NCBI GenBank assembly: GCA_021513695.1
Contig: CP084166.1
Coordinates: 480,001 to 544,000 of the forward strand
Direction of reading: 5' to 3'
From: Candidatus Heimdallarchaeum aukensis
GTDB lineage: Archaea; Asgardarchaeota; Heimdallarchaeia; Heimdallarchaeales; Heimdallarchaeaceae
Length of the DNA stretch: 64,000 nt
Shown here: in pieces, positions 1 to 64,000 of the stretch
Layout of the letters: each line of letters starts with the position of its first letter
Position numbering within the stretch: the first letter of the stretch is position 1
The notes under the pieces: generated by a model
Told to the model about the DNA's origin: nothing
Databases searched by the model: none
Seen by the model: only the letters and a program-made list of their open reading frames with translations
Position numbers and translations under genes: made by a program

Positions 1-503
1 TATTGAAAGGATACTTTGCTATGTGGCTGTCACAGTATCTATCTTACAATTTTGGAAATAATGACCCTTGGAGCATTTGCTTTGCAGGTATTTTTGCTAT
101 ACTTGGACATAATTGGCCAATATGGTTATTAAGTCATGGTGGAAGAGGAGTAGCAACAACTCTTGGTAATTTGATGTTTTTCAATCCTATCTTCTTTTTA
201 ATATGGCTAGCAACGTTTTTCTTACTCAGTTTTCCTCTTATGTATTCAGCTATCGTTTACATCACTAGTTTTATAGTTATGGGAGTTATTCTATACTTCT
301 GGCCCTGGTATGTAAGTCCGATGGTAACAGAACTGAAAAACGACCCCAATCTAGGTTTTTTATCAATGATAATGCTTTTCGGTATAACTCTTGTTGTTCT
401 TTCGCGTCAAAAATCTAATTTCATGAAAATAAAGAATGGTGAAGCAAAAAGAATGAAATTATGGAAAATATTCCAAGGAAAGGCAGATGAAGCCTTAAAA
501 TAA
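1..503 (+). CDS. plsY: Glycerol-3-phosphate acyltransferase PlsY, C-terminal part (5' end lies before the window).
   Basis: Polytopic membrane protein containing LGHNWPIWLLSHGGRGVATTLG, which matches the conserved PlsY motif (E. coli YgiH: [22 protein letters not shown]). The ORF is open at the window start. Confidence 0.55.
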   Translation, partial: LKGYFAMWLSQYLSYNFGNNDPWSICFAGIFAILGHNWPIWLLSHGGRGVATTLGNLMFFNPIFFLIWLATFFLLSFPLMYSAIVYITSFIVMGVILYFWPWYVSPMVTELKNDPNLGFLSMIMLFGITLVVLSRQKSNFMKIKNGEAKRMKLWKIFQGKADEALK

Positions 504-541
504 ATTCTTTCTTTCTTTTTCTATCTTTTTAACAATTTTTT

Positions 542-1288
542 CTATTTTAGTTCTATTAATTCAGAGGATTCTATTTCTAGCGAAAGAGTCTCTTTTTCAT
601 TTTGTATCTTTAAAAGTCCATTATCCTCAATTCCTTCTACTGTATATTCTTGATTTTTGTAGATAATATTATTTTTGCACAATATATCATAAGAATTAAA
701 TTCCTTCAAGATTTCTTTAAGATTGTTTTTTAGAACCTTGATAATATAGTTTTTAATTTGCTTATGCAATTCTTTTGTTAATTTCTCATTATCTACTTTT
801 ATTTTCAAGGATTCATTTATTGAAATAGCTATAGAATTGACTGGAGAGTCTAAAGAAAGAACTTTGTTATTTGTATTTATTCCTATTCCAACGAGTAGAA
901 AATTACAATTTGTATCTTTCACTGTATCAATTAAAATTCCGCCTAACTTTCTTTTTTCTAGAATTATATCATTTGGCCATTTAATTTTAACAGGTATAGA
1001 CAGAATTGTTTCTATTGCTTTTCTTACTCCTAAAGCAATAGAATAATGAAGAAAAGCATATTGTTTTTGATTTATTTCTTCTTTTTTACAAAAAACAAAC
1101 GTTCCCCACCAACCTCCTTTTGGAGAAAACCATTTACTCTGTTTTCTTCCAATACTTGCAGATTGTTCCTCTGCTATTATTAACAAATCTTCATTTTTTG
1201 CTAATTCTAAATAAGACAAAGCTACATTTTGAGTGGAAGGAACAGATTGAAAATGAATGATTTTCAAGGAAAAGGATTCTTGAGCCAT
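542..1288 (-). CDS. birA: Biotin--[acetyl-CoA-carboxylase] ligase (BirA-like biotin protein ligase).
   Basis: GRKQSKWFSPKGGWWGTFVF matches the BirA GRGRRGRxWxSPxG biotin-binding loop. 248 aa. Sits next to the carboxylase genes. Confidence 0.7.
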   Translation of the reverse strand: MAQESFSLKIIHFQSVPSTQNVALSYLELAKNEDLLIIAEEQSASIGRKQSKWFSPKGGWWGTFVFCKKEEINQKQYAFLHYSIALGVRKAIETILSIPVKIKWPNDIILEKRKLGGILIDTVKDTNCNFLLVGIGINTNNKVLSLDSPVNSIAISINESLKIKVDNEKLTKELHKQIKNYIIKVLKNNLKEILKEFNSYDILCKNNIIYKNQEYTVEGIEDNGLLKIQNEKETLSLEIESSELIELK

Positions 1289-1401
1289 TATTTTCGTCGA
1301 AAAACACTTTTATTTAAACTTTTTTTTGTTTTATCAAGATAAAATTATTTAATCATAAAAACAAATTGGGTTTTTAAAAGACCTTTTTTTCTTTAAACTT
1401 A

Positions 1402-2976
1402 ATGGCTCGTATTACTCATATTGGACATGATAAAGGAATTTTGGAAGAAAAAAGACAAACAATACTTTCACTAAGAGAAAAGTCTCTAAAAGGTGGGGGA
1501 GAGGAAAAAATAGCCAGTCAACACAATAAAGGAAAGCTTACTGCGAGAGAGAGAATAGAATTATTGGTTGACGAAAATTCTTTTTGCGAAATAGATCAAA
1601 TAAGAAAATCTCAACATTCTGAATTAGAAATGGAAAAAATAGAAGGAGACGGTGTAGTAACAGGTTATGCAACTATTAATGGTAGACGAGTCTTTATTTA
1701 TAGTCAAGATTTTACCGTTTTGGGAGGAAGTTTAGGAAAAACTCACGCAAAAAAAATTTGTAAAGTTATGGATCTTGCTCTTCAGAGTGGGTGTCCTATA
1801 ATAGGGTTACTTGACTCTGGAGGAGCAAGAATTCAAGAAGGAATAGATTCTCTAGCTGGTTATGGTGAAATATTTTATAGAAATGTAATGAGTTCAGGGG
1901 TAATTCCCCAAGTTTCTATTATTTTGGGTCCTTGTGCTGGAGGAGCGGTCTATTCTCCTGCCCTAACTGATTTTATTATTATGAATCAAATTAATTCATT
2001 TATGTTTGTTACTGGCCCTCAAGTTGTTAAGACAGTTACCGGTGAAGATGTTTCATTCTATGATTTAGGAGGAAGTGAAGTACATAGTTCACTTAGCGGA
2101 GTAAGTCATTTAGTAGGAGAAGATGAAGAGGAAACGATAAATTTAGCTAAGAGACTCTTATCTTACCTTCCATCGAACAATTTAGATGACCCTCCACAAG
2201 AAATAGATGATATCGAAGAAAATGATCAAGATATTCTTTCTGATATTATTCCTGAGCAGGAAAATGAACCTTATGATATGAAAAAAGTAGTTGAAACAGT
2301 TTTAGACCAAGACAGTTTCTTTGAATTACAAGAAAATTGGGCAAAAAACATTATTGTTGGTTTCGGAAGATTAGAAGGTTTAACTGTCGGTATTATTGCA
2401 AACCAACCTTTATTTCTTGGAGGAGCTATAGAATATAATGCTGCGGATAAAGCAGCAAGATTTATTCGTTTTTGTGATTCATTTAACATCCCTATAATTA
2501 CTTTTGTTGATGTACCTGGTTTTATGCCAGGATTAAAACAAGAGGAAGAAGGAATAATTCGTCATGGAGCTAAAATGCTTTTTGCTTATTCAGAAGCTAC
2601 TGTCCCAAAACTTGCAGTAATAACAAGAAAAGCTTATGGAGGAGCTTATATTGTTATGAGCTCAAAGCATTTAGGAGCTGATATTAATTTTGCTTGGCCT
2701 ACAGCAGAAATAGCTGTCATGGGGGCAGAGGGAGCTTGTAATATTATTTATAGAAAAGAACTGAAAAAAGCTGAAAATCCAGAACAAGCTTTGCAAGATT
2801 TTGTTGTAAAATACAAAAAACAGTTCAGCAATCCTATTCGAGCAGCTGAGAAAGGATATGTTGACAAAGTTATTTTGCCTGAAGAAACAAGAATTGAACT
2901 TTCTAATGCCTTGAAATTTTTACAAAATAAAAGGATAGATACCCCGAAAAGAAAACACGGGAATATTCCACTTTAA
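1402..2976 (+). CDS. pccB: Acyl-CoA carboxylase carboxyltransferase (beta) subunit, PccB/AccD5/methylmalonyl-CoA decarboxylase-alpha family.
   Basis: 524 aa. The N-terminus MARITHIGHDKGILEEKRQTILSLREKSLKGGGEEKIASQHNKGKLTARERIELLVDENSF is the canonical propionyl-CoA carboxylase beta start. Two crotonase-fold CT halves are present (GGSLGKTHAKKICK..., ...ITFVDVPGFMPG...). Confidence 0.85.
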   Translation: MARITHIGHDKGILEEKRQTILSLREKSLKGGGEEKIASQHNKGKLTARERIELLVDENSFCEIDQIRKSQHSELEMEKIEGDGVVTGYATINGRRVFIYSQDFTVLGGSLGKTHAKKICKVMDLALQSGCPIIGLLDSGGARIQEGIDSLAGYGEIFYRNVMSSGVIPQVSIILGPCAGGAVYSPALTDFIIMNQINSFMFVTGPQVVKTVTGEDVSFYDLGGSEVHSSLSGVSHLVGEDEEETINLAKRLLSYLPSNNLDDPPQEIDDIEENDQDILSDIIPEQENEPYDMKKVVETVLDQDSFFELQENWAKNIIVGFGRLEGLTVGIIANQPLFLGGAIEYNAADKAARFIRFCDSFNIPIITFVDVPGFMPGLKQEEEGIIRHGAKMLFAYSEATVPKLAVITRKAYGGAYIVMSSKHLGADINFAWPTAEIAVMGAEGACNIIYRKELKKAENPEQALQDFVVKYKKQFSNPIRAAEKGYVDKVILPEETRIELSNALKFLQNKRIDTPKRKHGNIPL

Positions 2977-2997
2977 AATTATTAAGAGGAGAATTTT

Positions 2998-5900
2998 ATG
3001 AAAACTCTAAAAGAACTAAAAAATGAACTACAAATTAAATATCCAATTTTTGGATATAATCCTATCGGACTTGCTGATCCCACGTTAGCTATTGAAATCT
3101 CCAAACTTGGAGGAGTGGGATTAATTAACACTATTGGACTTGAACAAGAAGAACTAACTAAGATTCTTGATCAATGCGAACTTAATCTACCCACACAACT
3201 ATGGGGAATAAGGATTAACGATCTTTCTCACATTAAATGGATTAATCATGAACGAAGTATTCCAATCGTTATCCTACCGGAGAAACCTACAAGATTACAA
3301 CTGGATAAACTGCGTAAAATAAGTAAATTTATTGTCGCTGAAGTTTTATTTGTTGAAGAAGCAAAAAGTCATCTTGAATGGTCAGATTTCTTTTTAGTTA
3401 AAGGTATTGAAGCAGGAGGAAAAGTTGGTACAAAAGCTTCTTTTATTCAGATTCAAGAGTTTTATGAAACTGGATGGCCTTTTATCATTCAAGGAGGAAT
3501 GGGTGCTTTTAATATTAGTTCTGCTCTAATAGGAGGAGCAATAGGAGTAGTTTTTGAGGGACAATTATATCAATTTCCTGAATGTCCTCTTTCTGAAGAA
3601 GCGAAAAAGTATCTTGCTTCTTTAGGTGAAAATGATTCTTTCATTATCAATGAAAGTGGTAAAGAAGGTTACAGAATTTCTGGAAAACTAGCTAACAAAG
3701 CAATTAGAGAAATAAAACAACTAGAAGAAGAATCAAGTGAGGAAAAAATACTTGATAGAATTACTGAATTTGAAAAACCTCACGATCAATTTGGTTTTAA
3801 GAGTCAGAACATTAAACACGCATTTTTACCACTAGGTAACGATGTTTTCTTCTCCACATTCTTCAAGAAAAGATTTGGAAATTTAACAAATTTTGTGGAG
3901 CAAGCTCTTAAGATAGCTGATGAACAAATACAGATTGCTCTAAGAAATTGGCCTTTTGCAAAAGGTTCTACTTTATCCAACTTTCTAGGTACAAAATATC
4001 CTATTATTCAAGGCCCTATGGCTAATGTTTCTGATAATGTAGACTTTGCTATTAATGTAGCGAAAAATGGAGCTCTTCCTTTCTTAGCTTTGGGTGGATT
4101 ACTAAAAGAAGAAACTGAGGAGCTTTTTGATAAAGTTAGAGAAAGTGAACTTGTAAAATATTCCTATGGTTGTGGGATTATAGGTTTAGAAGCAGTTAAA
4201 CAAAGGAGAGAAGAGCACCTTTCTTTAATGAGAGATCTTAAACCTCCCTTTGCTTTGATTGCTGCTGGAACAGTTAATTTAGCTAAACAAGTACAAGAAA
4301 TGGGTTTTAAGACTTTATTACACACTCCCGCTCTATCAATGTTTAAAGATTCTATCAAAAATGGAATAGATTTACAAATTTTAGAAGGGAGTGAATGTGG
4401 AGGACATATTGGACTTCTTTCATCTTTTATTTTATGGGAAAGTATTTTGGAATTTTTAGATGAAAATAGAGAACAGATAGAAAAACCTTTGAAAATAGCT
4501 TTTGCAGGAGGGATATCTGACGGCACTAGTTCTGCGATGCTAGCAGTTATGATTGCTAAACATCTAGATATTATAGAATCAGCAATACAGATGGGTACAT
4601 CCTACTTATTTACTGAAGAGATTCTAGAAACAAAGGCTTTAACTGGATTTTATCAAGAACTTCTTCTTAATTCTAACTACACCAGAATTATAGGCTCAAC
4701 AGTAAATACTCGAGCACGAGCTGCTCCTTCACCTTTTGTAGATCAAACAATTAAAAGAGAAAGAGAGAGAATTAGACAAAAAATACCAATAAAAGAAAGA
4801 AAAGAACTTTACGAGAAAGATAATCTAGGAGCTTTAAGAATTGCAGCTAAAGCTGAAAAATGGAATAACGATCATGTTCCTGGTACTGCAACTACACAGT
4901 TTATAAAAATCGATGAAGAGGAACAGAAAAACTTTGGTTGCTTTATGGCTGGAGAAGTAATAGCAAAGAAACGTAGTATTTACAAGATAGATGACCTACA
5001 CTATGATATTTCAGTAATTGGAAAAGAAATCTTAGAAAAGCAATCAACTTCTATTGCTGATTATTTACTTTCAAAAGAAAAACTAGAAGCTTATGTTTCT
5101 AAAGAACAAAGTCCTCTAGTTATAGATAGTACTAATAAAATTGCTATAGTAGGAATAGGTAGTTTCTTCCCTGATGCTCCAAACACAGAAAAATTCTGGG
5201 AAAATATTGTTAACAAACATTATGCTGTAACTGAAGTACCTATTGAAAGATGGGATCCTAAATATTATTATGACGAAGATCGAACCGCTCCAGACAAGAC
5301 TTATACCAAAATTGGAGCGTTTGTAAAAGAATTTAAATTTAAACCTATTCAATTCAAGATTCCTCCTAAAGTAGCTGAAAAGATGGATGAAGTTCAGAAA
5401 TGGTCATTAATTGCTGCAAAAGAAGCTTTAGAAGATGCTGGAATACCCACAGATGGCAAGAAACGCCTACCTATAGGAGTAATTGTAGGCAATGCTTTAG
5501 GTGGAGAAAATCAGAGAATTACTAACAGGAGATTACACTATCCAGAAATTGAAGAACAACTAAAAATTTTATTAAGCTCAAAATTGTCTGATGAGGAAGT
5601 AGAAAAGTTTGTTTCTTCTTTCAAGAAAGAATATCTCAGTAAATACGCAGAGATTACAGAGGATACTATGCCTGGAGAATTATCTAATGTTGTTGCGGGA
5701 AGAATAGCCAATATATTCAATTTATCTGGTAAATCAATGACAACAGATGCTGCATGTGCTTCTTCTCTTGCTGCTCTGGACATTGCGGTAAAAAGTTTGT
5801 TGAATAACGATTTTGATACTATTCTTGTTGGCGGAGCAGATAGATCTATGGATGTTTCTTCTTATGTTAAATTCAGTAAGATCGGTGCTCTTTCTGCAAC

Positions 5901-7518
5901 TGGTTCTCGACCTTTTGATTCCAAGGCAGACGGTTTTGTAATGGGAGAAGGATGTGGTTTTCTTGTCTTGAAGAAATTGAAAAAAGCTATTGAAGACAAT
6001 GACAAAATTTATGCCATAATTGATTCTGTTGGTTCTTCCTCTGATGGTAAAGGAAAAGGAATTACTGCTCCTAATCCTTTAGGACAAAAAGAAGCTATTG
6101 AAAGAGCTCTTGAACAAGCTAAAGTTTCTCCTTCTGAGATAGATTTAATTGAAGCACATGGAACTTCCACCATAGTAGGAGATAAAACAGAAGTTCAAGT
6201 TTTAAATGAGATTTTCACAGAAAAACAAAAAGAAAGAAAAAGGAAAATAGCTCTTGGTTCAATTAAAAGCCAAATTGGTCATTTAAAGAGCGCAGCAGGT
6301 ATAGCTTCTGTTATAAAAGTAGCTTTAGCTCTTGACAAGAAAATTCTTCCACCAACGATAAATGTTCAAGAACTTAATCCTGCGATTGATTGGAATAATT
6401 CTAATCTTTTTGTTAATCTTGATGCTCAACCATGGGAAAAGGTTGATAACTCTATCAGAAGAGCAGGAGTTTCTGCTTTTGGTTTTGGAGGAACAAATTA
6501 TCATACAATCTTGGAAGAATATATTCCAGAAGCACAGTACATAGAAAAAGAAAAGCAACCAATAGTTGAACTAAAAGAACAAAAAGAAGAAGTTTGCTTC
6601 CTTTATACTGGACAAGGAAGTCAATATTTAGGCATGATAAAGGAACTTTATGATAATTATCCAACTGTTAGAAAAACAATAGATGAAGCTTCAGTTATTG
6701 CTAAAGAGAGTTTAAATGCTGATTTGCGTGAAATAATTTTTGGTTCACCTCAACTTTCCAAAGTTGAAAATGAGGAAAGATTAAGACAAACAGAATACAC
6801 TCAACCTTCTCTCTTTGTAGTCGAAGTTGCTTTAACTAGATTATTGAAAGAAAAAGGAATTGAGCCTACAAGAGTAGCTGGACATAGTTTAGGAGAATAT
6901 ACTGCTTTAGTTGCTGCGGGAGTGTTCTCTTTTGAAGATGGATTAAAAGCTGTAATAGAAAGAGGAAAAGCGATGGCAAAAGCTTCTAAAAGTATCCCTG
7001 GAGCAATGGCAGCTATTCTTACATCTCAAGAAAAAGTTAAGGAAATTATAGAAAAGGTAAATGAAGGTTATATAACAGTAGCCAATTATAACTCATTAAA
7101 CCAAACAGTGATTTCGGGAGAAGAAAAAGCTGTAAACAAAGCTATAGAACTTTTCTCTGCAAGAAAAATAAAAGCAATAAAATTAAATGTTTCAACAGCT
7201 TTTCATTCTATTATTGTTAAAGATGCAGAAATAGAAATGGAGAGAGTGCTTAACAGCCTGACTTACAATAAACCTTCAATTCCTGTCTATTCAAATGTAA
7301 CGGGAAGTTTGTACCCTGACAAACCCTCTAAAATTAAAGAACTTCTAATTAATCAGCTCTGTAATTCTGTTCAATGGGTTAAGATTTCAGAAATGGTCAT
7401 TAATTGCTGCAAAAGAAGCTTTAGAAGATGCTGGAATACCCACAGATGGCAAGAAACGCCTACCTATAGGAGTAATTGTAGGCAATGCTTTAGGTGGAGA
7501 AAATCAGAGAATTACTAA
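2998..7518 (+). CDS. PKS/FAS-like megasynthase, 5' segment: FMN-dependent enoyl reductase (nitronate monooxygenase/FabK/PfaD-like) - ketosynthase (KS) - acyltransferase (AT). The last ~45 codons are out of frame because of the 1993-bp tandem duplication.
   Basis: ER: YPIIQGPMANVSD...ALPFLALGG...GSECGGHIG (about 3990-4700), preceded by a degenerate NPD-like half. KS (about 5140-6520): IAIVGIGSFFPDAPNTEKFWENI, active-site TDAACASSLAAL, EAHGTSTIVGDKTE, GSIKSQIGHLKSAAG. AT (6590 onward): GQGSQ, GHSLGEYTA, TAFHS (malonyl-type). The frame breaks at 7385/7386 and the tail VINCCKRSF... is nonsense. Confidence 0.8.
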   Translation: MKTLKELKNELQIKYPIFGYNPIGLADPTLAIEISKLGGVGLINTIGLEQEELTKILDQCELNLPTQLWGIRINDLSHIKWINHERSIPIVILPEKPTRLQLDKLRKISKFIVAEVLFVEEAKSHLEWSDFFLVKGIEAGGKVGTKASFIQIQEFYETGWPFIIQGGMGAFNISSALIGGAIGVVFEGQLYQFPECPLSEEAKKYLASLGENDSFIINESGKEGYRISGKLANKAIREIKQLEEESSEEKILDRITEFEKPHDQFGFKSQNIKHAFLPLGNDVFFSTFFKKRFGNLTNFVEQALKIADEQIQIALRNWPFAKGSTLSNFLGTKYPIIQGPMANVSDNVDFAINVAKNGALPFLALGGLLKEETEELFDKVRESELVKYSYGCGIIGLEAVKQRREEHLSLMRDLKPPFALIAAGTVNLAKQVQEMGFKTLLHTPALSMFKDSIKNGIDLQILEGSECGGHIGLLSSFILWESILEFLDENREQIEKPLKIAFAGGISDGTSSAMLAVMIAKHLDIIESAIQMGTSYLFTEEILETKALTGFYQELLLNSNYTRIIGSTVNTRARAAPSPFVDQTIKRERERIRQKIPIKERKELYEKDNLGALRIAAKAEKWNNDHVPGTATTQFIKIDEEEQKNFGCFMAGEVIAKKRSIYKIDDLHYDISVIGKEILEKQSTSIADYLLSKEKLEAYVSKEQSPLVIDSTNKIAIVGIGSFFPDAPNTEKFWENIVNKHYAVTEVPIERWDPKYYYDEDRTAPDKTYTKIGAFVKEFKFKPIQFKIPPKVAEKMDEVQKWSLIAAKEALEDAGIPTDGKKRLPIGVIVGNALGGENQRITNRRLHYPEIEEQLKILLSSKLSDEEVEKFVSSFKKEYLSKYAEITEDTMPGELSNVVAGRIANIFNLSGKSMTTDAACASSLAALDIAVKSLLNNDFDTILVGGADRSMDVSSYVKFSKIGALSATGSRPFDSKADGFVMGEGCGFLVLKKLKKAIEDNDKIYAIIDSVGSSSDGKGKGITAPNPLGQKEAIERALEQAKVSPSEIDLIEAHGTSTIVGDKTEVQVLNEIFTEKQKERKRKIALGSIKSQIGHLKSAAGIASVIKVALALDKKILPPTINVQELNPAIDWNNSNLFVNLDAQPWEKVDNSIRRAGVSAFGFGGTNYHTILEEYIPEAQYIEKEKQPIVELKEQKEEVCFLYTGQGSQYLGMIKELYDNYPTVRKTIDEASVIAKESLNADLREIIFGSPQLSKVENEERLRQTEYTQPSLFVVEVALTRLLKEKGIEPTRVAGHSLGEYTALVAAGVFSFEDGLKAVIERGKAMAKASKSIPGAMAAILTSQEKVKEIIEKVNEGYITVANYNSLNQTVISGEEKAVNKAIELFSARKIKAIKLNVSTAFHSIIVKDAEIEMERVLNSLTYNKPSIPVYSNVTGSLYPDKPSKIKELLINQLCNSVQWVKISEMVINCCKRSFRRCWNTHRWQETPTYRSNCRQCFRWRKSENY

Positions 7519-9378
7519 CAGGAGATTACACTATCCAGAAATTGAAGAACAACTAAAAATTTTATTAAGCTCAAAATTGTCTGATGAGGAAGTAGAAAAG
7601 TTTGTTTCTTCTTTCAAGAAAGAATATCTCAGTAAATACGCAGAGATTACAGAGGATACTATGCCTGGAGAATTATCTAATGTTGTTGCGGGAAGAATAG
7701 CCAATATATTCAATTTATCTGGTAAATCAATGACAACAGATGCTGCATGTGCTTCTTCTCTTGCTGCTCTGGACATTGCGGTAAAAAGTTTGTTGAATAA
7801 CGATTTTGATACTATTCTTGTTGGCGGAGCAGATAGATCTATGGATGTTTCTTCTTATGTTAAATTCAGTAAGATCGGTGCTCTTTCTGCAACTGGTTCT
7901 CGACCTTTTGATTCCAAGGCAGACGGTTTTGTAATGGGAGAAGGATGTGGTTTTCTTGTCTTGAAGAAATTGAAAAAAGCTATTGAAGACAATGACAAAA
8001 TTTATGCCATAATTGATTCTGTTGGTTCTTCCTCTGATGGTAAAGGAAAAGGAATTACTGCTCCTAATCCTTTAGGACAAAAAGAAGCTATTGAAAGAGC
8101 TCTTGAACAAGCTAAAGTTTCTCCTTCTGAGATAGATTTAATTGAAGCACATGGAACTTCCACCATAGTAGGAGATAAAACAGAAGTTCAAGTTTTAAAT
8201 GAGATTTTCACAGAAAAACAAAAAGAAAGAAAAAGGAAAATAGCTCTTGGTTCAATTAAAAGCCAAATTGGTCATTTAAAGAGCGCAGCAGGTATAGCTT
8301 CTGTTATAAAAGTAGCTTTAGCTCTTGACAAGAAAATTCTTCCACCAACGATAAATGTTCAAGAACTTAATCCTGCGATTGATTGGAATAATTCTAATCT
8401 TTTTGTTAATCTTGATGCTCAACCATGGGAAAAGGTTGATAACTCTATCAGAAGAGCAGGAGTTTCTGCTTTTGGTTTTGGAGGAACAAATTATCATACA
8501 ATCTTGGAAGAATATATTCCAGAAGCACAGTACATAGAAAAAGAAAAGCAACCAATAGTTGAACTAAAAGAACAAAAAGAAGAAGTTTGCTTCCTTTATA
8601 CTGGACAAGGAAGTCAATATTTAGGCATGATAAAGGAACTTTATGATAATTATCCAACTGTTAGAAAAACAATAGATGAAGCTTCAGTTATTGCTAAAGA
8701 GAGTTTAAATGCTGATTTGCGTGAAATAATTTTTGGTTCACCTCAACTTTCCAAAGTTGAAAATGAGGAAAGATTAAGACAAACAGAATACACTCAACCT
8801 TCTCTCTTTGTAGTCGAAGTTGCTTTAACTAGATTATTGAAAGAAAAAGGAATTGAGCCTACAAGAGTAGCTGGACATAGTTTAGGAGAATATACTGCTT
8901 TAGTTGCTGCGGGAGTGTTCTCTTTTGAAGATGGATTAAAAGCTGTAATAGAAAGAGGAAAAGCGATGGCAAAAGCTTCTAAAAGTATCCCTGGAGCAAT
9001 GGCAGCTATTCTTACATCTCAAGAAAAAGTTAAGGAAATTATAGAAAAGGTAAATGAAGGTTATATAACAGTAGCCAATTATAACTCATTAAACCAAACA
9101 GTGATTTCGGGAGAAGAAAAAGCTGTAAACAAAGCTATAGAACTTTTCTCTGCAAGAAAAATAAAAGCAATAAAATTAAATGTTTCAACAGCTTTTCATT
9201 CTATTATTGTTAAAGATGCAGAAATAGAAATGGAGAGAGTGCTTAACAGCCTGACTTACAATAAACCTTCAATTCCTGTCTATTCAAATGTAACGGGAAG
9301 TTTGTACCCTGACAAACCCTCTAAAATTAAAGAACTTCTAATTAATCAGCTCTGTAATTCTGTTCAATGGGTTAAGAT
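5393..9378 (+). repeat. Perfect direct tandem duplication, 2 x 1993 bp (5393-7385 and 7386-9378), running from mid-KS to the end of AT inside the megasynthase gene.
   Basis: Direct sequence comparison gives a constant offset of 1993. Identical antisense ORFs at 5538-5783 = 7531-7776 and 6325-6558 = 8318-8551 confirm it. Unit length is 3x664+1, so the reading frame shifts at the junction. Confidence 0.9.
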
Positions 9379-12300
9379 AATTGAAGAGATGTATAACGAT
9401 GGAGGAAGAATTTTTGTAGAAGTAGGACCTAAAAAAGCATTGTACAACTTTGTTAAAGATATTTTAGGTGAAAAAGAAGACATTCAAACTTTTCTTACAT
9501 TAAACCCGAAAGTAGGAGAGTTAAAATCTTTTAATGATACTGTCTCTAAATTAAAAATGAGCAAAAGAAGAGAAACCGAAACCCCAGTTCAAACTAAAGA
9601 AAAAATAGTTTACAAAGAATCAGCACTAGATGTTTTACTTAAAAATAAAGAGATTAACAACTTGGTCTCTAAACCCTATTTCCGTGAGTATTTGAAAGAG
9701 AACAGCAATCTTCTTTCATCTATAATGAAACAAGGTTACGAGCAGTTCTCAAAGTACAGAGAATCATTGGTTATTGCTGAAAAAGCTAAATATTGGGATA
9801 TAAACTTTGATCTTATTGGTGTTACTGGTGTTGGAATTGGTCTCCCAGGAAAGAATAGAGCTGTTTTCTCTGATGATAATTTTGATCTTATTCTCAATGG
9901 AACAAATCTTATCGAATCTGTTGAAGATACAATAAAACAAGAAACTTTAGACAAAAACATCGTTAGGTTAGTTAAATCTCCTGATGGTAATGCAACTTTT
10001 GAAGCAATTGACGATATAAGTAAAGTTATTCAACTTGCAGCACAGATAGGAGAATTAAACTTCAAAGAATTAGGTATAGAAGATAAATTGGCTAAAGCTT
10101 TAGACTCCACTTTTATTATGGCTATAGGTGCAGGACTAGAAGCGTTGAAAGATGCTGGTATTCCTCTTGTTGAAAGCAAAATAGTTACTTCAACTGGAAA
10201 AACTTTGAAAGGGAGCTGGACTTTACCAGAATCCTTACAACATGATACTGGAATAGTTTTTGCTTCTGCTTTTCCCGGATATGATAATTTAGTAGATGAA
10301 GTAACAAGACATCTTGTAGCTAAATTTGAAAACAAAACTAATAAAGAGATTGAGGAGATATTTGAGCAATTAATTAATGTTGTATCAAACCCTGAAGCAA
10401 AAGAAGAGATCTCTAACTGGTTCTTGGAGAAACAATCTCTACTGGAAGAAAAAGAAGAAAAGTATACTTTTAGTAGAGAGTTCCTTTACAAAGTTTTGTC
10501 TATGGGGCACTCTCAATTTGCCCAATTTATTAAAGCTAAAGGTCCGAATACTCAAGTCAATGCTGCTTGTGCTTCTACAACCCAAGCAATTGGTGTAGCA
10601 GAAGATTGGATAAGAACTGGAAGATGTAAGAGAGTAATAGTAATAGCTGGAGACAATGCTGCAAGCAAGAATCTGTTACCTTGGATAGGTGGGGGATTCT
10701 TAGCAGCTGGGGGAGTAACCACAAAAGCCGATGTTAAAGAAGCTGCTTTACCTTTTGGAAAAGAAAGACATGGATTAATTATAGGTTCAGCTTCTGCAGG
10801 TCTTGTAATTGAAAGCAGAGAATCCTATGAAGAAAGAGGAGTTAAACCAATAGTAGACCTTGTGGGTACTTATATGGCAAATAGTGCTTATCATGGTTCT
10901 AGATTAGATGTCAACCATATTTCTGAAGAACTTGAAAGCTTTATTGAAAAAGTAGAAAGAAGATATAATATCGACAGGAAAAATATCGCTAAAGAAGGTA
11001 TTTTTGTCTCTCATGAAACTTATACACCTGCAAGAGGAGGAAGTGCAGAAGCAGAAATTCAATCACTTCTTAATGTTTTCAAAGAAGATGCTTATTCTAT
11101 GACCATAATAAACACAAAAGGATTTACAGGTCATTCAATGGGTGCAGGAATAGAAGAAGCTGTAGCTATTAAAGCAATAGAAAAAGGTAAGATTCCTCCA
11201 ATTGCTAACATAGAGAAACTTGACCCTGCCTTTTCTAAATTTAAGTTCTCAAAAGGAGAAAAGAGAAGATTTTCCTTCGCTTTGAGATTAGCAGCTGGAT
11301 TTGGGTCACAATTAGCTTTTGCTCTCTTCAGGTTAAATACTTACGACAACAGATTCTCTGCCCAATACAATGAATGGCTCAAGAGTCTTGGTGGTGGCAA
11401 AGAAGAGTTATTTGTTGAAGGCAGAGTACTTAAACTCAAAACAGATAATAAGAAAAAACAAGCTGATTTAGTTAAGAAACCAGCAGTACAAAAAACTGTT
11501 GAAAAGAAAATTAAAACTGTTACAAAAGCACCTACAGATATTCTTCAAGTTGTAAAAGATATTATTTCTGAAAAAACAGGTTATGAAACAGAAGTCATTG
11601 AAGAAAATATGCATTTAGAAGAAGATCTTGGGATTGACAGTATTAAAGCAGCAGAAATAATGAACGATATTAGCGATAAATGGTCAATACCTCAAGAAAA
11701 ACTCTTCGAACAATTTGATATCGATACACCAGGAAAAATTGCAAAGTTCATTTCTGAAAACACAAGCGCTCCTGAAGAGACAAGTTATTCAGTTGAAACA
11801 ACTGTAGCAAAAGAGGAAGTAAAAAGAGCAGAAACTTCTAGTGTTTCAACAGGAGATATTTTAGTGCGAATTAAAGAAGTAATTGGAAAACACACAGGTT
11901 ATGACATTCAAGATCTAGATGAAAACTATGACCTAGAAGAAGATCTGGGAATAGATACAGTAAAACAAGCAGAAATTTTTGGAGATTTAAGAGATTTATT
12001 CGGATTGGATTTAGATGAGACTTATGCTTTAGCAGATTATCGAACAATAGCTGACATTGCCCAAGCAATATCTACAGAGAAACCAGTGGAAAAGGTTAAA
12101 CAAGTGGAAACTGAAGAAAGCGGAGAGATTAGAACAGCACAACAACCAACAATCATATCTGAAGCTGAAAGTTCAATTTCCAGAGAAGAAGTTACAAAAG
12201 AAGTGCTTTCAATTATCTCAGAAATTACAGGATACGATACAGAAGATATAGAAATAGAGATGGATCTAGAGGAAGATTTGGGTGTTGATAGTATCAAGAT

Positions 12301-15300
12301 TGCTGAAATTCTAAGCTCTTTGGGAAGTAAGTTCGACCTTGAATTTGATGAGATGTCTGATCTTTCAGGAATTAGAAATACAGAAGATATAGTGGAAGCA
12401 GTGATAAAAATTAAGCAATCCATTGAACAAACTCAAACCCCAACCAAAACAGAAGAACAATTAGCTGTAAGTCAAAAACTTAAAGTTGAACAAGAAGAAG
12501 AAATAGTTATTCGTAGTGTAGAACCTGTTCTAAAGCCTTTAGAACAAAGTGAAGTAAATAAATTTAATCTAGAAGATAAAAATCTCTTACTTCTAGATAT
12601 TCATTCAAAAGAAGCCAAATATATCTATTCTTTACTTGAACAGAAGAAGGCTAAAATTGAGCTTGTTAGGATTAATTCTGAAGACTCAGAAAAACCAAAT
12701 AATAATAAATATGACTTAATCTTAATCTTATTACCAGATGATCACAATTCTGCAAATGATACTAAATACTTTGAGCAACTATTTCTTACCCTACAACAGC
12801 TAGAGTACAATCATAATACTAAGATTGTTTCTTACTCTGTTGAAGACTATTTAGACTCTAAAAAGGAGATAATTCCTTTAAGTGGAGGTATATCCGCTTT
12901 TGTTAAGACTATTGGTCAAGAATTTGAACTAGACATTAAACATGTTTATTCCACAAAACCTGAAGAACTAGTTACAGAGTTGGAAAATTGGGATAAAAAC
13001 CTTGAAGTTATTTATTCAGAGGGTAAAAGATACATTTTCAGTCACATGAGAAAAATACCTCTAGAACAATTACAAAAAGAAAAAATCGAACTTACAGAAG
13101 ATGATCTTATACTTGTTACTGGAGGAGCAAGAGGTATCACTTATGAATGTATTAAAGAACTTACAAAAGATGCTAAACCTTCAATTGCTATCGTTGGTAG
13201 AACTAAACTTCCAGAAGATGTATCTGAATTGCTCTTCTTAACCGACAAAGAAATAGCAAACAAAAAAGAAGAGATAAAAGAAAAACTTGCTCAAGAAAAT
13301 GAAAAAGTTACTCCAGTGATGATAGAAAAAGCTTGGAAACGCTTCCTAAACACTGTTGAAATTGCAAAGAATATTCTCTATTTAATTGAAAATGAAGTGA
13401 ATGCTAACTATTATTCTGCAGATGTTTCAGATGAAGAACAAATGAAAAGTGTTTTGAGTCAAATTGAAGAAGATTTCGAAAAAACTATAACTCTTATTGT
13501 ACATGGTGCGGGAATAGAAGAATCTAAAGCTTTCAAGAAAAAGAAACTAGAAATGGCAAAGAAAATAGTACAAGTAAAGATTTCAGGGTTATACAATATT
13601 CTAAATAATATAGATCAATCTAATTTGAAGAAGATCATCTGCTTTAGCTCAATTGCAGGAAGATTTGGTAATAGAGGACAAGTGGATTATGCTTTTGCAA
13701 ATGGTTATCTAGCTAGAACATGCTGGAAGTTTAAACAACAAGGAATTAACGCTCTAGCTATAGATTGGTCAGCTTGGGCAGATATAGGCATGGCAACACA
13801 AGGTTCTATTCTTAAAGTGCTGAAAGCTGCAGGAATAACTCCCATTCCATTAAAAGAAGGAATAAGAATATTTTCTGAACTAACCAATTACAATGTAGAA
13901 CAAAGTGAATTAATAGTTGCAGGAAAACTTGGACTTCTTCTAAAAGAAATAGAAGATAAAAAAACAAGTGGTCAACACGATACTAGTATGAACACAGAGA
14001 GTTATCCAATGATTGATGAAATTAGAAAAACAGACAACGGTTTTATTGCTTCAAAGACACTAAAATATGATTATGACTTATACATGAGAGATCATCAAAT
14101 CCAAGGATTGCCAATATTTCCTGCAGTAATGGGATTAGAATTCTTCGCTGAGATGTTCAAACTTACAACAGAAAAAGATGTTTACGCAATAGCAGAAGTA
14201 TCGTTTAGAGAAGCAATTAAACAGTTTAAGAACAAAAATGTTGAACTTCAATGTTCATTTGATACAGAAAGAGGGGATATGGAAATTAAAACAATCTTTA
14301 CAGACATTAAAGGAGTTCAAAAAGAAAAGAAACACTTCTTCTGTAAGTCTGTAAAAGATACGACAGAAAAAAGCTATAAGAAAAAGAAGATAGAAAAAAG
14401 AGTGATACCACTACTTTCCAAAGAAGTGATCTATCAGCTTTTCTTCCATGGTCCAAGTTTTCAAGTTTTGGAGAATTTGAATGAGATAAAAGGAAATATC
14501 ATCTCCACTAATGTCCAGATTCCAAATCTGCCTTTATTCAAAGATGAAGAATTGAAAACTATTCTCGTTCCTCGAGCAATAGAAGCGGCTTTACAGACAG
14601 CAGGGTTGTATGACATGTTCATTAACAATGTTGTTTCATTGCCATCAAAAATAAAAAACTTGGAAGTATACAAGGAAACAGAAGCTGTTTTTGCTGAAGC
14701 TGAATTCCTAAAGATAGAGGAAAGACATAGTTTCTTCAATGTAAAGATTTACGATGCTGAAGGAGAAGTAATAATGGTTTTAGAACAACTAGGAATGATA
14801 CATACTTCTATGCCCATAAATTTGGACGAAAAAGGAAAGAAACTCTTCCAGATGATTAAAGGATATCATGAAATAAGAACAAAAGTAGATGACGAAAAAG
14901 TAGCTGTTTTACCTATTCACAAAGTAGTAGAAGAATACAGAAAAAATAGACAAGAACTAGAAAATAAACTAGTTGCTTACGAAAAAACAAGATTTACTAA
15001 AATATCCAACGAAAAAAGAAAAATGGAATATTTAGCGGGAGTAATCCTTGCTAAAGAACTTTTTTCCAAATATGAAAACATTACCGATTTCAGAAGTATA
15101 GAAATAAAAAAGAAGAGTAAGGGGCAACCTTACTTTTTCAACAGACAACTAAAAGAAGAAACGGATTGGTATGTTTCTATTAGTCATTCAAATGATTTCG
15201 CTGTAGTCTCTATTGAGAAACAACCAGTAGGAATAGACATAGAAAAAGTAGAAGAAAGAAGTAAAAGTTTCTATGGCGAAGTTTTTTCAGATTATGAATT

Positions 15301-15538
15301 ATCAAAAATTGCTGATGACCATACTTTAGGAACAAAATATTGGACTGCTAAAGAGTCATTAACTAAAGCATTAGGAGAAGGATTACATATTAAACTAAAA
15401 GAAATTGAGTTTGGTTACAACGATGGCAAATTTGATCTAAAAAAATATCCTTCTTCTCTAAAACAAGATCAATTGCAGACTTCTATTGAATCTATTGAAG
15501 CAGCAGGTTATGTTGTTTCTAAATGTGTAATAAAATAA
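7577..15538 (+). CDS. PKS/FAS-like megasynthase, 3' segment: duplicated partial KS - AT - second KS - three tandem ACPs - ketoreductase - dehydratase - C-terminal Sfp/EntD-type 4'-phosphopantetheinyl transferase domain.
   Basis: TTG start inside the repeated KS. AT copy at 8583-9440. KS2 (about 9780-11350): IGVTGVGIGLPG, NAACASTTQAIG, SHETYTPARGG, GHSMGAGIEEA...IPP. ACPs: LEEDLGIDSIKAAEIM (about 11620), LEEDLGIDTVKQAEIF (about 11935), LEEDLGVDSIKIAEIL (about 12265). KR: LVTGGARGITYE (about 13110) and YAFANGY. DH hot-dog: HQIQGLPIFPAVMGLEF (about 14090). PPTase: ...VSISHSNDFAVVSIEKQPVGIDIEKVEE...WTAKESLTKALGEG (15000-15538). Confidence 0.8.
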   Translation: MSDEEVEKFVSSFKKEYLSKYAEITEDTMPGELSNVVAGRIANIFNLSGKSMTTDAACASSLAALDIAVKSLLNNDFDTILVGGADRSMDVSSYVKFSKIGALSATGSRPFDSKADGFVMGEGCGFLVLKKLKKAIEDNDKIYAIIDSVGSSSDGKGKGITAPNPLGQKEAIERALEQAKVSPSEIDLIEAHGTSTIVGDKTEVQVLNEIFTEKQKERKRKIALGSIKSQIGHLKSAAGIASVIKVALALDKKILPPTINVQELNPAIDWNNSNLFVNLDAQPWEKVDNSIRRAGVSAFGFGGTNYHTILEEYIPEAQYIEKEKQPIVELKEQKEEVCFLYTGQGSQYLGMIKELYDNYPTVRKTIDEASVIAKESLNADLREIIFGSPQLSKVENEERLRQTEYTQPSLFVVEVALTRLLKEKGIEPTRVAGHSLGEYTALVAAGVFSFEDGLKAVIERGKAMAKASKSIPGAMAAILTSQEKVKEIIEKVNEGYITVANYNSLNQTVISGEEKAVNKAIELFSARKIKAIKLNVSTAFHSIIVKDAEIEMERVLNSLTYNKPSIPVYSNVTGSLYPDKPSKIKELLINQLCNSVQWVKIIEEMYNDGGRIFVEVGPKKALYNFVKDILGEKEDIQTFLTLNPKVGELKSFNDTVSKLKMSKRRETETPVQTKEKIVYKESALDVLLKNKEINNLVSKPYFREYLKENSNLLSSIMKQGYEQFSKYRESLVIAEKAKYWDINFDLIGVTGVGIGLPGKNRAVFSDDNFDLILNGTNLIESVEDTIKQETLDKNIVRLVKSPDGNATFEAIDDISKVIQLAAQIGELNFKELGIEDKLAKALDSTFIMAIGAGLEALKDAGIPLVESKIVTSTGKTLKGSWTLPESLQHDTGIVFASAFPGYDNLVDEVTRHLVAKFENKTNKEIEEIFEQLINVVSNPEAKEEISNWFLEKQSLLEEKEEKYTFSREFLYKVLSMGHSQFAQFIKAKGPNTQVNAACASTTQAIGVAEDWIRTGRCKRVIVIAGDNAASKNLLPWIGGGFLAAGGVTTKADVKEAALPFGKERHGLIIGSASAGLVIESRESYEERGVKPIVDLVGTYMANSAYHGSRLDVNHISEELESFIEKVERRYNIDRKNIAKEGIFVSHETYTPARGGSAEAEIQSLLNVFKEDAYSMTIINTKGFTGHSMGAGIEEAVAIKAIEKGKIPPIANIEKLDPAFSKFKFSKGEKRRFSFALRLAAGFGSQLAFALFRLNTYDNRFSAQYNEWLKSLGGGKEELFVEGRVLKLKTDNKKKQADLVKKPAVQKTVEKKIKTVTKAPTDILQVVKDIISEKTGYETEVIEENMHLEEDLGIDSIKAAEIMNDISDKWSIPQEKLFEQFDIDTPGKIAKFISENTSAPEETSYSVETTVAKEEVKRAETSSVSTGDILVRIKEVIGKHTGYDIQDLDENYDLEEDLGIDTVKQAEIFGDLRDLFGLDLDETYALADYRTIADIAQAISTEKPVEKVKQVETEESGEIRTAQQPTIISEAESSISREEVTKEVLSIISEITGYDTEDIEIEMDLEEDLGVDSIKIAEILSSLGSKFDLEFDEMSDLSGIRNTEDIVEAVIKIKQSIEQTQTPTKTEEQLAVSQKLKVEQEEEIVIRSVEPVLKPLEQSEVNKFNLEDKNLLLLDIHSKEAKYIYSLLEQKKAKIELVRINSEDSEKPNNNKYDLILILLPDDHNSANDTKYFEQLFLTLQQLEYNHNTKIVSYSVEDYLDSKKEIIPLSGGISAFVKTIGQEFELDIKHVYSTKPEELVTELENWDKNLEVIYSEGKRYIFSHMRKIPLEQLQKEKIELTEDDLILVTGGARGITYECIKELTKDAKPSIAIVGRTKLPEDVSELLFLTDKEIANKKEEIKEKLAQENEKVTPVMIEKAWKRFLNTVEIAKNILYLIENEVNANYYSADVSDEEQMKSVLSQIEEDFEKTITLIVHGAGIEESKAFKKKKLEMAKKIVQVKISGLYNILNNIDQSNLKKIICFSSIAGRFGNRGQVDYAFANGYLARTCWKFKQQGINALAIDWSAWADIGMATQGSILKVLKAAGITPIPLKEGIRIFSELTNYNVEQSELIVAGKLGLLLKEIEDKKTSGQHDTSMNTESYPMIDEIRKTDNGFIASKTLKYDYDLYMRDHQIQGLPIFPAVMGLEFFAEMFKLTTEKDVYAIAEVSFREAIKQFKNKNVELQCSFDTERGDMEIKTIFTDIKGVQKEKKHFFCKSVKDTTEKSYKKKKIEKRVIPLLSKEVIYQLFFHGPSFQVLENLNEIKGNIISTNVQIPNLPLFKDEELKTILVPRAIEAALQTAGLYDMFINNVVSLPSKIKNLEVYKETEAVFAEAEFLKIEERHSFFNVKIYDAEGEVIMVLEQLGMIHTSMPINLDEKGKKLFQMIKGYHEIRTKVDDEKVAVLPIHKVVEEYRKNRQELENKLVAYEKTRFTKISNEKRKMEYLAGVILAKELFSKYENITDFRSIEIKKKSKGQPYFFNRQLKEETDWYVSISHSNDFAVVSIEKQPVGIDIEKVEERSKSFYGEVFSDYELSKIADDHTLGTKYWTAKESLTKALGEGLHIKLKEIEFGYNDGKFDLKKYPSSLKQDQLQTSIESIEAAGYVVSKCVIK

Positions 15539-15572
15539 TATGGAGATTAAAAAAAAAAAAAGGTGATAATAT

Positions 15573-16334
15573 ATGTTACAACTGAATTATGATATAAAAT
15601 TTAGAAAGGATTTCATTCATGGAATTCTTTATTTGCCGGATGAAGAGGGGCAGTTCCCTTTAGTTATAAGATTGAACGGTTTTCCGGGCAATTCTCCAGA
15701 AAAAGAAGAACAAAGATTAGCAGATATTATCACCCAGAATAATATGGCTTTTTATGCCTTTGACTATGTAGGAGTAAGAAAAAGTACAGGGACATTTAAT
15801 TATTATACGAGTTTGGAAAACATAAATACTGTTATAACAGATTTATCACATCATCCTCGAATTAATCCTGCAAAGATTGCTCTTCTTGGAGAAAGCTTCG
15901 GAGGAGCAATGGCAATAAGCCAAGGAGTAAGAGACCAAAGAATAAAATGTATTGTTTTAAGGTCTCCTGTATATGATACTGAAGTTATTCCTCAAATACC
16001 GTCTTTTAATACTTTAGTTAAAATATGGTCCAGAAACAATCAAATACGTTTCCCTAAAGGAGACATAAGTGAATTATACTACAAACAAACTAATCTTTAC
16101 AATCCTAAAAAAATAGCAAATTTAGTTAATTGCCCCGTAAAATTGATTGCAGGAGATAAAGATGAGTTGTTGGAAGTTAAGGGTTTTAGAGAACTTTACA
16201 AATGTTTACCACGGAAACTAAGAAAAGGAATTGATATCATTAAAGGAGCAGATCATAACTTTACTAAACAAAAACAGTTTATAGAATTAAAGAGTGAACT
16301 TTCCAGCTTTTTGACTTGTTGCCTTTTAGGGTAA
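15573..16334 (+). CDS. Alpha/beta-fold hydrolase (dienelactone hydrolase/esterase-like); candidate thioesterase for the megasynthase.
   Basis: 253 aa. GxSxG nucleophile elbow LLGESFGGAMA, a later Asp (AGDKDE) and His (GADHNF). The start sits 35 nt after the megasynthase stop. Confidence 0.55.
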   Translation: MLQLNYDIKFRKDFIHGILYLPDEEGQFPLVIRLNGFPGNSPEKEEQRLADIITQNNMAFYAFDYVGVRKSTGTFNYYTSLENINTVITDLSHHPRINPAKIALLGESFGGAMAISQGVRDQRIKCIVLRSPVYDTEVIPQIPSFNTLVKIWSRNNQIRFPKGDISELYYKQTNLYNPKKIANLVNCPVKLIAGDKDELLEVKGFRELYKCLPRKLRKGIDIIKGADHNFTKQKQFIELKSELSSFLTCCLLG

Positions 16335-16346
16335 ATAACTTATGGA

Positions 16347-16838
16347 GTGCAAAAGATGAAGAAAAAAATAATCTACAACAATGAAGAATACATAATAGAA
16401 GCTAAAGGAGAAGACGAGATAGTAGTGAATAATAAGACTTTCAAAGTTAACTTAAAAGAGAAAAACAAGAATTTTTTCAATATAGAAATTCAAGGAAAGA
16501 AGTTTATTATAGAAGTAAGAGAAGGAGAATTCTATTTAGACGGAGAGAAAATAGAAAAATTATCAATTAGCCCCTATTTTCCACAATTAAAGAAACAAAA
16601 ACAAATGATTAACTCTCAAAAAGAAGTAGTAAAAGCACCTATACCAGGAACTATAACTCAAATACTAGTTAAAGAAGGAGATACAGTAAAAAAAGACCAA
16701 GAATTATTTATCCTTGAAGCGATGAAAATGAGAAATAGAATCTTAACAACCATTGACAAAGGTGTAGTAAAAAAAATCTACGTTAGCGAGAATGAAACTG
16801 TATCTCAAGATCAAAAACTAGCTATAATTGAAAATTAA
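16347..16838 (+). CDS. accB: Biotin carboxyl carrier protein (BCCP, biotinyl/lipoyl domain).
   Basis: C-terminal biotinyl domain with EAMKM (the biotinylated Lys in FILEAMKMRNRI). 163 aa. Confidence 0.75.
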   Translation: MQKMKKKIIYNNEEYIIEAKGEDEIVVNNKTFKVNLKEKNKNFFNIEIQGKKFIIEVREGEFYLDGEKIEKLSISPYFPQLKKQKQMINSQKEVVKAPIPGTITQILVKEGDTVKKDQELFILEAMKMRNRILTTIDKGVVKKIYVSENETVSQDQKLAIIEN

Positions 16839-17073
16839 ATAAAAAAATAACAAAACAAATTTATTGCAAAAATAATTTAAAATTCGCACAAATATTTGGA
16901 TACTTCTTCTTTTTTAAATTCAAATTTTATCAAAAACTTGAAAAGAATGCTAAATAGTCTATTTTTTAAATAAATAGGAAACAAAAAAAGTTTAGACTAA
17001 GTGGTTAGTTTTTGAAGTATAAATGAGGAGAAATAGGAACTGTATAATTTAAAGAAGAATAAAAAAAATAGGA

Positions 17074-17661
17074 CTAATCAACCATAAGTTTGGGAAATTT
17101 TGAAAGTTCCATTAATTTCATGAATTTTTTTCCTTTCTTAAAAATAGTATCTATACATTCAATTATTATATCCAAAAGCTCTTCTACTTTTTCTTTTTTT
17201 ACAGGTTTTAGTCCATGAGCAAGTATTGATTCATTTCTCTCTTTTAAAAGGTCTTTCATTTTGTTGGATGAAGAAAACATTTTCCCAAGATCATCATTCA
17301 AATCGTCTAAAACTAGATAACAATCATATAATCCCAACTTTACTTTTGAACCATTACTTTTTCTTTCTTTGAAATAACTTATACGTTGAGAAGAAACTCC
17401 TAACTTTTCTAATTGCTCTAAGGATATGTCATGGGGAGGTAAATTGTAGGCACTCTTTAATCTATACTGTGCCATAAGTTCTACAGCTCTGTAGAGCCTA
17501 GCCATTGCATCATCAAACTTTTCTTCTTTTAATCGACGTTTTGCGTTATTTAATAAATCTGCAAGAAAATAAAGGTCTTTCTCTATTTTTTTATCACTTT
17601 TATGTAACAAGTCGCACAAAAATTCTTTATTAAAACTATATTCTTTGCCAAGCTGTTTCAT
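17074..17661 (-). pseudogene. Duplicated 3' fragment of csx1 (HEPN half only) created by the 2.7-kb tandem duplication.
   Basis: Identical to the C-terminal 195 aa of the 409-aa Csx1 at 19770-20999. Lacks the CARF domain. The upstream frame is replaced by the repeat junction. Confidence 0.55.
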
Positions 17662-17679
17662 TTTATCAAAAGCTTCTTT

Positions 17680-18234
17680 ATGGTTAAATCTACTAAAATA
17701 TCCAACGAAAAAAGAAAAATGGAATATTTAGCGGGAGTAATCCTTGCTAAAGAACTTTTTTCCAAATATGAAAACATTACCGATTTCAGAAGTATAGAAA
17801 TAAAAAAGAAGAGTAAGGGGCAACCTTACTTTTTCAACAGACAACTAAAAGAAGAAACGGATTGGTATGTTTCTATTAGTCATTCAAATGATTTCGCTGT
17901 AGTCTCTATTGAGAAACAACCAGTAGGAATAGACATAGAAAAAGTAGAAGAAAGAAGTAAAAGTTTCTATGGCGAAGTTTTTTCAGATTATGAATTATCA
18001 AAAATTGCTGATGACCATACTTTAGGAACAAAATATTGGACTGCTAAAGAGTCATTAACTAAAGCATTAGGAGAAGGATTACATATTAAACTAAAAGAAA
18101 TTGAGTTTGGTTACAACGATGGCAAATTTGATCTAAAAAAATATCCTTCTTCTCTAAAACAAGATCAATTGCAGACTTCTATTGAATCTATTGAAGCAGC
18201 AGGTTATGTTGTTTCTAAATGTGTAATAAAATAA
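17680..18234 (+). pseudogene. Duplicated stand-alone copy of the megasynthase C-terminal PPTase domain.
   Basis: Identical to the last 184 aa of ORF 7577-15538 (GIDIEKVEE, WTAKESLTKALGEG). Begins at the repeat junction with a TTG/GTG-type start. Expression is uncertain. Confidence 0.45.
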
Positions 18235-18269
18235 TATGGAGATTAAAAATAAAAAAAAGGTGATAATAT

Positions 18270-19031
18270 ATGTTACAACTGAATTATGATATAAAATTTA
18301 GAAAGGATTTCATTCATGGAATTCTTTATTTGCCGGATGAAGAGGGGCAGTTCCCTTTAGTTATAAGATTGAACGGTTTTCCGGGCAATTCTCCAGAAAA
18401 AGAAGAACAAAGATTAGCAGATATTATCACCCAGAATAATATGGCTTTTTATGCCTTTGACTATGTAGGAGTAAGAAAAAGTACAGGGACATTTAATTAT
18501 TATACGAGTTTGGAAAACATAAATACTGTTATAACAGATTTATCACATCATCCTCGAATTAATCCTGCAAAGATTGCTCTTCTTGGAGAAAGCTTCGGAG
18601 GAGCAATGGCAATAAGCCAAGGAGTAAGAGACCAAAGAATAAAATGTATTGTTTTAAGGTCTCCTGTATATGATACTGAAGTTATTCCTCAAATACCGTC
18701 TTTTAATACTTTAGTTAAAATATGGTCCAGAAACAATCAAATACGTTTCCCTAAAGGAGACATAAGTGAATTATACTACAAACAAACTAATCTTTACAAT
18801 CCTAAAAAAATAGCAAATTTAGTTAATTGCCCCGTAAAATTGATTGCAGGAGATAAAGATGAGTTGTTGGAAGTTAAGGGTTTTAGAGAACTTTACAAAT
18901 GTTTACCACGGAAACTAAGAAAAGGAATTGATATCATTAAAGGAGCAGATCATAACTTTACTAAACAAAAACAGTTTATAGAATTAAAGAGTGAACTTTC
19001 CAGCTTTTTGACTTGTTGCCTTTTAGGGTAA
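18270..19031 (+). CDS. Alpha/beta hydrolase, second identical copy.
   Basis: 100% identical protein to 15573-16334. Confidence 0.55.
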   Translation: MLQLNYDIKFRKDFIHGILYLPDEEGQFPLVIRLNGFPGNSPEKEEQRLADIITQNNMAFYAFDYVGVRKSTGTFNYYTSLENINTVITDLSHHPRINPAKIALLGESFGGAMAISQGVRDQRIKCIVLRSPVYDTEVIPQIPSFNTLVKIWSRNNQIRFPKGDISELYYKQTNLYNPKKIANLVNCPVKLIAGDKDELLEVKGFRELYKCLPRKLRKGIDIIKGADHNFTKQKQFIELKSELSSFLTCCLLG

Positions 19032-19043
19032 ATAACTTATGGA

Positions 19044-19517
19044 GTGCAAAAGATGAAGAAAAAAATAATCTACAACAATGAAGAATACATAATAGAAGCT
19101 AAAGGAGAAGACGAGATAGTAGTGAATAATAAGACTTTCAAAGTTAACTTAAAAGAGAAAAACAAGAATTTTTTCAATATAGAAATTCAAGGAAAGAAGT
19201 TTATTATAGAAGTAAGAGAAGGAGAATTCTATTTAGACGGAGAGAAAATAGAAAAATTATCAATTAGCCCCTATTTTCCACAATTAAAGAAACAAAAACA
19301 AATGATTAACTCTCAAAAAGAAGTAGTAAAAGCACCTATACCAGGAACTATAACTCAAATACTAGTTAAAGAAGGAGATACAGTAAAAAAAGACCAAGAA
19401 TTATTTATCCTTGAAGCGATGAAAATGAGAAATAGAATCTTAACAACCATTGACAAAGGTGTAGTAAAAAAATCTACGTTAGCGAGAATGAAACTGTATC
19501 TCAAGATCAAAAACTAG
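19044..19517 (+). pseudogene. BCCP second copy, with the C-terminus altered by a 1-nt homopolymer-length difference.
   Basis: Identical to 16347-16838 up to ...DKGVVKK. An A7 tract replaces the A8 tract, so the protein ends ...STLARMKLYLKIKN, replacing the last 18 residues of the biotinyl domain fold. Confidence 0.5.
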
Positions 19518-19769
19518 CTATAATTGAAAATTAAATAAAAAAATAACAAAACAAATTTATTGCAAAAATAATTTAAAATTCGCACAAATATTTGGATACT
19601 TCTTCTTTTTTAAATTCAAATTTTATCAAAAACTTGAAAAGAATGCTAAATAGTCTATTTTTTAAATAAATAGGAAACAAAAAAAGTTTAGACTAAGTGG
19701 TTAGTTTTTGAAGTATAAATGAGGAGAAATAGGAACTGTATAATTTAAAGAAGAATAAAAAAAATAGGA

Positions 19770-20999
19770 CTAATCAACCATAAGTTTGGGAAATTTTGAA
19801 AGTTCCATTAATTTCATGAATTTTTTTCCTTTCTTAAAAATAGTATCTATACATTCAATTATTATATCCAAAAGCTCTTCTACTTTTTCTTTTTTTACAG
19901 GTTTTAGTCCATGAGCAAGTATTGATTCATTTCTCTCTTTTAAAAGGTCTTTCATTTTGTTGGATGAAGAAAACATTTTCCCAAGATCATCATTCAAATC
20001 GTCTAAAACTAGATAACAATCATATAATCCCAACTTTACTTTTGAACCATTACTTTTTCTTTCTTTGAAATAACTTATACGTTGAGAAGAAACTCCTAAC
20101 TTTTCTAATTGCTCTAAGGATATGTCATGGGGAGGTAAATTGTAGGCACTCTTTAATCTATACTGTGCCATAAGTTCTACAGCTCTGTAGAGCCTAGCCA
20201 TTGCATCATCAAACTTTTCTTCTTTTAATCGACGTTTTGCGTTATTTAATAAATCTGCAAGAAAATAAAGGTCTTTCTCTATTTTTTTATCACTTTTATG
20301 TAACAAGTCGCACAAAAATTCTTTATTAAAACTATATTCTTTGCCAAGCTGTTTCATTTTATCAAAAGCTTCTTTATGGTTAAATCTATCCCATAAACTA
20401 AAAGAATCAATTAAATTGTAATAGTATTCTTTTGTTTTGTCTCCGTTTAATAATACTATTTCATCTAAATAATTTCGTGCAGCATTATATCGATAATTAT
20501 TGAAAGATTCTTTCATTCTCCTTAACAATAATTTGTCATATACTGAATAAAGACTTTGCTCGACAATTCTTTCAGTACCTGAAAGAACAACACCATCTTT
20601 TCTTCTGCCTGAAATCAAAGTTAGTTTTTTGTGAAAAAGTACTGCAGCGATAGCTGCACTCATAGTCATTGTTTTTGTTCCAGAAGTATAGTCAATTATT
20701 ATTTCAGAATTGGAATACTTGTATATCTCATTCTGAATTAGTTGAAAACAACTATCAAAATCATCAATAGAAGTAAATTGAATAAATTCGTAAGAAGACA
20801 ATTCCTTGTTATACTGTGATTTATGTTGCCTTTCTATCTCCTTTATTGTTTTACGACTGTCTTCAGAACCAAAAAAAACAATATGATCAGGTTTATAGTG
20901 TTCAATACAAACTAGCAGTCCATGAGCTAAACTCTCAATTTTCTTGTCAACGTCCTCCCCTATTGCAGTTCCTACAGTCATAAAAAGAATACGTTTCAT
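19770..20999 (-). CDS. csx1: Csx1/Csm6-family CARF-HEPN ribonuclease (type III CRISPR ancillary effector).
   Basis: N-terminal CARF: MKRILFMTVGTAIG... and IIDYTSGTKTMTMSA (the D-x-T-x-G-T-K-x-M motif). C-terminal HEPN R-x6-H: RNESILAH. 409 aa. Confidence 0.7.
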   Translation of the reverse strand: MKRILFMTVGTAIGEDVDKKIESLAHGLLVCIEHYKPDHIVFFGSEDSRKTIKEIERQHKSQYNKELSSYEFIQFTSIDDFDSCFQLIQNEIYKYSNSEIIIDYTSGTKTMTMSAAIAAVLFHKKLTLISGRRKDGVVLSGTERIVEQSLYSVYDKLLLRRMKESFNNYRYNAARNYLDEIVLLNGDKTKEYYYNLIDSFSLWDRFNHKEAFDKMKQLGKEYSFNKEFLCDLLHKSDKKIEKDLYFLADLLNNAKRRLKEEKFDDAMARLYRAVELMAQYRLKSAYNLPPHDISLEQLEKLGVSSQRISYFKERKSNGSKVKLGLYDCYLVLDDLNDDLGKMFSSSNKMKDLLKERNESILAHGLKPVKKEKVEELLDIIIECIDTIFKKGKKFMKLMELSKFPKLMVD

Positions 21000-21111
21000 G
21001 GTAAACCACTAACTAACTTTTAAAATAATTAAATCAAAATTTTTAAGCGTTACTAAAAACAAATATGTAAATAAAGCAATTACAAGGTAAAAATCCGTCA
21101 TCTTACTCAAC

Positions 21112-21690
21112 TTAAATTACTTTGAAACGGCCATAACCTAATGCAGTTTTTGCACCTAGTCCATGAATTTTCAATATGCCTGGCAGTAAGCTATTAATAA
21201 AATTCAAGTCTTCATCCATTTCAGTATAGTTTCTCTTTGGTAATAGCACAATTTGAAACTCTTGTTCAACATCAACAGCAAGAAACGGAATAGGAATAGG
21301 CTTCATCCAATCTCCTGGTGCTTCTTTTTCCAAATAATATTGTGAATAATGAGGAGTAATAATTTCTCCTTTTAATCTTGGAAATTTAGTTGGTAACATG
21401 TCTAAAAATATCATAGAACCAACTTCATTTGAGAGAGTTTTTTGATTTTCTTCTTTTGATAAAGAACCAAAAATTCTCTTTATTTGTTTTTTTTCGTTAT
21501 CGTCGTCCATTAGATCTATTATATAATCACGGATAGCACCTTTCAACGAGCTACCAGGTAGAAAAGGAACACCTAATGTATAGTGCCACAGAAAACCCAC
21601 TTCAATTGGATGTGGAAGACCAACACCTGTAATAAATGGAGTCAAAGTTCTAACATAAATAATTCTTCCATTTCGCTGTTCAGACAACAA
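21112..21690 (-). CDS. cmr6: Cmr6 (Cas7-group RAMP). The frame is actually open upstream to 21933.
   Basis: RAMP signatures: PFITGVGLPHP, FLPGSSLKGAIRDY and a C-terminal G-rich loop HGLGAKTALGYGRF. The ORF track starts at a TTG. The same frame stays open for 81 more codons up to the in-frame stop at 21934-21936, which overlaps the cmr5 stop. No ATG/GTG/TTG occurs in that extension. Confidence 0.6.
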   Translation of the reverse strand: MLSEQRNGRIIYVRTLTPFITGVGLPHPIEVGFLWHYTLGVPFLPGSSLKGAIRDYIIDLMDDDNEKKQIKRIFGSLSKEENQKTLSNEVGSMIFLDMLPTKFPRLKGEIITPHYSQYYLEKEAPGDWMKPIPIPFLAVDVEQEFQIVLLPKRNYTEMDEDLNFINSLLPGILKIHGLGAKTALGYGRFKVI

Positions 21691-21926
21691 TAGTCTATGC
21701 TCAATGCATCTCTTAAGTAAAAAATTTTCATGTTTTACTTCATTATCAGTAAGTTTAGTAAAATGTTCAATCCATTTTTTCTTTCCCTCACTTATATATT
21801 CGATGTAATTATTTTTTTTCCACTTGTCAAAAAATTTTGAGTAGACTAAACCCTTGTTTGCACATTTATAGTTTTCATAGAAAAAGTTTTGTTCATTAAA
21901 CTTATGTCCTTTATAGATTACATTAG

Positions 21927-22223
21927 TCAGTTTTCATTCACCTCAACCTTGGCTTGAGCTAGTTTTTTTAGCCATCCAAGGAACTCTAAAGTTTCTATCT
22001 GTGCAAGAATATACTCATCTTGTGTTGCATTTGTAATGTTATAAATTAAATCATTAGAATCTGTAAAAATATTCACCTTTTTTAACCATGTTTCTATAAT
22101 ATCAACAATTTTTTTATGGGCCTTTTTATCGCCATTATCGGGTTTAGGAGTTGCACTTGCTAGTTCCATTGCAATGGCTTGTCCAAGACCATTCATTACA
22201 ATTGTAGCTGGTAAACTTTTCAC
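21927..22223 (-). CDS. cmr5: Cmr5 (Cas11 small subunit).
   Basis: 98-aa helical protein between cmr4 and cmr6. It carries an NGLGQAIAMELAS-type motif resembling the Cmr5 GLG region. The call rests on position and size. Confidence 0.5.
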   Translation of the reverse strand: MKSLPATIVMNGLGQAIAMELASATPKPDNGDKKAHKKIVDIIETWLKKVNIFTDSNDLIYNITNATQDEYILAQIETLEFLGWLKKLAQAKVEVNEN

Positions 22224-22327
22224 ATAACTTAAAAAGCTTGAATTGTTTATTTCGTCATCATCAATTACTTCATTTATTGATGCTAAAGCAAATTTAGCCC
22301 TATCGTTATCTGATAAAAACTCCAGAT

Positions 22328-23275
22328 TTATTCACCTCCTTTATCTGCATCAATTTTATCTATATGATGAATGATTTTTTCTGCATAATCCAGTTTTACA
22401 TGAAACCAACCTTGACCAACAGTTTCATTTCCTCCGATCTGGAGAAAACAACTATTAGTTAATAAATTGTCCAAAAAATCAATTCCATCTTCCTCAGAAA
22501 AAACTAAGCAATACATTAGAGTATCAGAGGAAATGTACTCTTCGTACCACAAATTTCTGCTTGACTTTGTCTCTGAATTTAATATATTCCTTGCTCGTAT
22601 TTCTAACCCAAAATTTGCGAACCATTTAAAATCATCATTATGAAGTATAACAAGCTGGTCTTTTAGTCTGTTCCTTACATCATCATCGGGTATCATAGCT
22701 GATAATAAATTAGCCAAATTGTCTATACCTTCACTTTCTTCTTTTTCAAATTGCCGTTCTTCAAGAAAAATATATTGTTCATTCACACAAGATAGAGTTT
22801 TTCCTCTTGTCACTTCGGGAATTGTAAATGAATATTTTATTCCTAAGCGTTTTAGGTCTCTTTTCAGTCTTTCTAATATATATGGACAAGTAATCCATCT
22901 ATAATTCGTCAATAAACTTCGTACTGGTAGCAATAGTAAGCGTGCATCAGAAATTAATAATTTTCCAGCAGAATCAGAACTTCCAAAGTACTTATCAACC
23001 TTTTTATTTGTTATATTAGAATTAACACCAACATTCTCATTAGCTAAACCACGCAGTGAGCCTTTTAAACTAGTGCTTGGTATGAAAGGATAACTTGTAA
23101 TTGTTTCACGAGCTACGGGACAATCTACTATTGATGTAGGATGTCCAGTTCCTGTATGAACAAATGTTTCAGCCAACATTTTCATTATTTTCCCTTTTAA
23201 ATTCGACTTCTTTTCATTTTGTTCCATATTAATCACCTCTTTCCCATTTTCCAAAAAGAAATTGTCCAAATCCAA
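22328..23275 (-). CDS. cmr4: Cmr4 (Cas7 backbone RAMP).
   Basis: FIPSTSLKGSLRGL and a C-terminal G-rich loop QIGGNETVGQGWF. 315 aa from the longest start. The true start is probably an internal Met (MEQNEKK or MKMLAETF), because the longest start overlaps the cmr3 3' end by 47 nt. Confidence 0.7.
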   Translation of the reverse strand: MDLDNFFLENGKEVINMEQNEKKSNLKGKIMKMLAETFVHTGTGHPTSIVDCPVARETITSYPFIPSTSLKGSLRGLANENVGVNSNITNKKVDKYFGSSDSAGKLLISDARLLLLPVRSLLTNYRWITCPYILERLKRDLKRLGIKYSFTIPEVTRGKTLSCVNEQYIFLEERQFEKEESEGIDNLANLLSAMIPDDDVRNRLKDQLVILHNDDFKWFANFGLEIRARNILNSETKSSRNLWYEEYISSDTLMYCLVFSEEDGIDFLDNLLTNSCFLQIGGNETVGQGWFHVKLDYAEKIIHHIDKIDADKGGE

Positions 23276-24389
23276 ATTCAGTTAATTTACCTATTTTATT
23301 GGAAACCAATCTTTTTAATGAAGATGTATTTTTTTCATCAAAAAAGAATGTAGACCCTGGAGGAATAAAAGGTCTGACTTCTAGAGGTTCTTTTTTTACT
23401 GCATTCCATCCTCCAATGCGAAGAATATCACCAATGTTAGCACCTATAACCTCAGAACCAAACTTTTTTGACAAAAATGTCATAACTTCATCTAGAGAAT
23501 CTCCTAAATATGCAGGAGTAATAAATGTAATTGTAAAATTATCAGAAACTGTTGAAATAGGGGGTATTTTATCAATTACTGGGAATTCTATTTCCTTGTA
23601 ACTAATATTAGCTATCTTTCCTTCTCCACCTATACGGTTACACCAATTTTCAATTGAGTCAAGTAAATCAATACCATTGACTTTCATACAAAGTACAATA
23701 TTTTCTAACCTTATCATTTGACGCGAAAATAAATTTCCAGTAACTGCAGTATTGGTTGTAGGATCTATTTCAATACCAATCTCATTTTCTTTTTGCCATA
23801 ATTTATTCTCAGAGAGAAAACGAACATTTTTAAGACTTTCAGAAGAAAAGGACAATAATCTTTCTAGATCATCAAATTTAACATAATAATTTTGTAATGT
23901 TTTATAACCATAATTACCACTTCTTCTTGGAAGTAAAATACTCTTTCTATCATGTTTGTCTTTACTTATACTTGACAAATACTTTTGTTTAGAAGGAATT
24001 AAATAATCCAGATCTACAATCTCTTCGTTTTTTTGAGAGGAAATGTGTCCAATTATATGTAAAGGAACAGGAAATAAAGGATGAAATTGATTATCCTCTT
24101 TTAATAATAAGTAAGGACCAAAAAAGTCTAAAGGCCCAAGATCGGTACCATCACCCAATTTACTAATTATATTTTCATCCCATTTACTGCTTCCATCCCA
24201 TCCATAATATCGAGCTAGTAAGGATCTTATTAGTCCAGTAATTGAAAATGGAGATGGTGGAAAAACACTTTTAACAAAATCTGACGAACTATCACTTTTA
24301 TAGAAAGAATAGTTTCCTCTAAAAAACAACCTATCTAAAGGTTCAATTATGAAACACTGTTCCTTAGCCATTTTTATTACCAACCCCAT
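23229..24389 (-). CDS. cmr3: Cmr3 (Cas5-group RAMP).
   Basis: The N-terminus FIIEPLDRLFFRGNYSF matches the Cmr3 IxPLDPLFFRDG signature. 386 aa. Lies between cas10 and cmr4. Confidence 0.7.
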   Translation of the reverse strand: MGLVIKMAKEQCFIIEPLDRLFFRGNYSFYKSDSSSDFVKSVFPPSPFSITGLIRSLLARYYGWDGSSKWDENIISKLGDGTDLGPLDFFGPYLLLKEDNQFHPLFPVPLHIIGHISSQKNEEIVDLDYLIPSKQKYLSSISKDKHDRKSILLPRRSGNYGYKTLQNYYVKFDDLERLLSFSSESLKNVRFLSENKLWQKENEIGIEIDPTTNTAVTGNLFSRQMIRLENIVLCMKVNGIDLLDSIENWCNRIGGEGKIANISYKEIEFPVIDKIPPISTVSDNFTITFITPAYLGDSLDEVMTFLSKKFGSEVIGANIGDILRIGGWNAVKKEPLEVRPFIPPGSTFFFDEKNTSSLKRLVSNKIGKLTEFGFGQFLFGKWERGD

Positions 24390-26373
24390 GTTGATAAAGA
24401 AATTTTATAATATCAAGAAAACTTATAAAAAACTCATTTTCAGAGCTTTCAGGTATATACTCATTATTCTCATCTAATACTCTATATGACCGCTTCATTA
24501 GTTTAATCAATAAGCAAATAGTGGAATCTAATTTTTCGTTATTTAATTTTCTGTTTTCATGAGTAACAAATTCAGATTTTAATACTGTACTCAAATCTTT
24601 TCCAAAATCAGATATCTTTACAACATTTAGAGATTTACTTATTTCTTTATTTTCGTTTAATTTTCTAAAGACATTTCTAATTCTATACAATGCTCCTATC
24701 GAAAGATCGACATTAGAATCATAAAATAATTCAGAAATAAATTTCTCAAAATCATATCCATTTTTCTCAATAGAAGAAATAACGTCAAAAGTTGTTACAT
24801 ATTGATATTCTTTAGTTCCTCCTTTTAATAATGAAATTGCAATACTAGATCGACCATTATAATCTTTTGCAACTTCATCCAAAAGATAATGAGCTTTTTT
24901 CAAGACATCTTGTAAAGGATCATTAAAATGAGCGAAAACAATTCCTGCGGACATTGTTGCTTTTTTAGCATGCTTATCCATTTCTTCAACAAATCTATTA
25001 TTAATTGAAATTGCACATGAAATAACTTTATTTATTGGAACAAAAGCTAGAACATCGTCACCTCCAGCGTAAACAAGTACTCCATTATAATTTCTTACAA
25101 TTTCTTCTACTTCAATTGCAAATTTGGCAAGAATCTTACTAACTTTTTTTATAGCTTCTTTTTCTCCTTTTTCTTTCAATTTTTTGATAACATCACCTAT
25201 TTTATCACCATCCATTATCAGAACAGAGTAATAAGGTGATGGTATTATTTCACACTTATCGTAAATATTATCAACAAGATTTTTAGAAAGTTTTTTTCGA
25301 TATTCTTCGTATTCGGATGGAAACATAATTTTATTCTCATTTTTTAATAAGTCAGTATAATAAAGTTGAGCATCTAACTGAAAGAAAGGTTTGATTGCCT
25401 TTGCATCTTCTGATGCTCCTTCTTTATTGAAATTAAAATCAAACCATTGAGTAACATTAGGTCTTTTCAAATGTGATAAATCTTTGACTTTTTTAGCAAA
25501 ACTAATCAAAGATTTTCTCAATTCTAAATCTGTAGCAGCTTTTTCTTCTAACATGAACAACCAAGGTAAAGCTGCAATATAAACCGTTGAGGGCCAGTTT
25601 AGTATAGTTTTGCTTTTTAGAATTTCTTCTGAACATAAAGGAAACAATCGTTTTATTAATGCAATAGAAGAAAGCCTTTCATCATCTTTTAGTACGTATT
25701 TTAAAATATTTTTTCTAACTCGTTCCCAAAATGCATCTTGCTTATCTTTTTCACTTGTACTTTTTCCTCTGATAAAACCCGATAATTCTTGCCAATTTCC
25801 CATCATTTTACAACGATCACCCTTCTCAACAGGGAAAGAAAAAGGTGACCAAAGTTTAAAGTTAGAGAAATATTTTATTTCTTCTTCATTTTCTACTATT
25901 AACCATCGTATATTCCAAAAATTACTAGTTTGTCTAGCCCAAATCTTCTTTACTTCTGGATATTGTTTTTCTAGACTTGAAAAATATCTATCCCAAATCG
26001 TATCACAAATCCTCAACCATTCATTTCTAACAACAATTTCTGCTTTTTTAGCTAATTGAAAAGGATCTTTGCTTTTAGTTTTTATCACAGCTTGGTTTGG
26101 AATTGAACCTACTTTTGGGACTCCTTCAAGACCTTTGGTTTCATTCTTATCTGATTTTTCTTTTAAAGCATTTATAAAGGAATAAAATTCATTTCCATCT
26201 AGATTAGGCGATTCTATTGTTCCTCCAGAAATCATAAATTCATGCAATGCAACCCCAGTTAAGTAAGAAAGCAAATAAGAACCTACCCATAAATCTTGAG
26301 TCTTTCTAGCTTGTGCAATAAAAGACTGAACTGGGCCTATGGAAAAAATAATTGTAGTCTCATTAGTATCCAT
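24364..26373 (-). CDS. cmr2: Cas10/Cmr2 lacking the N-terminal HD nuclease domain, with an intact GGDD cyclase (Palm) motif.
   Basis: The N-terminus IIFSIGPVQSFIAQARKTQDLWVGSYLLSYL is the typical Cmr2 D1-domain start. VLVYAGGDDVLAFVP provides GGDD. 669 aa, which corresponds to Cas10 minus the ~200-aa HD domain. Confidence 0.8.
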   Translation of the reverse strand: MDTNETTIIFSIGPVQSFIAQARKTQDLWVGSYLLSYLTGVALHEFMISGGTIESPNLDGNEFYSFINALKEKSDKNETKGLEGVPKVGSIPNQAVIKTKSKDPFQLAKKAEIVVRNEWLRICDTIWDRYFSSLEKQYPEVKKIWARQTSNFWNIRWLIVENEEEIKYFSNFKLWSPFSFPVEKGDRCKMMGNWQELSGFIRGKSTSEKDKQDAFWERVRKNILKYVLKDDERLSSIALIKRLFPLCSEEILKSKTILNWPSTVYIAALPWLFMLEEKAATDLELRKSLISFAKKVKDLSHLKRPNVTQWFDFNFNKEGASEDAKAIKPFFQLDAQLYYTDLLKNENKIMFPSEYEEYRKKLSKNLVDNIYDKCEIIPSPYYSVLIMDGDKIGDVIKKLKEKGEKEAIKKVSKILAKFAIEVEEIVRNYNGVLVYAGGDDVLAFVPINKVISCAISINNRFVEEMDKHAKKATMSAGIVFAHFNDPLQDVLKKAHYLLDEVAKDYNGRSSIAISLLKGGTKEYQYVTTFDVISSIEKNGYDFEKFISELFYDSNVDLSIGALYRIRNVFRKLNENKEISKSLNVVKISDFGKDLSTVLKSEFVTHENRKLNNEKLDSTICLLIKLMKRSYRVLDENNEYIPESSENEFFISFLDIIKFLYQHGVGNKNG

Positions 26374-27569
26374 TATATCTCCTCTTTACAATCAAATCTA
26401 TCAAAAAATGAATCTAAAAACGACCAATTTACTGCTAAAGGGACTTCTGTTGAATTTACTATTTTTTTTACTGTTCTATTACGAATTCTGTGTTGTTTTG
26501 TTGCTATAATTTTGAGTTTATTGTTCTGTAAAAATTTGGATTTTAATATCAAACCTATTGCAGCATAATGCTGTTGAACTTTAATGATTTTTATGAAAAG
26601 CGGGCTTGCTCTTCTAGTTGCACTATTTGAAAATGGTGATATCATTACACTTGTTTTATTGCTCTGAAAATAATAATTATGAGGTAAGCCAAAAATAATA
26701 CGTTCAGGATGCTCTTCAATTTTATTTTTATTAGTAAAATCAAGCATTAGATCATGATCTCTCTTAAAGTTTCTCTCAGCTCTTATTCCTCCTGGTAGTT
26801 CTCCACTATCCCCATAACTTCTATATTTTAATAACTCAAATCCAATAGAATTTAACAATTTATTAACATCACTGTCAATTTTTAATAAACAAGCCCTAGA
26901 ATACCTTGAAAAACGGGAATACAGTAAATCATTAATTTGTATCTGGTCTTCTTCTTTAAATTCAGCAAGAAAGTTCTCAATATTAATTTTTAAATCTTTT
27001 ACATTCTTTGATTGGATATATTCTAGCTCATCACCATTTTTTATCTCTTCAATATGAAATGATCCTAACCCTCGTCTAGATCTTGCGCCTATACCTCCAA
27101 AATAACTGAGAGCTATTAGAGCTTTAATAATAGAATTTTTAATGGATTTTTTACATTTTTTATTCAAATTTCTAAAGTAGATATTTATTTTTCCATTAAC
27201 AGGTGGTAAAACATATTCCTTAATATCATCTTTATGTTTTTTAATACCATATGTTAAATAACTTAATCCATATTCATTTTTTCCATATCCTTTAAAATGA
27301 CCCTTTTTGAAGTAATCTACCTCTGCATTTAATATCACCTTAGATTTACCAACGGACTTATCTGTGCTACTGAAAATCATAGTTTCATTACGATATAATT
27401 CATCTATAGTTTTTAGCTTAAAGTATTTCCAAGCTATCGCTCGCCACCAGAATCTTAAAGCCCCTTTAAAACTAGAAAGTCTAAATTCTGCTTTAGACTG
27501 ATCATAGCCGCGTAAAAATAGAGGAGTAACTATTTCAAACTTAACTGAAATATGTTCATACTCTTTCAC
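26373..27569 (-). CDS. cmr1: Cmr1 (RAMP).
   Basis: LSSFKGALRFWWRA matches the Cmr1 S-x-KG-x-LRFWFRA motif. G-rich loop GGIGARSRRGLGSF. The stop overlaps the cas10 start (TAATG-type coupling). Confidence 0.7.
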   Translation of the reverse strand: MKEYEHISVKFEIVTPLFLRGYDQSKAEFRLSSFKGALRFWWRAIAWKYFKLKTIDELYRNETMIFSSTDKSVGKSKVILNAEVDYFKKGHFKGYGKNEYGLSYLTYGIKKHKDDIKEYVLPPVNGKINIYFRNLNKKCKKSIKNSIIKALIALSYFGGIGARSRRGLGSFHIEEIKNGDELEYIQSKNVKDLKINIENFLAEFKEEDQIQINDLLYSRFSRYSRACLLKIDSDVNKLLNSIGFELLKYRSYGDSGELPGGIRAERNFKRDHDLMLDFTNKNKIEEHPERIIFGLPHNYYFQSNKTSVMISPFSNSATRRASPLFIKIIKVQQHYAAIGLILKSKFLQNNKLKIIATKQHRIRNRTVKKIVNSTEVPLAVNWSFLDSFFDRFDCKEEI

Positions 27570-27836
27570 AATTATGACACCGTCAGCAATACAATTATTA
27601 TTTTATCTATTGTTTTTTATTTATAAGTTTAGTCTAATATTTTAAACAAAGTGTAATTTTAAATTTAAAATTTAAAAAAGCAATTATTTATTTATGATAG
27701 TCCTCATTACGTTTTATTTTTAGTAAAAATAGTTGTTTTAGTTAATCTTTTTTAAATGTAAAAGATAAATACTAATTTTTTCTATTAAATGGTTTAAATA
27801 CTTTTTTAAAGAAAGTATTACCTAATACATATAATT

Positions 27837-28391
27837 ATGTGTGAGCTAGTATATGTAACATTAGCTGGTTCTTCTAAAAAAGCTATTGTAAACTCAATAT
27901 ATTTTACAGTAAAAGAATTTATTAAAAAAAATATTAAATCAGTTGAAAAATTGTCAATTTTGATAATAAAATCAAATACAAGTCCAATAAAAAAAGAGTC
28001 TATAAAAACTTCTATAACAGAATATTTTAGTCTATCAAAAGAATTATCGGATATCAAAATTGAATTTTTCGAAGAAAAAGTAGTTCCAGAGCATATGTTA
28101 ATAGATATTTTTAAAGAGATTCAAAATGAACTTGTTCCTTTTTTAGACAATAATCAAAATAAGCTAATTATTGTAGATTTGACCGCATCAAGAAAAATAA
28201 TGTCGATAGGTCTCACTCTAAGTATTATTGAGTATTGGAAAAAGAAAAAAAACAACAATGTTTTTGTGTCCTATTACTTACTTAAGAAATTTTACGACAA
28301 TAAAGAGAAAATAACTATAGAATTATTTCCTGATGAATTCTCCGTTGAAATATGGTCTATCAAAGATTTAGAGGTGATCTTTAGTGAATGA
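27837..28391 (+). CDS. Small stand-alone CARF-like protein (candidate cyclic-oligoadenylate sensor or ring nuclease), transcribed divergently from cmr1.
   Basis: 184 aa. Begins ELVYVTLAGSS (CARF-like strand-1 motif) and contains LIIVDLTASRKIMSIGL, resembling the CARF D-x-T-x-G-x-K-x-M core. The call is based on motif reading only. Confidence 0.4.
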   Translation: MCELVYVTLAGSSKKAIVNSIYFTVKEFIKKNIKSVEKLSILIIKSNTSPIKKESIKTSITEYFSLSKELSDIKIEFFEEKVVPEHMLIDIFKEIQNELVPFLDNNQNKLIIVDLTASRKIMSIGLTLSIIEYWKKKKNNNVFVSYYLLKKFYDNKEKITIELFPDEFSVEIWSIKDLEVIFSE

Positions 28392-28980
28392 TAAAGAAAC
28401 AGAACTATATTTTGCTCAGTTTTTTGAAAAATTTCTAAAAAACAAAGAAATTATCATTAAAGGTTACAATGAAAGCAAAAATAGTGAATTTGAAATATCT
28501 TTCTCTGAACCGAAATTAATTTTCACTGGTGGTTTGCTCAATAGTACCATTCGAGATCTACTCTTTAATATAGCTATAGACAAAAATCAATTTGCTAAAA
28601 ACTATGAAGAACTAATTAGTGCAATTAATGAGGAATATATCATCGCAAAAAAGGATAATCGAATTCTAGCTTTGGGTATTGATACCAATATAATCTATTC
28701 AGGAGTTCTACTTACTGGATTATACAAACGTTTAATGAAAAAATTAGACTGGAAATTCCCTTTAATTGTAATCTCACATACCACTTCAGAAGAAATTCAC
28801 TATAAACGAGCTTCTAAATATAAAAATCCAACTTTAAATCAATTTAAAGCTAATATTCAGAAACAATCTGAAAATATTCAAAGTTTATTAAATAAAGTAT
28901 TTGCTGAAGAAGGAATGAATATTTCAGAAAGTGTTTATAGAAATCTACTTGATAGAGATGGTAGATTAGGCCATCTCTAG
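28384..28980 (+). CDS. Hypothetical protein, translationally coupled to the CARF-like gene (8-nt overlap).
   Basis: 198 aa. No clear family. Contains ILALGIDTNIIYSG, which is weakly PIN/NYN-like. Operon partner of 27837-28391. Confidence 0.3.
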   Translation: MNDKETELYFAQFFEKFLKNKEIIIKGYNESKNSEFEISFSEPKLIFTGGLLNSTIRDLLFNIAIDKNQFAKNYEELISAINEEYIIAKKDNRILALGIDTNIIYSGVLLTGLYKRLMKKLDWKFPLIVISHTTSEEIHYKRASKYKNPTLNQFKANIQKQSENIQSLLNKVFAEEGMNISESVYRNLLDRDGRLGHL

Positions 28981-29200
28981 GAGTATACAAATTGCTCTTA
29001 CATCGCATTAAAATGAATACAATTGTAATAAAATCAATTCACCCTTATTACTCTGGAAAGTTTTCCAATAATGGAAATGTTCCTAGAGAAATTGGTGCAA
29101 TATATGATTCTTTAGTTTGCATTAATTCATAACTCTAGAAGAAGGATTTTTGAACAAGATTAAATTAAAAAAAAAAAAGGATATAGAGAAAGTTGAGTTG

Positions 29201-30718
29201 TTACCAAATGAAGTCTACTATTAAGTTTCCAAGTGTCCAAGTAGATGGTAAAATACCAACTGATGCCAGAGCACACCATGCATCATACGCAAATCCAATA
29301 CCATACACAGGTTCTAAAGCATCACCAATACCAGCATCAATAACATTTGCAACAATAGTTTTCATTTCACTTGTAGAAATAGTACCGTCGTCAACAAGAG
29401 CGATTGCAACAGAAATAACACCTGTAGCAAGCATAGATATACATGGTGAAAAATAACTCGTTTTAAGAGCGTTTTTTAGGATATTTCTTATTTCTTCTTC
29501 AGTTATAGTGTCAGTAGGGGATACCTTAAACAAGTTTCCAATTAATTCATAGGTAGCATCTTTTATGTGTGCACCTGTGCTCCCTATTATTTTATCAGTG
29601 AAGTCTCTTAATGCTTTTGCCATTTTTCCTGCGGTTTCTGTGGAATGAGAAAGATAATAACTATTACAGTATCCCTTAATGTCTTCAATGACTTTTAGAG
29701 TATTATCTACAAGTTGATAACTATTCAATGAAGCTTTGATATCAGAGGTATCTGATGTTCTATCGCTAGCGAATGCCATTATAAATTCCCTGATTTCTCC
29801 AGAACCATCACCCCAACTAAATACATCTTTTGCTAGTATTTTCCATTTAAGGGGTCTGTGGGCGTAAGAAGGATTGTTTACTGATATCGTGAATTCAAGA
29901 GTTTTTTCTCCAGGATCTGGATTGGAAGAGCTATGTCTGTCCCATAATTGTGCTATATACACATTTTCATTATTAACAGCATCGTAGTAACCCAAATACA
30001 CATCAAGTTGAGTCCAGTCTGAGTATGATATCCTTGTCTTTACATATATATAATCAACATATACATTATCTGGTACGTAATAGTTATATATTGAAGCATA
30101 AGCCATAAAGGGATCGTCTAATTCTACTTCATTGTGATAAGTACTATCGAAGTAATAAGCATCTCTTGATACTGCTACAGAACCTTCACCCCCCTCACCG
30201 CCATATGGACTGTTTGTTTCATACTGACTATTTCCGCCTATTCCAGTTGTAATCGCGATAGACCAATAATCGATATATCCTTTATCACCGCTAGCACAAT
30301 CTTCTACGCGTAATTTCCATGTACCATAACAGTTGAATCCTTTAAAATAACTTGTAATAACGAAATCCTGATGGATGTCATCTGAGCTACCACCTTCTCT
30401 GTCCCAAATTTGATAAGTTAACCCACTAGGACTGACAACCCATATTTTTAGGTCTCCAATCCATGTATGAATAATGCTCACGTAAACTGAAACAGTATCT
30501 ATAGAATCAGATTTTGAGATATATATATAGCTTTCTGTTGTAGAATGATCATAGATATTATAGTTTGATCCATTGGACCCCTGTGTACCTGCAGCACTTG
30601 TAGCGCTAGTTGGCATTATGAATGTATTTTGAGGAATCACTGTTACTATCATTAATGCTAATATAGACAGACTTATTAAGTAGATTTTTGATTTAGATTT
30701 TAATTTCATGTTATCCAT
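29201..30718 (-). CDS. Secreted protein with a proprotein-convertase P-domain (pre-peptidase C-terminal-like) but no protease domain.
   Basis: Signal peptide/TM at the N-terminus (LISLSILALMIVTVIP). HTWIGDLKIWVVSPSGLTYQIW...GTWKLRVEDCASGDKGYIDYWSIAI matches the P-domain GDLxIxLxSPxGT...GxWxLxVxD...G.LxxWSL pattern. Confidence 0.5.
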   Translation of the reverse strand: MDNMKLKSKSKIYLISLSILALMIVTVIPQNTFIMPTSATSAAGTQGSNGSNYNIYDHSTTESYIYISKSDSIDTVSVYVSIIHTWIGDLKIWVVSPSGLTYQIWDREGGSSDDIHQDFVITSYFKGFNCYGTWKLRVEDCASGDKGYIDYWSIAITTGIGGNSQYETNSPYGGEGGEGSVAVSRDAYYFDSTYHNEVELDDPFMAYASIYNYYVPDNVYVDYIYVKTRISYSDWTQLDVYLGYYDAVNNENVYIAQLWDRHSSSNPDPGEKTLEFTISVNNPSYAHRPLKWKILAKDVFSWGDGSGEIREFIMAFASDRTSDTSDIKASLNSYQLVDNTLKVIEDIKGYCNSYYLSHSTETAGKMAKALRDFTDKIIGSTGAHIKDATYELIGNLFKVSPTDTITEEEIRNILKNALKTSYFSPCISMLATGVISVAIALVDDGTISTSEMKTIVANVIDAGIGDALEPVYGIGFAYDAWCALASVGILPSTWTLGNLIVDFIW

Positions 30719-30910
30719 TTCTTCTCACCTGTCGTAAGTAGAGGCATCCTCATACTCAAATGGGATGCCAATTTATATTTCACTACCGTTCTTTAAAAAT
30801 CAATTGTGCTTATAAGCAAAGCCTAATCTTGTTTTAATCACCATCAAGAACTTTTATGAATATAAAAAGAAGAAAGCTTTTTATTGTTGTTATCATATTA
30901 AAATTTATTA

Positions 30911-33541
30911 GTGAGGTTCACAGCAGCAAATAAAATATTATTGTCTCTTTTATTCAATGATTGTGTTCATATGTCTAATTCCCATCAATATAATGTTAGC
31001 TATTATGCTACACAGCGTGGAATAGCTGAAAGTACAGGTATTCCTCTGACAAATATCCCTAGAACCCTAAAAATGTTAATTAAAAAAGGATTTGTAGAAC
31101 AAAGTATGGGGTATACAAAAGATGCAATAAGAAGAAGAAAAGTGTATTTTCTCACAGAAATTGGAAAAAAAATGGCACAAAACCTTTACCATGAGCTATT
31201 AGAGCAAGAAATTACAATAATTAATAAACACGGTAAGAGTGAATTACATCCATTTAATGAAGTAGCGAAATTATATAATGTAGACGTTATAAAGATACTT
31301 AGAAATTTGGATTTGCAAGGAAATATTATGCTGGAAGAGCTTGTTCAAAATAACAATGAGGCTAATAAAGTTTATTTTCTTAATTATACACCAGAAGAGA
31401 ATTTTTTTTTCGGAAGAAAGGAAGAATTAGAAAAAATCAGAAGATTTATTGAACACGAACACAAAAAAGTTATAGCTGTATACGGTATTGCAGGTATAGG
31501 AAAGACCTCGTTGATATTAAAAATAATGCAGAATTATAGAAAGAATTACAATATTTTTTATTATAGATTACACGAGTGGGACAGCTTACGAAGTGTGTTA
31601 ACTTCATTATCTGACTTTTTAAGTAGGCTTGGAAAGAAAAGTTTGAGAAAATATTTGAATAATAACAGACCTTGCCTTGATGAAGTTCAAGCAATATTAA
31701 GAAAAGAATTAATGAACGTTAATTCTCTGTTGGTAATCGACGAAGTTCAAAACATTGCGAGCGATGAAATAGTTGATTTACTAAAATATCTTATAATAAT
31801 CTTTTGTGCTGAAATTGAGAATTCAATCCTTATTTTCGCCAGTAGAAAGAGGGTTAATTTCTACTCAATGAAACATACTCTAAAACGAAGCATCGGAGAA
31901 ATTGTTTTGAATGGGCTGGATAGGGAATCAAGTAATAAAATAATTGAGAAGAATATAAATATAAGAAACTTTGAGGAAATTTATAATATTACACAGGGAC
32001 ATCCCCTTGCTCTTAGATTCATAAGTAATTGCAATACGTTAAAGAAAGGAGAAAAAAACATCCTGAATTATGCATTCAATGAAATATATGACAATCTCTC
32101 ACCAAAAGAGAAAGAATTGTTATTTTTTCTCTATACATGTCGATATCCAGTGACAACTCAAATGCTTTTAGATAATAACTTTTCTTATGAAACTTTCCAA
32201 AGACTCTATAACAAAAGCTTTTGTTTTAAAACAGTTTTAGGTAATGTGCAACTACATTATATCCTTCGCAGCTTCCTTCACAAGCTTTTCTCACATAGTA
32301 TATCAGAAAACACGCAAATAGTAACTAACATAAAGATTGCAGAATATTATAGAAAAAATAAAACACCCTTGAACATTATTGCTGCTATATATCATTATTT
32401 TCATGCAAAAGAACACGAACAAGCTATAAAGCTAGCGATTCAATATGAGGATCTAATTATCGAAAATGGTTATTCTCAAGAGTTGATAGATATTTTAGAA
32501 ACGTTTGAAAAAGATATTATTTTAAAAGAAGATTGGAAGAGTATACTACAACTCAAAGGTAACGCGTATAATGCAATAGGAAAAATAAATTATGCGTTAA
32601 ATTTATACTTACAAGTCTTGGAATTATGCAAGAATACAGAAAAACCAGAAATAGAGCTTTTATTGGAAATAGGAAAATTGTATTTGAAAAAAAACGCATT
32701 TGATATTGCTTTAGATAAATATATCGAATGTTTAAGAAATGCAAAAGAAAGTGATAATAAAGAGAACATTGCTTATAGTTACTATTATATAGGAAAAACC
32801 TACTGGAAAAAAGGAAATCTTAAAAAATCGATTAGATGTTTGAAGAAAGCTCTTAGGTTCAGTAATCAAACCAACAATCTACACCTTAAAGGAAAAATCT
32901 ACATGGATTTTGCGATGGTATATTCTCTCAGAGCAATGTGGCAACAAGCAATAAATAGTTCTCTTCTAAGTCTTGAATTATTAGAAAGAACAGGCAATTA
33001 CTATGAGATAAGTAAGGCGTATAATAATATTGGAGTAATCTATTCCTCTAGGGGAGATTATGAGAAAGCAATTTATTACTACGAAAAACAATTAAGATGT
33101 GCAGAGAAATACGACTTTATACGAACAAAAGTTTATGCTTTTTGTAATATTGCATGGGCAATTGCTAATAAAAATAATGTATCTAAACAAGAGTTAGAGA
33201 AAGCAATAGGTTTATGCTCACAAGCTTTTGATATCTCACGACATCTTAAGGATGATAGGATAACAGCAGGTCTCTACACAGCTTATGGTTGCTTATTTGC
33301 AAAAATGCAAAAGTGGGCAAAAGCTATCCATTACTTTAATCATGCAATCAACTACTTAGAAAAAGAGAAGGATATCCTTCTCCTTCCTCGAATATTTTTT
33401 TGGTTTGGAAAAATCTATAAAGAGAAAGGCGATATAGCCAATGCTAAGAAATATTTTAACAGAGCTTATAAATATTATAAAAGAAGAAAAAACCGAATAA
33501 GAATTAAAGAGATTGAAGTTGAATTAGAAACATGTGTTTAG
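30911..33541 (+). CDS. STAND-type P-loop NTPase with an N-terminal winged-helix (MarR/PadR-like) domain and C-terminal TPR repeats.
   Basis: Walker A GIAGIGKTSL, Walker B SLLVIDEVQN, multiple TPR-like repeats in the C-terminal 350 aa (AYNNIGVIYSSRGDYEKAIYYYEKQL etc.). The N-terminal about 90 aa looks like a transcriptional-regulator wHTH. The real start may be the ATG at 30971. Confidence 0.55.
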   Translation: MRFTAANKILLSLLFNDCVHMSNSHQYNVSYYATQRGIAESTGIPLTNIPRTLKMLIKKGFVEQSMGYTKDAIRRRKVYFLTEIGKKMAQNLYHELLEQEITIINKHGKSELHPFNEVAKLYNVDVIKILRNLDLQGNIMLEELVQNNNEANKVYFLNYTPEENFFFGRKEELEKIRRFIEHEHKKVIAVYGIAGIGKTSLILKIMQNYRKNYNIFYYRLHEWDSLRSVLTSLSDFLSRLGKKSLRKYLNNNRPCLDEVQAILRKELMNVNSLLVIDEVQNIASDEIVDLLKYLIIIFCAEIENSILIFASRKRVNFYSMKHTLKRSIGEIVLNGLDRESSNKIIEKNINIRNFEEIYNITQGHPLALRFISNCNTLKKGEKNILNYAFNEIYDNLSPKEKELLFFLYTCRYPVTTQMLLDNNFSYETFQRLYNKSFCFKTVLGNVQLHYILRSFLHKLFSHSISENTQIVTNIKIAEYYRKNKTPLNIIAAIYHYFHAKEHEQAIKLAIQYEDLIIENGYSQELIDILETFEKDIILKEDWKSILQLKGNAYNAIGKINYALNLYLQVLELCKNTEKPEIELLLEIGKLYLKKNAFDIALDKYIECLRNAKESDNKENIAYSYYYIGKTYWKKGNLKKSIRCLKKALRFSNQTNNLHLKGKIYMDFAMVYSLRAMWQQAINSSLLSLELLERTGNYYEISKAYNNIGVIYSSRGDYEKAIYYYEKQLRCAEKYDFIRTKVYAFCNIAWAIANKNNVSKQELEKAIGLCSQAFDISRHLKDDRITAGLYTAYGCLFAKMQKWAKAIHYFNHAINYLEKEKDILLLPRIFFWFGKIYKEKGDIANAKKYFNRAYKYYKRRKNRIRIKEIEVELETCV

Positions 33542-33562
33542 TTTAACTTTTGTAAGTTATTT

Positions 33563-33838
33563 ATGCAATTTTCATTGTTTACTTACACAAACAAGTTGAT
33601 ATTAACAAAAGATAAGCAATTATATTCTCTGTTAAAGAGGACTGGAATACGTAGCGAATATATGGAGCTACCTAAATCAAGAGAAATAGCCAATAAAATT
33701 AAAATAACATACAATCAGTTTTCATATCTTGCTCGAGAATTGTTAGTATTATCTCCTTATTTAATAATAGAAGTAGATAATAAATCAATAGTACTAACAA
33801 TGAATTGGTTTGGACATGAAAAAGAAAAAATGGTATAG
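33563..33838 (+). CDS. Small hypothetical protein.
   Basis: 91-aa ORF in AT-rich context. No recognisable motif. Confidence 0.2.
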   Translation: MQFSLFTYTNKLILTKDKQLYSLLKRTGIRSEYMELPKSREIANKIKITYNQFSYLARELLVLSPYLIIEVDNKSIVLTMNWFGHEKEKMV

Positions 33839-33932
33839 AGGAGTAAAACGCTACAACAAAAATTGATGGTAAAGTTAGACATTTGTGTATTAAATGAAAT
33901 AAATATACTTATACAATATGAGCTATTGCGAT

Positions 33933-34301
33933 TTATAATTCTTCTAATTCATATTCTGTAACTTCTTTTTTAAATTCTTCTTCAGTTAATAGTACAACAT
34001 CAAAATCTAAATCTTCTATTTTCATATTAATAACATTGTATGAACTACCAATTTCAATATGAGCTTTAGGAAACCCATACTTGAGATTGGATGCAATCAT
34101 AGGATAAATATTCTTTTTAGGAGGATCTCCTGCAACAGTAAATATGATGTCTAAATCACTCTTATTACGATGATTCCCTCTTCTTCTTGAACCAGCTCTT
34201 GCTATTCCACTAACTCTAAGTCCAGTATTGTTTTTTATGAAATTTCCAATACTTCTCCACAACTTTGCATATCTCTGTTCAAATTCAGGTCTTTCAGCCA
34301 C
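33933..34301 (-). CDS. Minimal nucleotidyltransferase (MNT, Pol-beta superfamily). No cognate HEPN partner is visible.
   Basis: GSRRRGNHRNKSDLDI matches the GSxxxGxxxxxSDxD NTase motif. 122 aa. Confidence 0.6.
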   Translation of the reverse strand: MAERPEFEQRYAKLWRSIGNFIKNNTGLRVSGIARAGSRRRGNHRNKSDLDIIFTVAGDPPKKNIYPMIASNLKYGFPKAHIEIGSSYNVINMKIEDLDFDVVLLTEEEFKKEVTEYELEEL

Positions 34302-34531
34302 AAGCTAAATTATTACTTAAAATATAAAAACATTTTTTCTTTTTTTCTTTAATTATTCTTAAAAATTTTTATTTTGAATTTCAAATTATTTTTTCAATTT
34401 GAATAAGAGCGTTCAAAAATTAATTTTTATTAATGTGAGGGTTTATGTTGGAATTATGACTTACTTTCAGATCAAGATCCCCACAAAGTAAGAGAATTCA
34501 TAATCATTATGAACCTTTCCTTAAGAAACTG

Positions 34532-35229
34532 GTGGATGAGAAAACGAGAGAAAGCAAAAAAGGAAGAAAAAGAATAGCAAAAAGATGGGTGATTCTGGCT
34601 TTAGCGATTATTGCTAGAATAGACGGGATAGCTTGGAGGAAGTTAGAAGAAAAGTTGTCTCTATGTGATTTTTTGATAGAAGAGGGGTGGATGAGGAAGA
34701 TTCCTTCTAAATCTACTTTTCATGCTGTATGGAGAGCAACAGAAAGTAAAATCTTAGAGCAGTGGATAATAGATTTAGGGGGAGAAATAGTGAGAAAAAA
34801 AGGGTTGAAAGCTATGGCGGTGGACAGTTCAGGGTTTAAAATCCATCAAGCTTCTGTTTGGCGTTTTCTCAAATGGTCAAGAGGGACACTAAAGAAAACC
34901 TCTAAACTAAACTTCTCTTGAAGATACACCTTATAGCTGGTTTACCCTCCAGAGCTATAGTCTCTCTAGCACATTCTGCTAGTAACACTCACGATAGTAA
35001 AGTCTTCGGTTTGTTATGGCAAAAACTTCCTTCTGCACTCTTAAGACCGCTCTTGAGATTCTATGGTGACTGCGCCCACTGGACAGAAAATATCGTCGGT
35101 CTTCTTAGCCAACATTCCTTTTTTCCTGTTATTCCCCCAAAAAGTAATGCTCGTTATCCCTCTCCTCCTCCCCTTGGACCAATAGTTCAAGCTCATCGTC
35201 TCTACCCTGTTCTCTATCGTTTATCATAA
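34532..35229 (+). mobile_element. Decayed IS4/IS5-family DDE transposase remnant (two frameshifted ORFs) in a locally GC-rich stretch.
   Basis: ORF1 carries the IPSKSTFHAVWR N-terminal motif of IS5-like transposases. ORF2 carries KIHLIAGLPSRAIVSLAHSASNTHDS (cf. HLxVDxxGLPLxxxxTxANxHD), with the first catalytic Asp lost. GC content of about 34.9-35.4 kb is clearly higher than its surroundings. Confidence 0.5.
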
Positions 35230-35861
35230 TCACCACCCCGAGTATCGTAGTAGTATTGAACACGTCTTTGGTCTCCTCAAACTCTCTCTTCCCCCAATCC
35301 TTGATCGCTTACCCTCTACCATTCTCTCTACTCTTTATAGTTCTCTCCTCTGTTACAACTACCTTTTATTCCTTCGGACCGTTTAGCAGGTGAAAAAGAA
35401 TTTTTGGACATGCTTTTTGAATTAAATTTATCAATTCCTTATTGTCAAGAAAATCATTCTTAATGGAAAAAAATCTAAACAATTTTCATAGTTTGTTTCT
35501 CCAGCAATTATATCCTCTTTTAAAGGTTAGTAAAATAAAAAAAGCAATATCGCTTTCTGCACTTTAAAAAGTTTTATTCCACTCCTTATTTTCGAAGAAT
35601 TCAGTCATAATATTCTTAATTTATTCAGTTCTTGTTAAATAAAAAAAACAATAAAAATAGAATCACATCATTTCTTGAAGTTACAACTAACTTTTGGCGC
35701 ATAATAATTATAGATTAAAATACAAAAAGTTTGCTCAGAATTTGGGACTTTGAATGTTAAAATCATTATTCACTCTAGTTCGATTAGACTTTTGTAAAAA
35801 AAACATACAATAATAAAAAAAAATTTATTTTGATTTGAGAAAAATCCAATTCTCGTCTCAA

Positions 35862-37361
35862 TTATATATTTCTCGTTTGCTCAAGTTTACTTCTTTGTTT
35901 CCACAAATTAAGTATTCTTCGCTGTTTTTCTGATATTGTTTCAGTTTTTACTCTTTTTATTGCTCCTATCTTTTCATAAAAAGCATATAGTGCTGCCACT
36001 TTTATTTCCTCATTTTCTTCTATTTTTTCTTTGATTGAAGCTTTTTCTATAAAGTCTGTTGAAACTATTCTTTCTTGGAATTCTTTTGTTTCAAGTATAG
36101 TTTTATGGAAATCTATGTTGGTTGTAATCCCACTAATTGTTAATTCTTTAAAAGCTAACCTTGCTCTTTCTATTGCGTCGTTTCTTGTTTTTCCCCATAC
36201 AATTAGTTTTCCTAAAAGAGAGTCATATTCATTTGACACATTGTAAGATGAAAAAACAAAAGTATCAAATCTTACATGATATATACTTGGAGCTATTAAT
36301 TGTTCAATTTTTCCTGATTTAGGTAAGAAGGTTTTTGGGTCTTCAGCATTTATTCTAAATTCAATTGCACTTCCATTTATTTTTATTTCATCTTGAACAT
36401 AACTTAATTTTAATCCTCCTGCTACTCTGATTTGTTCAACTACAAGATCTATTCCAGTAACCATTTCTGTTACAGGGTGTTCTACTTGAATCCTTGGATT
36501 AACTTCATTGAAATAAATTTGTCCATCTTTGTAAAGAAATTCAGCTGTTCCAGCATTAACATATCCTAGCTCTTTAGCCATCTTACAGACTTTTTCTCCA
36601 AGTTCATTTCTTTCTTGTTCTGTCAAAAATGAAGGCGCTTCTTCTATTAGTTTCTGATGAGAACGCTGAATGCTACATTCTCTATCTCCTAAGTGGATTA
36701 CATTACCATAACTATCTCCAATGAACTGTATCTCTATGTGTCTTGGAGATTCGATGTATTTCTCTATGAAAACAGACTTATTACCAAAAAAGTTCTCTGC
36801 TACAGATTGTGCTCCTAAAAGAGAGATTTCTAAAGTTTCGGGAGAGTTGACTATTTCCATTCCTTTTCCTCCCCCTCCAAAAGCAGCTTTAATAATTATA
36901 GGATAACCTATTTTTTCTGCTACTGTCTTTGCTTCTTCCAGTGTTTCTACATATCCTTTTGAACCTGGAACAACAGGTATTCCTACTTTACTTGCTATGC
37001 TTCTTGCTTTAACTTTGTCTCCTAGAAGGTCTATTACCTCTGGAGAAGGACCAATGAAAACAATCTTGCTTTTTATTACTTTTCTTGCAAATTCTGAGTT
37101 TTCAGAGAGAAAACCATAACCTGGATGTATAGCATCACATTTAGCTTTTTTGGCTATTTTTATTATTTTATCAATGTTAAGATAAGTTTCATTAACTGAA
37201 CCAGAACCAATACAATAAGCTTCATCTGCTAGTTTAACGTGTAATGACTGAGAATCGACTACGGTAAAGATAGCTACAGTTTTGATATTCATAAGTTTAC
37301 AAGCACGAATGATTCTAACAGCTATCTCTCCTCTATTTGCAATAAGTATCTTCTTAAGCAT
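35862..37361 (-). CDS. accC: Biotin carboxylase subunit of acetyl/propionyl-CoA carboxylase (ATP-grasp).
   Basis: MLKKILIANRGEIAVRIIRAC... is the canonical AccC start. ATP-grasp motifs include a glycine-rich loop, EMNPR-like NPRIQVEHPVTE and a C-terminal biotin-carboxylase domain. The longer N-terminus in the ORF track (MKLYFF...) is probably spurious. Confidence 0.85.
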   Translation of the reverse strand: MLKKILIANRGEIAVRIIRACKLMNIKTVAIFTVVDSQSLHVKLADEAYCIGSGSVNETYLNIDKIIKIAKKAKCDAIHPGYGFLSENSEFARKVIKSKIVFIGPSPEVIDLLGDKVKARSIASKVGIPVVPGSKGYVETLEEAKTVAEKIGYPIIIKAAFGGGGKGMEIVNSPETLEISLLGAQSVAENFFGNKSVFIEKYIESPRHIEIQFIGDSYGNVIHLGDRECSIQRSHQKLIEEAPSFLTEQERNELGEKVCKMAKELGYVNAGTAEFLYKDGQIYFNEVNPRIQVEHPVTEMVTGIDLVVEQIRVAGGLKLSYVQDEIKINGSAIEFRINAEDPKTFLPKSGKIEQLIAPSIYHVRFDTFVFSSYNVSNEYDSLLGKLIVWGKTRNDAIERARLAFKELTISGITTNIDFHKTILETKEFQERIVSTDFIEKASIKEKIEENEEIKVAALYAFYEKIGAIKRVKTETISEKQRRILNLWKQRSKLEQTRNI

Positions 37362-37625
37362 GAAAAGTGAATATGCTACACCTTTATTTAAATGAGTTGT
37401 TGTTTTATGAGTAAAAAATATTATAAAAAAATACAATTTCAATTTATTTGAAATTAATTCAACAGAGAAATTCTTACTTGTTACATAGGTTTCTAAATGA
37501 TCTTTAATCTTAATTATAATAACAATAGAAACAATCTAAAGAGAACACTTCCTAAATTAGTAAAGTCAGTAGACAAAAATATTAATAATTAGCAACTAAT
37601 TATCCAATTTAGTTATATTTCCCAA

Positions 37626-38589
37626 GTGTTTGACTTGAATAAAGAGGTTCTATACAATTTTTTTCATTCTCGAATCTTCAGTATCATTCAAGCTTTCTTT
37701 ATTACAATTCTGTGGTCATCTTCTTGGATACTAATAAAAGAAGGACTAGAAGATATTCCACCTATATTCTTTGCGGGAATTAGATATACTATTTCTTCAT
37801 TTATTTTAATCATTTTAGTATTTATTTTCTATAATAAAGAACAAACAAATGTAAAGATTTCCAAAAAATTATGAGGAAAACTAATTATTTATGGATTTAC
37901 TTTTTATACCATCACTCAAGGAGCTCAATTTATTGGAATATATTTTCTTCCAACTATTACAGTAAGCATGGTTTATAGTTTCACTCCTATAATTGTAGTT
38001 CTATTTTCTTACTTGATTTTAAAAGAGAAATCAAGTTTAATTCAGTTACTAATAGTTTTAGCTTCTATTGTTGGAGTAGTTCTCTACTTTAATCCCTTTT
38101 ACCAACAAGAAAGAACAGACTTTTTTACAATTGGTATTATTATAGTTATTTTTGGTGTAATAGCAAACGCCTTAGCAACAATAATTGGTCGAGACATTAA
38201 TAGTTCAAAGCAAATTCCTCCTCTTCTTGTGACATCAATTAGTAAGACTATAGGTTCGATTATTTTACTTATAGTAGCATTAATAATTGAGAATTTGCCC
38301 AAAATATCACTTAAATCTCTATTAATTATTCTTTGGTTAAGTATTGTAAACACAGCATTTGCTTTTACATTATGGAACAAAGTGATGCAAAAGCTAAAAG
38401 CAGTTGAGTTAATAATGATTAACAACTCTATGCTTGCTCAATTGCAATTTTAGCAGTAATATTTCTAGGAGAACGTCATCTAATTATAGAATGGATTGGA
38501 TTAACAATAGTTGGTTTATGCTCTATTTTTATCCAAATATTTAGAAATAATGGGACAAAAGAAGTAATTACAAATAAAAATGAAAATTA
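37626..38589 (+). pseudogene. EamA/DMT-family transporter, interrupted by an in-frame TGA (37872-37874) and a frameshift near 38410-38440.
   Basis: ORFs 37626-37874 and 37968-38453 are in the same frame, separated only by the TGA. The genuine C-terminus (LYACSIAILAVIFLGERHLIIEWIGLTIVG...) continues in another frame to 38589. TGA is a normal stop elsewhere in the window (cmr5). Confidence 0.5.
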
Positions 38590-38611
38590 AAAAAGAAAAA
38601 CTAGAGCTTTT

Positions 38612-39997
38612 TTAATTCTGTGAAGAGATGTTTATACCCTTTGTTTTAATATAAGGAGTTTCTAGATAGCCATTAACTTTTTTGGTTGTTTTACTTAAAG
38701 ACACAATATTTTTCAGTACATCGAAAACATTACCTGCGATAGTCACATTAGTTAAGGGGGTTGTGATCTCACCATTTTTTATAAGTTGAGCACCTTTAGC
38801 TACTCCAGAGAATATACCATTCTCAGATCTTTGAGAGCCAGCAAAGTATTCAAAGACTATACCTTCTTTTATATCTTCTATCATTTCATCGTATTTTGTG
38901 TCTCCTGGTTTAATTACTGGTACATTTGGAAAGATATTATTTGGAGGATTCATAAAACTGCTATTTATAAATCCACGATAAGAATTTCCTGTTGATTGTG
39001 TGTTTGCTTTGTTTGCTGTCTTTATATCAAACAAATGTGTCATCAATACTCCATCTTTAATTATTTCTAGTTCTTTAACTGGTGTTCCTTCGTCATCAAA
39101 AGGTCTAGCGGTAGAGGATTTTCCATCTAATGAATTATCTATAAACGAGAAGCCATCTATCGCTACTTTTTCTCCTATACTATCTTTCCAAAGTGATTGA
39201 TTATGTTGTGTTCTTTCTGCTGATATAGCCATTGCAATAACAATGAATATTGGGCTAAGGACAGCATCAGGTTTGAAAACAACTATGTCTGAATCTATAC
39301 CTTTTAATTTTTCAACATTGACATTTCTAATGGCTCTTTCTACTAATTCTTTACCAAATTGGTAGAAATCAACTTCTTTTGGATCTTTCACACTAAATGA
39401 ATCCGATACAAAAGAACCTACTTTCTCTCCTTCTCTTGCAATTGCAAGAAATGATCCATCAAGGCTATTTCTGATATAGTTTCCTTCTACACCAAGAGAG
39501 TTTGCTATTCCCACATATTCTTCAGAAAGGATGATTCGACTAAGGTCTGTTTTAACGCTTATTGGTGCTTCTTCAAAGGGTAATAGTATCTGTTTAGCAC
39601 TGTCTATTAGTTCTTCAACCGTAAAAGTAGATAATTGTTTTGAAAAAAGTCCTTCGATTGTTGAATAGGAACTGGGAGGAGCAAGAGCTATTCCTTCTTT
39701 TTTAGGTTTGACTTTTAACATCACAATTGCTTGTTCAACTGTTTGCTCTATTGCTTTTTTATCTGCTTTATTAGTATAACTAAATCCTTCTACAGAATCT
39801 AGTAAAACTCTTATTCCAAAACCTAATTCTTGCACTTCTTTCTCATTAGCTATTTCTTTTCCAGAACAAGTAACTTCTAGTTTCTTGTTATCAGAGAAAA
39901 ATACTTCAGCGTCTTTAACTCCTTTCTTTTCAGCATACTCAATAGCATATTGAGCAAGATAATAAGCTTCATCTCTATTGATATTTGATTCACTCAT
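38612..39997 (-). CDS. PmbA/TldE-family metalloprotease modulator.
   Basis: 461-aa paralog adjacent to TldD with the shared TldD/PmbA fold. No HExxxH. Confidence 0.65.
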   Translation of the reverse strand: MSESNINRDEAYYLAQYAIEYAEKKGVKDAEVFFSDNKKLEVTCSGKEIANEKEVQELGFGIRVLLDSVEGFSYTNKADKKAIEQTVEQAIVMLKVKPKKEGIALAPPSSYSTIEGLFSKQLSTFTVEELIDSAKQILLPFEEAPISVKTDLSRIILSEEYVGIANSLGVEGNYIRNSLDGSFLAIAREGEKVGSFVSDSFSVKDPKEVDFYQFGKELVERAIRNVNVEKLKGIDSDIVVFKPDAVLSPIFIVIAMAISAERTQHNQSLWKDSIGEKVAIDGFSFIDNSLDGKSSTARPFDDEGTPVKELEIIKDGVLMTHLFDIKTANKANTQSTGNSYRGFINSSFMNPPNNIFPNVPVIKPGDTKYDEMIEDIKEGIVFEYFAGSQRSENGIFSGVAKGAQLIKNGEITTPLTNVTIAGNVFDVLKNIVSLSKTTKKVNGYLETPYIKTKGINISSQN

Positions 39998-41398
39998 TTA
40001 ATTTCCTCCTGCAAGCATTGCTTTAACTGCTATATGTGGACCTCCAGCATCCACTTTGGCCGGTTGAATCTTTCCACAAGAACCTGAACCTAAAGAAATA
40101 ACAAAATCTTTGCCTACGCCTATAATATTGGATAAAACTTCAAAAGCGTTTCCAGTTAAAACAGGTCCCTGGTAAATTTTCTCTGTTATCTCCCCTTTAG
40201 TAATTCTAAAAGCTTCTAATGCTCCAAACATGAATTCTCCACTTGAATCTGCCTGTCCATTTTGTAGAGATTTAAGGTAGTAACCGTCACCTATAGCTTC
40301 TAATAATTCTTCAAAACTCATATCTCCAGATTCGATGTAGGTGTTCCTCATTCTAACAATTGGTTCATCAGCAAATGTGTAAGCTCTTGCGTTTCCTGTA
40401 GGTTCAACACCTAACTTTGTTGCTAGTTCTCTATTAGTCATATACCCTGTCATAACTCCATTGGTAATGATTTTCACTTCTTTTCCTTTTACTCCTTCAT
40501 CATCGAAAGGTAACCATCCTACACCCATCCAGTTAGTGCTTTCTTTAAAAGGAGAATCTACTATAGTTATTCGTTCATCACAAACTTTTTTACCCAACTT
40601 ACCTTGAGTAAAAGAGCCAGCAAGAACTAAGTCAGCTTCAGCAGTGTGTCCTATAGCTTCATGTGCAAGAACACCTACCATCTGATGATCTAATAACAAA
40701 TTATGTGTCCCTGCAGGGGGTAATGTTGCATCTGTTAATTGTGTAGATTTTTCACATGACGATTTAACTAGTTCATCTAGTGGATGTAAATCAAAAAACT
40801 CTGCTCCACAAGTATGAGACCATGATTTATATCCTCCAGCTATTTTCCCTTCTTTTGAAGCAACAGCATAACTAATAACCGTTGGTTTCATGTCTTCCCA
40901 TTCTACTCTTGTTCCTTCGTTAGTGAAAATAATTCTTTTATCAATGACCTCATTATAGCTAATTTGAAGACTTTTGACCGCTGAATAATCATTTTTTAAT
41001 TTTGAAGCTTCTTGTATCATCTTTATTTTTTCTTCAAGTGAAATGTCTAACAAGCTAATTTTCCTCGGTGATACAGCTTTTTCATCGATTATTTCTACTT
41101 CAGCTAATTGTATTTTTTCACTTTTTGAACTTGCAGAGTTTTTAGCTAAAGAAACCGCGTTAGAAACAATTTTTTCTGCATTTTCTTTGCTCAACTTATT
41201 CGTACTAGCAAAAGCCCAACTTCCATCAACTAGAACCCTAATTCCTATTCCATTTCTAGATCCTATGTTAGTGTTAATTTCTCCATTCTTATATACTAAA
41301 TCTGCAGAATATTTGTCTTGAAACCGAGCTTCTACAAATTCTGCTCCTTTTTTTTCTGCATACTCTAGAATATAGTTTAATAGATCTCTTATTTCCAA
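39998..41398 (-). CDS. tldD: TldD-family zinc metalloprotease.
   Basis: HEAIGHTAEADL provides the HExxxH-type motif characteristic of TldD. 466 aa. Immediately upstream of the PmbA paralog. Confidence 0.7.
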   Translation of the reverse strand: MEIRDLLNYILEYAEKKGAEFVEARFQDKYSADLVYKNGEINTNIGSRNGIGIRVLVDGSWAFASTNKLSKENAEKIVSNAVSLAKNSASSKSEKIQLAEVEIIDEKAVSPRKISLLDISLEEKIKMIQEASKLKNDYSAVKSLQISYNEVIDKRIIFTNEGTRVEWEDMKPTVISYAVASKEGKIAGGYKSWSHTCGAEFFDLHPLDELVKSSCEKSTQLTDATLPPAGTHNLLLDHQMVGVLAHEAIGHTAEADLVLAGSFTQGKLGKKVCDERITIVDSPFKESTNWMGVGWLPFDDEGVKGKEVKIITNGVMTGYMTNRELATKLGVEPTGNARAYTFADEPIVRMRNTYIESGDMSFEELLEAIGDGYYLKSLQNGQADSSGEFMFGALEAFRITKGEITEKIYQGPVLTGNAFEVLSNIIGVGKDFVISLGSGSCGKIQPAKVDAGGPHIAVKAMLAGGN

Positions 41399-41536
41399 TT
41401 AATCACCTTTATTAAATGAACTCTAAATTTAGTACTCTAAACTATTATTAAAACGTATACAAAAAATTAACAGTAGTAATATTTATATTATTTAAACCAA
41501 TAAAGTTCTACTTAGAACATCTTTTAGGGGTTCAAA

Positions 41537-44500
41537 ATGAAAAAGAAAGTATTTTTTATTATTAACATTCTAGTAATTATGTTATTGTTTTCTTCTTCAA
41601 CTTTTACTTTTGCTACAAAGCAAATAGACAAAAATACAGAGATCACTATTACAAGTATTGAAGAGTTTAACTTGAAGGAGAAACAAGTAATTGTAGGAGG
41701 TTACAGAGAGTTCTGCTATGGATGGGTAGGAACTGATGGTTGGGTAAATAGCTACGTCGGATTTGAAGGAATTGGATTAGTAGTGGGAAACTTGGATTTT
41801 TCAACCATTCCACAAATTTACATCGAGAATCTAGATTGGATTTCTCTCTCTACTCATTATTCTGAAGATCCATACGAGTGGAATACTAATCTTGATATTG
41901 ACTTTAGTGAATTAAGTTTTGAAGACGCTCAAAATGCAGCAGATTTAGTAAAAGAAATAATTCAACAATTCCTAATCGTAGAACTTGAGTTTGAAGGTTC
42001 GTACAGTTATGATGAGTGGAGAGGAGAATGGGTAGAAATAATATCATTTAGATATTCAGGACATGCGGACTGGTCAAACATCAAAGAATTGTATGAAGGA
42101 AGTATTCCTAGAGAAAAAGGAGGTATAGCTGAGACAATAGATATTGCAGAAGCTAAAGAATTGAGATTTGAAGGTTGGTATAATAGCTACGAACAAGCAG
42201 TGGTGGGAAGAATCGGTTTTTCATTCGGTTTCCAAAAAACAACTTTAGTCGGTGGACATTCAATAAGTTTGAAAGAGATTTTCCATATCGCAGATTTTGA
42301 AGCTTCATCAGAAGCGAGCAACCCACTAAACATATATGTAGAGTTGCCAGATGTTGAAAATTTAGATATAAGCCCTTGGTATAATGATACCCAACTAATG
42401 ATGTACTTGGAATATCACCCAAATATAGAAGAACCTTGGATCAAAGATTCAGCTTATTCAATCATAATAGATTTAAGTTCTGGAAAATATATAAGCGATT
42501 TTATTGTTTCATTTGACTACACATTTATTCCTTGGGACTTAAGAATACTTGAAGAAGCAGAATATTACATAGATCCAAGAGGATACGATAGCCGATATAT
42601 TGGTTACCAAGGTAGTCTTGCTTCTCTCTCAACAGATGCTTTTGACGAGTCAGTTCTTGAAAACATCTTCAACATTGATTTATGGTACTATGTAAATGCT
42701 TATTCTGTTGCAGAATATGCAAATATAGTTATCGATTTAAGATATACTGGGCCAGGTCCACACAACAATGACACTATAATTAGCTATTTTGAATCAATTC
42801 TTGGTTATACCTTTACTTTTGACGAAGTTACCACAGAATATGTATGGGACTATTATCAACAGCAAGATGTAGAAATAACTAGATATACCTCACATATACA
42901 AAACTTCCCTAAAGCAGATTTTGATAACTTAGTAGCTAATAGTATAGCCTATAAACATTCATCTATGATTAACAGCTCAAATATTCTTCCTGATATTACT
43001 AGATTTCATTGGAAAATAGACTACTTATCTATTTTTGATGATTATAGACACGAAATAGGCTTTTATGATTATAGTTTAGATGAATTTGAAGAATCACCAA
43101 CAAAAGCTTATACTGAAACCAGCGTCCCAAATACATATACCATAGATCTACTAAACAAATTCGGATGGACAACCTTTCCATACTCTTCTGAATCTTCGCA
43201 AATGAAAATAAGATTTGAGTCAACAATCACTGATTTAGATTCAGTGGTTTTTGACCCAGATAAAGGAAATGGATGGGGATATGATTCCTGGTTCTGGTTT
43301 TACTCGTGGAGTAATTATCAATATATCTATTATGATTTCAACTGGTTTACTGAAACTCCATATACAACAGACGATAATGGGAACAAAGTTGATCCTCTAA
43401 CAGGATTGACTATATCATTTGATAATCAATTTGAACCAGATACAATAGATATTGAACCTCCAAACATTAATGGACTACGTTATTATCCTTACCCAGACTT
43501 TTGGGACTGGGATATTTGGAGTTATTCCTATTCTGGATTAAACTTGTTTGGGGTAGATGTTGATGACAATGGATGGTTGTATTATTACGATACAAGTGTA
43601 GGGTATATGGTTCCGAGATTTCCAGGAAGTGGAGTAGATTCTGTAGAAGGAAAATTATTTTACACTGCATTACCTACAGAATTAAGCGGTGTAACTCAAA
43701 ACGTCTCCTTTATTTGGAATACCACTGCTAATCTTTACACAACTTATGTTGATTTCTCAAGTGGAGATTTTGCAGACGGTGAATGGGGTTTTGAAGTGTA
43801 TGCTAATGATTCTTATGGAAACGAGGCATGGATGTATGAGACTATAACTGTTGATAACTATGACGATGCAGAGTATGTAAATCCTGCTTCAGTAGTCTGG
43901 ACATCTACAACTCCAGAAGATGGAGCTACAGTTACTGGTGAGATAACTATAGAAGCAGAAATAACAGATGATGTAGGTGTATTCTTGGCAGTAATTTGGG
44001 CAAACTTTGGAGGATGGTTGTTTGAAGATCCAGACGAAGACGGAATTTATTCTAAAACAATCGATACAACTTACTACGTTGATGGGCCTTTAGAAATAAT
44101 TATAGAAGTATGGGACATGGAAGGACATCATACAGTTGTTTCAAGGACTTTTACAATAGACAATGTTCCTTCTGGAAACCCACCAACAATAACGTTCATT
44201 TATCCAACTGATGGAGAAACAGTAACAGGAACAATTTTGATTCAAGCAGAAGTAATCGATGATATTGGATTAAGATCTGTTACTTTCAGTGTAGATGACA
44301 GAACACCAATGGCTATGAGTTATAACGATGAAACAGGATACTACGAAGTAAGTTATAACACAAATCAGTTAACTAATGGAATGCATACATTCTACATTAC
44401 AGCAGTAGATCAAGACGAAAACGTACATACTGTTACAGCATCGATAGAAATAGAAGTAACAGGAAGCACAGGGACAGGAGAAGGCAATCCTCCAGAATAT

Positions 44501-44947
44501 AAGCTGATAAATGTACCAGTTAATCAAACAGAAGAGGAATTAGCAACACAAATAACTGCTGCAGTAGATGAATCAAAAGCAGTTGTTGATGTGTTTGTAT
44601 GGGAAATTGAAGCAAAAGACGATTATGGTCTTAATCAAATCTCTATTTCTATAGATGACAATCTGTCTGCAATGGAAGGAGCTGATGCAGGACCAGACAC
44701 ATGGAGTACATGGACCTACGAATGGGATAGCACAGAAGTAAAAGACGGAGCTCATTATGCGGTAATAACAATTTCTGATATTGATACAAATCAACATACA
44801 GTAAAAATTGTTATTGGTTTTACAACAAATAACGGAAATGTCGGAGAAAAGAAAACATTCGGAATTGATGGTTTCACCTACTTCTGGACTATTTTAGCAA
44901 TAATACCAATTTCAGTCATTAAAATTTTAAGAAGAAGAAAGCAATAA
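41537..44947 (+). CDS. Large cell-surface protein with a signal peptide, internally repeated Ig-like/beta-sandwich modules and a C-terminal TM anchor.
   Basis: N-terminal hydrophobic signal (FFIINILVIMLLFSS). Repeated modules: ATVTGEITIEAEITDDVGV, ETVTGTILIQAEVIDDIGL, VVDVFVWEIEAKDDYGL. C-terminal FWTILAIIPISVIKILRRRKQ. Rich in W/Y/D/N. Confidence 0.45.
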   Translation: MKKKVFFIINILVIMLLFSSSTFTFATKQIDKNTEITITSIEEFNLKEKQVIVGGYREFCYGWVGTDGWVNSYVGFEGIGLVVGNLDFSTIPQIYIENLDWISLSTHYSEDPYEWNTNLDIDFSELSFEDAQNAADLVKEIIQQFLIVELEFEGSYSYDEWRGEWVEIISFRYSGHADWSNIKELYEGSIPREKGGIAETIDIAEAKELRFEGWYNSYEQAVVGRIGFSFGFQKTTLVGGHSISLKEIFHIADFEASSEASNPLNIYVELPDVENLDISPWYNDTQLMMYLEYHPNIEEPWIKDSAYSIIIDLSSGKYISDFIVSFDYTFIPWDLRILEEAEYYIDPRGYDSRYIGYQGSLASLSTDAFDESVLENIFNIDLWYYVNAYSVAEYANIVIDLRYTGPGPHNNDTIISYFESILGYTFTFDEVTTEYVWDYYQQQDVEITRYTSHIQNFPKADFDNLVANSIAYKHSSMINSSNILPDITRFHWKIDYLSIFDDYRHEIGFYDYSLDEFEESPTKAYTETSVPNTYTIDLLNKFGWTTFPYSSESSQMKIRFESTITDLDSVVFDPDKGNGWGYDSWFWFYSWSNYQYIYYDFNWFTETPYTTDDNGNKVDPLTGLTISFDNQFEPDTIDIEPPNINGLRYYPYPDFWDWDIWSYSYSGLNLFGVDVDDNGWLYYYDTSVGYMVPRFPGSGVDSVEGKLFYTALPTELSGVTQNVSFIWNTTANLYTTYVDFSSGDFADGEWGFEVYANDSYGNEAWMYETITVDNYDDAEYVNPASVVWTSTTPEDGATVTGEITIEAEITDDVGVFLAVIWANFGGWLFEDPDEDGIYSKTIDTTYYVDGPLEIIIEVWDMEGHHTVVSRTFTIDNVPSGNPPTITFIYPTDGETVTGTILIQAEVIDDIGLRSVTFSVDDRTPMAMSYNDETGYYEVSYNTNQLTNGMHTFYITAVDQDENVHTVTASIEIEVTGSTGTGEGNPPEYKLINVPVNQTEEELATQITAAVDESKAVVDVFVWEIEAKDDYGLNQISISIDDNLSAMEGADAGPDTWSTWTYEWDSTEVKDGAHYAVITISDIDTNQHTVKIVIGFTTNNGNVGEKKTFGIDGFTYFWTILAIIPISVIKILRRRKQ

Positions 44948-44994
44948 TTTTTTCTTTTTTTTTCTTCTTTTTTCTCTTTTTTAAAAGATCTAAC

Positions 44995-46233
44995 CTACAA
45001 AAAATCTTCTAATTTCTTTTGTTTCTTTTTCAATTCATAAATTTTGGATTTGTTCTTATAATAATCGATTGAGTATGCTAGGAATTTTGGAATATAAGAA
45101 AATGCAGAATCTAGGGTGTCTGTGCTAACTATCTGATTTTGCATTGCTTGTCTTGCTCCTTGCCTTACAACCCAGACACCCAAAGGTAATTTATAATTCT
45201 GGTCAATTTCTCTAAAGGTTATCACTTGTGCTTGTCTTCTTATTTTTCGGAGATACTCCGTAACTGCTAATCTTGTAGCATAATATCCTCCAGATACATT
45301 TTTTGCATAAGTTTTTCGACCATTGTATAGTTCATAATCTGAAATACCAATATCCTTTGCACTTGGATTTAAGTAAGCACCCTTATACCAAACTTCAATT
45401 GCTTCAAAACCCCAAAAATCAGGTATTAATATGATATAAAAACGATTTCCAAAAAAGTAACTTGTAAAAACTTGAAATTCGTTGATTGTTGGAAACTTTT
45501 TGATTTCTTCAATATGTGATTTACTCAAAGTGTCATCAACAGCAGTGATACTCCAACGAGTAGGAACAAGTTTCCTATTTTTGCCCAAACCCAACATTCC
45601 TGCAGACATCACTCTAATTAAATTAGAAACAGAAATATTTTCTTTTCCTAAAATTGTAATCGCTTCTGAAGCTTTTAAATCTGTATCGTAATAAGCTTTC
45701 TCTATAGGTTTTAATGGGGTTTGATTCTCTGTAACATCTAGTTTTCTAATAGGAGCTACAGGTCCATGAGGAGCTAAACGAGGATCAATAGTTAGTCGAG
45801 GAATAATACTCCGTTCAAGTTCAACTTCAACATTGATGGGTTTTATACCTAATAACATTTCATGACTTTTCTGAATAATTCTAGATTCAAGAGGTTTCTT
45901 TGCATCAATTTGTGCCTTAGTCCTAATCATAGATAACCTCATCATAATAATTTCTTCTTGTGTTTTATTATTCCACAAATCACTATCATCAACCACAATA
46001 GACGGTTCTTTCGACGGAGTTAAAACTGGACCAGCATTGATTTCAGGATAGTTAAACCTTCCAACAAAAAAAGCAGGAGGAGCATATGCATCTTCAATTC
46101 TATCGATCTTCTTTACTTGAATACTCATCTCATCCATCCATTTTTTCAATAATGGACAAGGAGAAATACCACACAGATTCCTTGAAGTTTTGCATATTAC
46201 ACATAGCTCAAAATCGATATCCTGCTTTTTCAT
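44995..46233 (-). CDS. Conserved archaeal protein with an N-terminal Cys4 motif (possibly Nre-family DNA-repair-associated protein).
   Basis: Begins CVICKTSRNLCGISPCPLL. 412 aa, similar in size to arCOG Nre proteins. The family call comes from recalled motif similarity only. Confidence 0.3.
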   Translation of the reverse strand: MKKQDIDFELCVICKTSRNLCGISPCPLLKKWMDEMSIQVKKIDRIEDAYAPPAFFVGRFNYPEINAGPVLTPSKEPSIVVDDSDLWNNKTQEEIIMMRLSMIRTKAQIDAKKPLESRIIQKSHEMLLGIKPINVEVELERSIIPRLTIDPRLAPHGPVAPIRKLDVTENQTPLKPIEKAYYDTDLKASEAITILGKENISVSNLIRVMSAGMLGLGKNRKLVPTRWSITAVDDTLSKSHIEEIKKFPTINEFQVFTSYFFGNRFYIILIPDFWGFEAIEVWYKGAYLNPSAKDIGISDYELYNGRKTYAKNVSGGYYATRLAVTEYLRKIRRQAQVITFREIDQNYKLPLGVWVVRQGARQAMQNQIVSTDTLDSAFSYIPKFLAYSIDYYKNKSKIYELKKKQKKLEDFL

Positions 46234-46380
46234 TATATTTATATCTTTTTTTCAATTTTTAAATATTAATAACATTAATTTAATCTTTTTTTTATATAAT
46301 AAACAAATTATCGAAACATATATGTTAGAATTTTTCATAAAATTAATAAATATGAAAAATAATAACATTTCGATAACAAT

Positions 46381-46840
46381 GAAAATTAATTTAATTTCTA
46401 GGAAAAAAAGCTTGATATTTGGGGTTCTATTGGTTTTAGTGATATCTCTTTCATGGGGAGTGAGAGCAGATAGCAACATGAAACTTTCAATTACCACAGC
46501 ATATTACTGTGACATTGATGGAGATGGATTTGAAGATGATATTTATGCAGAAGCAATAGTATTAGCAGATGAAGGATTCAAATTTTACTACATGGAATAC
46601 TCTTTAATTTACCCATCAGGAAATGTTTATTCTGATGATCATACATATTACACCTTTGATAGTGAAACAACTTTTGTTTTCAGATTAACAAATGCTGCTA
46701 CAGAATCAGGATGGTATACATTAGAAATAACTCTATACGTATTAACTGGTGGTGGAATAACAGTTCTTTACGATAGCTTAGAGTTCGATCCCCCTGGTGG
46801 AAGTGGAGATGAACCAATAGGTGGAGGAGTTTCTCCCTAA
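46381..46840 (+). CDS. Small secreted protein. The likely start is the internal Met before the signal peptide.
   Basis: MKINLISRKKSLIFGVLLVLVISLSWGVRA is signal-peptide-like. The long ORF-track N-terminus (from 46190) overlaps the antisense gene and is probably spurious. Confidence 0.3.
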
Positions 46841-46874
46841 ATCTTGCTGAAAAAATAGAAGAAAAAAGAAATTA

Positions 46875-46926
46875 AAACTCCTTAGGTTTTAATTTTTATT
46901 TCCGTCGCTCGCCCCCTAAGGAGTTT
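46875..46926 (+). terminator. Perfect 12-bp inverted repeat (AAACTCCTTAGG ... CCTAAGGAGTTT) with a 28-nt loop, followed by a T-rich tract.
   Basis: Read directly. Lies 35 nt downstream of the 46840 stop. Confidence 0.35.
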
Positions 46927-47024
46927 CTTTCTTTTATTTCTTTCTGATTTAAACTCTACTAGTTACCTATTGTAAAAAATACTTTAATATTTAGTCAGAA
47001 AGAAATAAGGGGCAAAAATAGGAG

Positions 47025-48260
47025 GTGAAAAAAATATATAGAATTCCTTTATTACAAGTAAAAATAATTCATGCATTACAAGATAACCCTTTGGCTTCTT
47101 ATGAAGAGATAGCAAAAAAGGTTAAAATTCCTCTTACCACACTATACAGGAAAATAAGATCACTAGAAGAAAAGAAGATCATTAGAAACACTCTTTCATC
47201 CAAAATAGCTGAAAAAATAGGTTTAACCCGCTATACATTTGAATTTAAGATAAAGTCACTTGAACAGTTTCAACTAATGCAGCTTGCTTTTCATGAGCAT
47301 CCTTTTACTTATCATTATAACAGATTTTACGGAAACCAATTTGGTTTTTATGCTAAATTTGACATTCCTGAAGGAGGAATAAAGTATTTTGAATTATTCT
47401 TAAAAGAATTAATAAATAGAGAAATGTGTGAAAGTTACAACCTATATGCATCTACAGGCCATTGGGTGGATATTCAAGAGCCTATACCAAACACAAAGCT
47501 AAATCCAAAAAGTTTCAACCTTGTTGAATTCTGGGGAAAAAGACAAGAGATGAAAGAAACAAATGGAGAGAAAATTGAGAAAATTGATATAAAAAAATTA
47601 CATCCTATTCAACTTTTAATACTTCGAGATATAAACAGGAATGCTAAGCAGAAACAGAAAGACCTTTTAGAACTTTACAAAAAAGCTTTAGAGAATGAAA
47701 AAGTGAATTCAGAAGAAACAAAAATCATTCCAGAGGCATACAAATCATTCATTGAAGAATTTTTTGAAGGTAGAAGTCATGAAGCAATAATGATGGACTT
47801 TAATCGTAAATATAAATTCGTTTTTGAAAATTTAGTCACTAATTTCAGAATTAACTTTTCTCGTAACTATTTTGAGATATATCCTATGCAAGCTTATGTT
47901 ATTAAAGATATAAGCTCTGAAGAAAGTTTCCAAACTTTAAACTTATTCAAAAAATATAGACCACCTTTCAGAGCAGGTATTGATATATTAAACAGAGGAT
48001 TGTTCATTGCTGTTACTCTCCCACCGTTCTATGCTTCAAGATTCTCATACTTAATATATAGTTCCTATTCTGATTTTAAATTTTATAACATGGACTTCTT
48101 TGGAGAGCATGGTGTGGCTTATCCTTTCTATGTAAATAACTTTGATCCAATAAAAAATGAATGGAAAACAGATAAAAAATGGATAGTAGATGATGTATTT
48201 TCAAGAATTGATGGAAAACTAAACAATGGTAATTATGGTGAAAACAACAATCACCATTAA
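47025..48260 (+). CDS. Protein with an N-terminal Lrp/AsnC-type HTH.
   Basis: KIIHALQDNPLASYEEIAKKVKIPLTTLYRKIRSLEEKKIIR is a typical AsnC-family wHTH. The remaining 350 aa are unassigned. Confidence 0.4.
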   Translation: MKKIYRIPLLQVKIIHALQDNPLASYEEIAKKVKIPLTTLYRKIRSLEEKKIIRNTLSSKIAEKIGLTRYTFEFKIKSLEQFQLMQLAFHEHPFTYHYNRFYGNQFGFYAKFDIPEGGIKYFELFLKELINREMCESYNLYASTGHWVDIQEPIPNTKLNPKSFNLVEFWGKRQEMKETNGEKIEKIDIKKLHPIQLLILRDINRNAKQKQKDLLELYKKALENEKVNSEETKIIPEAYKSFIEEFFEGRSHEAIMMDFNRKYKFVFENLVTNFRINFSRNYFEIYPMQAYVIKDISSEESFQTLNLFKKYRPPFRAGIDILNRGLFIAVTLPPFYASRFSYLIYSSYSDFKFYNMDFFGEHGVAYPFYVNNFDPIKNEWKTDKKWIVDDVFSRIDGKLNNGNYGENNNHH

Positions 48261-48399
48261 TTTTTTTATTTTGCACCAAAAGTGTATAATAATTGACTAG
48301 ATATCAACAGTAATTCTTCTTAAATACTCAATTGTTTTTTGCAATTTTTTTGTCTTCAAAAATAGAATAGTTTTTGTATTTGAAGAAAAATAATTACTT

Positions 48400-49512
48400 A
48401 TGGTATCGAGTGAGTTAGAATTATACATAAAAATAGCGCAAATAACTCTTATAACATTTATTCTTGCATACTTTATCTACAGAAGAATAAAAGATAAGAT
48501 TACTGGATTTAACTGGTTTATTTTCTTATTCATTTCAGCCTTAACTCAAGGTATTGTTGAAATGATTTTATATGGATTAACATCAAATGGTTCTATTTCA
48601 GAAAATTCTACTCTACAAGAAGTACATATCATTCCTTATGCAGTTGGGTTATTCACCTTATTCTTATATTGCGAACTAATAATGAGAGAAAGACCAAATG
48701 AGATATTATTGAGCTTTATGACTTTACTGATTGGAGCTTATTTAGCAACTTTTTCTCTAGAACTAGCTTTTAACTTAAATACAGATATCCTTCCTAAATA
48801 TCGTTTAAATAGATTAATTTTCAACATTTTCCAATTTTTTGTTCTATTGGAAGCAACACTAATGTTTGCACTGGATGCGAAGAGAGTTGAATATAAGAAA
48901 CTTAGAAGAATTTCTCTTGTTATAGCAATTGCAATAGGTACATCTGCAGTTTTTGCTTTCTTCAAAATATTGGAATACTGGGTTCTTCCTTTTTCCTTTT
49001 ATGGAGCGATACCTTATGGAATTTTATTTGGAGTTTTAGCAATTGAATTTATTGCCAATCCATTCTTTGTTTATTTGCTACCGTCAAGAATAAACAAAGT
49101 TGTAGTCATAGACGATTCTGGAGTTTTACTATTTGCTGTTAGAGTTGGAAAAGAAGAACCTGACATAATCGAAGACACATTACTTTCTGGAACACTTTCT
49201 GCTATGAAATCAGTAATAAAAGAAACAACAGGAACACAAACAGAACTTCAAAAAATAGAGTTCAGAGATAAATATATGATAGTTGCAGAGAATGAAGAAA
49301 AAACAATTTCTACGATTATTATATGCGACAGAGATTCATTTATGCTACAAACAGCAGCAAGACAATTTATCAACGCCTTTGCTAAAGAGTTTAAAGAACA
49401 TTTAGAAAAGTTTGATGGATCAATTGGTAGGTTTGGTGCTGCTACACATCTAGTGCGACGTATCTTTCCTTTTGTTCCACCTAAGGAAATAGTAGAAGTA
49501 AAAGAAAAGTAA
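48400..49512 (+). CDS. Polytopic membrane protein (about 7 TM) with a C-terminal cytoplasmic Roadblock/LC7 (MglB)-like domain. Paralog 1 of 3.
   Basis: N-terminal 230 aa are hydrophobic helices. The C-terminus VVVIDDSGVLLFAVRVG...LSGTLSAMKSVIKE...IEFRDKYMIVAENEEKTISTIIICD...AARQFINAF has the roadblock beta-alpha-beta-beta-alpha pattern. Same architecture as 51373-52479 and 57404-58516. Confidence 0.4.
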   Translation: MVSSELELYIKIAQITLITFILAYFIYRRIKDKITGFNWFIFLFISALTQGIVEMILYGLTSNGSISENSTLQEVHIIPYAVGLFTLFLYCELIMRERPNEILLSFMTLLIGAYLATFSLELAFNLNTDILPKYRLNRLIFNIFQFFVLLEATLMFALDAKRVEYKKLRRISLVIAIAIGTSAVFAFFKILEYWVLPFSFYGAIPYGILFGVLAIEFIANPFFVYLLPSRINKVVVIDDSGVLLFAVRVGKEEPDIIEDTLLSGTLSAMKSVIKETTGTQTELQKIEFRDKYMIVAENEEKTISTIIICDRDSFMLQTAARQFINAFAKEFKEHLEKFDGSIGRFGAATHLVRRIFPFVPPKEIVEVKEK

Positions 49513-49651
49513 TAAGTTAGGGTTCAATTCTCTTTTTTTTAGTTTCTCTTTTATTTGAATATTAATCAAAAAGTTGGAAGAAAAAAATAAATAGTTGTTT
49601 AAGAAGCTAGAGAATTAGCAAAACTTAATCATTAAAAAATTGTAGATAAAA

Positions 49652-50545
49652 ATGGAGATTGAAGAAAAAGATAAAGTAAAACATGCTAATAAGGATAAAG
49701 AGAATACGATATACGGAGATTTTAGATCTTTAGGTTTCCTATTTCTTTTTACAGTCTTAACGGCAACAATTCTTTCTCTCGTTGATTTTTCTGTCTTAAG
49801 TAATGCAAAATGGCTTTTATCCTTATTGTTTGTTGCAGATCTAATTTTGTTAATATTTATACTACTTGTTCATAGGAATTTTATAACTATAACAGGTTTC
49901 ATAATTACAGAACAATTAAAAGAGATGTTTATTCCAAAGAAAAGAAACAAAGAAAGATTTCTAAAAAAGATTAACAAGTGGAACAGAAAACAAAAATCAT
50001 ATATAAAAGATGCAAAAGAACTTAAAGAATTGATTCCAAAGCTTATTGGATTAACTCTAATTTATTATTTGCTTATTTTCACTATCTTGTTTGATCCCTC
50101 AGCACTAACAGGTTATGGAGCATATTTCACTGTTATGTATTGGGCTTTTATTCTCTTATATGCCTTTGTTTTTCTCTTCATTATGAGATTATTTAATAAA
50201 CATCCCTTAATTTCTGGAGGAATATTTTGGGGTCTAAATGGACTATCTGTTTTTGGTTTAAAAGTACTTAATCCTATTCCTTTGTCTTTATTACTTTATA
50301 TAGCTGGTAAGAAATCATCTGAAATGAATGATGCAATCATTAGCATTATGCAAAAAACATTAATTGCTAAATTTATTTTTGCAGTTTTAAATGTTGTTAG
50401 TGTAATTGGTATAATTGTTTATTCTTTTAGAAACGCAATGAACTTTAACTTTAGTCCAGACTTAATTGTTTTTAAAGAACAATCTGCAGAAGACAACAAG
50501 AAAGAATTTCGTGGAACTGATAACCAAATTAACAAAGAAGAATAG
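49652..50545 (+). CDS. Membrane protein, hypothetical.
   Basis: 297 aa with multiple hydrophobic segments. Ends 5 nt before the IS6-like insertion. Confidence 0.3.
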   Translation: MEIEEKDKVKHANKDKENTIYGDFRSLGFLFLFTVLTATILSLVDFSVLSNAKWLLSLLFVADLILLIFILLVHRNFITITGFIITEQLKEMFIPKKRNKERFLKKINKWNRKQKSYIKDAKELKELIPKLIGLTLIYYLLIFTILFDPSALTGYGAYFTVMYWAFILLYAFVFLFIMRLFNKHPLISGGIFWGLNGLSVFGLKVLNPIPLSLLLYIAGKKSSEMNDAIISIMQKTLIAKFIFAVLNVVSVIGIIVYSFRNAMNFNFSPDLIVFKEQSAEDNKKEFRGTDNQINKEE

Positions 50546-50557
50546 ATATTCGCTAGA

Positions 50558-51320
50558 GGTAGTGTCTAGTTTTCTTCCGACAAAAATATTTGTGGGGACT
50601 CTAATAGTAAGATATGAAAACACAAAAACTATCTACTCTTTTTAAGAGATGCAGAGTCCCCAAAAAGATAATAATAAAAGCGATTTATGAATATATTGGT
50701 TCAAAGAATGGTTTGAGGACAGTAGCATGGAAGAATGGTTTAACGCATCAAACATTATGGTATTGGGTAAAGAAGTTCAGGCTCTTTAGGGAAAGTTTAC
50801 ATAGAGTTGTAGCAGAAAGAGGGGGAATACCAGAGATTATAGTAGTTGATGAAACAGAGATTAAGACCTCTCAAGGCTCAATATATCTGTGGTTCGCGTT
50901 AGATCCTTACAACAAGACTTTACTGGGTTTTAGTATTACTAAAGGACGGAGTAATCTTGAATGTTTACTAACTTTCCGTTATTGGTTCAAATGTTGGGGT
51001 TTTAAGCCCCGTATTGTCGTTACAGATGCAGGGGTATGGTATCCTGTCTTACTTCGTCTCGGTATCAAAATCTCTGTTATCAAAGGTGGTTTACGCTCCT
51101 ATATTGAACGTTTTAATGCCACCCTTAAGAGTTATCATTGGTTTCATTCTATTCTTCACTGTACTTGTCCTATCCGTGCCGTCTATGGCTCTACTCATCT
51201 TTCTGGTTTCCTTACTCTCTTTATGCTCCATTTTAATTTCGTTCGTCCTCATCAGAGCTTGGGACATCCTCCCCTTAGTTCTTTTTTACCTAGGAGGTGG
51301 TATAAAAACTAGACACTACC
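50558..51320 (+). mobile_element. Intact IS6-family-like insertion sequence (about 763 bp) with 16-bp perfect terminal inverted repeats and a flanking direct repeat.
   Basis: IRL GGTAGTGTCTAGTTTT at 50558-50573. IRR AAAACTAGACACTACC at 51305-51320. Flanked on both sides by ATTCGCTAGA (50548-50557 and 51321-51330), consistent with a target-site duplication. Higher GC than the surroundings. Confidence 0.7.
50614..51312 (+). CDS. DDE transposase, IS6-family-like.
   Basis: 232 aa. IIVVDETEIK (D), IVVTDAGVWY (D), YIERFNATLK (E), C-terminal FNFVRPHQSLG. The overlapping ORF 51014-51382 is rejected. Confidence 0.6.
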   Translation: MKTQKLSTLFKRCRVPKKIIIKAIYEYIGSKNGLRTVAWKNGLTHQTLWYWVKKFRLFRESLHRVVAERGGIPEIIVVDETEIKTSQGSIYLWFALDPYNKTLLGFSITKGRSNLECLLTFRYWFKCWGFKPRIVVTDAGVWYPVLLRLGIKISVIKGGLRSYIERFNATLKSYHWFHSILHCTCPIRAVYGSTHLSGFLTLFMLHFNFVRPHQSLGHPPLSSFLPRRWYKN

Positions 51321-51372
51321 ATTCGCTAGAACTATCAAAGTTTTTAAATAAGTACTTCTTCCTTTTTCTAAT

Positions 51373-52479
51373 ATGGATTTAAATTTTGTAGTTTCACTTA
51401 CTATCGCAATTTTCATGTTTATTTTAGGAATTATTTTCATAGTTCAATCAATAATTAAGAAAAGAACAGCGTACGTTTTTACTTCTTCAATGTTTATAGG
51501 GATGATTGCTTCTCTTATAGAAGTCTTTAGAGTAAGTAAATTACCTAATTTGGATTTTAATTCAAGCGTTTTACTTGTAATTCATTTATCATTTTGGTGC
51601 TTGATGTATCTACTTTCTTTGATTTTCTTCATTCAGCTTGAAAAAGAAAAAATCTTATCCTATATACTTCCAGTCGTCATGATTATTTATGTTCTACACA
51701 TAACTTTCGGGATTTTTTGGATTTACTCTGGTTCTTTTCCTGATCAAGCTCAGTCAACAATAACTATGTTATGGGACTTAACTTACGCTCTCATGGGAAT
51801 ACTCACTTTCTCTTACGGTGCTTATGTCCATTTTAAAACTGGAATAAAAGCACATGAAAAAGAAGGTTATTTGTTAGGAGGAGCACTCATTTTAATAAGT
51901 ATTGGCTTCCTTTTGGGTTTCATTAAAGATTTAGGTGTAAAAGTTGATATTCAAAGTATTCCTGTTGGAGAAGTACTTAAATTAATAGGTATTTTCACCT
52001 TTATTATATTCTACATTGCAAAACCAGATTACATCTTCAGATTACCTTTCCAAATTACTTCAGTTCTTGTATTTAACAGACTTGGAATGTTAATCTATTC
52101 AGCACAATATTTGACTGAAGATGGTGATGAGGAAATAGATCCTGATGATACATCGATGGAGCTAATTACTGCAGCAGTAAATGCATTTTCAACCTTTATG
52201 AAAGAAACAACTGGAAGCGAAGAACCTCTAAAAAGAGTAAAAACAGGAGATAAACTTCTGATAGTAGAACAAGGAGATAAATGTTCTATAGCAATAATCT
52301 CTACCTCTTCTAGTTATTTCATGATACAAAGCATGAGGAAAGTAATTAAGGAACTAGAAAAGAGATATGAAAAAGAACTAGAACTTGATTATACTGACTC
52401 TACCTTTTTCAATGAAGTACCGAAACTTATTTCCTACTCTTTTCCATTCTTGGGAATACCAAAAAAAGAATTGTATTAA
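51373..52479 (+). CDS. Polytopic membrane protein with a C-terminal Roadblock/LC7-like domain. Paralog 2.
   Basis: Same N-TM / C-roadblock-like architecture (…VLVFNRLGMLIYSAQYL…LITAAVNAFSTFMKE…VKTGDKLLIVEQGDKCSIAIIS…). Confidence 0.4.
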   Translation: MDLNFVVSLTIAIFMFILGIIFIVQSIIKKRTAYVFTSSMFIGMIASLIEVFRVSKLPNLDFNSSVLLVIHLSFWCLMYLLSLIFFIQLEKEKILSYILPVVMIIYVLHITFGIFWIYSGSFPDQAQSTITMLWDLTYALMGILTFSYGAYVHFKTGIKAHEKEGYLLGGALILISIGFLLGFIKDLGVKVDIQSIPVGEVLKLIGIFTFIIFYIAKPDYIFRLPFQITSVLVFNRLGMLIYSAQYLTEDGDEEIDPDDTSMELITAAVNAFSTFMKETTGSEEPLKRVKTGDKLLIVEQGDKCSIAIISTSSSYFMIQSMRKVIKELEKRYEKELELDYTDSTFFNEVPKLISYSFPFLGIPKKELY

Positions 52480-52495
52480 AAAAAATCTTTTTTTT

Positions 52496-53617
52496 CTATT
52501 CTTCTTCTTTTTCAAAAGGAAAGACATAATTTAGTTTAAGATCATCGCGTAAAAAGATTAGGTCTCGAGCAATACTATCATTAATTGGTACACCATGCTC
52601 TCTTACTCTCTTTTCTGCTTCGTATTCTTTTTCTCCAGCAGTATAAATTCTTGATTCACCAGGAGCTTTTTTAGAGTTCCTGAGCTCTCTACATATCGAA
52701 CCAGAAATCTTTTTGAAAATATTTACATCAATAAAATGTTCTACGTTTATCGCAATAAAGAAATGACCAATCATAAAGTGCCTAAAAGAACCATCTTCGT
52801 TCAACCCACTTAAATCCTTTAGGAATTTTCCGTTCTGTAAAGCTGAAGATAATATCTCTACAACAGTAGAATAACCATACCCTTTATGTCCAGATAATTC
52901 TTCTCCCTTTCCTCCAAGAGGTAAAAGTGCAGCCTTTCCATTCACAAAATCAGAGATGAGCTGCTCAGCATCAGTTCTATACTCTCCAGTTTCAGTGTCT
53001 ATTACACAACCTAAAGGAAGATCTTTATTTTCCCGAGCATAAACTTCAACTTTTCCTCTTTGAATAATAGATGTAGCACAATCCAAAACAAAAGGAAAAG
53101 CTTCATCAGTAGGTATACCAAAAGTCAAAGGATTAGTGCCTAACATAGGCTCAACACCAAAAGTAGGTGCAACAGCAGGACGAGCATTTGTACCAGTAAT
53201 CCCTATACAGTTCTCTTTTACAGCCATAAGAGCATAATAACCAGCAATACCATAATGAGTACCATTACGAACAACAACCATACCTATACCAAACTTCTTA
53301 GCCTTAGAAATAGCAAGCTCCATAGCTTTATAGGAAATATAATGACCATTACCATGATGGGCATCAATAACAGCAATAGCATCTTTATCTTTAACAATTT
53401 CATATTTGCTAATAAGATGTTGCTTTCTCTTAATACGGTCATAATAATATTTTAATCGCTGAACACCATGACTTGTTATCCCGCGAAGATCTGACTCAAT
53501 TAAAACATCAGCACTAACTTGAGCTTCCTCAACAGGATAACCCAAAGAAACAAAAACATCTCGAATAAAATCATGCAATAAATCAACTGAAACATATTTC
53601 TGATTGGAATCTGTCAT
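52496..53617 (-). CDS. Ldh_2-family (malate/L-lactate/L-sulfolactate dehydrogenase type 2) oxidoreductase.
   Basis: 373 aa. HHGNGHYISYKAMELAISKAKKFGIGMVVVRNGTHYGIAGYYA matches the Ldh_2 family core. Confidence 0.55.
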   Translation of the reverse strand: MTDSNQKYVSVDLLHDFIRDVFVSLGYPVEEAQVSADVLIESDLRGITSHGVQRLKYYYDRIKRKQHLISKYEIVKDKDAIAVIDAHHGNGHYISYKAMELAISKAKKFGIGMVVVRNGTHYGIAGYYALMAVKENCIGITGTNARPAVAPTFGVEPMLGTNPLTFGIPTDEAFPFVLDCATSIIQRGKVEVYARENKDLPLGCVIDTETGEYRTDAEQLISDFVNGKAALLPLGGKGEELSGHKGYGYSTVVEILSSALQNGKFLKDLSGLNEDGSFRHFMIGHFFIAINVEHFIDVNIFKKISGSICRELRNSKKAPGESRIYTAGEKEYEAEKRVREHGVPINDSIARDLIFLRDDLKLNYVFPFEKEEE

Positions 53618-53959
53618 CTCATTCTTAACTTAAAATTAGTCAATATAAATATTGTTTAAAATAGAAAAAAAATAAAAGAAATTCAAAAAATAAATTTCCA
53701 AAAAAAATTATCTGTATTATCTTTACATTGCTAAATTAAATATAAAATATCCATACAAATAGTTTTTTAGATACTACAACAGAATATCGCATTTATTATC
53801 ATTTATAAAGAAGTAGCATTTTTAAAGAAATTTTTTTTTTGTTTTTTTTTGAAGCATACTGTTTTGCAAAAAAATGTAGAAAATGATAAATAAATCTTTG
53901 AAACAACTAAATAAAAAACTTGAAACATAACAATTAACATTTACTTTTTTGAGAAAAAG

Positions 53960-54523
53960 TTATGATTTTTTCATTTCAAGCTGATTTACCAACCATGTAA
54001 ATGCTTCGTTTACTCCTGTTCCGTTTATTGCACTGCAGTCAAACACTGCAAAAGTTCTATCTTTCATTTCTAAATGTAGTCCTAGCAATTGTATTAGCAT
54101 TGGTGCTTGTATTGATTCTGGTAGATCTTGTTTATTTGCTATTATCAGGCAAGGTATTTTTTCTAAATACGGATTGTTAAATACATGAACTTTTAATATA
54201 TCTCTCGCTTCTGGCAATCTTTCTATATCTGCTGCATCTATTACAAATATTACTGCTGAACTTCCTGGGTAATGCACTTCCCATAGAAATCTGAACTGTT
54301 TTTGTCCTGCTACATCTACTATAGTAATATTCCAATCTGCAAAGTTTACTGTATCTATGTTTTGTCCTATTGTTGGTACTGTATCTTGAAAGTCTCCTGT
54401 GTTTACATATTTCATTAATGTAGTCTTACCTGCTGAATCTAAGCCTAAAACGATAATTTTAGCCTTTTTTTCTGATTTAAGTTTTTTCCTTAACCAAGAA
54501 GAAAACGATAGTTTAGAGCTCAT
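53960..54523 (-). CDS. Arf/Sar/Arl-like small GTPase.
   Basis: N-terminal amphipathic helix. G1 LGLDSAGKTTL, G3 VDVAGQKQFRFLWEVHY (Arf WDVGGQ...LWRHY pattern), G4 IANKQDLP. 187 aa. Confidence 0.7.
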   Translation of the reverse strand: MSSKLSFSSWLRKKLKSEKKAKIIVLGLDSAGKTTLMKYVNTGDFQDTVPTIGQNIDTVNFADWNITIVDVAGQKQFRFLWEVHYPGSSAVIFVIDAADIERLPEARDILKVHVFNNPYLEKIPCLIIANKQDLPESIQAPMLIQLLGLHLEMKDRTFAVFDCSAINGTGVNEAFTWLVNQLEMKKS

Positions 54524-54615
54524 TGTGTATTATTTCTTTATTCTAATTACCCATTAATAAAAATTGTCTAAGTCTTCAACAATAAAAAAAGAAAGTGATA
54601 AATCTTAAAAAAAAA

Positions 54616-56808
54616 TTATTGGTGTTTCTTTGCTAATTCTATTAGTTCAGGAAAGTCCATTCCTAGTTCTTTTAATTTTTCTATAGTAGGTACACCGTTT
54701 TCTGTCCATCCTCTTCTTTCATATACAGCTTTTTTCAACTTTTCATACCTTTCTTCTCTGTATTTTCTTATTGCGGCCATCTTTTCTTCTACTGTCATGT
54801 TTGTTGGATCTACACCTACTTTTTCTTTTAGTTCTTTAAGGTAGTATTTGTCTTCTCTGGACAGGTATTCTTCTTTTGTTACTGGACCCATAGCTCTAAA
54901 GGGTATAGTGTCTAATTCTTTGTAAGTTACACCTTCTGGAATGAAAAGTAAATTCATTACTCTTTGGAAGTTATAGACTCTTTCACTCATTTTAATATAT
55001 TCTCTAGAATCTATATTATTACCTGTTACACTATTGAAGTATTGGACATAATTTAGAACGTGTTCTGGCACTTTTGCAGGGTCGGCTAGATCTTCAGGAA
55101 CAGTCATTCCATGCTTTTCTATCTTTCCTTCTGCAAATTCTTTATTATCTTCTGGAACAATATCGTTCCAAGGTAACTTACATAGACCTAATAGTCCAAA
55201 GGAAGTTCTCCACATTGGGAACCACCATAGAGCTTCTGCTTTTTGTTCGAAAGTGGGCATAAAGTTATGCACCATGTCTAGAAAGATTAACCATGCTTCA
55301 TCGTGCTGTGGTCCCTTGAGTGTAAGACCATATCCTCCTTGTTGTGCAAGTGACTCTTTTGTCATATATTCGCTAAATTCTAGACCTTTAGATTCCATTC
55401 CTATATCGTCCAAAAGTTTGGCTTCTTCCTCACTCAAGTTAAACTCTTTCTTGAAGTACTCTTTCATGTATCTAATTCCTTTACCGAATATTTTACCGAA
55501 CCCATCTCCTTTTGCTACTTGGTGAATAACTTCCATTGCTCCTTCAAAATTGCCCCAAGAGAGATCTATTCCTCCAGTTCTTTCTTTGTTTAATATTCCG
55601 TATTCGTAGCACTCCATACAGAAGGCCATACCTGTTCCTACACTAATAGTATCTAAACCATAGTTATCACAATAGAAATTAACTTCAATAACATGGTCTG
55701 GGTCCCACATGTACCAGTTAGAACCTACTCCAGCAGCTGTTTCATATTCTGGACCGTCGACAGTTACTTTTTGACCTTTGTATGGTCCAGTTTTACATTC
55801 AAAACTACTCACACCATGAGTACATCCTACTGTACATCCTTTCCAACATGGGTCTGGTCCTTTTTCAAATCTCTTATAATAAGCTTCTTTACCTATTTTT
55901 TCTGCTTGTGGGTCAGAACCAAATTTGAAGTTCTTTGTTGGTAAAAGGTCAAAATCATTCATTATTGGAATCAAATGTATAGTTCCAATATTTCTCATAT
56001 CGTTTTGCTTTGGATCGAGTTCAGTTATTTCTTTACTGTGTCTCTTGGCTACTTCTTTCTCTGCTTCAGGATTAGCAGGATTGTTAGATTTGACGTTAAC
56101 ATTGCTTTTTCTTACAACTAGAGCTTTTATTTTCTTATTTCTAAATACAGTTCCTGTTCCTCCTCTTCCGGCTTGTTTATATCTTACATATCCTCTTTTA
56201 CCGTCAAACCAACTGAAATTTAAGCAACCCATATAAGCATTTTCTGCTCCAGGACCTGCAGATACAACAGAAATATTTCTTTTATCTTTTTCATCTACTG
56301 CATATCTCTCAGTAAGTATTTTTCCTATCTGAAAAGTTTCTGAAGGTAAATCTTCTGCTTCTTCGATGATTATTTTTCCATTATCTCCATCAATAAAAAT
56401 GACTAATTCTTTTTCTGCTTTACCTTGAATGGCCATAGCATCGAAACCTGCAAATTTGAGAAAAGGACCAAAATATCCTCCAACGTTTGAATCAACCAAA
56501 ATACCAGTTAATGGAGAAATGGCTGTTACAATACTTTTACCTGAACCAGGATAGTTGGTTGTTCCACCTAATGGTCCAGAAGCTATACAAAGAACATTAT
56601 CTGGGTCATCCCATTTTACTTTTTTGTCTTTAGGAATATATTTCCAAGTTAGCCAAAGATCAAATCCCCTTCCACCTATGAATTTTTCTTTCATTTCTTC
56701 TGTAACATCTTCTATTTTTGCTTCTAACGTTTCTAAATTAATGTACAATGTTTTGTTAGCATATCCTTTATCTATTACTGGAACTTCATAATTTATCTCT
56801 TTAATCAT
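54616..56808 (-). CDS. aor: Aldehyde:ferredoxin oxidoreductase (AOR) family tungstopterin enzyme.
   Basis: N-terminal AOR domain (INLETLEAKIEDVTEEMKEKFIGGRGFDLWL), characteristic internal Cys/Glu/His-rich pterin and 4Fe-4S binding regions. 730 aa. Confidence 0.7.
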   Translation of the reverse strand: MIKEINYEVPVIDKGYANKTLYINLETLEAKIEDVTEEMKEKFIGGRGFDLWLTWKYIPKDKKVKWDDPDNVLCIASGPLGGTTNYPGSGKSIVTAISPLTGILVDSNVGGYFGPFLKFAGFDAMAIQGKAEKELVIFIDGDNGKIIIEEAEDLPSETFQIGKILTERYAVDEKDKRNISVVSAGPGAENAYMGCLNFSWFDGKRGYVRYKQAGRGGTGTVFRNKKIKALVVRKSNVNVKSNNPANPEAEKEVAKRHSKEITELDPKQNDMRNIGTIHLIPIMNDFDLLPTKNFKFGSDPQAEKIGKEAYYKRFEKGPDPCWKGCTVGCTHGVSSFECKTGPYKGQKVTVDGPEYETAAGVGSNWYMWDPDHVIEVNFYCDNYGLDTISVGTGMAFCMECYEYGILNKERTGGIDLSWGNFEGAMEVIHQVAKGDGFGKIFGKGIRYMKEYFKKEFNLSEEEAKLLDDIGMESKGLEFSEYMTKESLAQQGGYGLTLKGPQHDEAWLIFLDMVHNFMPTFEQKAEALWWFPMWRTSFGLLGLCKLPWNDIVPEDNKEFAEGKIEKHGMTVPEDLADPAKVPEHVLNYVQYFNSVTGNNIDSREYIKMSERVYNFQRVMNLLFIPEGVTYKELDTIPFRAMGPVTKEEYLSREDKYYLKELKEKVGVDPTNMTVEEKMAAIRKYREERYEKLKKAVYERRGWTENGVPTIEKLKELGMDFPELIELAKKHQ

Positions 56809-56928
56809 ATTAATACACCCGAGAATATCGTTATAAATACGAAAAAAATCAACTATATAATTTTAACTCTATCTCGTCAAGTATTAAAGAAAACTAACTT
56901 TTTCTTTTAACTAAAAAGAAAGTTAACT

Positions 56929-57348
56929 TTACGAAGAATTATCAATCTTAAATTTATTAGCATTTTTGGGTTCGTGTCCAGCTTCAAAAGATTGTATCTC
57001 AAGAGTATATCTGTCAGGATCATTAAAGAAGATGTTATAAATTTGATATTTTTCGTACATACTAGGCTCTTTAGTTAGATTGACACCTTTCTCTTTAAGG
57101 TATTTCGCCCAAAGATTCACTTCATCTGGTGTTTCAACAACTAATGTTAAACATGTTTTCTCAGGATTTGAAATTTCTTCACTTGTTTCACAGAATCCCC
57201 AGTAACCATTTGAACCTATGTTATAAATTATACAGTTTGTCTGCTCTAAGGCAACTTCAAGTTCTAATAGACCAGAATAGAACTTTTTATTTTCTTCTAA
57301 ATTTTTTGTTTTCAAAAAGGTAATAGGATAAATAATTTTTGGAAGCAT
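56929..57348 (-). CDS. Small VOC/glyoxalase-like protein (tentative).
   Basis: 139 aa. beta-alpha-beta-beta-beta-like pattern (ITFLKTKNLEENKKFYSGLLELEV...). Weak call. Confidence 0.25.
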   Translation of the reverse strand: MLPKIIYPITFLKTKNLEENKKFYSGLLELEVALEQTNCIIYNIGSNGYWGFCETSEEISNPEKTCLTLVVETPDEVNLWAKYLKEKGVNLTKEPSMYEKYQIYNIFFNDPDRYTLEIQSFEAGHEPKNANKFKIDNSS

Positions 57349-57403
57349 ATATTAAATAAGTTATTCTTCTTTTAAAAATTTCTTGAGAATGTATGGATTT
57401 TTT

Positions 57404-58516
57404 TCAAACTCCAACTGTTAGTTTTGATTCATCTACAAATGGGAAGTACAATGGAATGTATTTCACTGCATCATCGAAAACAGAGGCATCTCCGCTAAAA
57501 CATACAATCTGCTCTCTAAACATTGAATTAAACTTGTTTACAAAATGTTCAAGTGAAGTGTCAAATATCCTTACCCTTCTATCAACTATTAACACTCCGA
57601 TAATATCATCTTTCTCTTTGGTTATCATGACTCTATCTTTTAGTTCAACACATTTTAATAACTGATAGGATGAATTGGTTACTTCAGAAATAAAATGAGC
57701 AAAAGCGTTAATCATTCCCCCAATTAACAAACCCTCTGATTCTTTTTTAGAATAGTTTGAAGCAGAGAAAAGAGTTGTTCCATTTTTATTAATTATTAAG
57801 AAGTTAAAAATCTCTGCAGAAGTGAATAAGACAAATTTAGGGTCAATTAAATAAATGACCAAAGTTACACCGAGAGCTAACCCAAAACCTATAGCACCAT
57901 ATGTTTCTAAAGGAACTACATGTTCCAAAAATTCCAAAATAGCCACTATAAAAGCTATAAAGAAGCTTATCCATAATAGTAATGTATGATATTGAGCTTT
58001 TTTACCTACACTCTTAACAAAGGTAAAAGTTATTCCTACTAAACATACTGTAACAACATATAGTTGAAAAAAATCTAAAAACCAAATATATAAACAGTCA
58101 TTCTTTGTTGGAACCTTCAAATTCGTAGAGATCGGGGGTAAATCAAAGAAAATATTTATCAAATAAGTAACAAATAAAGAAAAAATAATAATGTAACCTG
58201 CTTGAACTACTCTACGATCCCAAGCGTTGAAGTTACTAAAATGTATTAAAATATATAGAAATACAAGAGCATAAGGAATAATCTCTAAAGAAGGTAAATA
58301 ACTATTTTCTAAATATGCCCACTGATAACCTGCTACACGGGCAAAATAGAAAAAGAATTCTACTACACTTTGTATAATCGCCAGAATTAATGCAGCAATT
58401 AAATTTTTATAACCTTGAACTTTGTTTACTGTGCTCCGATAAGAAAAAACACCTAACATAATCAAAATAATAACAACTTGAAATAGTTTGAATATCGCTT
58501 GGCTTAGAGTTTCCAA
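57404..58516 (-). CDS. Polytopic membrane protein with a C-terminal Roadblock/LC7-like domain. Paralog 3.
   Basis: Same architecture. C-terminus …FLIINKNGTTLFSASNY…LIGGMINAFAHFISE…VELKDRVMITKEKDDIIGVLIVD…. Confidence 0.4.
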   Translation of the reverse strand: METLSQAIFKLFQVVIILIMLGVFSYRSTVNKVQGYKNLIAALILAIIQSVVEFFFYFARVAGYQWAYLENSYLPSLEIIPYALVFLYILIHFSNFNAWDRRVVQAGYIIIFSLFVTYLINIFFDLPPISTNLKVPTKNDCLYIWFLDFFQLYVVTVCLVGITFTFVKSVGKKAQYHTLLLWISFFIAFIVAILEFLEHVVPLETYGAIGFGLALGVTLVIYLIDPKFVLFTSAEIFNFLIINKNGTTLFSASNYSKKESEGLLIGGMINAFAHFISEVTNSSYQLLKCVELKDRVMITKEKDDIIGVLIVDRRVRIFDTSLEHFVNKFNSMFREQIVCFSGDASVFDDAVKYIPLYFPFVDESKLTVGV

Positions 58517-58647
58517 AGTAAATCAATTAATTGATTATATTTCTATTATATTAAATTTATGTAAAAATGCCAAAGTTACATTTTAGAAAAGATATTGAAA
58601 AAATATACTAAAACTTCTTGAATTACATATTTTTCTTTAATGAGATA

Positions 58648-58935
58648 TCATCCCCCTGCAACAAAAGGAAGTATCGATATTTCAGTTTTATCTTCAGTTA
58701 CTAGATAAGTTGACAGCTCTTCATGATGAATAGTTTTGCTATTTATCATTATATTATAAAAAGAATGTAGCTTTTTATTTGTAAATAGGAGTCCATCAAG
58801 CTCTGGATACGTCTTAGTTAAAAATTCTATTGCTTCTAAAACAGTTATTTCCTTATCTTCTAATTCAATTTCGACTTCTGCTTTATTTCCTAAAGTAGAC
58901 CTTAACTGACCAAACAAGCGAAAAATAACTCTCAT
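58648..58935 (-). CDS. MoaD/ThiS-like ubiquitin-fold sulfur-carrier or small modifier protein ending in Gly-Gly.
   Basis: 95 aa, beta-grasp-like, C-terminal ...LPFVAGG followed by a stop. Confidence 0.5.
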   Translation of the reverse strand: MRVIFRLFGQLRSTLGNKAEVEIELEDKEITVLEAIEFLTKTYPELDGLLFTNKKLHSFYNIMINSKTIHHEELSTYLVTEDKTEISILPFVAGG

Positions 58936-59000
58936 TCTTTTTCCTCTGATAAGATAAAGTAGATTAAAAGAATAAAATTGTTATGTTTTGTCAATTCTTT

Positions 59001-59561
59001 TTATATAGAATTTACCTCAAAGAATTTGACTATATTTTCTATAAGAGTAATAAAAGCTCTTTCTACATTTTCTCCTGTTTTAGCTGAAGTTTCTATATAA
59101 GGTACTTCGAATCCACTCCAATTACTTAGGCTTTTGGCATAATCTGCAGCATATTCATATGGTACTGCATTAGGAGTTGAATCACGAAGATCAGATTTGT
59201 TTCCAATTAAAAGCATAGGAACAATCTTATTTTTGTTATTCTTGATTAACTCATGAATCCAATTAGGTAATAATTCATATGTTTCAGGTCTTGAAATGTC
59301 AAAAACTAGCAAAGCACCTGAAGTTCCTCGATAATATACTTCTCTCACTGCAGAAAAACGTTGTTGTCCTGCTAAATCCCATATCTGTAGAGTATACTCA
59401 ATATTATTTAGTAGCATTTTCTTTACTGCAAAGTCTGCACCTACTGTCATGGCATATCCTGATTCAAAAGTTTCTCCTAAATATCGACGTCTTAACGATG
59501 TTTTACCTACTGCTCCTTCACCAAGCAATGAAACTTTAAAGATTCTCTGCACTTTTTTCAT
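59001..59561 (-). CDS. Rab/Ras-like small GTPase.
   Basis: G1 LLGEGAVGKTSL, G3 LQIWDLAGQQRF...YYRG (Rab WDTAGQERF...YYRG pattern), G4 LLIGNKSDL, G5 ETSAK. 186 aa. Confidence 0.75.
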   Translation of the reverse strand: MKKVQRIFKVSLLGEGAVGKTSLRRRYLGETFESGYAMTVGADFAVKKMLLNNIEYTLQIWDLAGQQRFSAVREVYYRGTSGALLVFDISRPETYELLPNWIHELIKNNKNKIVPMLLIGNKSDLRDSTPNAVPYEYAADYAKSLSNWSGFEVPYIETSAKTGENVERAFITLIENIVKFFEVNSI

Positions 59562-59717
59562 CTCTCTCTATTTCTAAAGAACTCATGCACAACATATTAT
59601 TAAATTATTTGTTTACTTGCAATGTCTACTATTTAAGAAAATTATTTTTTAGAAAAACTCTTAGTGCATTTTACCTTTTAATTAGCTTTTTATAGTTCTT
59701 TAACTACTAATAACAAG

Positions 59718-61088
59718 ATGAGTGAAGAAACAGTTGTTATTCAAAATCCTTTACTAGTGTGTAAGTACATTAAAAAATTTACTCATTATCCAGAATTTGA
59801 TAGAATTTTAATAGATAATTTAGATTGGAAAAGAGAAGATATTATTGGAATCTCCATTATTCCTATTGTAGATACTGTTCCATCAGGCAAAAATGCAATC
59901 TTTAGAATATTTATTTCAAACATGGGAGAAACAACACAAAAGGTAAAAGTTCATGTTCGTACTTTTGGTTATTTAAGCAAAAAAGAAAAGTTAAATAGAA
60001 GCCAAATAGCATTTAAAAAATTAATTATCAACAACAATGAAGTATGGTATAGAGATGTTATCATACCAAGTGATATAAAATTAGGTAAAAACTTTTTCCA
60101 GCTTGTCGTTAAATATAAAGTAAACAAAAAGAAAAGAATAATCTATGAAATTAAAGAATATACAGAGATTATGCCTTTAGATCATATAAAACAGATTGCC
60201 AGACAAAACTTTTTAGGACTTGCCCAAAAGCCCTACATTGATCCTTCTTCAATAAGTTATTGGATATATTGCTCTCTTTTTGGTTCTAGAAATTATTCAA
60301 AAGAACCAACTTTCATTTATATAACTAAATGGATTGTTTTTCTTCTAAGTATTTCTACTATTGGTGCTTACTTCACTTTACCTTTACCTGAAATAGTTCT
60401 TTATATCAGTTCAGGAGGAGCTTTGCTTTCTTTCCTAACCTTTTTTACTGATTTAGATAGACATACAGTCCGTGAGATACATGATTTAGGTTTAACTGAA
60501 TTAAAAAGAAAAGCCTTCATAGATAACATCCCGAAAAAAACCGAATGGCTTAAGTTATTCACTCTGAAAAGTGATTATTTCTATTTCATTGAAGAAGAAT
60601 CAACTTTTGCATGGAAAACTAGTACAGATAATTCATTTAAACCAGTTATTTATTCTTTAAATCAAGTTTTAGATACACAATTAAGTATAAAAGAAGGAAC
60701 AAAAGAAGAGGAAGAAAGAATAATTGAAGAAATAATAACTAATAGGAAAATAGAAAAAATTAAAACAAAAACAAAAACGAAAGAAGAAGTAGAAGAACAC
60801 GAAGGTATTGTTTTTGAAGAAGATTTGTCCATAAGTTTTGATGCAAAGATGCAAATACTTGATAGTATAACTTCATATACTGTACCTAGCAAAGCAATTG
60901 AATTAGAAGATAGTTTTGAACTTCCTGTAGAAATAATAAAAACAGAAACATTCATAGAACCTGATTCTGTAGCTTTTGATGTTTTAGATAAACCTTTTAC
61001 AACTGATTTAGAACCAATAATTACAGACAGTGAAAGTATAGACTCTAAAGGTTCACTGAAATTCAAGAAAACAAACATAGATGTATAA
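59718..61088 (+). CDS. Hypothetical protein with a central TM segment and a Glu/Lys-rich acidic C-terminal region.
   Basis: 456-aa ORF. Hydrophobic stretch IVFLLSISTIGAYFTLPLPEIVLYISSGGALLSFLTFF. The C-terminus has TKTKTKEEVEEHEG...EEDL. Confidence 0.25.
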   Translation: MSEETVVIQNPLLVCKYIKKFTHYPEFDRILIDNLDWKREDIIGISIIPIVDTVPSGKNAIFRIFISNMGETTQKVKVHVRTFGYLSKKEKLNRSQIAFKKLIINNNEVWYRDVIIPSDIKLGKNFFQLVVKYKVNKKKRIIYEIKEYTEIMPLDHIKQIARQNFLGLAQKPYIDPSSISYWIYCSLFGSRNYSKEPTFIYITKWIVFLLSISTIGAYFTLPLPEIVLYISSGGALLSFLTFFTDLDRHTVREIHDLGLTELKRKAFIDNIPKKTEWLKLFTLKSDYFYFIEEESTFAWKTSTDNSFKPVIYSLNQVLDTQLSIKEGTKEEEERIIEEIITNRKIEKIKTKTKTKEEVEEHEGIVFEEDLSISFDAKMQILDSITSYTVPSKAIELEDSFELPVEIIKTETFIEPDSVAFDVLDKPFTTDLEPIITDSESIDSKGSLKFKKTNIDV

Positions 61089-61181
61089 ATAAAGTGAATA
61101 AAATAGATATGAAAAAATTAAACTGTAATAACTAAATTTGTTTTAAACAATAAATAGAAAAACTTTATCAATATACGTAAT

Positions 61182-61943
61182 TTGGTCGATTCAATGATTA
61201 CTGGAACACATCCTTCAACTATTGCCGAAGAAGATTATTTTTCATTTATTGGTATTTTTCTTTCAGTTCCGTTTTTTATTGCTTATTTTGTAAATGAGAT
61301 GATTCTAGCTTTATTCAGACTCACAAAATACGAAAGAGAGATTGGAACACCTGTTACTGCCCCTTATCCTACTTGGAGAATGATTAATGCTGTTATTTAT
61401 GCAGTAGCAATTATTATTTTAGCTCTTCAAGTTTTAAGTTGGAGTGTAACCTATCGAAGATATGAATTCAGAAAACTTGCAAAAAGAACTGTTTTTGCTT
61501 TTCTTATTACAGCTATTTTTGTAATTATTTTTGAGTACTTACAGATTTCAATGCCTGTTCAACCTAGAGATCAATCAGATATTACTGTGCCATTTTTCAC
61601 TTTAGTAGGCTTTCATTTGTGGTCTTTTGTTAGTTTTAAACAAGTTATAGAGCATTTAGGAAAACATTACAAAACTAGAGTAGGTGATTCTATATTTTAC
61701 ATTCTCTTTGCAAGCTATCCATTCATTAAATTTGGATTACCCATAATATTATTGATATTTGTCAGTTTGGCAATGTCTCCTTATGCTTTTATTCTCTATT
61801 CTGAAATAACAATGGCATACCTAGTCGGTTTCATTTCAATTGCTCTTGGTGTTGTTCTTATAAATGATGTTGTTAAAATTGGAAGAGCGCAAGATCATTA
61901 TTTTTTCACAAAAGAGAGCACCGAAAACAAAAAAGAGGATTAA
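61182..61943 (+). CDS. Integral membrane protein, hypothetical.
   Basis: 253 aa with about 6 predicted hydrophobic helices. Overlaps the downstream convergent gene by 4 nt. Confidence 0.25.
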   Translation: MVDSMITGTHPSTIAEEDYFSFIGIFLSVPFFIAYFVNEMILALFRLTKYEREIGTPVTAPYPTWRMINAVIYAVAIIILALQVLSWSVTYRRYEFRKLAKRTVFAFLITAIFVIIFEYLQISMPVQPRDQSDITVPFFTLVGFHLWSFVSFKQVIEHLGKHYKTRVGDSIFYILFASYPFIKFGLPIILLIFVSLAMSPYAFILYSEITMAYLVGFISIALGVVLINDVVKIGRAQDHYFFTKESTENKKED

Positions 61944-62584
61944 CTTTTTTTCTCTTTTTTATCTTTAATTTTGTAGTATAAGATTTCTAGTCCAGGTTTG
62001 ACTATAAATACAATTACAAGAACACTAACTCCAATCCCAATGATTATAAAAAGTATTTTTAACAAATCGCTATTATCTTGCAGAGGATCAGAAATATATT
62101 GTTCAGTTTCGTGATTTATTGCAATTTTTATTTTTTCTTCAAGAGTTGAAGCGTAGGTAAATCCTTCAAATATGGCTACTATATAATTATAATCATCTAA
62201 AATTATTATAAATGGAACAATTCTTATCTTGTAATCTACGACTGTTTTATTAGTTACATACCCCATTATCCAGTTTTCAGAAAGATTATTTTCTTTTTTA
62301 TAATCTAAAAGTTGTTCATTTGTTTTGTTGAATTTTGCAGATAGACCGAAGATTGTAATGTTATACCTCTCTTCTACTTCTTTTATTTCATCTATTTCAA
62401 GATGACAATTTGGGCAAGTAGGAAGATAGACAAAAACTATTTTTATACCTGAATAATAAGTAACATCATCATTTTCTCCTTCTGTGTTTATAAAAGATAT
62501 ACTAACATTACTAGCATTGGCAAATAAAGAACTTAATGAAATTACTATTATGAACACTGATAGGAAATGAATTATTTTTCTCAT
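61940..62584 (-). CDS. Membrane-anchored thioredoxin-fold thiol:disulfide oxidoreductase (TlpA/DsbE-like).
   Basis: N-terminal signal/TM, CxxC motif YLPTCPNCHLE, C-terminal TM (ILFIIIGIGVSVLVIVFIV). Confidence 0.45.
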   Translation of the reverse strand: MRKIIHFLSVFIIVISLSSLFANASNVSISFINTEGENDDVTYYSGIKIVFVYLPTCPNCHLEIDEIKEVEERYNITIFGLSAKFNKTNEQLLDYKKENNLSENWIMGYVTNKTVVDYKIRIVPFIIILDDYNYIVAIFEGFTYASTLEEKIKIAINHETEQYISDPLQDNSDLLKILFIIIGIGVSVLVIVFIVKPGLEILYYKIKDKKEKKS

Positions 62585-62771
62585 TACACTTAATCACAAT
62601 AGAGCACTTTTAAATCTCATTATTGATTAATATTAAGTGAAATTCTTTTTTCATTTTATTAAAAAAAAGTTTTTAATTCAGAACAAACAATAACAATTTG
62701 AAGAGAGATTGACACTACAAGATTCTGACTTTGATATTCCAGAAGAATTTTCTTCTTATAACAAGTTTTTA

Positions 62772-64000
62772 ATGGAAAACAAGAAAATCATTTTACCTAA
62801 AATAAAAGAATGGATGAAAAAAGGAAAAACTTTTTTCCAATCATTGGTCTATGCATGTGATGAGATAGGTTCAGAGCTACCTACTCCAGATGTGTTAAAA
62901 CCCACTTTCTTAGAAATAGCTATAATTGGATATTTCCTTTTAGATGAATATGAAAAAGTATTGAAAATAGAGACTATAAGCGATAATTTTCTTTCAAACT
63001 ACTTTAAATATAAATCTGCTTGGTTATTAGGTCACAAGAAAGCACAAGCTTACCTAGCTGATCTTGTACCGTCATTAATGGAGTTAAAAAAGCAAAATAA
63101 AGAGATTTACGAAATCTGTAACAATATAATCTCTCTTGAGGTAAGTTTCATCTCTTCTAACAAAGAAAATATATTAAAACATGCTGCACAGTTCAAGCAA
63201 GATCTTTTTGATAAATCACTTATCACTACTTTTCCTCTTTTGGCTATCGAAATTGCAGGAGATTTAGCTTACAGAGAATACAGAACTGGAGATCCTGCTT
63301 TCTCTGGTTGGCTTGAAATCTATAAAGAATTAGTAGAAGCTTTTAACATGGATTCTAGGAGATTAGACTGCTACACCATTTTAGGTGGTCTTTACAGGTA
63401 CAAGGGATATTTAGAAGATGCAGAAGAATATTACAAAAGAGCTATGGAATTATCAGAAAAAATAGGAAACGAAAAAGCATACAACGAAATAATAGCAAAG
63501 ATAGCGGATTTTGAACACACTAGAGGAAACTTTGACGTTGCTTTAAAACTCTGTCTGGATGTCATTCAAAAAACTGAAGGAAAAGGAGAGATTAACAAGT
63601 CAATTTACATAAATTTAGGCGAAATCTTAATTAAACAACAAAAGTACGAAGAAGCAGTAAAATATCTGAAAAAATTAGAGAACGATGAGTCTCAAGAAAC
63701 AGCTATAATTAACATTCTCCACGGTTATGCCTTAACTAAATTAGATGAAAAAGAATTATATAATAGTGGAATCAAATTACTGGAAAAGGGAGGAGCTTTA
63801 AGCGAGAAAACAGGAAATAGAAGATTTTTGACAATTTATTACTATTACAGAGGAAGAGCTCATTTAGACAGTTATGACTTGTCTTCAGCTATAAAGAACT
63901 TTGAAATGTGTTATAATACAGCAATAAATACAGAGTTTCAATATGTTCTTTTTTCTCAAATCTACTTGGCAGTAGCTTATCTTCACCGTTTCAAAGTTTC
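62772..64000 (+). CDS. TPR-repeat protein, 3' partial (runs off the window).
   Basis: Open frame from the ATG at 62772 (TTG at 62709 is also possible) to the window end. TPR-like repeats (GGLYRYKGYLEDAEEYYKRAMELSEK, AYNEIIAKIADFEHTRGNFDVALKL, YYYRGRAHLDSYDLSSAIKNFEMCY). Absent from the ORF track because no stop is reached. Confidence 0.4.
   Translation, partial: MENKKIILPKIKEWMKKGKTFFQSLVYACDEIGSELPTPDVLKPTFLEIAIIGYFLLDEYEKVLKIETISDNFLSNYFKYKSAWLLGHKKAQAYLADLVPSLMELKKQNKEIYEICNNIISLEVSFISSNKENILKHAAQFKQDLFDKSLITTFPLLAIEIAGDLAYREYRTGDPAFSGWLEIYKELVEAFNMDSRRLDCYTILGGLYRYKGYLEDAEEYYKRAMELSEKIGNEKAYNEIIAKIADFEHTRGNFDVALKLCLDVIQKTEGKGEINKSIYINLGEILIKQQKYEEAVKYLKKLENDESQETAIINILHGYALTKLDEKELYNSGIKLLEKGGALSEKTGNRRFLTIYYYYRGRAHLDSYDLSSAIKNFEMCYNTAINTEFQYVLFSQIYLAVAYLHRFKV

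What the first reader, a model, noticed from the sequence alone, without database searches (positions are those of the whole stretch)
19770..27569. Type III-B (Cmr1-6) effector with HD-less Cas10 retaining GGDD, followed by Csx1; no array, cas6 or adaptation genes in 64 kb
The gene order cmr1-cas10-cmr3-cmr4-cmr5-cmr6-csx1 on the minus strand is tightly coupled, with overlapping stops and starts. Cas10 begins directly at the D1 domain with no HD nuclease, but keeps GGDD. Interference is therefore predicted to rely on cyclic-oligoadenylate signalling to the CARF-HEPN Csx1, plus Cmr4 target-RNA cleavage. No CRISPR repeats were found anywhere in the window, so crRNAs must come from a distant array and a trans-acting Cas6.
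Basis: partly seen in the sequence, partly recalled or inferred. Interest (0 to 1): 0.55.

Follow-up and report, generated by a model that had tools for sequence, protein, structure and literature searches.

The report
Array-less type III-B CRISPR module
This is an ordinary, already annotated type III-B CRISPR effector operon (Cmr1-6, with a Cas10 that lacks the HD nuclease but keeps its cyclase site, plus a Csx1-type RNase) that has no CRISPR array of its own and sits in a 16-kb defence island of the Asgard archaeon Candidatus Heimdallarchaeum aukensis.

Summary
Window 19770-27569 (minus strand) encodes cmr1, cas10/cmr2, cmr3, cmr4, cmr5, cmr6 and a CARF-6H-HEPN RNase, and all seven score above curated HMM cut-offs. 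Cas10 (669 aa) starts at the Cmr2_N/D1 region. It aligns from residue 7 to residue 249 of an HD-bearing Cas10, and its start overlaps the cmr1 stop, so there is no room for an HD domain. GGDD (437-440) and DGD (388-390) are intact. No array, cas6 or cas1 was found in the 64 kb.

It is not new. The window comes from Ca. Heimdallarchaeum aukensis, GenBank already names these genes, and Wu et al. 2022 report one "array-free operon (C7)" alongside complete CRISPR-Cas loci in the two Heimdallarchaeum genomes. HD-less, cyclase-positive Cas10 is the majority state of type III systems. Of 46 related loci with full flanks, 26 also lack an array within 10 kb.

- cmr5 and cmr6 start at CTG codons.
- A stand-alone CARF gene and a disrupted PIN-like gene lie next to cmr1.
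- The locus lies in a 16.3-kb island that is absent from H. endolithica.
- A 2.7-kb tandem duplication copies the 3' half of csx1.

The parts
26373..27569 (-). cmr1 (398 aa, GTG start)
   Evidence: TIGR01894 scores 70.9 bits against a 28.65 cut-off, and Pfam RAMPs matches. GenBank UJG41238.1 is named 'Cmr1'.
24364..26373 (-). cas10/cmr2, HD-less (669 aa)
   Evidence: TIGR02577 scores 197.5 bits. Cmr2_N matches from residue 8 and the palm2 domain covers 381-512. In the PDB alignment, query residue 7 pairs with residue 249 of the HD-bearing 9l7c_B, and residue 13 with residue 209 of 6s6b_K. GenBank UJG41237.1.
25054..25065 (-). GGDD cyclase motif (residues 437-440). The DGD metal motif is at residues 388-390, within window 25195-25215.
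   Evidence: These columns are invariant in an alignment of 26 HD-less Cmr2 proteins.
23229..24389 (-). cmr3 (386 aa; GenBank aa from the second ATG)
   Evidence: Pfam Cas_Cmr3 matches profile positions 2-367 of 367 at 4.9e-56. UJG41236.1.
22328..23227 (-). cmr4 (299 aa), catalytic Asp35 within window 23105-23131
   Evidence: TIGR02580 scores 178.5 bits. The alignment to P. furiosus Cmr4 places D35 on D26.
21927..22325 (-). cmr5 (132 aa) starting at CTG 22325, 6 nt after the Shine-Dalgarno sequence GGAGGTGA
   Evidence: The extended protein matches Pfam Cmr5 positions 3-118 of 119 at 106 bits, against 82.7 bits for the 98-aa ORF. The 34 upstream codons show 8 synonymous and 2 non-synonymous changes against L082. 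GenBank UJG42175.1 begins MEFLSDND.
21112..21930 (-). cmr6 (272 aa) starting at CTG 21930, which overlaps the cmr5 stop as CTGA
   Evidence: TIGR01898 scores 134 bits. PDB Cmr6 alignments begin at residues 66-68, upstream of the TTG start called by ORF finders. The start context is identical in L082. RLG10349.1 is annotated at 271 aa from this CTG.
19770..20999 (-). csx1/csm6-type CARF-6H-HEPN RNase (409 aa). CARF motif DYTSGTK at 20673-20693; HEPN motif RNESILAH at 19911-19934.
   Evidence: TIGR02710 scores 212 bits. Pfam Csm6 HEPN and Csm6_6H match. PADLOC CARF_HEPN/Csx1 matches. The closest solved relative is TtCsm6 5FSH.
17074..17661 (-). Duplicate of the 3' (HEPN) half of csx1, created by the tandem duplication 14995-17692 / 17693-20388
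   Evidence: Self-BLAST shows 2.7 kb that differ at two homopolymer runs only. Pfam Csm6 HEPN matches at 1e-37. GenBank UJG41229.1.
27837..28391 (+). Stand-alone CARF-domain protein (184 aa), divergent from cmr1. Motifs are LAGSS (residues 9-13) and DLTASRK (114-120).
   Evidence: PADLOC CARF models match at 3e-5 to 5e-4. A family profile against PDB returns only CARF proteins in its top 8 hits, the best being the Crn1 ring nuclease Sso2081 at E about 0.006. Homologues hit Pfam CARF_Card1 and Csa3_N.
28384..29130 (+). 5' part of a PIN-like gene (pseudogene; frameshift near 28975)
   Evidence: It matches residues 1-200 of 359-389-aa proteins P0162, P0163 and P0191, which carry D..E..D..D motifs. 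The frameshift and the insertion were mapped.
29131..33562 (.). 4.4-kb insertion that splits the PIN-like gene. It carries a P-domain protein (29201-30718, minus strand) and a wHTH-STAND NTPase-TPR protein (30911-33541, plus strand).
   Evidence: It is absent from relative L082, where the flanks are contiguous.
33563..33838 (+). 3' part of the PIN-like pseudogene, ending at a premature stop
   Evidence: It is 86% identical to the C-terminal fragment in L082 and 35-42% identical to P0162 and P0163.
33933..34301 (-). 122-aa fragment resembling the N-terminus of a CD-NTase/SMODS-type nucleotidyltransferase
   Evidence: NCBIfam CBASS_cyclase_a matches at 2.6e-5 and Pfam NTP_transf_2 also matches. 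Similarity to the SMODS protein of L088 is weak.
34532..35229 (+). IS5-family transposase remnants at the right edge of the island
   Evidence: NCBIfam transpos_IS5_2 and Pfam DDE_Tnp_1 match. The Illumina contig L001 ends at 34509.
19572..35868 (.). 16.3-kb island inserted between the BCCP gene and accC. It is absent from the syntenic site of Ca. H. endolithica.
   Evidence: L086 (CP084167.1) has BCCP and accC 34 nt apart.

Best explanation
This is a stand-alone type III-B (Cmr) interference module in a defence island of Ca. Heimdallarchaeum aukensis.

Shown by sequence:
- All six Cmr subunits and a CARF-6H-HEPN RNase are intact.
- Cas10 has no HD domain, but its cyclase motifs (DGD and GGDD) are intact.
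- Cmr4 keeps the RNA-cleaving Asp.
- The RNase keeps its CARF ligand motif and its HEPN R-x6-H motif.
- The operon is under purifying selection.

Inferred:
- The complex is loaded with crRNAs cut by a Cas6 from one of the complete CRISPR-Cas loci elsewhere in the genome.
- On pairing with a complementary transcript, Cmr4 cuts the target RNA.
- The Cas10 palm domains make cyclic oligoadenylate, most likely cA4.
- The cOA activates the Csx1/Csm6-type RNase for non-specific RNA degradation.
- There is no Cas10-mediated DNA cleavage.
- The neighbouring stand-alone CARF protein may bind or degrade the same signal. Its PIN-like partner is a pseudogene here.
For: - HMM memberships are above curated cut-offs for all seven genes.
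- HD is absent by alignment, and there is no space for it because the cas10 start overlaps the cmr1 stop.
- DGD and GGDD are invariant across 26 family members.
- Cmr4 D35 aligns with PfCmr4 D26.
- The Csx1 motifs align with TtCsm6.
- dN/dS against a relative that is 85-99.8% identical by nucleotide across the genes (Cas10 89% by amino acid) is 0.09-0.41 for the six cmr genes.
- The same seven-gene operon occurs on four metagenome contigs.
- Wu et al. 2022 report an array-free operon alongside complete CRISPR-Cas loci in these genomes, with C2 in H. aukensis.
- In-trans sharing of crRNA processing between CRISPR loci is documented (PMC11229360; the title of PMC5576922).
- 61% of type III Cas10 proteins lack HD while 92% keep the cyclase.
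Against:
- Activity, the cOA species produced and the ligand of Csx1 are all untested.
- cmr5 and cmr6 depend on CTG start codons, whose efficiency in this archaeon is unknown.
- The surroundings show decay: a PIN-like pseudogene, IS remnants and a truncated nucleotidyltransferase.
- csx1 has 3 non-synonymous and 0 synonymous differences from the relative, which is too few to test selection on it.
Confidence: 0.82

Rival explanations
1. The operon is a decaying, non-functional remnant. It was cut off from any array and is being lost along with its neighbours.
For: - There is no array, cas6 or adaptation gene in 64 kb.
- The adjacent PIN-like gene carries a frameshift, a 4.4-kb insertion and a premature stop.
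- The CARF and PIN-like genes are also broken in relatives.
- IS5 remnants lie at the island edge.
- Two subunits lack canonical start codons.
Against: - All seven ORFs are full length against their profiles, with catalytic motifs intact.
- dN/dS is 0.09-0.41.
- The CTG starts sit behind the same GAGGTGA Shine-Dalgarno spacing as the ATG of cmr4 and are conserved in the relative.
- Array-less neighbourhoods are normal for this Cas10 clade, at 26 of 46 loci.
Confidence: 0.12
2. The HD-less Cas10 makes a non-cOA signal, as B. fragilis Cmr makes SAM-AMP. The CARF-HEPN protein would then not be its true effector.
For: Another HD-less type III-B Cas10 makes SAM-AMP rather than cOA (PMC10600005).
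Against: - No CorA, NrN/DEDD or SAM-lyase gene appears in any Pfam, NCBIfam or PADLOC scan of the window.
- The effector encoded in the operon is a CARF-HEPN protein, a class activated by cA4 or cA6.
Confidence: 0.03
3. The HD domain is present but mis-called, either encoded upstream or in another frame, or supplied by a separate gene.
For: None was found.
Against: - The cas10 ATG overlaps the cmr1 stop by 1 nt.
- The N-terminus aligns to the post-HD region of HD-bearing Cas10 proteins.
- More than 100 homologues of 600-680 aa share the same start and carry no HD Pfam domain.
- No HD-domain ORF was found in the window.
Confidence: 0.01

Closest known systems
The widespread family of roughly 600-680-aa HD-less Cas10/Cmr2 proteins of type III-B loci (for example Caldanaerobacter subterraneus, Rubrobacter xylanophilus, Methanothrix; solved example 9arw_A, 612 aa)
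   Same: The architecture is the same: Cmr2_N, then palm2 with GGDD, and no HD. The Cmr subunit set is also the same.
   Different: Identity to any member outside Heimdallarchaeaceae is only 30-37%. The host is an Asgard archaeon.
[quoted passage not shown]
   Same: It is a type III-B system whose Cas10 lacks HD and keeps the cyclase, so defence is outsourced to a nucleotide-activated effector.
   Different: VmeCmr makes mainly cA3 for a NucC DNase and has its own array and a Cas6f. This locus has a CARF-HEPN RNase and no array or cas6 nearby.
Thermus thermophilus Csm6 (PDB 5FSH), in the cA4-activated 'Csx1' group of Hoikkala et al. 2024
   Same: It shares the CARF-6H-HEPN architecture, the DxTSGTK CARF motif and the RNxxxxxHG HEPN motif.
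   Different: Sequence similarity is weak (E about 2e-5). The ligand of the window protein is untested.
Marinomonas mediterranea type III-B using type I-F crRNAs (PMC5576922), and in-trans sharing between CRISPR loci in general
   Same: A type III-B effector relies on arrays or processing from another CRISPR-Cas system.
   Different: The sharing is shown experimentally there and only inferred here.
B. fragilis type III-B BfrCmr (PMC10600005)
   Same: It is an HD-less type III-B Cas10 with an intact cyclase domain.
   Different: It signals with SAM-AMP to CorA. No CorA, NrN or lyase gene is present here.

Membership tests
Type III-B (Cmr) CRISPR-Cas effector module | Cas10/Cmr2 large subunit | tested here: met
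   TIGR02577 scores 197.5 bits against a 79.4 cut-off. Pfam Cmr2_N and Cas10-Cmr2_palm2 match.
Type III-B (Cmr) CRISPR-Cas effector module | Cmr1, Cmr3, Cmr4, Cmr5 and Cmr6 subunits | tested here: met
   All five are above curated cut-offs. Cmr5 covers its full profile once the CTG start is used.
Type III-B (Cmr) CRISPR-Cas effector module | Target-RNA cleavage residue in Cmr4 | tested here: met
   D35 aligns with P. furiosus Cmr4 D26. The role of D26 is from my own knowledge of the literature.
Type III-B (Cmr) CRISPR-Cas effector module | Associated CRISPR array and Cas6 supplying crRNA | tested here: not met
   None was found in 64 kb, or in the 5.4 kb beyond the right end and 0.56 kb beyond the left end. 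This feature is not required for subtype assignment. Wu et al. 2022 call one operon array-free.
HD-less, cyclase-active Cas10 | Absence of the N-terminal HD domain | tested here: met
HD-less, cyclase-active Cas10 | Intact palm metal motifs (DxD and GGDD) | tested here: met
   D388-G-D390 and G437-G-D-D440 are invariant in the family alignment.
HD-less, cyclase-active Cas10 | cOA synthesis on target-RNA binding | not testable with these tools
   This needs biochemistry.
Csx1/Csm6 CARF-HEPN ribonuclease (TIGR02710) | N-terminal CARF domain with ligand motif, 6H domain, and C-terminal HEPN domain with R-x4-6-H | tested here: met
   TIGR02710 scores 212 bits against 83.9. Pfam Csm6_6H and Csm6 HEPN match. 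The motifs are DYTSGTK (residues 103-109) and RNESILAH (356-363).
Crn1-type ring nuclease (for the 184-aa CARF protein) | Stand-alone CARF of about 180 aa with the catalytic Ser and the Lys of the DxTxGRK motif; cA4 cleavage | tested here: inconclusive
SAM-AMP signalling type III-B (CorA type) | CorA effector with NrN/DEDD or SAM lyase | tested here: not met
   No such domains appear in any scan of the window.

The most novel reading that the evidence does not exclude
The two genes divergent from cmr1, a 184-aa stand-alone CARF protein and a roughly 360-aa PIN-like protein, may belong to a rare, undescribed two-gene nucleotide-sensing effector module. The same pair is used both by type III CRISPR (here, in L082, and in L093 next to an MJ1673-family gene) and by a type II CBASS (L088, where the pair precedes a SMODS/OAS1_C cyclase and an E2/E1 Cap2-like gene). 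On this reading the island once had two cOA-responsive arms, and the PIN arm is now dead in this genome.
Probability: 0.3. Interest if true: 0.45.

Novelty: already known. Interest (0 to 1): 0.15.

Why it matters
It matters little for CRISPR biology. HD-less, cyclase-positive Cas10 coupled to a CARF-HEPN RNase is the commonest type III design, array-less III-B modules that borrow crRNAs are well documented, and this locus is already annotated in GenBank and mentioned in the genome paper.

Its modest value is as a curated example from an Asgard archaeon. It documents that cOA signalling modules sit on mobile islands that differ between sister Heimdallarchaeum species. It also corrects the public annotation on three points: Cmr6 is N-terminally truncated in GenBank, one tandem duplication in the deposited assembly is probably an artefact, and the PIN-like gene is a pseudogene.

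Tried and rejected
- **HD in another frame or upstream:** rejected, because the cas10 start overlaps the cmr1 stop.
- **Split or pseudogenised cmr5 and cmr6** (short ORFs with gaps of 105 and 237 nt): rejected. The gaps are in-frame coding sequence with mostly synonymous change, and they begin at SD-preceded CTG codons. A -1 frameshift that fuses Cmr4 to Cmr5 was considered and dropped, because there is no slippery site and stops lie immediately upstream in the cmr5 frame.
- **Alternative genetic code:** not needed.
- **Hidden mini-array:** searches at low stringency found only two chance two-copy repeats.
- **Walking beyond the window:** this reached 5.4 kb to the right and 0.56 kb to the left only.
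- **Paper supplements:** the tables with spacers and repeats from Wu et al. were truncated in the held copy.
- **PDB entry 9ARW:** it could not be traced to a paper.
Full report
**Observation.** The minus strand of window 19770-27569 carries seven ORFs. Pfam and NCBIfam identify them, all above curated cut-offs, as Cmr1, Cas10/Cmr2, Cmr3, Cmr4, Cmr5, Cmr6 and a TIGR02710-family CARF protein with Csm6-6H and Csm6-HEPN domains. PADLOC calls the last one Csx1/CARF_HEPN. The junctions are tight from cmr1 to cmr6:
- cmr1/cas10: 1-nt overlap.
- cas10/cmr3: 26-nt or 8-nt overlap, depending on which ATG is used.
- cmr3/cmr4: 1-nt gap.
- cmr4/cmr5: 2-nt gap.
- cmr5/cmr6: 4-nt overlap.

csx1 follows after a 112-nt gap. 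The reported coordinates and gene order are therefore right.

**Source and prior knowledge.** Exact-sequence look-up places the window in the closed 3.08-Mb genome of Candidatus Heimdallarchaeum aukensis, an Asgard archaeon. GenBank already names these proteins:
- UJG41238.1, Cmr1.
- UJG41237.1, type III-B Cas10/Cmr2.
- UJG41236.1, Cmr3.
- UJG41235.1, Cmr4.
- UJG42175.1, Cmr5.
- UJG41234.1, Cmr6.
- UJG41233.1, TIGR02710-family CARF protein.

The genome paper is Wu et al. 2022 (PMC8813620). [quoted passage not shown] It also places the complete operon C2 in H. aukensis. No figure was available, so the identification of this locus with C7 is an inference. It is nonetheless the only reading consistent with what the window shows.

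**Cas10.** The 669-aa protein matches Cmr2_N from residue 8 and TIGR02577 over residues 7-502. In phmmer against PDB, its residue 7 aligns with residue 249 of an HD-bearing 1004-aa Cas10 (9l7c_B). Residue 13 aligns with residue 209 of S. islandicus Cmr2 (6s6b_K), and residue 4 with residue 19 of a naturally short 612-aa Cmr2 (9arw_A). Its ATG overlaps the cmr1 stop, so no upstream coding space exists. More than 100 homologues of 600-680 aa, from many bacterial and archaeal phyla, share the same N-terminus and carry no HD Pfam domain. In a 26-member alignment, D388-G-D390 and G437-G-D-D440 are invariant. The HD-less, cyclase-intact reading is therefore confirmed at the sequence level.

**Other subunits and start codons.** Cmr4 D35 aligns with P. 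furiosus Cmr4 D26, the target-RNA cleavage residue (the role of D26 is from my own knowledge).

ORF finders give short Cmr5 (98 aa) and Cmr6 (192 aa) with apparent gaps, but the reading frames stay open upstream. Four lines of evidence show the upstream stretches are coding:
- Against a relative (L082; 85-99.8% nucleotide identity across the genes), the 34 codons upstream of the cmr5 GTG have 8 synonymous and 2 non-synonymous changes.
- The extended Cmr5 covers Pfam positions 3-118 of 119, at 106 bits against 82.7 bits for the short ORF.
- PDB Cmr6 alignments begin upstream of the called TTG.
- The motif GAGGTGA followed by 5-7 nt precedes the ATG of cmr4 and a CTG in both cmr5 (22325) and cmr6 (21930). 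The cmr6 CTG overlaps the cmr5 stop as CTGA.

GenBank already uses the CTG for Cmr5 (132 aa). A related record uses it for Cmr6 (271 aa). H. aukensis Cmr6 itself is annotated truncated at 191 aa. An ATA that overlaps the cmr4 stop is an alternative start for cmr5; one related record uses it.

**Csx1.** Its closest solved relative is T. thermophilus Csm6 (5FSH, E about 2e-5). The CARF motif DYTSGTK aligns with DLTSGTK, and the HEPN motif RNESILAHG with RNSALLVHG. Hoikkala et al. 2024 place such cA4-dependent 'Csm6' proteins in their Csx1 class. Predicting cA4 as the activator is an inference from this relationship and from cA4 being the commonest signal.

**No array, cas6 or adaptation genes.**
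- TRF, direct-repeat searches at two stringencies, Rfam and a custom k-mer array finder found nothing CRISPR-like in 64 kb.
- The same finder recovers arrays in 20 of 46 related loci, which shows that it works.
- No Cas6, Cas1, Cas4 or reverse-transcriptase domain was found in any non-antisense ORF of 110 aa or more. ORFs the size of Cas2 outside the island were not scanned.
- Illumina-only contigs extend 5.4 kb past the right end and 0.56 kb past the left end without arrays.
- Among 46 loci of the same HD-less Cmr2 family with full 10-kb flanks, 26 lack an array.
- In a census of 1113 type III loci, only 39% of Cas10 proteins have HD while 92% have the cyclase. In-trans sharing of crRNA processing is documented.

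**Context.** In Ca. H. endolithica the syntenic site reads TldD, TldD, accC, BCCP, hydrolase, then a single 3515-aa PKS, with accC and BCCP 34 nt apart. In H. aukensis 16.3 kb (19572-35868) is inserted there. From left to right it carries:
- csx1 and cmr6 through cmr1.
- A 184-aa gene and a 198-aa ORF, divergent from cmr1.
- A P-domain protein and a wHTH-STAND-TPR protein.
- A 122-aa nucleotidyltransferase fragment.
- IS5 remnants.

The 184-aa protein is a stand-alone CARF protein. PADLOC CARF models match it. A family profile against PDB returns only CARF proteins in its top eight hits, with the best being the Crn1 ring nuclease Sso2081 at E about 0.006. Its homologues hit Pfam CARF_Card1 and Csa3_N.

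The 198-aa ORF is the N-terminal part of a PIN-like protein of roughly 360 aa. That family had only five hits at E up to 0.001 among 1.84 billion representatives. It carries conserved D, E, D, D motifs, and an intact 359-aa allele, P0191, exists in a related population. In the window the gene has a frameshift, a 4.4-kb insertion (29131-33562) and a premature stop.

The CARF and PIN-like genes are adjacent in four independent contexts. One of these sits directly upstream of a SMODS/OAS1_C cyclase and an E2/E1 Cap2-like gene, which is a type II CBASS layout. In relatives of the window both genes are also broken. The six cmr genes, by contrast, have dN/dS of 0.09-0.41.

**Duplications.** Self-BLAST shows two tandem duplications.
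- **5393-7385 = 7386-9378** (1993 bp, 100% identical). It splits the PKS gene. It is present as a single copy in an Illumina-only contig of run SRR15988954 that is otherwise 100% identical to the window, and the PKS is a single gene in H. endolithica. The genome was built from SPAdes contigs scaffolded with MDA-amplified Nanopore reads. This duplication is therefore probably an assembly artefact.
- **14995-17692 / 17693-20388.** The two copies differ only at two homopolymer runs. The duplication copies the 3' (HEPN) half of csx1 as a 195-aa fragment ORF. The Illumina contigs on both sides end exactly 30 nt inside this repeat, at 15024 and 20359. A k=31 graph would do that at a true repeat junction. 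The k value is from my own knowledge of the Logan assemblies, so this duplication is probably real in at least part of the population. The full-length csx1 is intact either way.

**Mechanism and rivals.** The best reading (confidence 0.82) is a trans-supplied Cmr complex. It senses target RNA, cuts it through Cmr4, and signals through cOA to the Csx1-type RNase, with no DNase arm. The rivals are:
- A dead remnant (0.12). It is disfavoured by the intact motifs, purifying selection and conserved start contexts.
- A non-cOA signal such as SAM-AMP (0.03). No CorA, NrN or lyase gene is present, and the operon encodes a CARF effector.
- A hidden HD domain (0.01).

**Verdict.** The finding is accurate, but it describes a common, well-understood architecture in a locus that is already annotated and published. 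The novelty class is 'already known' and the interest score is low. The only parts with some novelty are side observations: the CTG starts, the CARF plus PIN-like pair, and the assembly issues.

Noticed in passing
window 5393-9378: There is an exact 1993-bp tandem duplication (5393-7385 = 7386-9378) that frameshifts a giant PKS/PUFA-synthase-like gene into two ORFs (2998-7518 and 7577-15538). An Illumina-only contig (L091) carries a single copy, and H. endolithica has one 3515-aa gene. The duplication is therefore probably a scaffolding artefact in the deposited genome.
   Followed up: yes
window 14995-20388: There is a 2.7-kb tandem duplication. It covers the PKS 3' end (PPTase domain), a hydrolase gene, the BCCP gene and the 3' half of csx1. 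The two copies differ only at two homopolymer runs, one of which frameshifts the second BCCP copy. Illumina contigs end exactly 30 nt inside both boundaries, which suggests that junction reads exist.
   Followed up: partly
window 21930 and 22325 (minus strand): cmr5 and cmr6 have no ATG, GTG or TTG at their true N-termini. Both appear to start at a CTG 6-7 nt after a GAGGTGA Shine-Dalgarno sequence. The cmr6 CTG overlaps the cmr5 stop as CTGA. GenBank's H. aukensis Cmr6 (UJG41234.1, 191 aa) is about 80 residues too short.
   Followed up: yes
window 27837-29130 and 33563-33838; loci L082, L088, L089/L090, L093: A stand-alone CARF gene sits next to a PIN-like gene of roughly 360 aa, and the pair is conserved in four contexts. 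In one context it lies directly upstream of a SMODS/OAS1_C cyclase and a Cap2-like E2/E1 gene (type II CBASS). The family is very rare, with 5 hits at E up to 0.001 among 1.84 billion representatives. The PIN-like gene is a pseudogene in the window.
   Followed up: partly
window 29131-33562: A 4.4-kb insertion into the PIN-like gene carries a secreted or membrane P-domain (proprotein-convertase P) protein and an 876-aa wHTH-STAND NTPase-TPR protein. The latter has a weak PADLOC PDC-S27 hit and may be an Avs-like defence gene. The insertion is absent from relative L082.
   Followed up: partly
window 33933-34301 (minus strand): A 122-aa ORF resembles the N-terminal part of a CBASS-type oligonucleotide cyclase (NF041116, 2.6e-5). 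It looks truncated, and it is split further in L082.
   Followed up: partly
window 34532-35229: IS5-family transposase fragments lie at the right edge of the island. The Illumina contig L001 ends at 34509, as expected next to a repeated element.
   Followed up: partly
window 19572-35868 vs L086 (Ca. H. endolithica CP084167.1): The whole Cmr-containing segment is a 16.3-kb insertion between the BCCP and accC genes of an acyl-CoA carboxylase/PKS cluster. It is absent from the sister species. An EamA-like ORF (37968-38453) is also absent there.
   Followed up: yes
window 19770-27569 vs L082: Identity to the metagenomic relative is mosaic: cmr1 85%, cas10 93%, cmr3 98%, cmr4 96% and csx1 99.8%. 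csx1 has no synonymous differences. This pattern suggests recent recombination within the operon.
   Followed up: no
window 53960-54523 and 59001-59561 (minus strand): Two small GTPases of the Arf and Ras/Rab families are present. These are typical eukaryotic signature proteins of Asgard archaea.
   Followed up: no
window 21009-21110 (minus strand): A 33-codon hydrophobic ORF fills the 112-nt cmr6-csx1 spacer. It was not tested for conservation and may be chance in AT-rich DNA.
   Followed up: no

Follow-up and report, generated by a model that had tools for sequence, protein, structure and literature searches.

We describe two neighbouring genes, here called A and B, next to the type III-B CRISPR locus of Candidatus Heimdallarchaeum aukensis. 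We interpret them, with a probability of about 70%, as a CARF-PIN effector divided over two genes, of which the cmr-linked copy found here no longer works. This interpretation was reached because the A and B protein families match the two ends of one fused profile, PADLOC PDLC01973, and because the genes are adjacent in every lineage found, which makes the split sensor-effector pair, one of several possibilities raised in a preliminary description of this DNA, the best reading. The same description had also considered a new kind of cOA-responsive module. Fused CARF-PIN effectors are already known, and the module is a split variant of this known cOA-responsive effector class, not new in kind.

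The type III-B locus and the stand-alone CARF protein

The analysed window is a stretch of 64,000 nucleotides (CP084166.1:480001-544000, assembly GCA_021513695.1) from the 3.08-Mb genome of Ca. Heimdallarchaeum aukensis. It contains a type III-B (Cmr) signalling locus with Cmr1-6, a Cas10 bearing the GGDD motif, and a CARF effector of the TIGR02710 family. No CRISPR array was found within the window; one cas operon without an array has been reported in these genomes (Wu et al. 2022, PMC8813620). The assembled sequence of the window also has perfect tandem duplications at 5393-9378 and 14995-20388. The features from the end of the cmr operon to the annotated end of the gene pair are as follows.

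19770-20999, minus strand: csx1-type CARF-HEPN effector gene of the TIGR02710 family, at the end of the cmr operon; NCBIfam TIGR02710, 1.1e-62
21112-27569, minus strand: type III-B effector genes, all six subunits matched by Pfam, PADLOC and NCBIfam
21112-21690, minus strand: cmr6
21927-22223, minus strand: cmr5
22328-23275, minus strand: cmr4
23229-24389, minus strand: cmr3
24364-26373, minus strand: cas10/cmr2, GGDD kept (YAGGDDVLAF in the translation)
26373-27569, minus strand: cmr1
27570-27836, no strand: spacer separating cmr1 from A, which are transcribed divergently; promoters for both are presumed to lie in it
27837-28391, plus strand: gene A, stand-alone CARF protein of 184 aa (UJG41239.1 / K9W45_01955), intact in the H. 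aukensis genome
28384-28980, plus strand: gene B as an open reading frame of 198 aa with a GTG start

The reading frames of A and B share 8 nt (GTGAATGA), and the spacer between cmr1 and A comprises 267 bp with 84% A+T. A recount reproduced the open reading frames, sequence motifs, overlap and AT-rich spacer of the preliminary description. Its two-gene operon beside cmr1 holds as far as the adjacency is concerned but not as an intact operon, B being a disrupted gene here, and the bounds 27837-28980 given for the feature were too short, as the sequence of B carries on to 33838.

The assignment of A to the CARF domains draws on sequence profiles and on a predicted structure. A word-indexed protein search with A returned near-identical copies only. 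Ten PADLOC CARF models matched A, the best at 3.3e-5, and these included the minor clade CARF_m1, membership in which is taken from the PADLOC profile names; the matches to the stand-alone CARF_m1 profiles were weak (5e-4 and 2.7e-3), and the fused profile PDLC01973 was not among the matches of A itself. The Pfam CARF models stayed below threshold for A and for its paralog A' (described below), and the A homolog of locus L008 clears the gathering score of CARF_Card1 (25.5 vs 24.6). In the PDB, the single A sequence matched Card1 best, at its CARF motif (E 0.12). The A-family profile found the Crn1 ring nuclease Sso2081 at 3e-4 to 9e-4, as well as Sis0455, Sso1393, Csm6 and Card1, and touched SiRe_0806 weakly (E 0.3).

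The AlphaFold2 model of A, built from an alignment of seven sequences (pLDDT 79.6, pTM 0.79), has the Rossmann-like topology b-a-b-a-b-a-b-a-b. The motif VYVTLAGSS is placed on the beta1 loop and DLTASRKIMS on the beta4 loop, with GSS following beta1 and LTASRK following beta4. When the model was compared with the PDB by Foldseek, the best 50 matches were CARF domains without exception (50/50), led by Card1 (2e-7) and Sso2081 (2e-6) and followed by Cdn1, Csm6, Cam1, Cad1 and Can2. The predicted fold identifies A as a true CARF domain without a fused effector. The preliminary description had called the 184-aa protein CARF-like with no fused effector, and PADLOC, the profile matches and the AlphaFold2/Foldseek comparison agree with it; it had also proposed that the idea be given up if structure prediction showed no Rossmann/CARF fold, and such a fold was found. 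We considered whether A and B together might be a diverged paralog of the CARF-HEPN gene of the operon and rejected this, the alignment being limited to the generic CARF motif; pairwise comparison of the csx1-type gene with A and with B showed no significant similarity.

Disruption of the PIN-like gene B

A word-indexed protein search with B gave no match. An exhaustive HMMER scan with B recovered relatives of 364, 366 and 389 aa, of which B covers only the first ~200 residues; the family members P0004, P0005 and P0006 range from 364 to 389 aa. An intact allele, P0018 (359 aa), from a sister metagenome falls in the 90% cluster of B itself, and the rest of that cluster consists of short fragments. 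We mapped the pieces of B by tblastn with P0018 against the window and located the lesions relative to sister loci, with the following result.

28384-28980, plus strand: B fragment 1 (UJG41240.1), codons 1-198 of ~359, 96% identical to P0018 residues 1-198, which align at 28384-28977
28974-28977, plus strand: site of a 2-nt TC insertion, seen when the window and L001 are aligned as DNA with L006 and L007
28977-29120, plus strand: B fragment 2, codons ~198-245, out of frame (frame +3), 81% identity to P0018
~29131-33562, no strand: 4,432-bp insertion splitting B, shared with L001 and L002 and missing from L006 and L007
29201-30718, minus strand: gene in the insertion for a secreted protein with a P_proprotein domain (Pfam)
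30911-33541, plus strand: gene in the insertion for a wHTH-STAND ATPase-TPR protein (Pfam)
33551-33838, plus strand: B fragment 3, codons ~245-339, 84% identity to P0018 residues 245-339, which align at 33551-33835

Fragment 1 spans the N-terminal domain, the first two acidic residues of the PIN-like domain (D100 and E137) and a helical insert. The TC insertion shifts the frame of B and leads to a TAG stop at 28978-28980. Fragment 2, which aligns with the B family, holds the third acidic residue (AIYDSL), and fragment 3 holds the fourth acidic motif (LILTKDK), with the final ~20 codons gone; the 91-aa open reading frame at 33563-33838 is the tail of gene B. The 4,432-bp insertion is 99.95% identical between the window and L001 and 96.5% identical in L002, and neither a transposase gene nor terminal inverted repeats were found in it. 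A complete catalytic domain in one frame is thus absent from the B gene of the window, where D100 and E137 alone lie inside the 198-codon reading frame, the third acidic residue falls in a different frame and the fourth is found 4.4 kb further downstream. Judged from this arrangement, the cmr-linked H. aukensis copy cannot work as a nuclease. The comparison with P0018 and the longer relatives identifies the 198-aa B as the N-terminal stump of a PIN-like nuclease gene of ~360 codons; what had first been described as a 198-aa protein of no recognisable family is a fragment belonging to this ~360-aa family. Annotation should label K9W45_01960 and the 91-aa reading frame at 33563-33838 as parts of a single broken gene. 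Gene A is still open in the window while B is broken, a point against the split-effector reading, as A might have a role of its own.

The PIN-like features are best seen in the intact relatives of B. Invariant in the family are D100 in the motif LG-L/I-DTN, E137 in S-x-E-x-H-Y and D246 in I-Y-D, together with a GR-L/I-G motif, and a T-x-D-K/N motif is common to the intact members. In the alignment, D100, E137 and D246 with the aspartate of T-x-D correspond to the D-E-D-D pattern expected of PIN nucleases. The Pfam PIN models remained below threshold (E 0.22 for B with PIN_3, E 0.044 for P0006 with PIN_4). For P0018, AlphaFold2 gave a model of moderate confidence (pLDDT 67.5), poor over residues 134-195. 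A Foldseek search with it placed the SiRe_0806-cA4 complex at ranks 2, 3 and 6, with no match at E<=1e-3. Other PIN domains (DIS3L/Rrp44, TTHA0540, Nmd4) matched the model too, and unrelated HAD/Rossmann folds scored alike. Taken with the conserved residues, the model suggests that the B family is likely a family of PIN nucleases. The sequence GIDTN of B forms the end of a predicted strand, and the weak PIN-like DTN strand noted in the preliminary description is borne out through the conserved residues of the intact relatives. A reading of B as a HEPN protein from the sequence RDGRLGH (Rx4-6H) was rejected, since the family alignment shows it to be a GRLG motif in the interior of a longer PIN-like protein.

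The cmr-linked pair has also been damaged in sister haplotypes, and an intact B was found only in haplotype L006. In L002, gene A has lost the segment with DLTASRKIMS through a 56-nt deletion and carries W173* in addition, and B has extra deletions of 1 nt and 32 nt; 4.1 kb of flanking coding sequence in the same haplotype had no indels. In L007, which is without the 4.4-kb insertion, deletions have removed 56 nt from A, not the same ones as in L002, and 68 nt from B, and all indels in the cmr genes (6/6) are multiples of 3. In L001, a poly-A run of A is 1 nt shorter (an A8/A7 variant), truncating the protein to 158 aa, which could be an assembly error. As the neighbouring genes stay intact, these lesions point to real and repeated inactivation rather than to sequencing noise. 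On the pattern of lesions, the cmr-linked pair is a decaying relic in H. aukensis. As A decays along with B, the usefulness of A probably depends on B.

The pair in other lineages and its relation to fused CARF-PIN effectors

A CARF gene paired with a PIN-like gene was seen in no fewer than five lineages for which both genes are in view, always as two neighbouring genes. The gap between A and B is -8 nt in the window and L006, +10 in L003, -4 in L005, +13 in L008 and -4 in L013. The cmr-linked lineage comprises the window, L001, L002, L006 and L007. A second lineage is a paralogous pair in the H. aukensis genome itself, consisting of A' (P0008 = UJG40390.1, K9W45_11180), a protein of 179 aa with 34% identity to A, and a B' of 366 aa, with 10 nt between the two genes. 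Three sequencing runs of the same enrichment show this pair intact, and it lies in an island with a Csa3-like CARF-wHTH protein, a radical-SAM protein, two AAA_11/12 helicases and two PLD nucleases; no cas10 was found within 10 kb. The other three lineages are L005, L008 and L013. In L008, genes for a SMODS/OAS1_C CD-NTase and a Prok-E2_B protein come immediately after the pair, a CBASS-like context. L012 has an A-like gene at a contig end. Wherever downstream DNA is present, the PIN gene lies directly 3' of A, including loci without cas10 in view. Two scans of genome contigs, a first metagenome scan and a scan of viral contigs found nothing, and tblastn of P0018 against plasmids and phages gave no match.

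The association with type III systems put forward in the preliminary description holds for the cmr-linked lineage, where L007 repeats the cmr linkage and a GGDD Cas10 operon lies beside the pair as in the window, but elsewhere the neighbours are the helicase/PLD island or the CD-NTase. Homologs never found near type III systems were to have spoken against the module; the pair of L007, too, stands beside cmr genes.

An argument for a split effector comes from PADLOC profile PDLC01973 (CARF_m1--CARF_PIN, 465 profile positions). The A family matches its N-terminus (positions ~4-130): this is the top match for the A homologs of L008 (7.6e-10) and L012 (5e-9), and A' (P0008) and the L013 homolog match at 7.1e-9 and 5.5e-6, respectively. 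The B family matches the C-terminal part, with P0006 at 2.6e-6 (235-323), P0018 at 4.2e-4 (355-444) and P0004 at 9.3e-4 (338-417); P0005 and the B fragment of L013 had no match to PDLC01973. Sensor and effector in a single polypeptide are not what we found, as two genes encode them in the window and L006, in L003, L004 and L009, in L005, in L008 and in L013.

Fused CARF-PIN proteins are represented by PDLC01973, PDLC01068 (CARF_PIN), ST0035, Msed_1167 and SiRe_0806 of Sulfolobus islandicus (PDB 9JXW; 9JXX with cA4), and Msed_1167 and ST0035 have been catalogued as fused CARF-PIN accessory proteins (Shah et al. 2019, PMC6546367). The A/B pair shares with them the same modules in the same order, a CARF domain followed by a PIN-like nuclease, and a link to type III systems. 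Unlike the fused proteins, A and B are separate genes in all lineages found, with gaps of -8 to +13 nt, and together amount to ~540 aa compared with 370-465 aa. B has an extra N-terminal domain of ~90 aa and a helical insert of ~100 aa within the PIN domain, which the fused proteins do not have. Furthermore, sequence similarity between the two groups is low, no Pfam PIN model reaches threshold for A/B, and the copy in the window is disrupted. Compared with the Csx1/Csm6 CARF-HEPN effectors, A/B would, by analogy, likewise couple a cOA-sensing CARF domain to an RNase encoded with Cmr genes, but in Csx1/Csm6 the effector is a HEPN domain fused to the CARF domain, whereas in A/B it is a separate PIN protein.

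Alternative readings, possible mechanism and significance

The preliminary description had likened A to the Crn1-type ring nucleases, and A might accordingly be a stand-alone Crn1-like ring nuclease or a cOA sponge that tunes the Csx1 response of the adjacent Cmr system, the PIN gene being irrelevant to its function. A is indeed a small stand-alone CARF protein of about the size of the Crn1s Sso2081 and Sis0455 (~180 aa), which are the best PDB sequence-profile matches of the A family (Sso2081, 3e-4). The beta4-loop motif is D-I-T-G-G-R-K-S-M-S in Crn1 and D-L-T-A-S-R-K-I-M-S in A, giving the common motif D-I/L-T-G/A-G/S-R-K-x-M-S. Sso2081 is also among the top fold matches of A, A is intact where B is broken, and no other recognised ring nuclease is in view at this locus with its Csx1-type effector, when Csx1 loci often have one (PMC12409355). 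Nevertheless, A had no match to any NCBIfam family at E<=1, the Crn1 equivalog NF040581 (cas_Crn1) included. For two members of the A family the nearest PADLOC clade is the CARF domain of fused CARF-PIN, and unlike Crn1, A always travels with a PIN gene, even without cas10 in view and once with a CD-NTase. It is moreover frameshifted or deleted in the three sister haplotypes L001, L002 and L007 with the cmr genes intact, which would be unexpected for a needed regulator. We therefore regard the ring-nuclease reading as weak and unlikely.

The annotation itself might be right, A and the 198-aa B forming an intact functional operon in which B is a new small partner able to function with the remainder of the PIN domain missing. 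Both reading frames are open in the reference genome, the 8-nt overlap is kept, and fragment 1 is better conserved with respect to P0018 (96% of amino acids) than fragments 2 and 3 (81-84%). The stop codon of B, however, results from the 2-nt insertion, B-homologous sequence goes on out of frame and again 4.4 kb downstream, the stump has two of the four conserved acidic residues, the diverged relatives and the sole intact B allele are all 359-389 aa long, and B has more frameshifts in the sister haplotypes. A functional intact 198-aa B is contradicted by these comparative data, and we give this reading hardly any credence. It is also very improbable, though slightly less so, that the pair is a toxin-antitoxin-like or transcription-regulating module independent of cyclic nucleotides, with an Arc/RHH-like insert of B binding DNA and the CARF-like protein as partner or antitoxin. 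Such a module could be imagined from a weak match of the B-family profile to Arc-repressor chains over residues ~154-208 (E 0.011-0.06), from the fact that PIN domains are typical toxins of toxin-antitoxin systems, and from the copies of the pair that have no cyclase in view. The Arc match is, however, marginal; Pfam found no RHH domain in this segment, which is the least confident part of the AlphaFold2 model. In addition, the CARF ligand-loop motifs are the best-conserved parts of the A family, and oligonucleotide cyclases, Cas10 and SMODS, occur beside the pair in two independent contexts.

How the split CARF-PIN effector might operate was drawn from its fused counterparts and from a PDB entry titled "SiRe_0806 in complex with cA4"; a literature search found no paper on SiRe_0806. 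Most probably, binding of target RNA by Cmr would switch on the Cas10 cyclase. By analogy with fused CARF-PIN proteins, cOA from the GGDD Cas10 might bind a dimer of the CARF subunit and activate the PIN subunit, which would be held with the CARF subunit in a hetero-oligomer, and the activated PIN nuclease would probably degrade RNA. Such a pathway could provide a second output of the abortive or dormancy type, parallel to Csx1. In H. aukensis, the intact paralogous pair could carry this function and may respond in trans. Among the fused proteins that serve for the analogy, ST0035 showed weak cA4 binding and no induced RNase activity (Shah et al. 2019, PMC6546367); PIN RNases are among the listed cOA-activated effectors (PMC12669027). 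cOA binding, the A-B complex and RNase activity are all proposed here from this analogy. We also put forward, tentatively and with rather more doubt than conviction, that A/B represents a previously uncharacterised two-subunit nuclease gated by cyclic oligonucleotides, in which a free CARF dimer activates in trans a PIN enzyme encoded by its own gene and equipped with an Arc-like insert and an N-terminal domain for docking. In Asgard archaea this nuclease would be common to type III CRISPR systems, with Cas10, and to CBASS-like systems, with a CD-NTase and an E2 protein.

CARF effectors are in most cases a single protein chain. The conserved split form would offer a natural system for studying how a signal passes from a CARF domain to a nuclease across a protein-protein interface, and it would show the shuffling of sensors and effectors between type III CRISPR and CBASS-like systems. 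The wider A/B family is a reasonable target for biochemistry, notably the pair beside the CD-NTase and the intact paralog. Several independent events have knocked out an accessory effector beside an intact Cmr operon in wild Heimdallarchaeum populations, and this repeated inactivation fits a cost of carriage or redundancy with the intact paralog. If the two-subunit reading is true, toxicity would explain the repeated independent knock-outs in natural populations.

Insertions in and downstream of the PIN gene

The gene of the PIN-like nuclease (B), the partner of the CARF gene A, is interrupted by a two-gene cassette of 4,432 bp, which is missing from two sister contigs of the cmr-linked locus, L006 and L007. 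Within the cassette (29131-33562), neither a recombinase gene nor terminal inverted repeats were seen, and its junctions displayed a possible 2-nt 'AT' duplication and nothing else. The PIN gene in L006 is intact and is followed directly by the gene of a small nucleotidyltransferase.

29201-30718, minus strand: secreted P_proprotein-domain protein (in the cassette)
30911-33541, plus strand: wHTH-STAND ATPase-TPR protein (in the cassette)
33933-34301, minus strand: small nucleotidyltransferase, 122 aa

Just downstream of the position of the last gene, the window carries an additional insertion of about 1.29 kb compared with L006 (34395-35684), in which a frameshifted DDE (IS4/IS5-like) transposase is split into two ORFs (34532-34921 and 34918-35229).

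Duplications, deletions and the assembly

The haplotypes L002 and L007 both lack exactly 56 nt of gene A, but at different positions within the region 28027-28233, namely at about 28178 in L002 and at about 28027 in L007. The identical length may be a coincidence, or it may stem from the assembly or from k-mer effects.

Two tandem duplications were also observed elsewhere in the window. Within the giant PKS/FAS-like ORFs (2998-7518 and 7577-15538), a segment of 1,993 bp is perfectly duplicated in tandem at 5393-9378, where 5393-7385 and 7386-9378 are 100% identical. This duplication is either a very recent event or an artefact of the assembly, which was produced by SPAdes with Nanopore scaffolding (Wu et al. 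2022, PMC8813620). The other duplication, of about 2,697 bp, spans 14995-20388, where 14995-17692 is nearly identical to 17691-20388 and the copies differ by two 1-nt indels only. The duplicated unit comprises the 3' end of the PKS-like gene, the genes of a 253-aa hydrolase-like protein and a biotinyl/lipoyl-like protein, and the 3' third of the CARF-HEPN effector gene csx1 (19770-20999), the end of which is thereby repeated at 17074-17661. The contig L007 begins within this duplicated region, and the duplication is possibly an assembly artefact.

The helical insert and related CARF-PIN pairs

In members of the B family, a helical insert (residues ~154-208; window 28843-28980 and onwards) separates the second acidic residue of the PIN domain from the third, and it is here that the AF2 model is least confident. 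In a PDB profile search, the insert, including its 'EGRLG' motif, weakly resembled the Arc repressor (RHH; E 0.011-0.06), a likeness not confirmed by Pfam.

The same genome encodes an intact paralogous pair of CARF (179 aa) and PIN-like (366 aa) proteins (L003 9451-11101; UJG40390.1 / K9W45_11180 and its neighbour), which is also present in L004 and L009-L011. The L003 pair is situated in a defence-island-like region that also encodes a Csa3-like CARF-wHTH protein, a radical-SAM protein, two AAA_11/AAA_12 helicases and two PLDc_2 nucleases, besides several unknown genes; there were no cas genes within 10 kb. On a further contig (L008 2-3783, Logan SRR31660269), a CARF and PIN-like pair immediately precedes the genes of a SMODS/OAS1_C nucleotidyltransferase and a Prok-E2_B protein. 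These genes form a CBASS-like operon, whose effector appears to be the split CARF-PIN pair.

What the first reader, a model, noticed from the sequence alone, without database searches (positions are those of the whole stretch)
48400..59561. Neighbourhood of eukaryote-like small GTPases (one Arf-like, one Rab-like) with three paralogous 7-TM proteins bearing C-terminal roadblock-like domains
Within 11 kb there are an Arf-family GTPase (amphipathic N-helix, WDV/AGQ, NKQD), a Rab/Ras-like GTPase (WDLAGQ, GNKSDL) and three about 370-aa proteins. All three proteins share the same unusual architecture, a polytopic membrane domain followed by a Roadblock/LC7 (MglB-type) cytoplasmic domain. Roadblock and longin domains are GTPase partners (GAP/GEF platforms) in eukaryotic trafficking and in Asgard archaea. 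Membrane-embedded roadblock proteins clustered with Arf- and Rab-like GTPases would be a candidate primitive membrane-associated GTPase regulatory module.
Basis: partly seen in the sequence, partly recalled or inferred. Interest (0 to 1): 0.7.

Follow-up and report, generated by a model that had tools for sequence, protein, structure and literature searches.

The report
Asgard seven-helix receptors with longin tails
Three related membrane proteins in a Heimdall-group archaeon join a receptor-like seven-helix bundle to a cytoplasmic "longin" domain, the fold eukaryotes use to control Rab and Arf GTPases. They lie near one Arf-like and one Rab-like GTPase, but a working link between the receptors and the GTPases is plausible and not shown.

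Summary
The window comes from Candidatus Heimdallarchaeum aukensis. It encodes three paralogous proteins of about 370 aa (A 48400-49512, B 51373-52479, C 57404-58516). It also encodes an Arf-family GTPase (53960-54523) and a Rab-like GTPase (59001-59561).

The family is large: 1950 cluster representatives. The members that carry a name come from Heimdallarchaeaceae, Kariarchaeaceae, Hodarchaeales and Odinarchaeota, plus one labelled Bathyarchaeota. It matches no Pfam or NCBIfam model above threshold. I found no paper describing it.

One relative fuses the whole seven-helix-plus-longin unit to a histidine kinase. That marks the unit as a sensory input module.

The link to GTPases is weak. The genes are not in operons with the GTPases. 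Their proximity is conserved in about 16 Heimdallarchaeota contigs, together with unrelated metabolic genes. Only 2 of 8 distant family loci have a small GTPase within 10 kb.

Verdict: this is a new receptor architecture, and its coupling to GTPases is an untested hypothesis.

The parts
48400..49512 (+). Paralog A, 370 aa. Seven-helix membrane domain (res ~5-226), then a cytoplasmic longin-like domain (res ~231-356) that ends in a conserved FPF motif.
49652..51312 (+). Insertion between A and B: a 297-aa polytopic membrane ORF (49652-50545) and an rve/DDE-type transposase (50614-51312). Not part of the module.
   Evidence: Pfam rve/rve_3, weak. A and B are directly adjacent in L001, L002, L006, L018 and L026, and the membrane ORF has no homologue in any of the loci then held (L001-L034). 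The intergenic alignment with Ca. H. endolithica brackets the insertion.
51373..52479 (+). Paralog B, 368 aa. Same architecture, most divergent membrane domain. A tandem duplicate of A in the ancestral arrangement.
   Evidence: BLASTP to A 2e-15. 100% identical to K9W45_02055 of Ca. Heimdallarchaeum aukensis. Family HMM 2.3e-50.
53960..54523 (-). Arf-family small GTPase, 187 aa (GLDSAGKT, TVPTIGQN, VDVAGQ, NKQD, CSA). Lies directly downstream of the AFOR gene.
   Evidence: Pfam Arf 1.3e-47. Best PDB hits are Arf2, Arf1, Arf6 and Arl1, 3.5e-35. An orthologue lies 1.8-7.6 kb from A in about 16 contigs.
57404..58516 (-). Paralog C, 370 aa, TTG start. Same architecture. Lies downstream of the Rab-like and SAMP/MoaD-like genes on the same strand.
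   Evidence: BLASTP to A 5e-29, full length. Pfam Intu_longin_1 E 0.013. The TTG start keeps the conserved K11/Q14 of TM1. Public homologues annotated at 351 aa start at an internal Met.
58648..58935 (-). Ubiquitin-fold SAMP/MoaD/ThiS-like protein, 95 aa, ending in VAGG. Lies between the Rab-like gene and C. Probably tied to the tungstopterin enzyme AFOR rather than to the receptors.
   Evidence: Pfam ThiS 3.9e-10. NCBIfam SAMP1 8e-13 and moaD_arch 5e-11, both below cut-off. In L012 it follows two ORFs that I read, from their translated sequence and without a family search, as TPP-decarboxylase (ComD/ComE-like) subunits.
59001..59561 (-). Rab-like small GTPase, 186 aa (GEGAVGKTS, TVGADF, WDLAGQQRF, GNKSDL, ETSAK). 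No C-terminal cysteine.
   Evidence: Pfam Ras 2.3e-46. Best PDB hit is Thorarchaeota Rab 7ezb at 1.1e-38, then Rab1/7/11 and Ypt1. Contiguous Rab-SAMP-C triad in the window, L001, L006 and L026.

Best explanation
A, B and C belong to a large, unnamed family of membrane sensors that appears to be largely Asgard-specific. Each joins a seven-helix bundle, N-terminus outside, to a cytoplasmic longin domain closest to the TRAPP subunits Bet5 and Trs23. The bundle resembles the GPCR helix arrangement.

Proposed mechanism:
- The helix bundle senses a ligand or a state of the membrane. The A/C subfamily has invariant buried polar residues Q14, Q50, E54 and Q145 in the outer half of the bundle.
- It passes a conformational change through TM7 and the conserved P-x-Y-x-Y-x-L-P linker to the longin domain.
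- The longin domain is the transmitter. In some relatives it drives a fused histidine kinase. In the stand-alone proteins here it most likely works as a membrane-tethered docking or regulatory platform (GEF, GAP or recruiter) for a small GTPase. The neighbouring Rab-like and Arf-like proteins are the first candidates.

Shown: the architecture, the fold, the family size and the kinase fusion. Inferred: the sensing role. Speculative: the GTPase partner (about 0.3 on its own).

For: **Sensor role.**
- L043 encodes 7TM + longin-like + HisKA + HATPase_c in one protein, with a response regulator 3 kb downstream.
- The same cytoplasmic domain follows a single TM helix and a large extracellular region in P0165, P0171 and P0174.
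- Polar residues are invariant within the subfamily but vary across the family.
- Four members weakly hit 7TMR-DISM_7TM.

**GTPase link.**
- All GTPases and all family members of the 64-kb window lie within 11 kb.
- An Arf orthologue lies within 8 kb of A in about 16 Heimdallarchaeota contigs at 47-94% A identity.
- The Rab-SAMP-C triad is contiguous in four genomes including the window.
- In a Kariarchaeaceae MAG a Rab-like GTPase (35% identical to the window's) lies 30 bp from a family member, in convergent orientation.
- The literature says the regulators of Asgard Arf proteins are unknown (PMC11914678).
Against: **Against a GTPase link.**
- No operon joins a receptor to a GTPase.
- The Arf-like gene always sits directly behind AFOR. 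A always faces the Ldh_2 gene.
- Unrelated genes are inserted between A and Arf in many genomes. L026 keeps A, B and C but has no Arf.
- In L012 and L015 the Rab and SAMP genes have moved away from C and are mixed with decarboxylase genes.
- 6 of 8 distant family loci have no small GTPase within 10 kb.
- The histidine-kinase fusion shows the longin-like domain can act like a PAS or GAF transmitter without a GTPase.

**Against the fold claims.**
- Sequence matches to longin families are all below curated thresholds.
- The C-terminal domain has modest confidence (pLDDT 51-85).
Confidence: 0.5

Rival explanations
1. These are receptors, but the longin-like domain is a general signal-transmitter or small-molecule-binding module like PAS or GAF. 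It signals to partners that are not GTPases, such as kinases, transcription factors or other copies of itself. The nearby Arf-like and Rab-like genes are bystanders kept by inherited gene order within Heimdallarchaeota.
For: - The 7TM-longin-histidine kinase fusion in L043.
- Liu et al. report NPRL2-like longin domains fused to two-component signalling domains in Asgard archaea (10.1101/2020.10.19.343400).
- The conserved block also carries Ldh_2, AFOR and glyoxalase genes, and those adjacencies are tighter than A-Arf.
- Only 2 of 8 distant loci have a GTPase nearby.
- Tran et al. note that small GTPase genes of the Asgard isolate MK-D1 are generally not in operons with roadblock or longin genes (PMC10933270).
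Against: - Every characterised protein among the significant structural neighbours binds a small GTPase or sits in a GTPase-controlled complex: TRAPP, MglB, Mon1-Ccz1, LAMTOR and the adaptor sigma/zeta subunits.
- All five genes cluster within 11 kb of a 64-kb window.
- There is an independent Rab-like adjacency in Kariarchaeaceae.
Confidence: 0.35
2. The seven-helix domain is not a receptor. It is a transporter, channel or membrane enzyme tied to the neighbouring metabolism genes (sulfolactate-type dehydrogenase, aldehyde:ferredoxin oxidoreductase, glyoxalase). The longin-like domain regulates it.
For: - A always faces the Ldh_2 gene, and C follows the glyoxalase and AFOR genes.
- Conserved charged and polar residues lie inside the membrane: E54, Q14, Q50, Q145 and E92.
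- Weak hits of single family members to MerC, MtN3/SWEET and similar families.
Against: - The top structural matches are receptors, not transporters.
- The same unit is the N-terminal input of a histidine kinase.
- The cytoplasmic domain also follows single-TM proteins with extracellular domains, which is a receptor pattern.
- Distant family members sit in unrelated metabolic contexts.
Confidence: 0.1
3. There is no functional unit at all. The cluster is the product of local tandem duplication of one membrane-protein gene in a GTPase-rich genome.
For: - A and B are tandem duplicates. Tandem copies are common elsewhere: L038 has three, L042 two, and L015 several.
- My rough estimate of small-GTPase density in Asgard genomes predicts a GTPase within 10 kb about a quarter of the time, which matches the 2 of 8 seen. 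This estimate rests on my own knowledge and the loci sampled here.
Against: The block has stayed together across Heimdallarchaeota genomes whose A proteins are only 47-55% identical, despite insertions and inversions. Two GTPases and three paralogs within 11 kb, with none in the other 53 kb, is unlikely by density alone.
Confidence: 0.05

Closest known systems
TRAPP core longin-like subunits Bet5/TRAPPC1 and Trs23/TRAPPC4 (Pfam Sybindin, PF04099)
   Different: TRAPP subunits are soluble parts of a multi-subunit complex with Bet3. Here the domain is fused behind seven membrane helices. I did not find a Bet3/TRAPPC3-like gene among the ORFs I screened, but ORFs between 24.4 and 37.4 kb were not screened. 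Sequence similarity is below Pfam thresholds, and GTPase binding is untested.
Roadblock/LC7 GTPase partners of prokaryotes (MglB with MglA; CvnB in Streptomyces conservons, which also include a membrane sensor kinase)
   Same: Same superfold: MglB hits at E 3e-4 to 1e-3, and a Streptomyces Roadblock/LC7 domain structure 3kye at 1.2e-3. Same idea of a membrane sensor, a roadblock-type platform and a small GTPase.
   Different: Roadblock domains start with a helix (αββαβββ), and this domain does not. MglB and CvnB are encoded next to their GTPase in operons (my own knowledge), and these genes are not. The GTPases here are of Arf and Rab type, not MglA type.
Prokaryotic 7TM receptors with diverse intracellular signalling modules (7TMR-DISM, HisKA_7TM and similar)
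   Same: Same logic: a seven-helix input with a cytoplasmic signalling module. One relative carries HisKA-HATPase_c. Four of 114 members weakly hit 7TMR-DISM_7TM (E 1e-3) and one hits HisKA_7TM.
   Different: No extracellular DISMED-type domain. The Pfam hits are far below threshold. The cytoplasmic module is a longin domain, which I did not find described for these bacterial families.
Eukaryotic G-protein-coupled receptors
   Different: No detectable sequence homology. Foldseek is not significant. There are no heterotrimeric G proteins. The proposed coupling element is a covalently attached longin domain.
Asgard longin-domain fusions with two-component signalling domains (NPRL2-like longin; Liu et al. 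2021)
   Same: Longin-type domains built into prokaryote-style signalling proteins of Asgard archaea. The L043 histidine-kinase fusion fits this description.
   Different: The text of that paper (as held here) does not mention a seven-helix membrane domain or the stand-alone ~370-aa family. I could not check whether their asCOG tables already list it.

Membership tests
Longin domain superfamily (SNARE-like/sybindin/TRAPP, Mon1-Ccz1, adaptor sigma/zeta) | ββαβββαα fold with a five-stranded antiparallel sheet sandwiched by helices | tested here: met
Longin domain superfamily | Significant sequence match to a curated longin family model | tested here: not met
   The best Pfam hits are below gathering cut-offs: Intu_longin_1 E 0.013 for C, and Fuz_longin_1 at best 1.4e-4 across 114 members. 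PDB profile hits to TRAPPC1 and Trs23 are at E 0.007-0.009, which is borderline.
Longin domain superfamily | Binds or regulates a small GTPase or SNARE | not testable with these tools
   No complex prediction or biochemistry was available. Only gene-neighbourhood data.
Roadblock/LC7 (MglB type, PF03259) | αββαβββ order with an N-terminal helix. Pfam Robl_LC7 match above cut-off. | tested here: not met
   No soluble helix precedes β1; TM7 leads straight into the domain. Robl_LC7 E 0.068 for A (13.4 bits against a cut-off of 23), and only 2 of 114 members hit.
Roadblock/LC7 (MglB type) | Encoded adjacent to its cognate GTPase (mglA-mglB type operon) | tested here: not met
   A and B are on the opposite strand from the Arf-like gene. 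C is separated from the Rab-like gene by a SAMP/MoaD gene. 6 of 8 distant loci have no GTPase nearby.
G-protein-coupled receptor fold | Seven-helix bundle with GPCR helix arrangement, N-terminus outside and C-terminus inside | tested here: inconclusive
G-protein-coupled receptor fold | Sequence homology to a GPCR class, or coupling to a heterotrimeric G protein | tested here: not met
   No GPCR family in the Pfam scans. No G-alpha, G-beta or G-gamma protein among the ORFs I screened with Pfam; ORFs between 24.4 and 37.4 kb were not screened.
7TMR-DISM type prokaryotic 7TM receptors | Pfam 7TMR-DISM_7TM match, with a cytoplasmic signalling output domain | tested here: inconclusive
   4 of 114 members hit at E >= 1.1e-3, below cut-off. 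The output-domain logic is met in L043, which carries HisKA-HATPase_c.
Arf family GTPase (for 53960-54523) | Pfam Arf above cut-off; GLDxAGKT, interswitch DVxGQ and NKxD motifs; N-terminal amphipathic helix with Gly2 | tested here: met
   Arf 162 bits against a cut-off of 22.3. Best PDB hits are Arf1/2/6. The motifs are present in the sequence. Exception: there is no Gly2, and the N-terminal amphipathicity is not significant.
Rab-like GTPase (for 59001-59561) | Ras-superfamily match closest to Rabs; WDTAGQE-type switch II; C-terminal prenylation cysteines | tested here: met
   Ras 157.8 bits. Best PDB hits are Thorarchaeota Rab, then Rab1/7/11. WDLAGQQRF is present. Exception: there is no C-terminal cysteine. 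To my knowledge this is usual for Asgard Rab-like proteins, but I did not check it here.

The most novel reading that the evidence does not exclude
These proteins are archaeal one-piece analogues of receptor-coupled G-protein signalling. A GPCR-fold receptor carries a tethered, TRAPP-like longin domain. That domain acts as a ligand-controlled exchange factor, GAP or recruiter for Arf-like and Rab-like GTPases at the membrane. This would be the first identified native regulator of Asgard small GTPases. It would also be a possible forerunner of both GPCR-to-G-alpha coupling and longin-based control of organelle identity.
Probability: 0.12. Interest if true: 0.9.

Novelty: new variant of a known kind. 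Interest (0 to 1): 0.62.

Why it matters
Asgard archaea carry many eukaryote-like small GTPases and many longin or roadblock proteins. Nobody knows which regulator works on which GTPase, or what signals control them. A recent study states that the regulators of Asgard Arf proteins remain unidentified (PMC11914678).

A large family that attaches a TRAPP-like longin domain directly to a receptor-like seven-helix membrane domain offers a concrete, testable candidate for membrane-localised GTPase control. The named members come mostly from Heimdallarchaeia, including Hodarchaeales, the proposed closest relatives of eukaryotes (Eme et al. 2023, from my own knowledge), plus Odinarchaeota.

If the partner is not a GTPase, the family still has value. 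It would be a new class of archaeal transmembrane sensors with a eukaryote-type cytoplasmic module. It would also add a data point on prokaryotic seven-helix proteins with a GPCR-like helix arrangement.

Tried and rejected
**Searches that failed or found nothing.**
- Broad-family alignments (90 and 16 sequences) could not seed search for related loci, because no stretch was conserved enough. The genome scan therefore covered only A-orthologues.
- A metagenome scan with the Kariarchaeaceae subfamily found nothing. The C-subfamily scan gave a single locus, which turned out to be the histidine-kinase fusion.
- The AlphaFold-database fold library was not available. I could not ask whether similar predicted structures are already annotated.
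- Literature searches for Asgard plus GPCR, seven transmembrane, or longin plus 7TM found no description of this family.

**Tests that came back negative.**
- Foldseek on the full-length model gave no significant membrane-domain match.
- The amphipathic N-helix of the Arf-like protein was tested and is not significant.
- MglA/Era-type identity of the GTPases was rejected.
- I treated the 297-aa membrane ORF at 49652 as a possible fourth component. I rejected it because it is unique to this genome and arrived with a transposase.
- A Rab-SAMP-C operon was considered as a conserved unit. It is contiguous in only four genomes including the window, and it is broken up in L012 and L015.

Full report
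**1. What is in the sequence**

- A: 48400-49512 (+), 370 aa.
- B: 51373-52479 (+), 368 aa.
- C: 57404-58516 (-), 370 aa, TTG start.
- An Arf-like GTPase: 53960-54523 (-).
- A Rab-like GTPase: 59001-59561 (-).

A, B and C are paralogs. BLASTP gives A-C 5e-29 over the full length, A-B 2e-15 over the C-terminal ~150 residues, and B-C 1e-7.

B is 100% identical to hypothetical protein K9W45_02055 of Candidatus Heimdallarchaeum aukensis, a closed 3.08-Mb genome. This identifies the source of the window.

A local search of all six reading frames found no other small GTPase and no other family member in the 64 kb.

**2. Architecture of the three proteins**

Hydropathy gives seven membrane segments in residues ~5-226. 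Lysine and arginine are concentrated in alternate loops, so the topology is N-out/C-in. For A the count is 12 K+R on the inside loops against 3 outside. The last ~140 residues are therefore cytoplasmic.

An AlphaFold2 model of A was built from 39 family sequences (mean pLDDT 80, pTM 0.77). The membrane part scores about 74-96 per 10-residue block, mostly 86-96. DSSP shows helices spanning residues 5-219, which I read as seven membrane helices plus one short helix at 71-74. A ββαβββαα domain follows at residues 231-355.

A second model of the C-terminal 149 residues alone has the same order of elements (pLDDT 75).

**3. The cytoplasmic domain**

Foldseek of the C-terminal model against the PDB returned 28 matches with E<1e-3. 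Every one belongs to the longin/roadblock superfold:

- TRAPPC1/Bet5 (4.6e-5) and TRAPPC4/Trs23 (TM 0.55-0.65).
- MglB.
- Mon1-Ccz1.
- zeta-COP and sigma-adaptins.

LAMTOR and a Streptomyces Roadblock/LC7 domain follow just above that threshold, at 1.1e-3 to 1.2e-3.

Sequence evidence is weaker but points the same way.

- Single-protein Pfam hits are below threshold: Robl_LC7 at E 0.068 for A, Intu_longin_1 at E 0.013 for C, none for B.
- Across 114 family members the most frequent sub-threshold families are Fuz_longin_1 (11 members, best 1.4e-4) and Sybindin (5 members). Robl_LC7 hits only 2.
- A profile of 39 diverse C-terminal domains searched against PDB sequences ranks TRAPPC1 (E 0.0074) and Trs23 (E 0.0093) first and second. 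These are the same proteins as the best structural matches.

The order of strands and helices is that of longin domains. Roadblock domains begin with a helix, and this domain does not. "Longin, closest to TRAPP Bet5/Trs23" is more exact.

**4. The membrane domain**

These alignments cover 180-214 residues at 3.4-4.3 Å. No microbial rhodopsin is in the top 60, and TM7 has no lysine.

Foldseek finds nothing significant for this part. The first GPCR is at rank 50, E 0.085. The resemblance is therefore geometric and rests on a predicted model. It does not show homology.

Within the A/C subfamily the residues Q14, R28, Q50, E54 and Q145 are invariant, and I78 is nearly so. H76 and P79 are conserved among the A-orthologues. 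From helix limits and topology, the four buried polar residues (Q14, Q50, E54, Q145) lie 8-13 residues below the outer surface. This is what a ligand or ion pocket would look like, but it is an inference.

Across the whole family these positions vary. The linker proline P228, G241 of the first hairpin, and the C-terminal F356-P357 are nearly invariant.

**5. Size and spread of the family**

A word-indexed search with A found only 37 proteins, all from Heimdallarchaeota MAGs and all without Pfam domains.

A full HMM search of 1.84 billion cluster representatives found many more:

- 1950 representatives at E ≤ 1e-3.
- 604 representatives at E ≤ 1e-10.
- Most of the 150 listed are 350-390 aa and match the profile end to end.

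The few members that carry names come from Heimdallarchaeaceae, Kariarchaeaceae, Hodarchaeales/Hodarchaeota and Odinarchaeota. One is labelled Bathyarchaeota.

The family has no NCBIfam model.

The cytoplasmic domain also occurs in other contexts:

- After a large extracellular region and a single membrane helix (P0165, P0171, P0174).
- Three times in a 2171-aa soluble protein (P0134).
- Behind TPR repeats (L036).
- Alone, although the short sequences may be fragments.

**6. A relative fused to a histidine kinase**

Locus L043 comes from a JGI metagenome. It has the archaeal Nre gene upstream. It encodes a 625-aa protein with three parts:

- The seven-helix domain and longin-like domain, matching the family HMM at positions 1-352 (E 2.5e-36).
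- HisKA (1.5e-20).
- HATPase_c (1.1e-29).

A response-regulator gene lies 3 kb downstream.

This is the strongest functional clue I found. It shows that the seven-helix-plus-longin unit serves as the input of a sensor kinase. The longin-like domain sits where PAS, GAF or HAMP transmitters usually sit.

This fits a remark by Liu et al. that NPRL2-like longin domains are fused to two-component signalling domains in Asgard archaea (10.1101/2020.10.19.343400).

**7. The GTPases**

The Arf-like protein scores 162 bits on Pfam Arf. Its best PDB matches are eukaryotic Arf2, Arf1, Arf6 and Arl1 (3.5e-35 and weaker). It carries GLDSAGKT, TVPTIGQN, VDVAGQ, NKQD and CSA. It has no Gly2. Its basic N-terminal 20 residues are not more amphipathic than shuffled versions.

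The Rab-like protein scores 158 bits on Pfam Ras. It is closest to the crystallised Thorarchaeota Rab (1.1e-38), then to Rab1, Rab7, Rab11 and Ypt1. It has no C-terminal cysteine.

Neither is of MglA or Era type, so that refutation criterion is not met.

**8. Is it a module? Gene-order evidence**

I collected 29 loci with A-orthologues from GTDB species genomes, plus loci from look-ups. I mapped homologues of all window genes onto them. The recurring order is:

wHTH regulator, A, [B], Ldh_2 (opposite strand), variable genes, Arf-like, AFOR, glyoxalase, [C, SAMP/MoaD-like, Rab-like].

- **Arf.** An Arf orthologue lies 1.8-7.6 kb from A in about 16 distinct contigs whose A proteins are 47-94% identical to the window's. 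One genome (L026) keeps A, B, C and Rab but has no Arf.
- **Constant neighbours.** Arf usually sits directly behind AFOR on the same strand. The gap is 92 bp in the window. In L009 the gap is about 1.6 kb. A always converges on the Ldh_2 gene.
- **A and B.** They are adjacent in five other loci. In the window they are split by a ~1.7-kb insertion carrying a membrane ORF unique to this genome and a transposase.
- **The Rab, SAMP/MoaD, C triad.** It is contiguous on one strand in four genomes including the window, with gaps of 65 and 131 bp here. In L012 and L015 the Rab and SAMP/MoaD genes lie upstream of A instead. There they are interleaved with two ORFs that, read from their translated sequence alone and not tested against any family model, look like TPP-decarboxylase (ComD/ComE-like) subunits.

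So the receptors and the GTPases travel together in Heimdallarchaeota as part of a block. They do not form operons, and the block also holds metabolic genes.

Outside this clade I looked at eight loci:

- A Kariarchaeaceae MAG has a Rab-like GTPase (35% identical to the window's) 30 bp from a family member, in convergent orientation.
- One metagenome locus has a Ras-like gene 4.4 kb away.
- Six loci have none within 10 kb. These are from Odinarchaeota, Hodarchaeales, Hodarchaeota and three unnamed sources.

Two of eight is close to what I roughly estimate the GTPase density of Asgard genomes would give. That estimate rests on my own knowledge and the small sample here, so it is loose.

**9. 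Most likely mechanism**

*Shown:*
- A seven-helix membrane domain with the N-terminus predicted to be outside.
- A cytoplasmic longin-fold domain.
- A large, diversified and often tandemly duplicated family.
- Reuse of the cytoplasmic domain behind other membrane anchors.
- Use of the whole unit as the input of a histidine kinase.

*Inferred:* these are transmembrane sensors in which the helix bundle detects a signal and the longin domain transmits it.

*Speculative:* in the stand-alone proteins the longin domain docks or regulates a small GTPase. This rests on three things. All characterised structural neighbours work with small GTPases. The clustering is conserved in Heimdallarchaeota. One adjacency in Kariarchaeaceae is independent of that block.

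I put the architecture at about 0.9, the sensor role at about 0.65, and the direct GTPase coupling at about 0.3.

The main rival is that the longin domain is a general transmitter with other partners and the GTPases are bystanders.

**10. Comparison with what is known, and novelty**

The closest known things are:

- TRAPP Bet5/Trs23 longin subunits, for fold and weak sequence similarity.
- MglB and CvnB roadblock partners of prokaryotic GTPases, for the superfold and the sensor-plus-platform-plus-GTPase idea.
- Bacterial 7TM receptors with diverse intracellular modules, for the design logic.
- GPCRs, for the helix arrangement only.
- The Asgard longin fusions with two-component domains noted by Liu et al.

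Full-text searches found no paper that describes a seven-helix protein with a longin domain in archaea. Tran et al. (PMC10933270) and the Asgard Arf study (PMC11914678) do not mention transmembrane longin proteins. The Arf study states that Arf regulators are unknown.

The family may already have an asCOG number, which I could not check.

I rate it a new variant of known kinds. It is a new combination of two known folds, forming a large unannotated family.

**11. Limits**

- The models are predictions, and the C-terminal domain has only moderate confidence.
- I could not predict complexes.
- I could not read the whole source genome to count GTPases.
- I could not sample many distant loci.
- I could not search the AlphaFold database.
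- ORFs between about 24.4 and 37.4 kb were not screened against Pfam. The six-frame GTPase and family-domain search did cover the whole window.

Noticed in passing
window 542-16838: A bacterial or eukaryote-style fatty-acid/polyketide megasynthase cluster in an Asgard archaeon. It holds a biotin ligase (542-1288), an acetyl-CoA carboxylase carboxyltransferase (1402-2976) and a 1506-aa ORF with enoyl-reductase-like, KS and AT domains (2998-7518). It also holds a 2653-aa ORF with KS, AT, two ACP, KR, DH and PPTase domains (7577-15538), an alpha/beta hydrolase and a biotinyl carrier protein. This may bear on how Asgard archaea make fatty acids.
   Followed up: partly
window 15000-17069 and 17696-19765: A tandem direct duplication of about 2.7 kb: three 300-nt probes are 100% identical, spaced 2696-2697 bp apart. 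It copies the PPTase end of the megasynthase, the hydrolase, the biotinyl protein and part of a Csm6 gene. The copy at 17074-17661 is a truncated Csm6 HEPN domain. It is either a very recent duplication or an assembly artefact.
   Followed up: partly
window 19770-24389, probably extending to about 27569: CRISPR-Cas genes on the minus strand: Csm6 (CARF-like, 6H and HEPN domains), two RAMP proteins and Cmr3, consistent with a type III-B (Cmr) locus. The ORFs from 24364 to 27569 were not scanned.
   Followed up: no
window 49652-51312: An insertion of about 1.7 kb between paralogs A and B. It carries a 297-aa six-TM ORF with no homologue in any of the loci then held (L001-L034), plus an rve/DDE-type transposase. 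In Ca. H. endolithica and four other loci A and B are directly adjacent.
   Followed up: yes
window 54523-54616, and L001-L031: The Arf-like GTPase gene sits immediately downstream of the aldehyde:ferredoxin oxidoreductase gene on the same strand in most of about 16 Heimdallarchaeota contigs. The gap is 92 bp here and about 1.6 kb in L009. I have no explanation for a small Arf-type GTPase being tied to a tungstopterin enzyme.
   Followed up: partly
window 52496-53617 and 58648-58935; L012 4226-5604: The Ldh_2 protein is closest to L-sulfolactate dehydrogenase, below cut-off. The ubiquitin-fold protein ending in VAGG is SAMP1/MoaD-like. In L012 it follows two ORFs whose translated sequence looks like sulfopyruvate-decarboxylase (ComD/ComE-like) TPP subunits; I did not test this against any family model. 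Together with AFOR and the glyoxalase this suggests a sulfonate, 2-oxoacid and aldehyde metabolism island interleaved with the signalling genes.
   Followed up: partly
window 58460-58516: Paralog C most likely starts at the TTG at 58516. The first 19 residues include K and Q residues of TM1 that are conserved in the family. The public homologues P0042 and P0043 are annotated as 351 aa from an internal Met, which would remove most of TM1.
   Followed up: partly
L038 2-2356; L042 2168-6952; L015 12521-14776: Family members are often tandemly duplicated in other Asgard genomes: three copies in a Kariarchaeaceae contig, and two 770-790-aa single-TM variants side by side in L042. This is the pattern of an expanding receptor family.
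   Followed up: partly
window 59718-61088 and 61182-61943: Two unannotated membrane proteins next to the Rab-like gene are conserved beside it in L001 and L012. The homologue of the first in L001 has a weak precomputed Presenilin hit.
   Followed up: no
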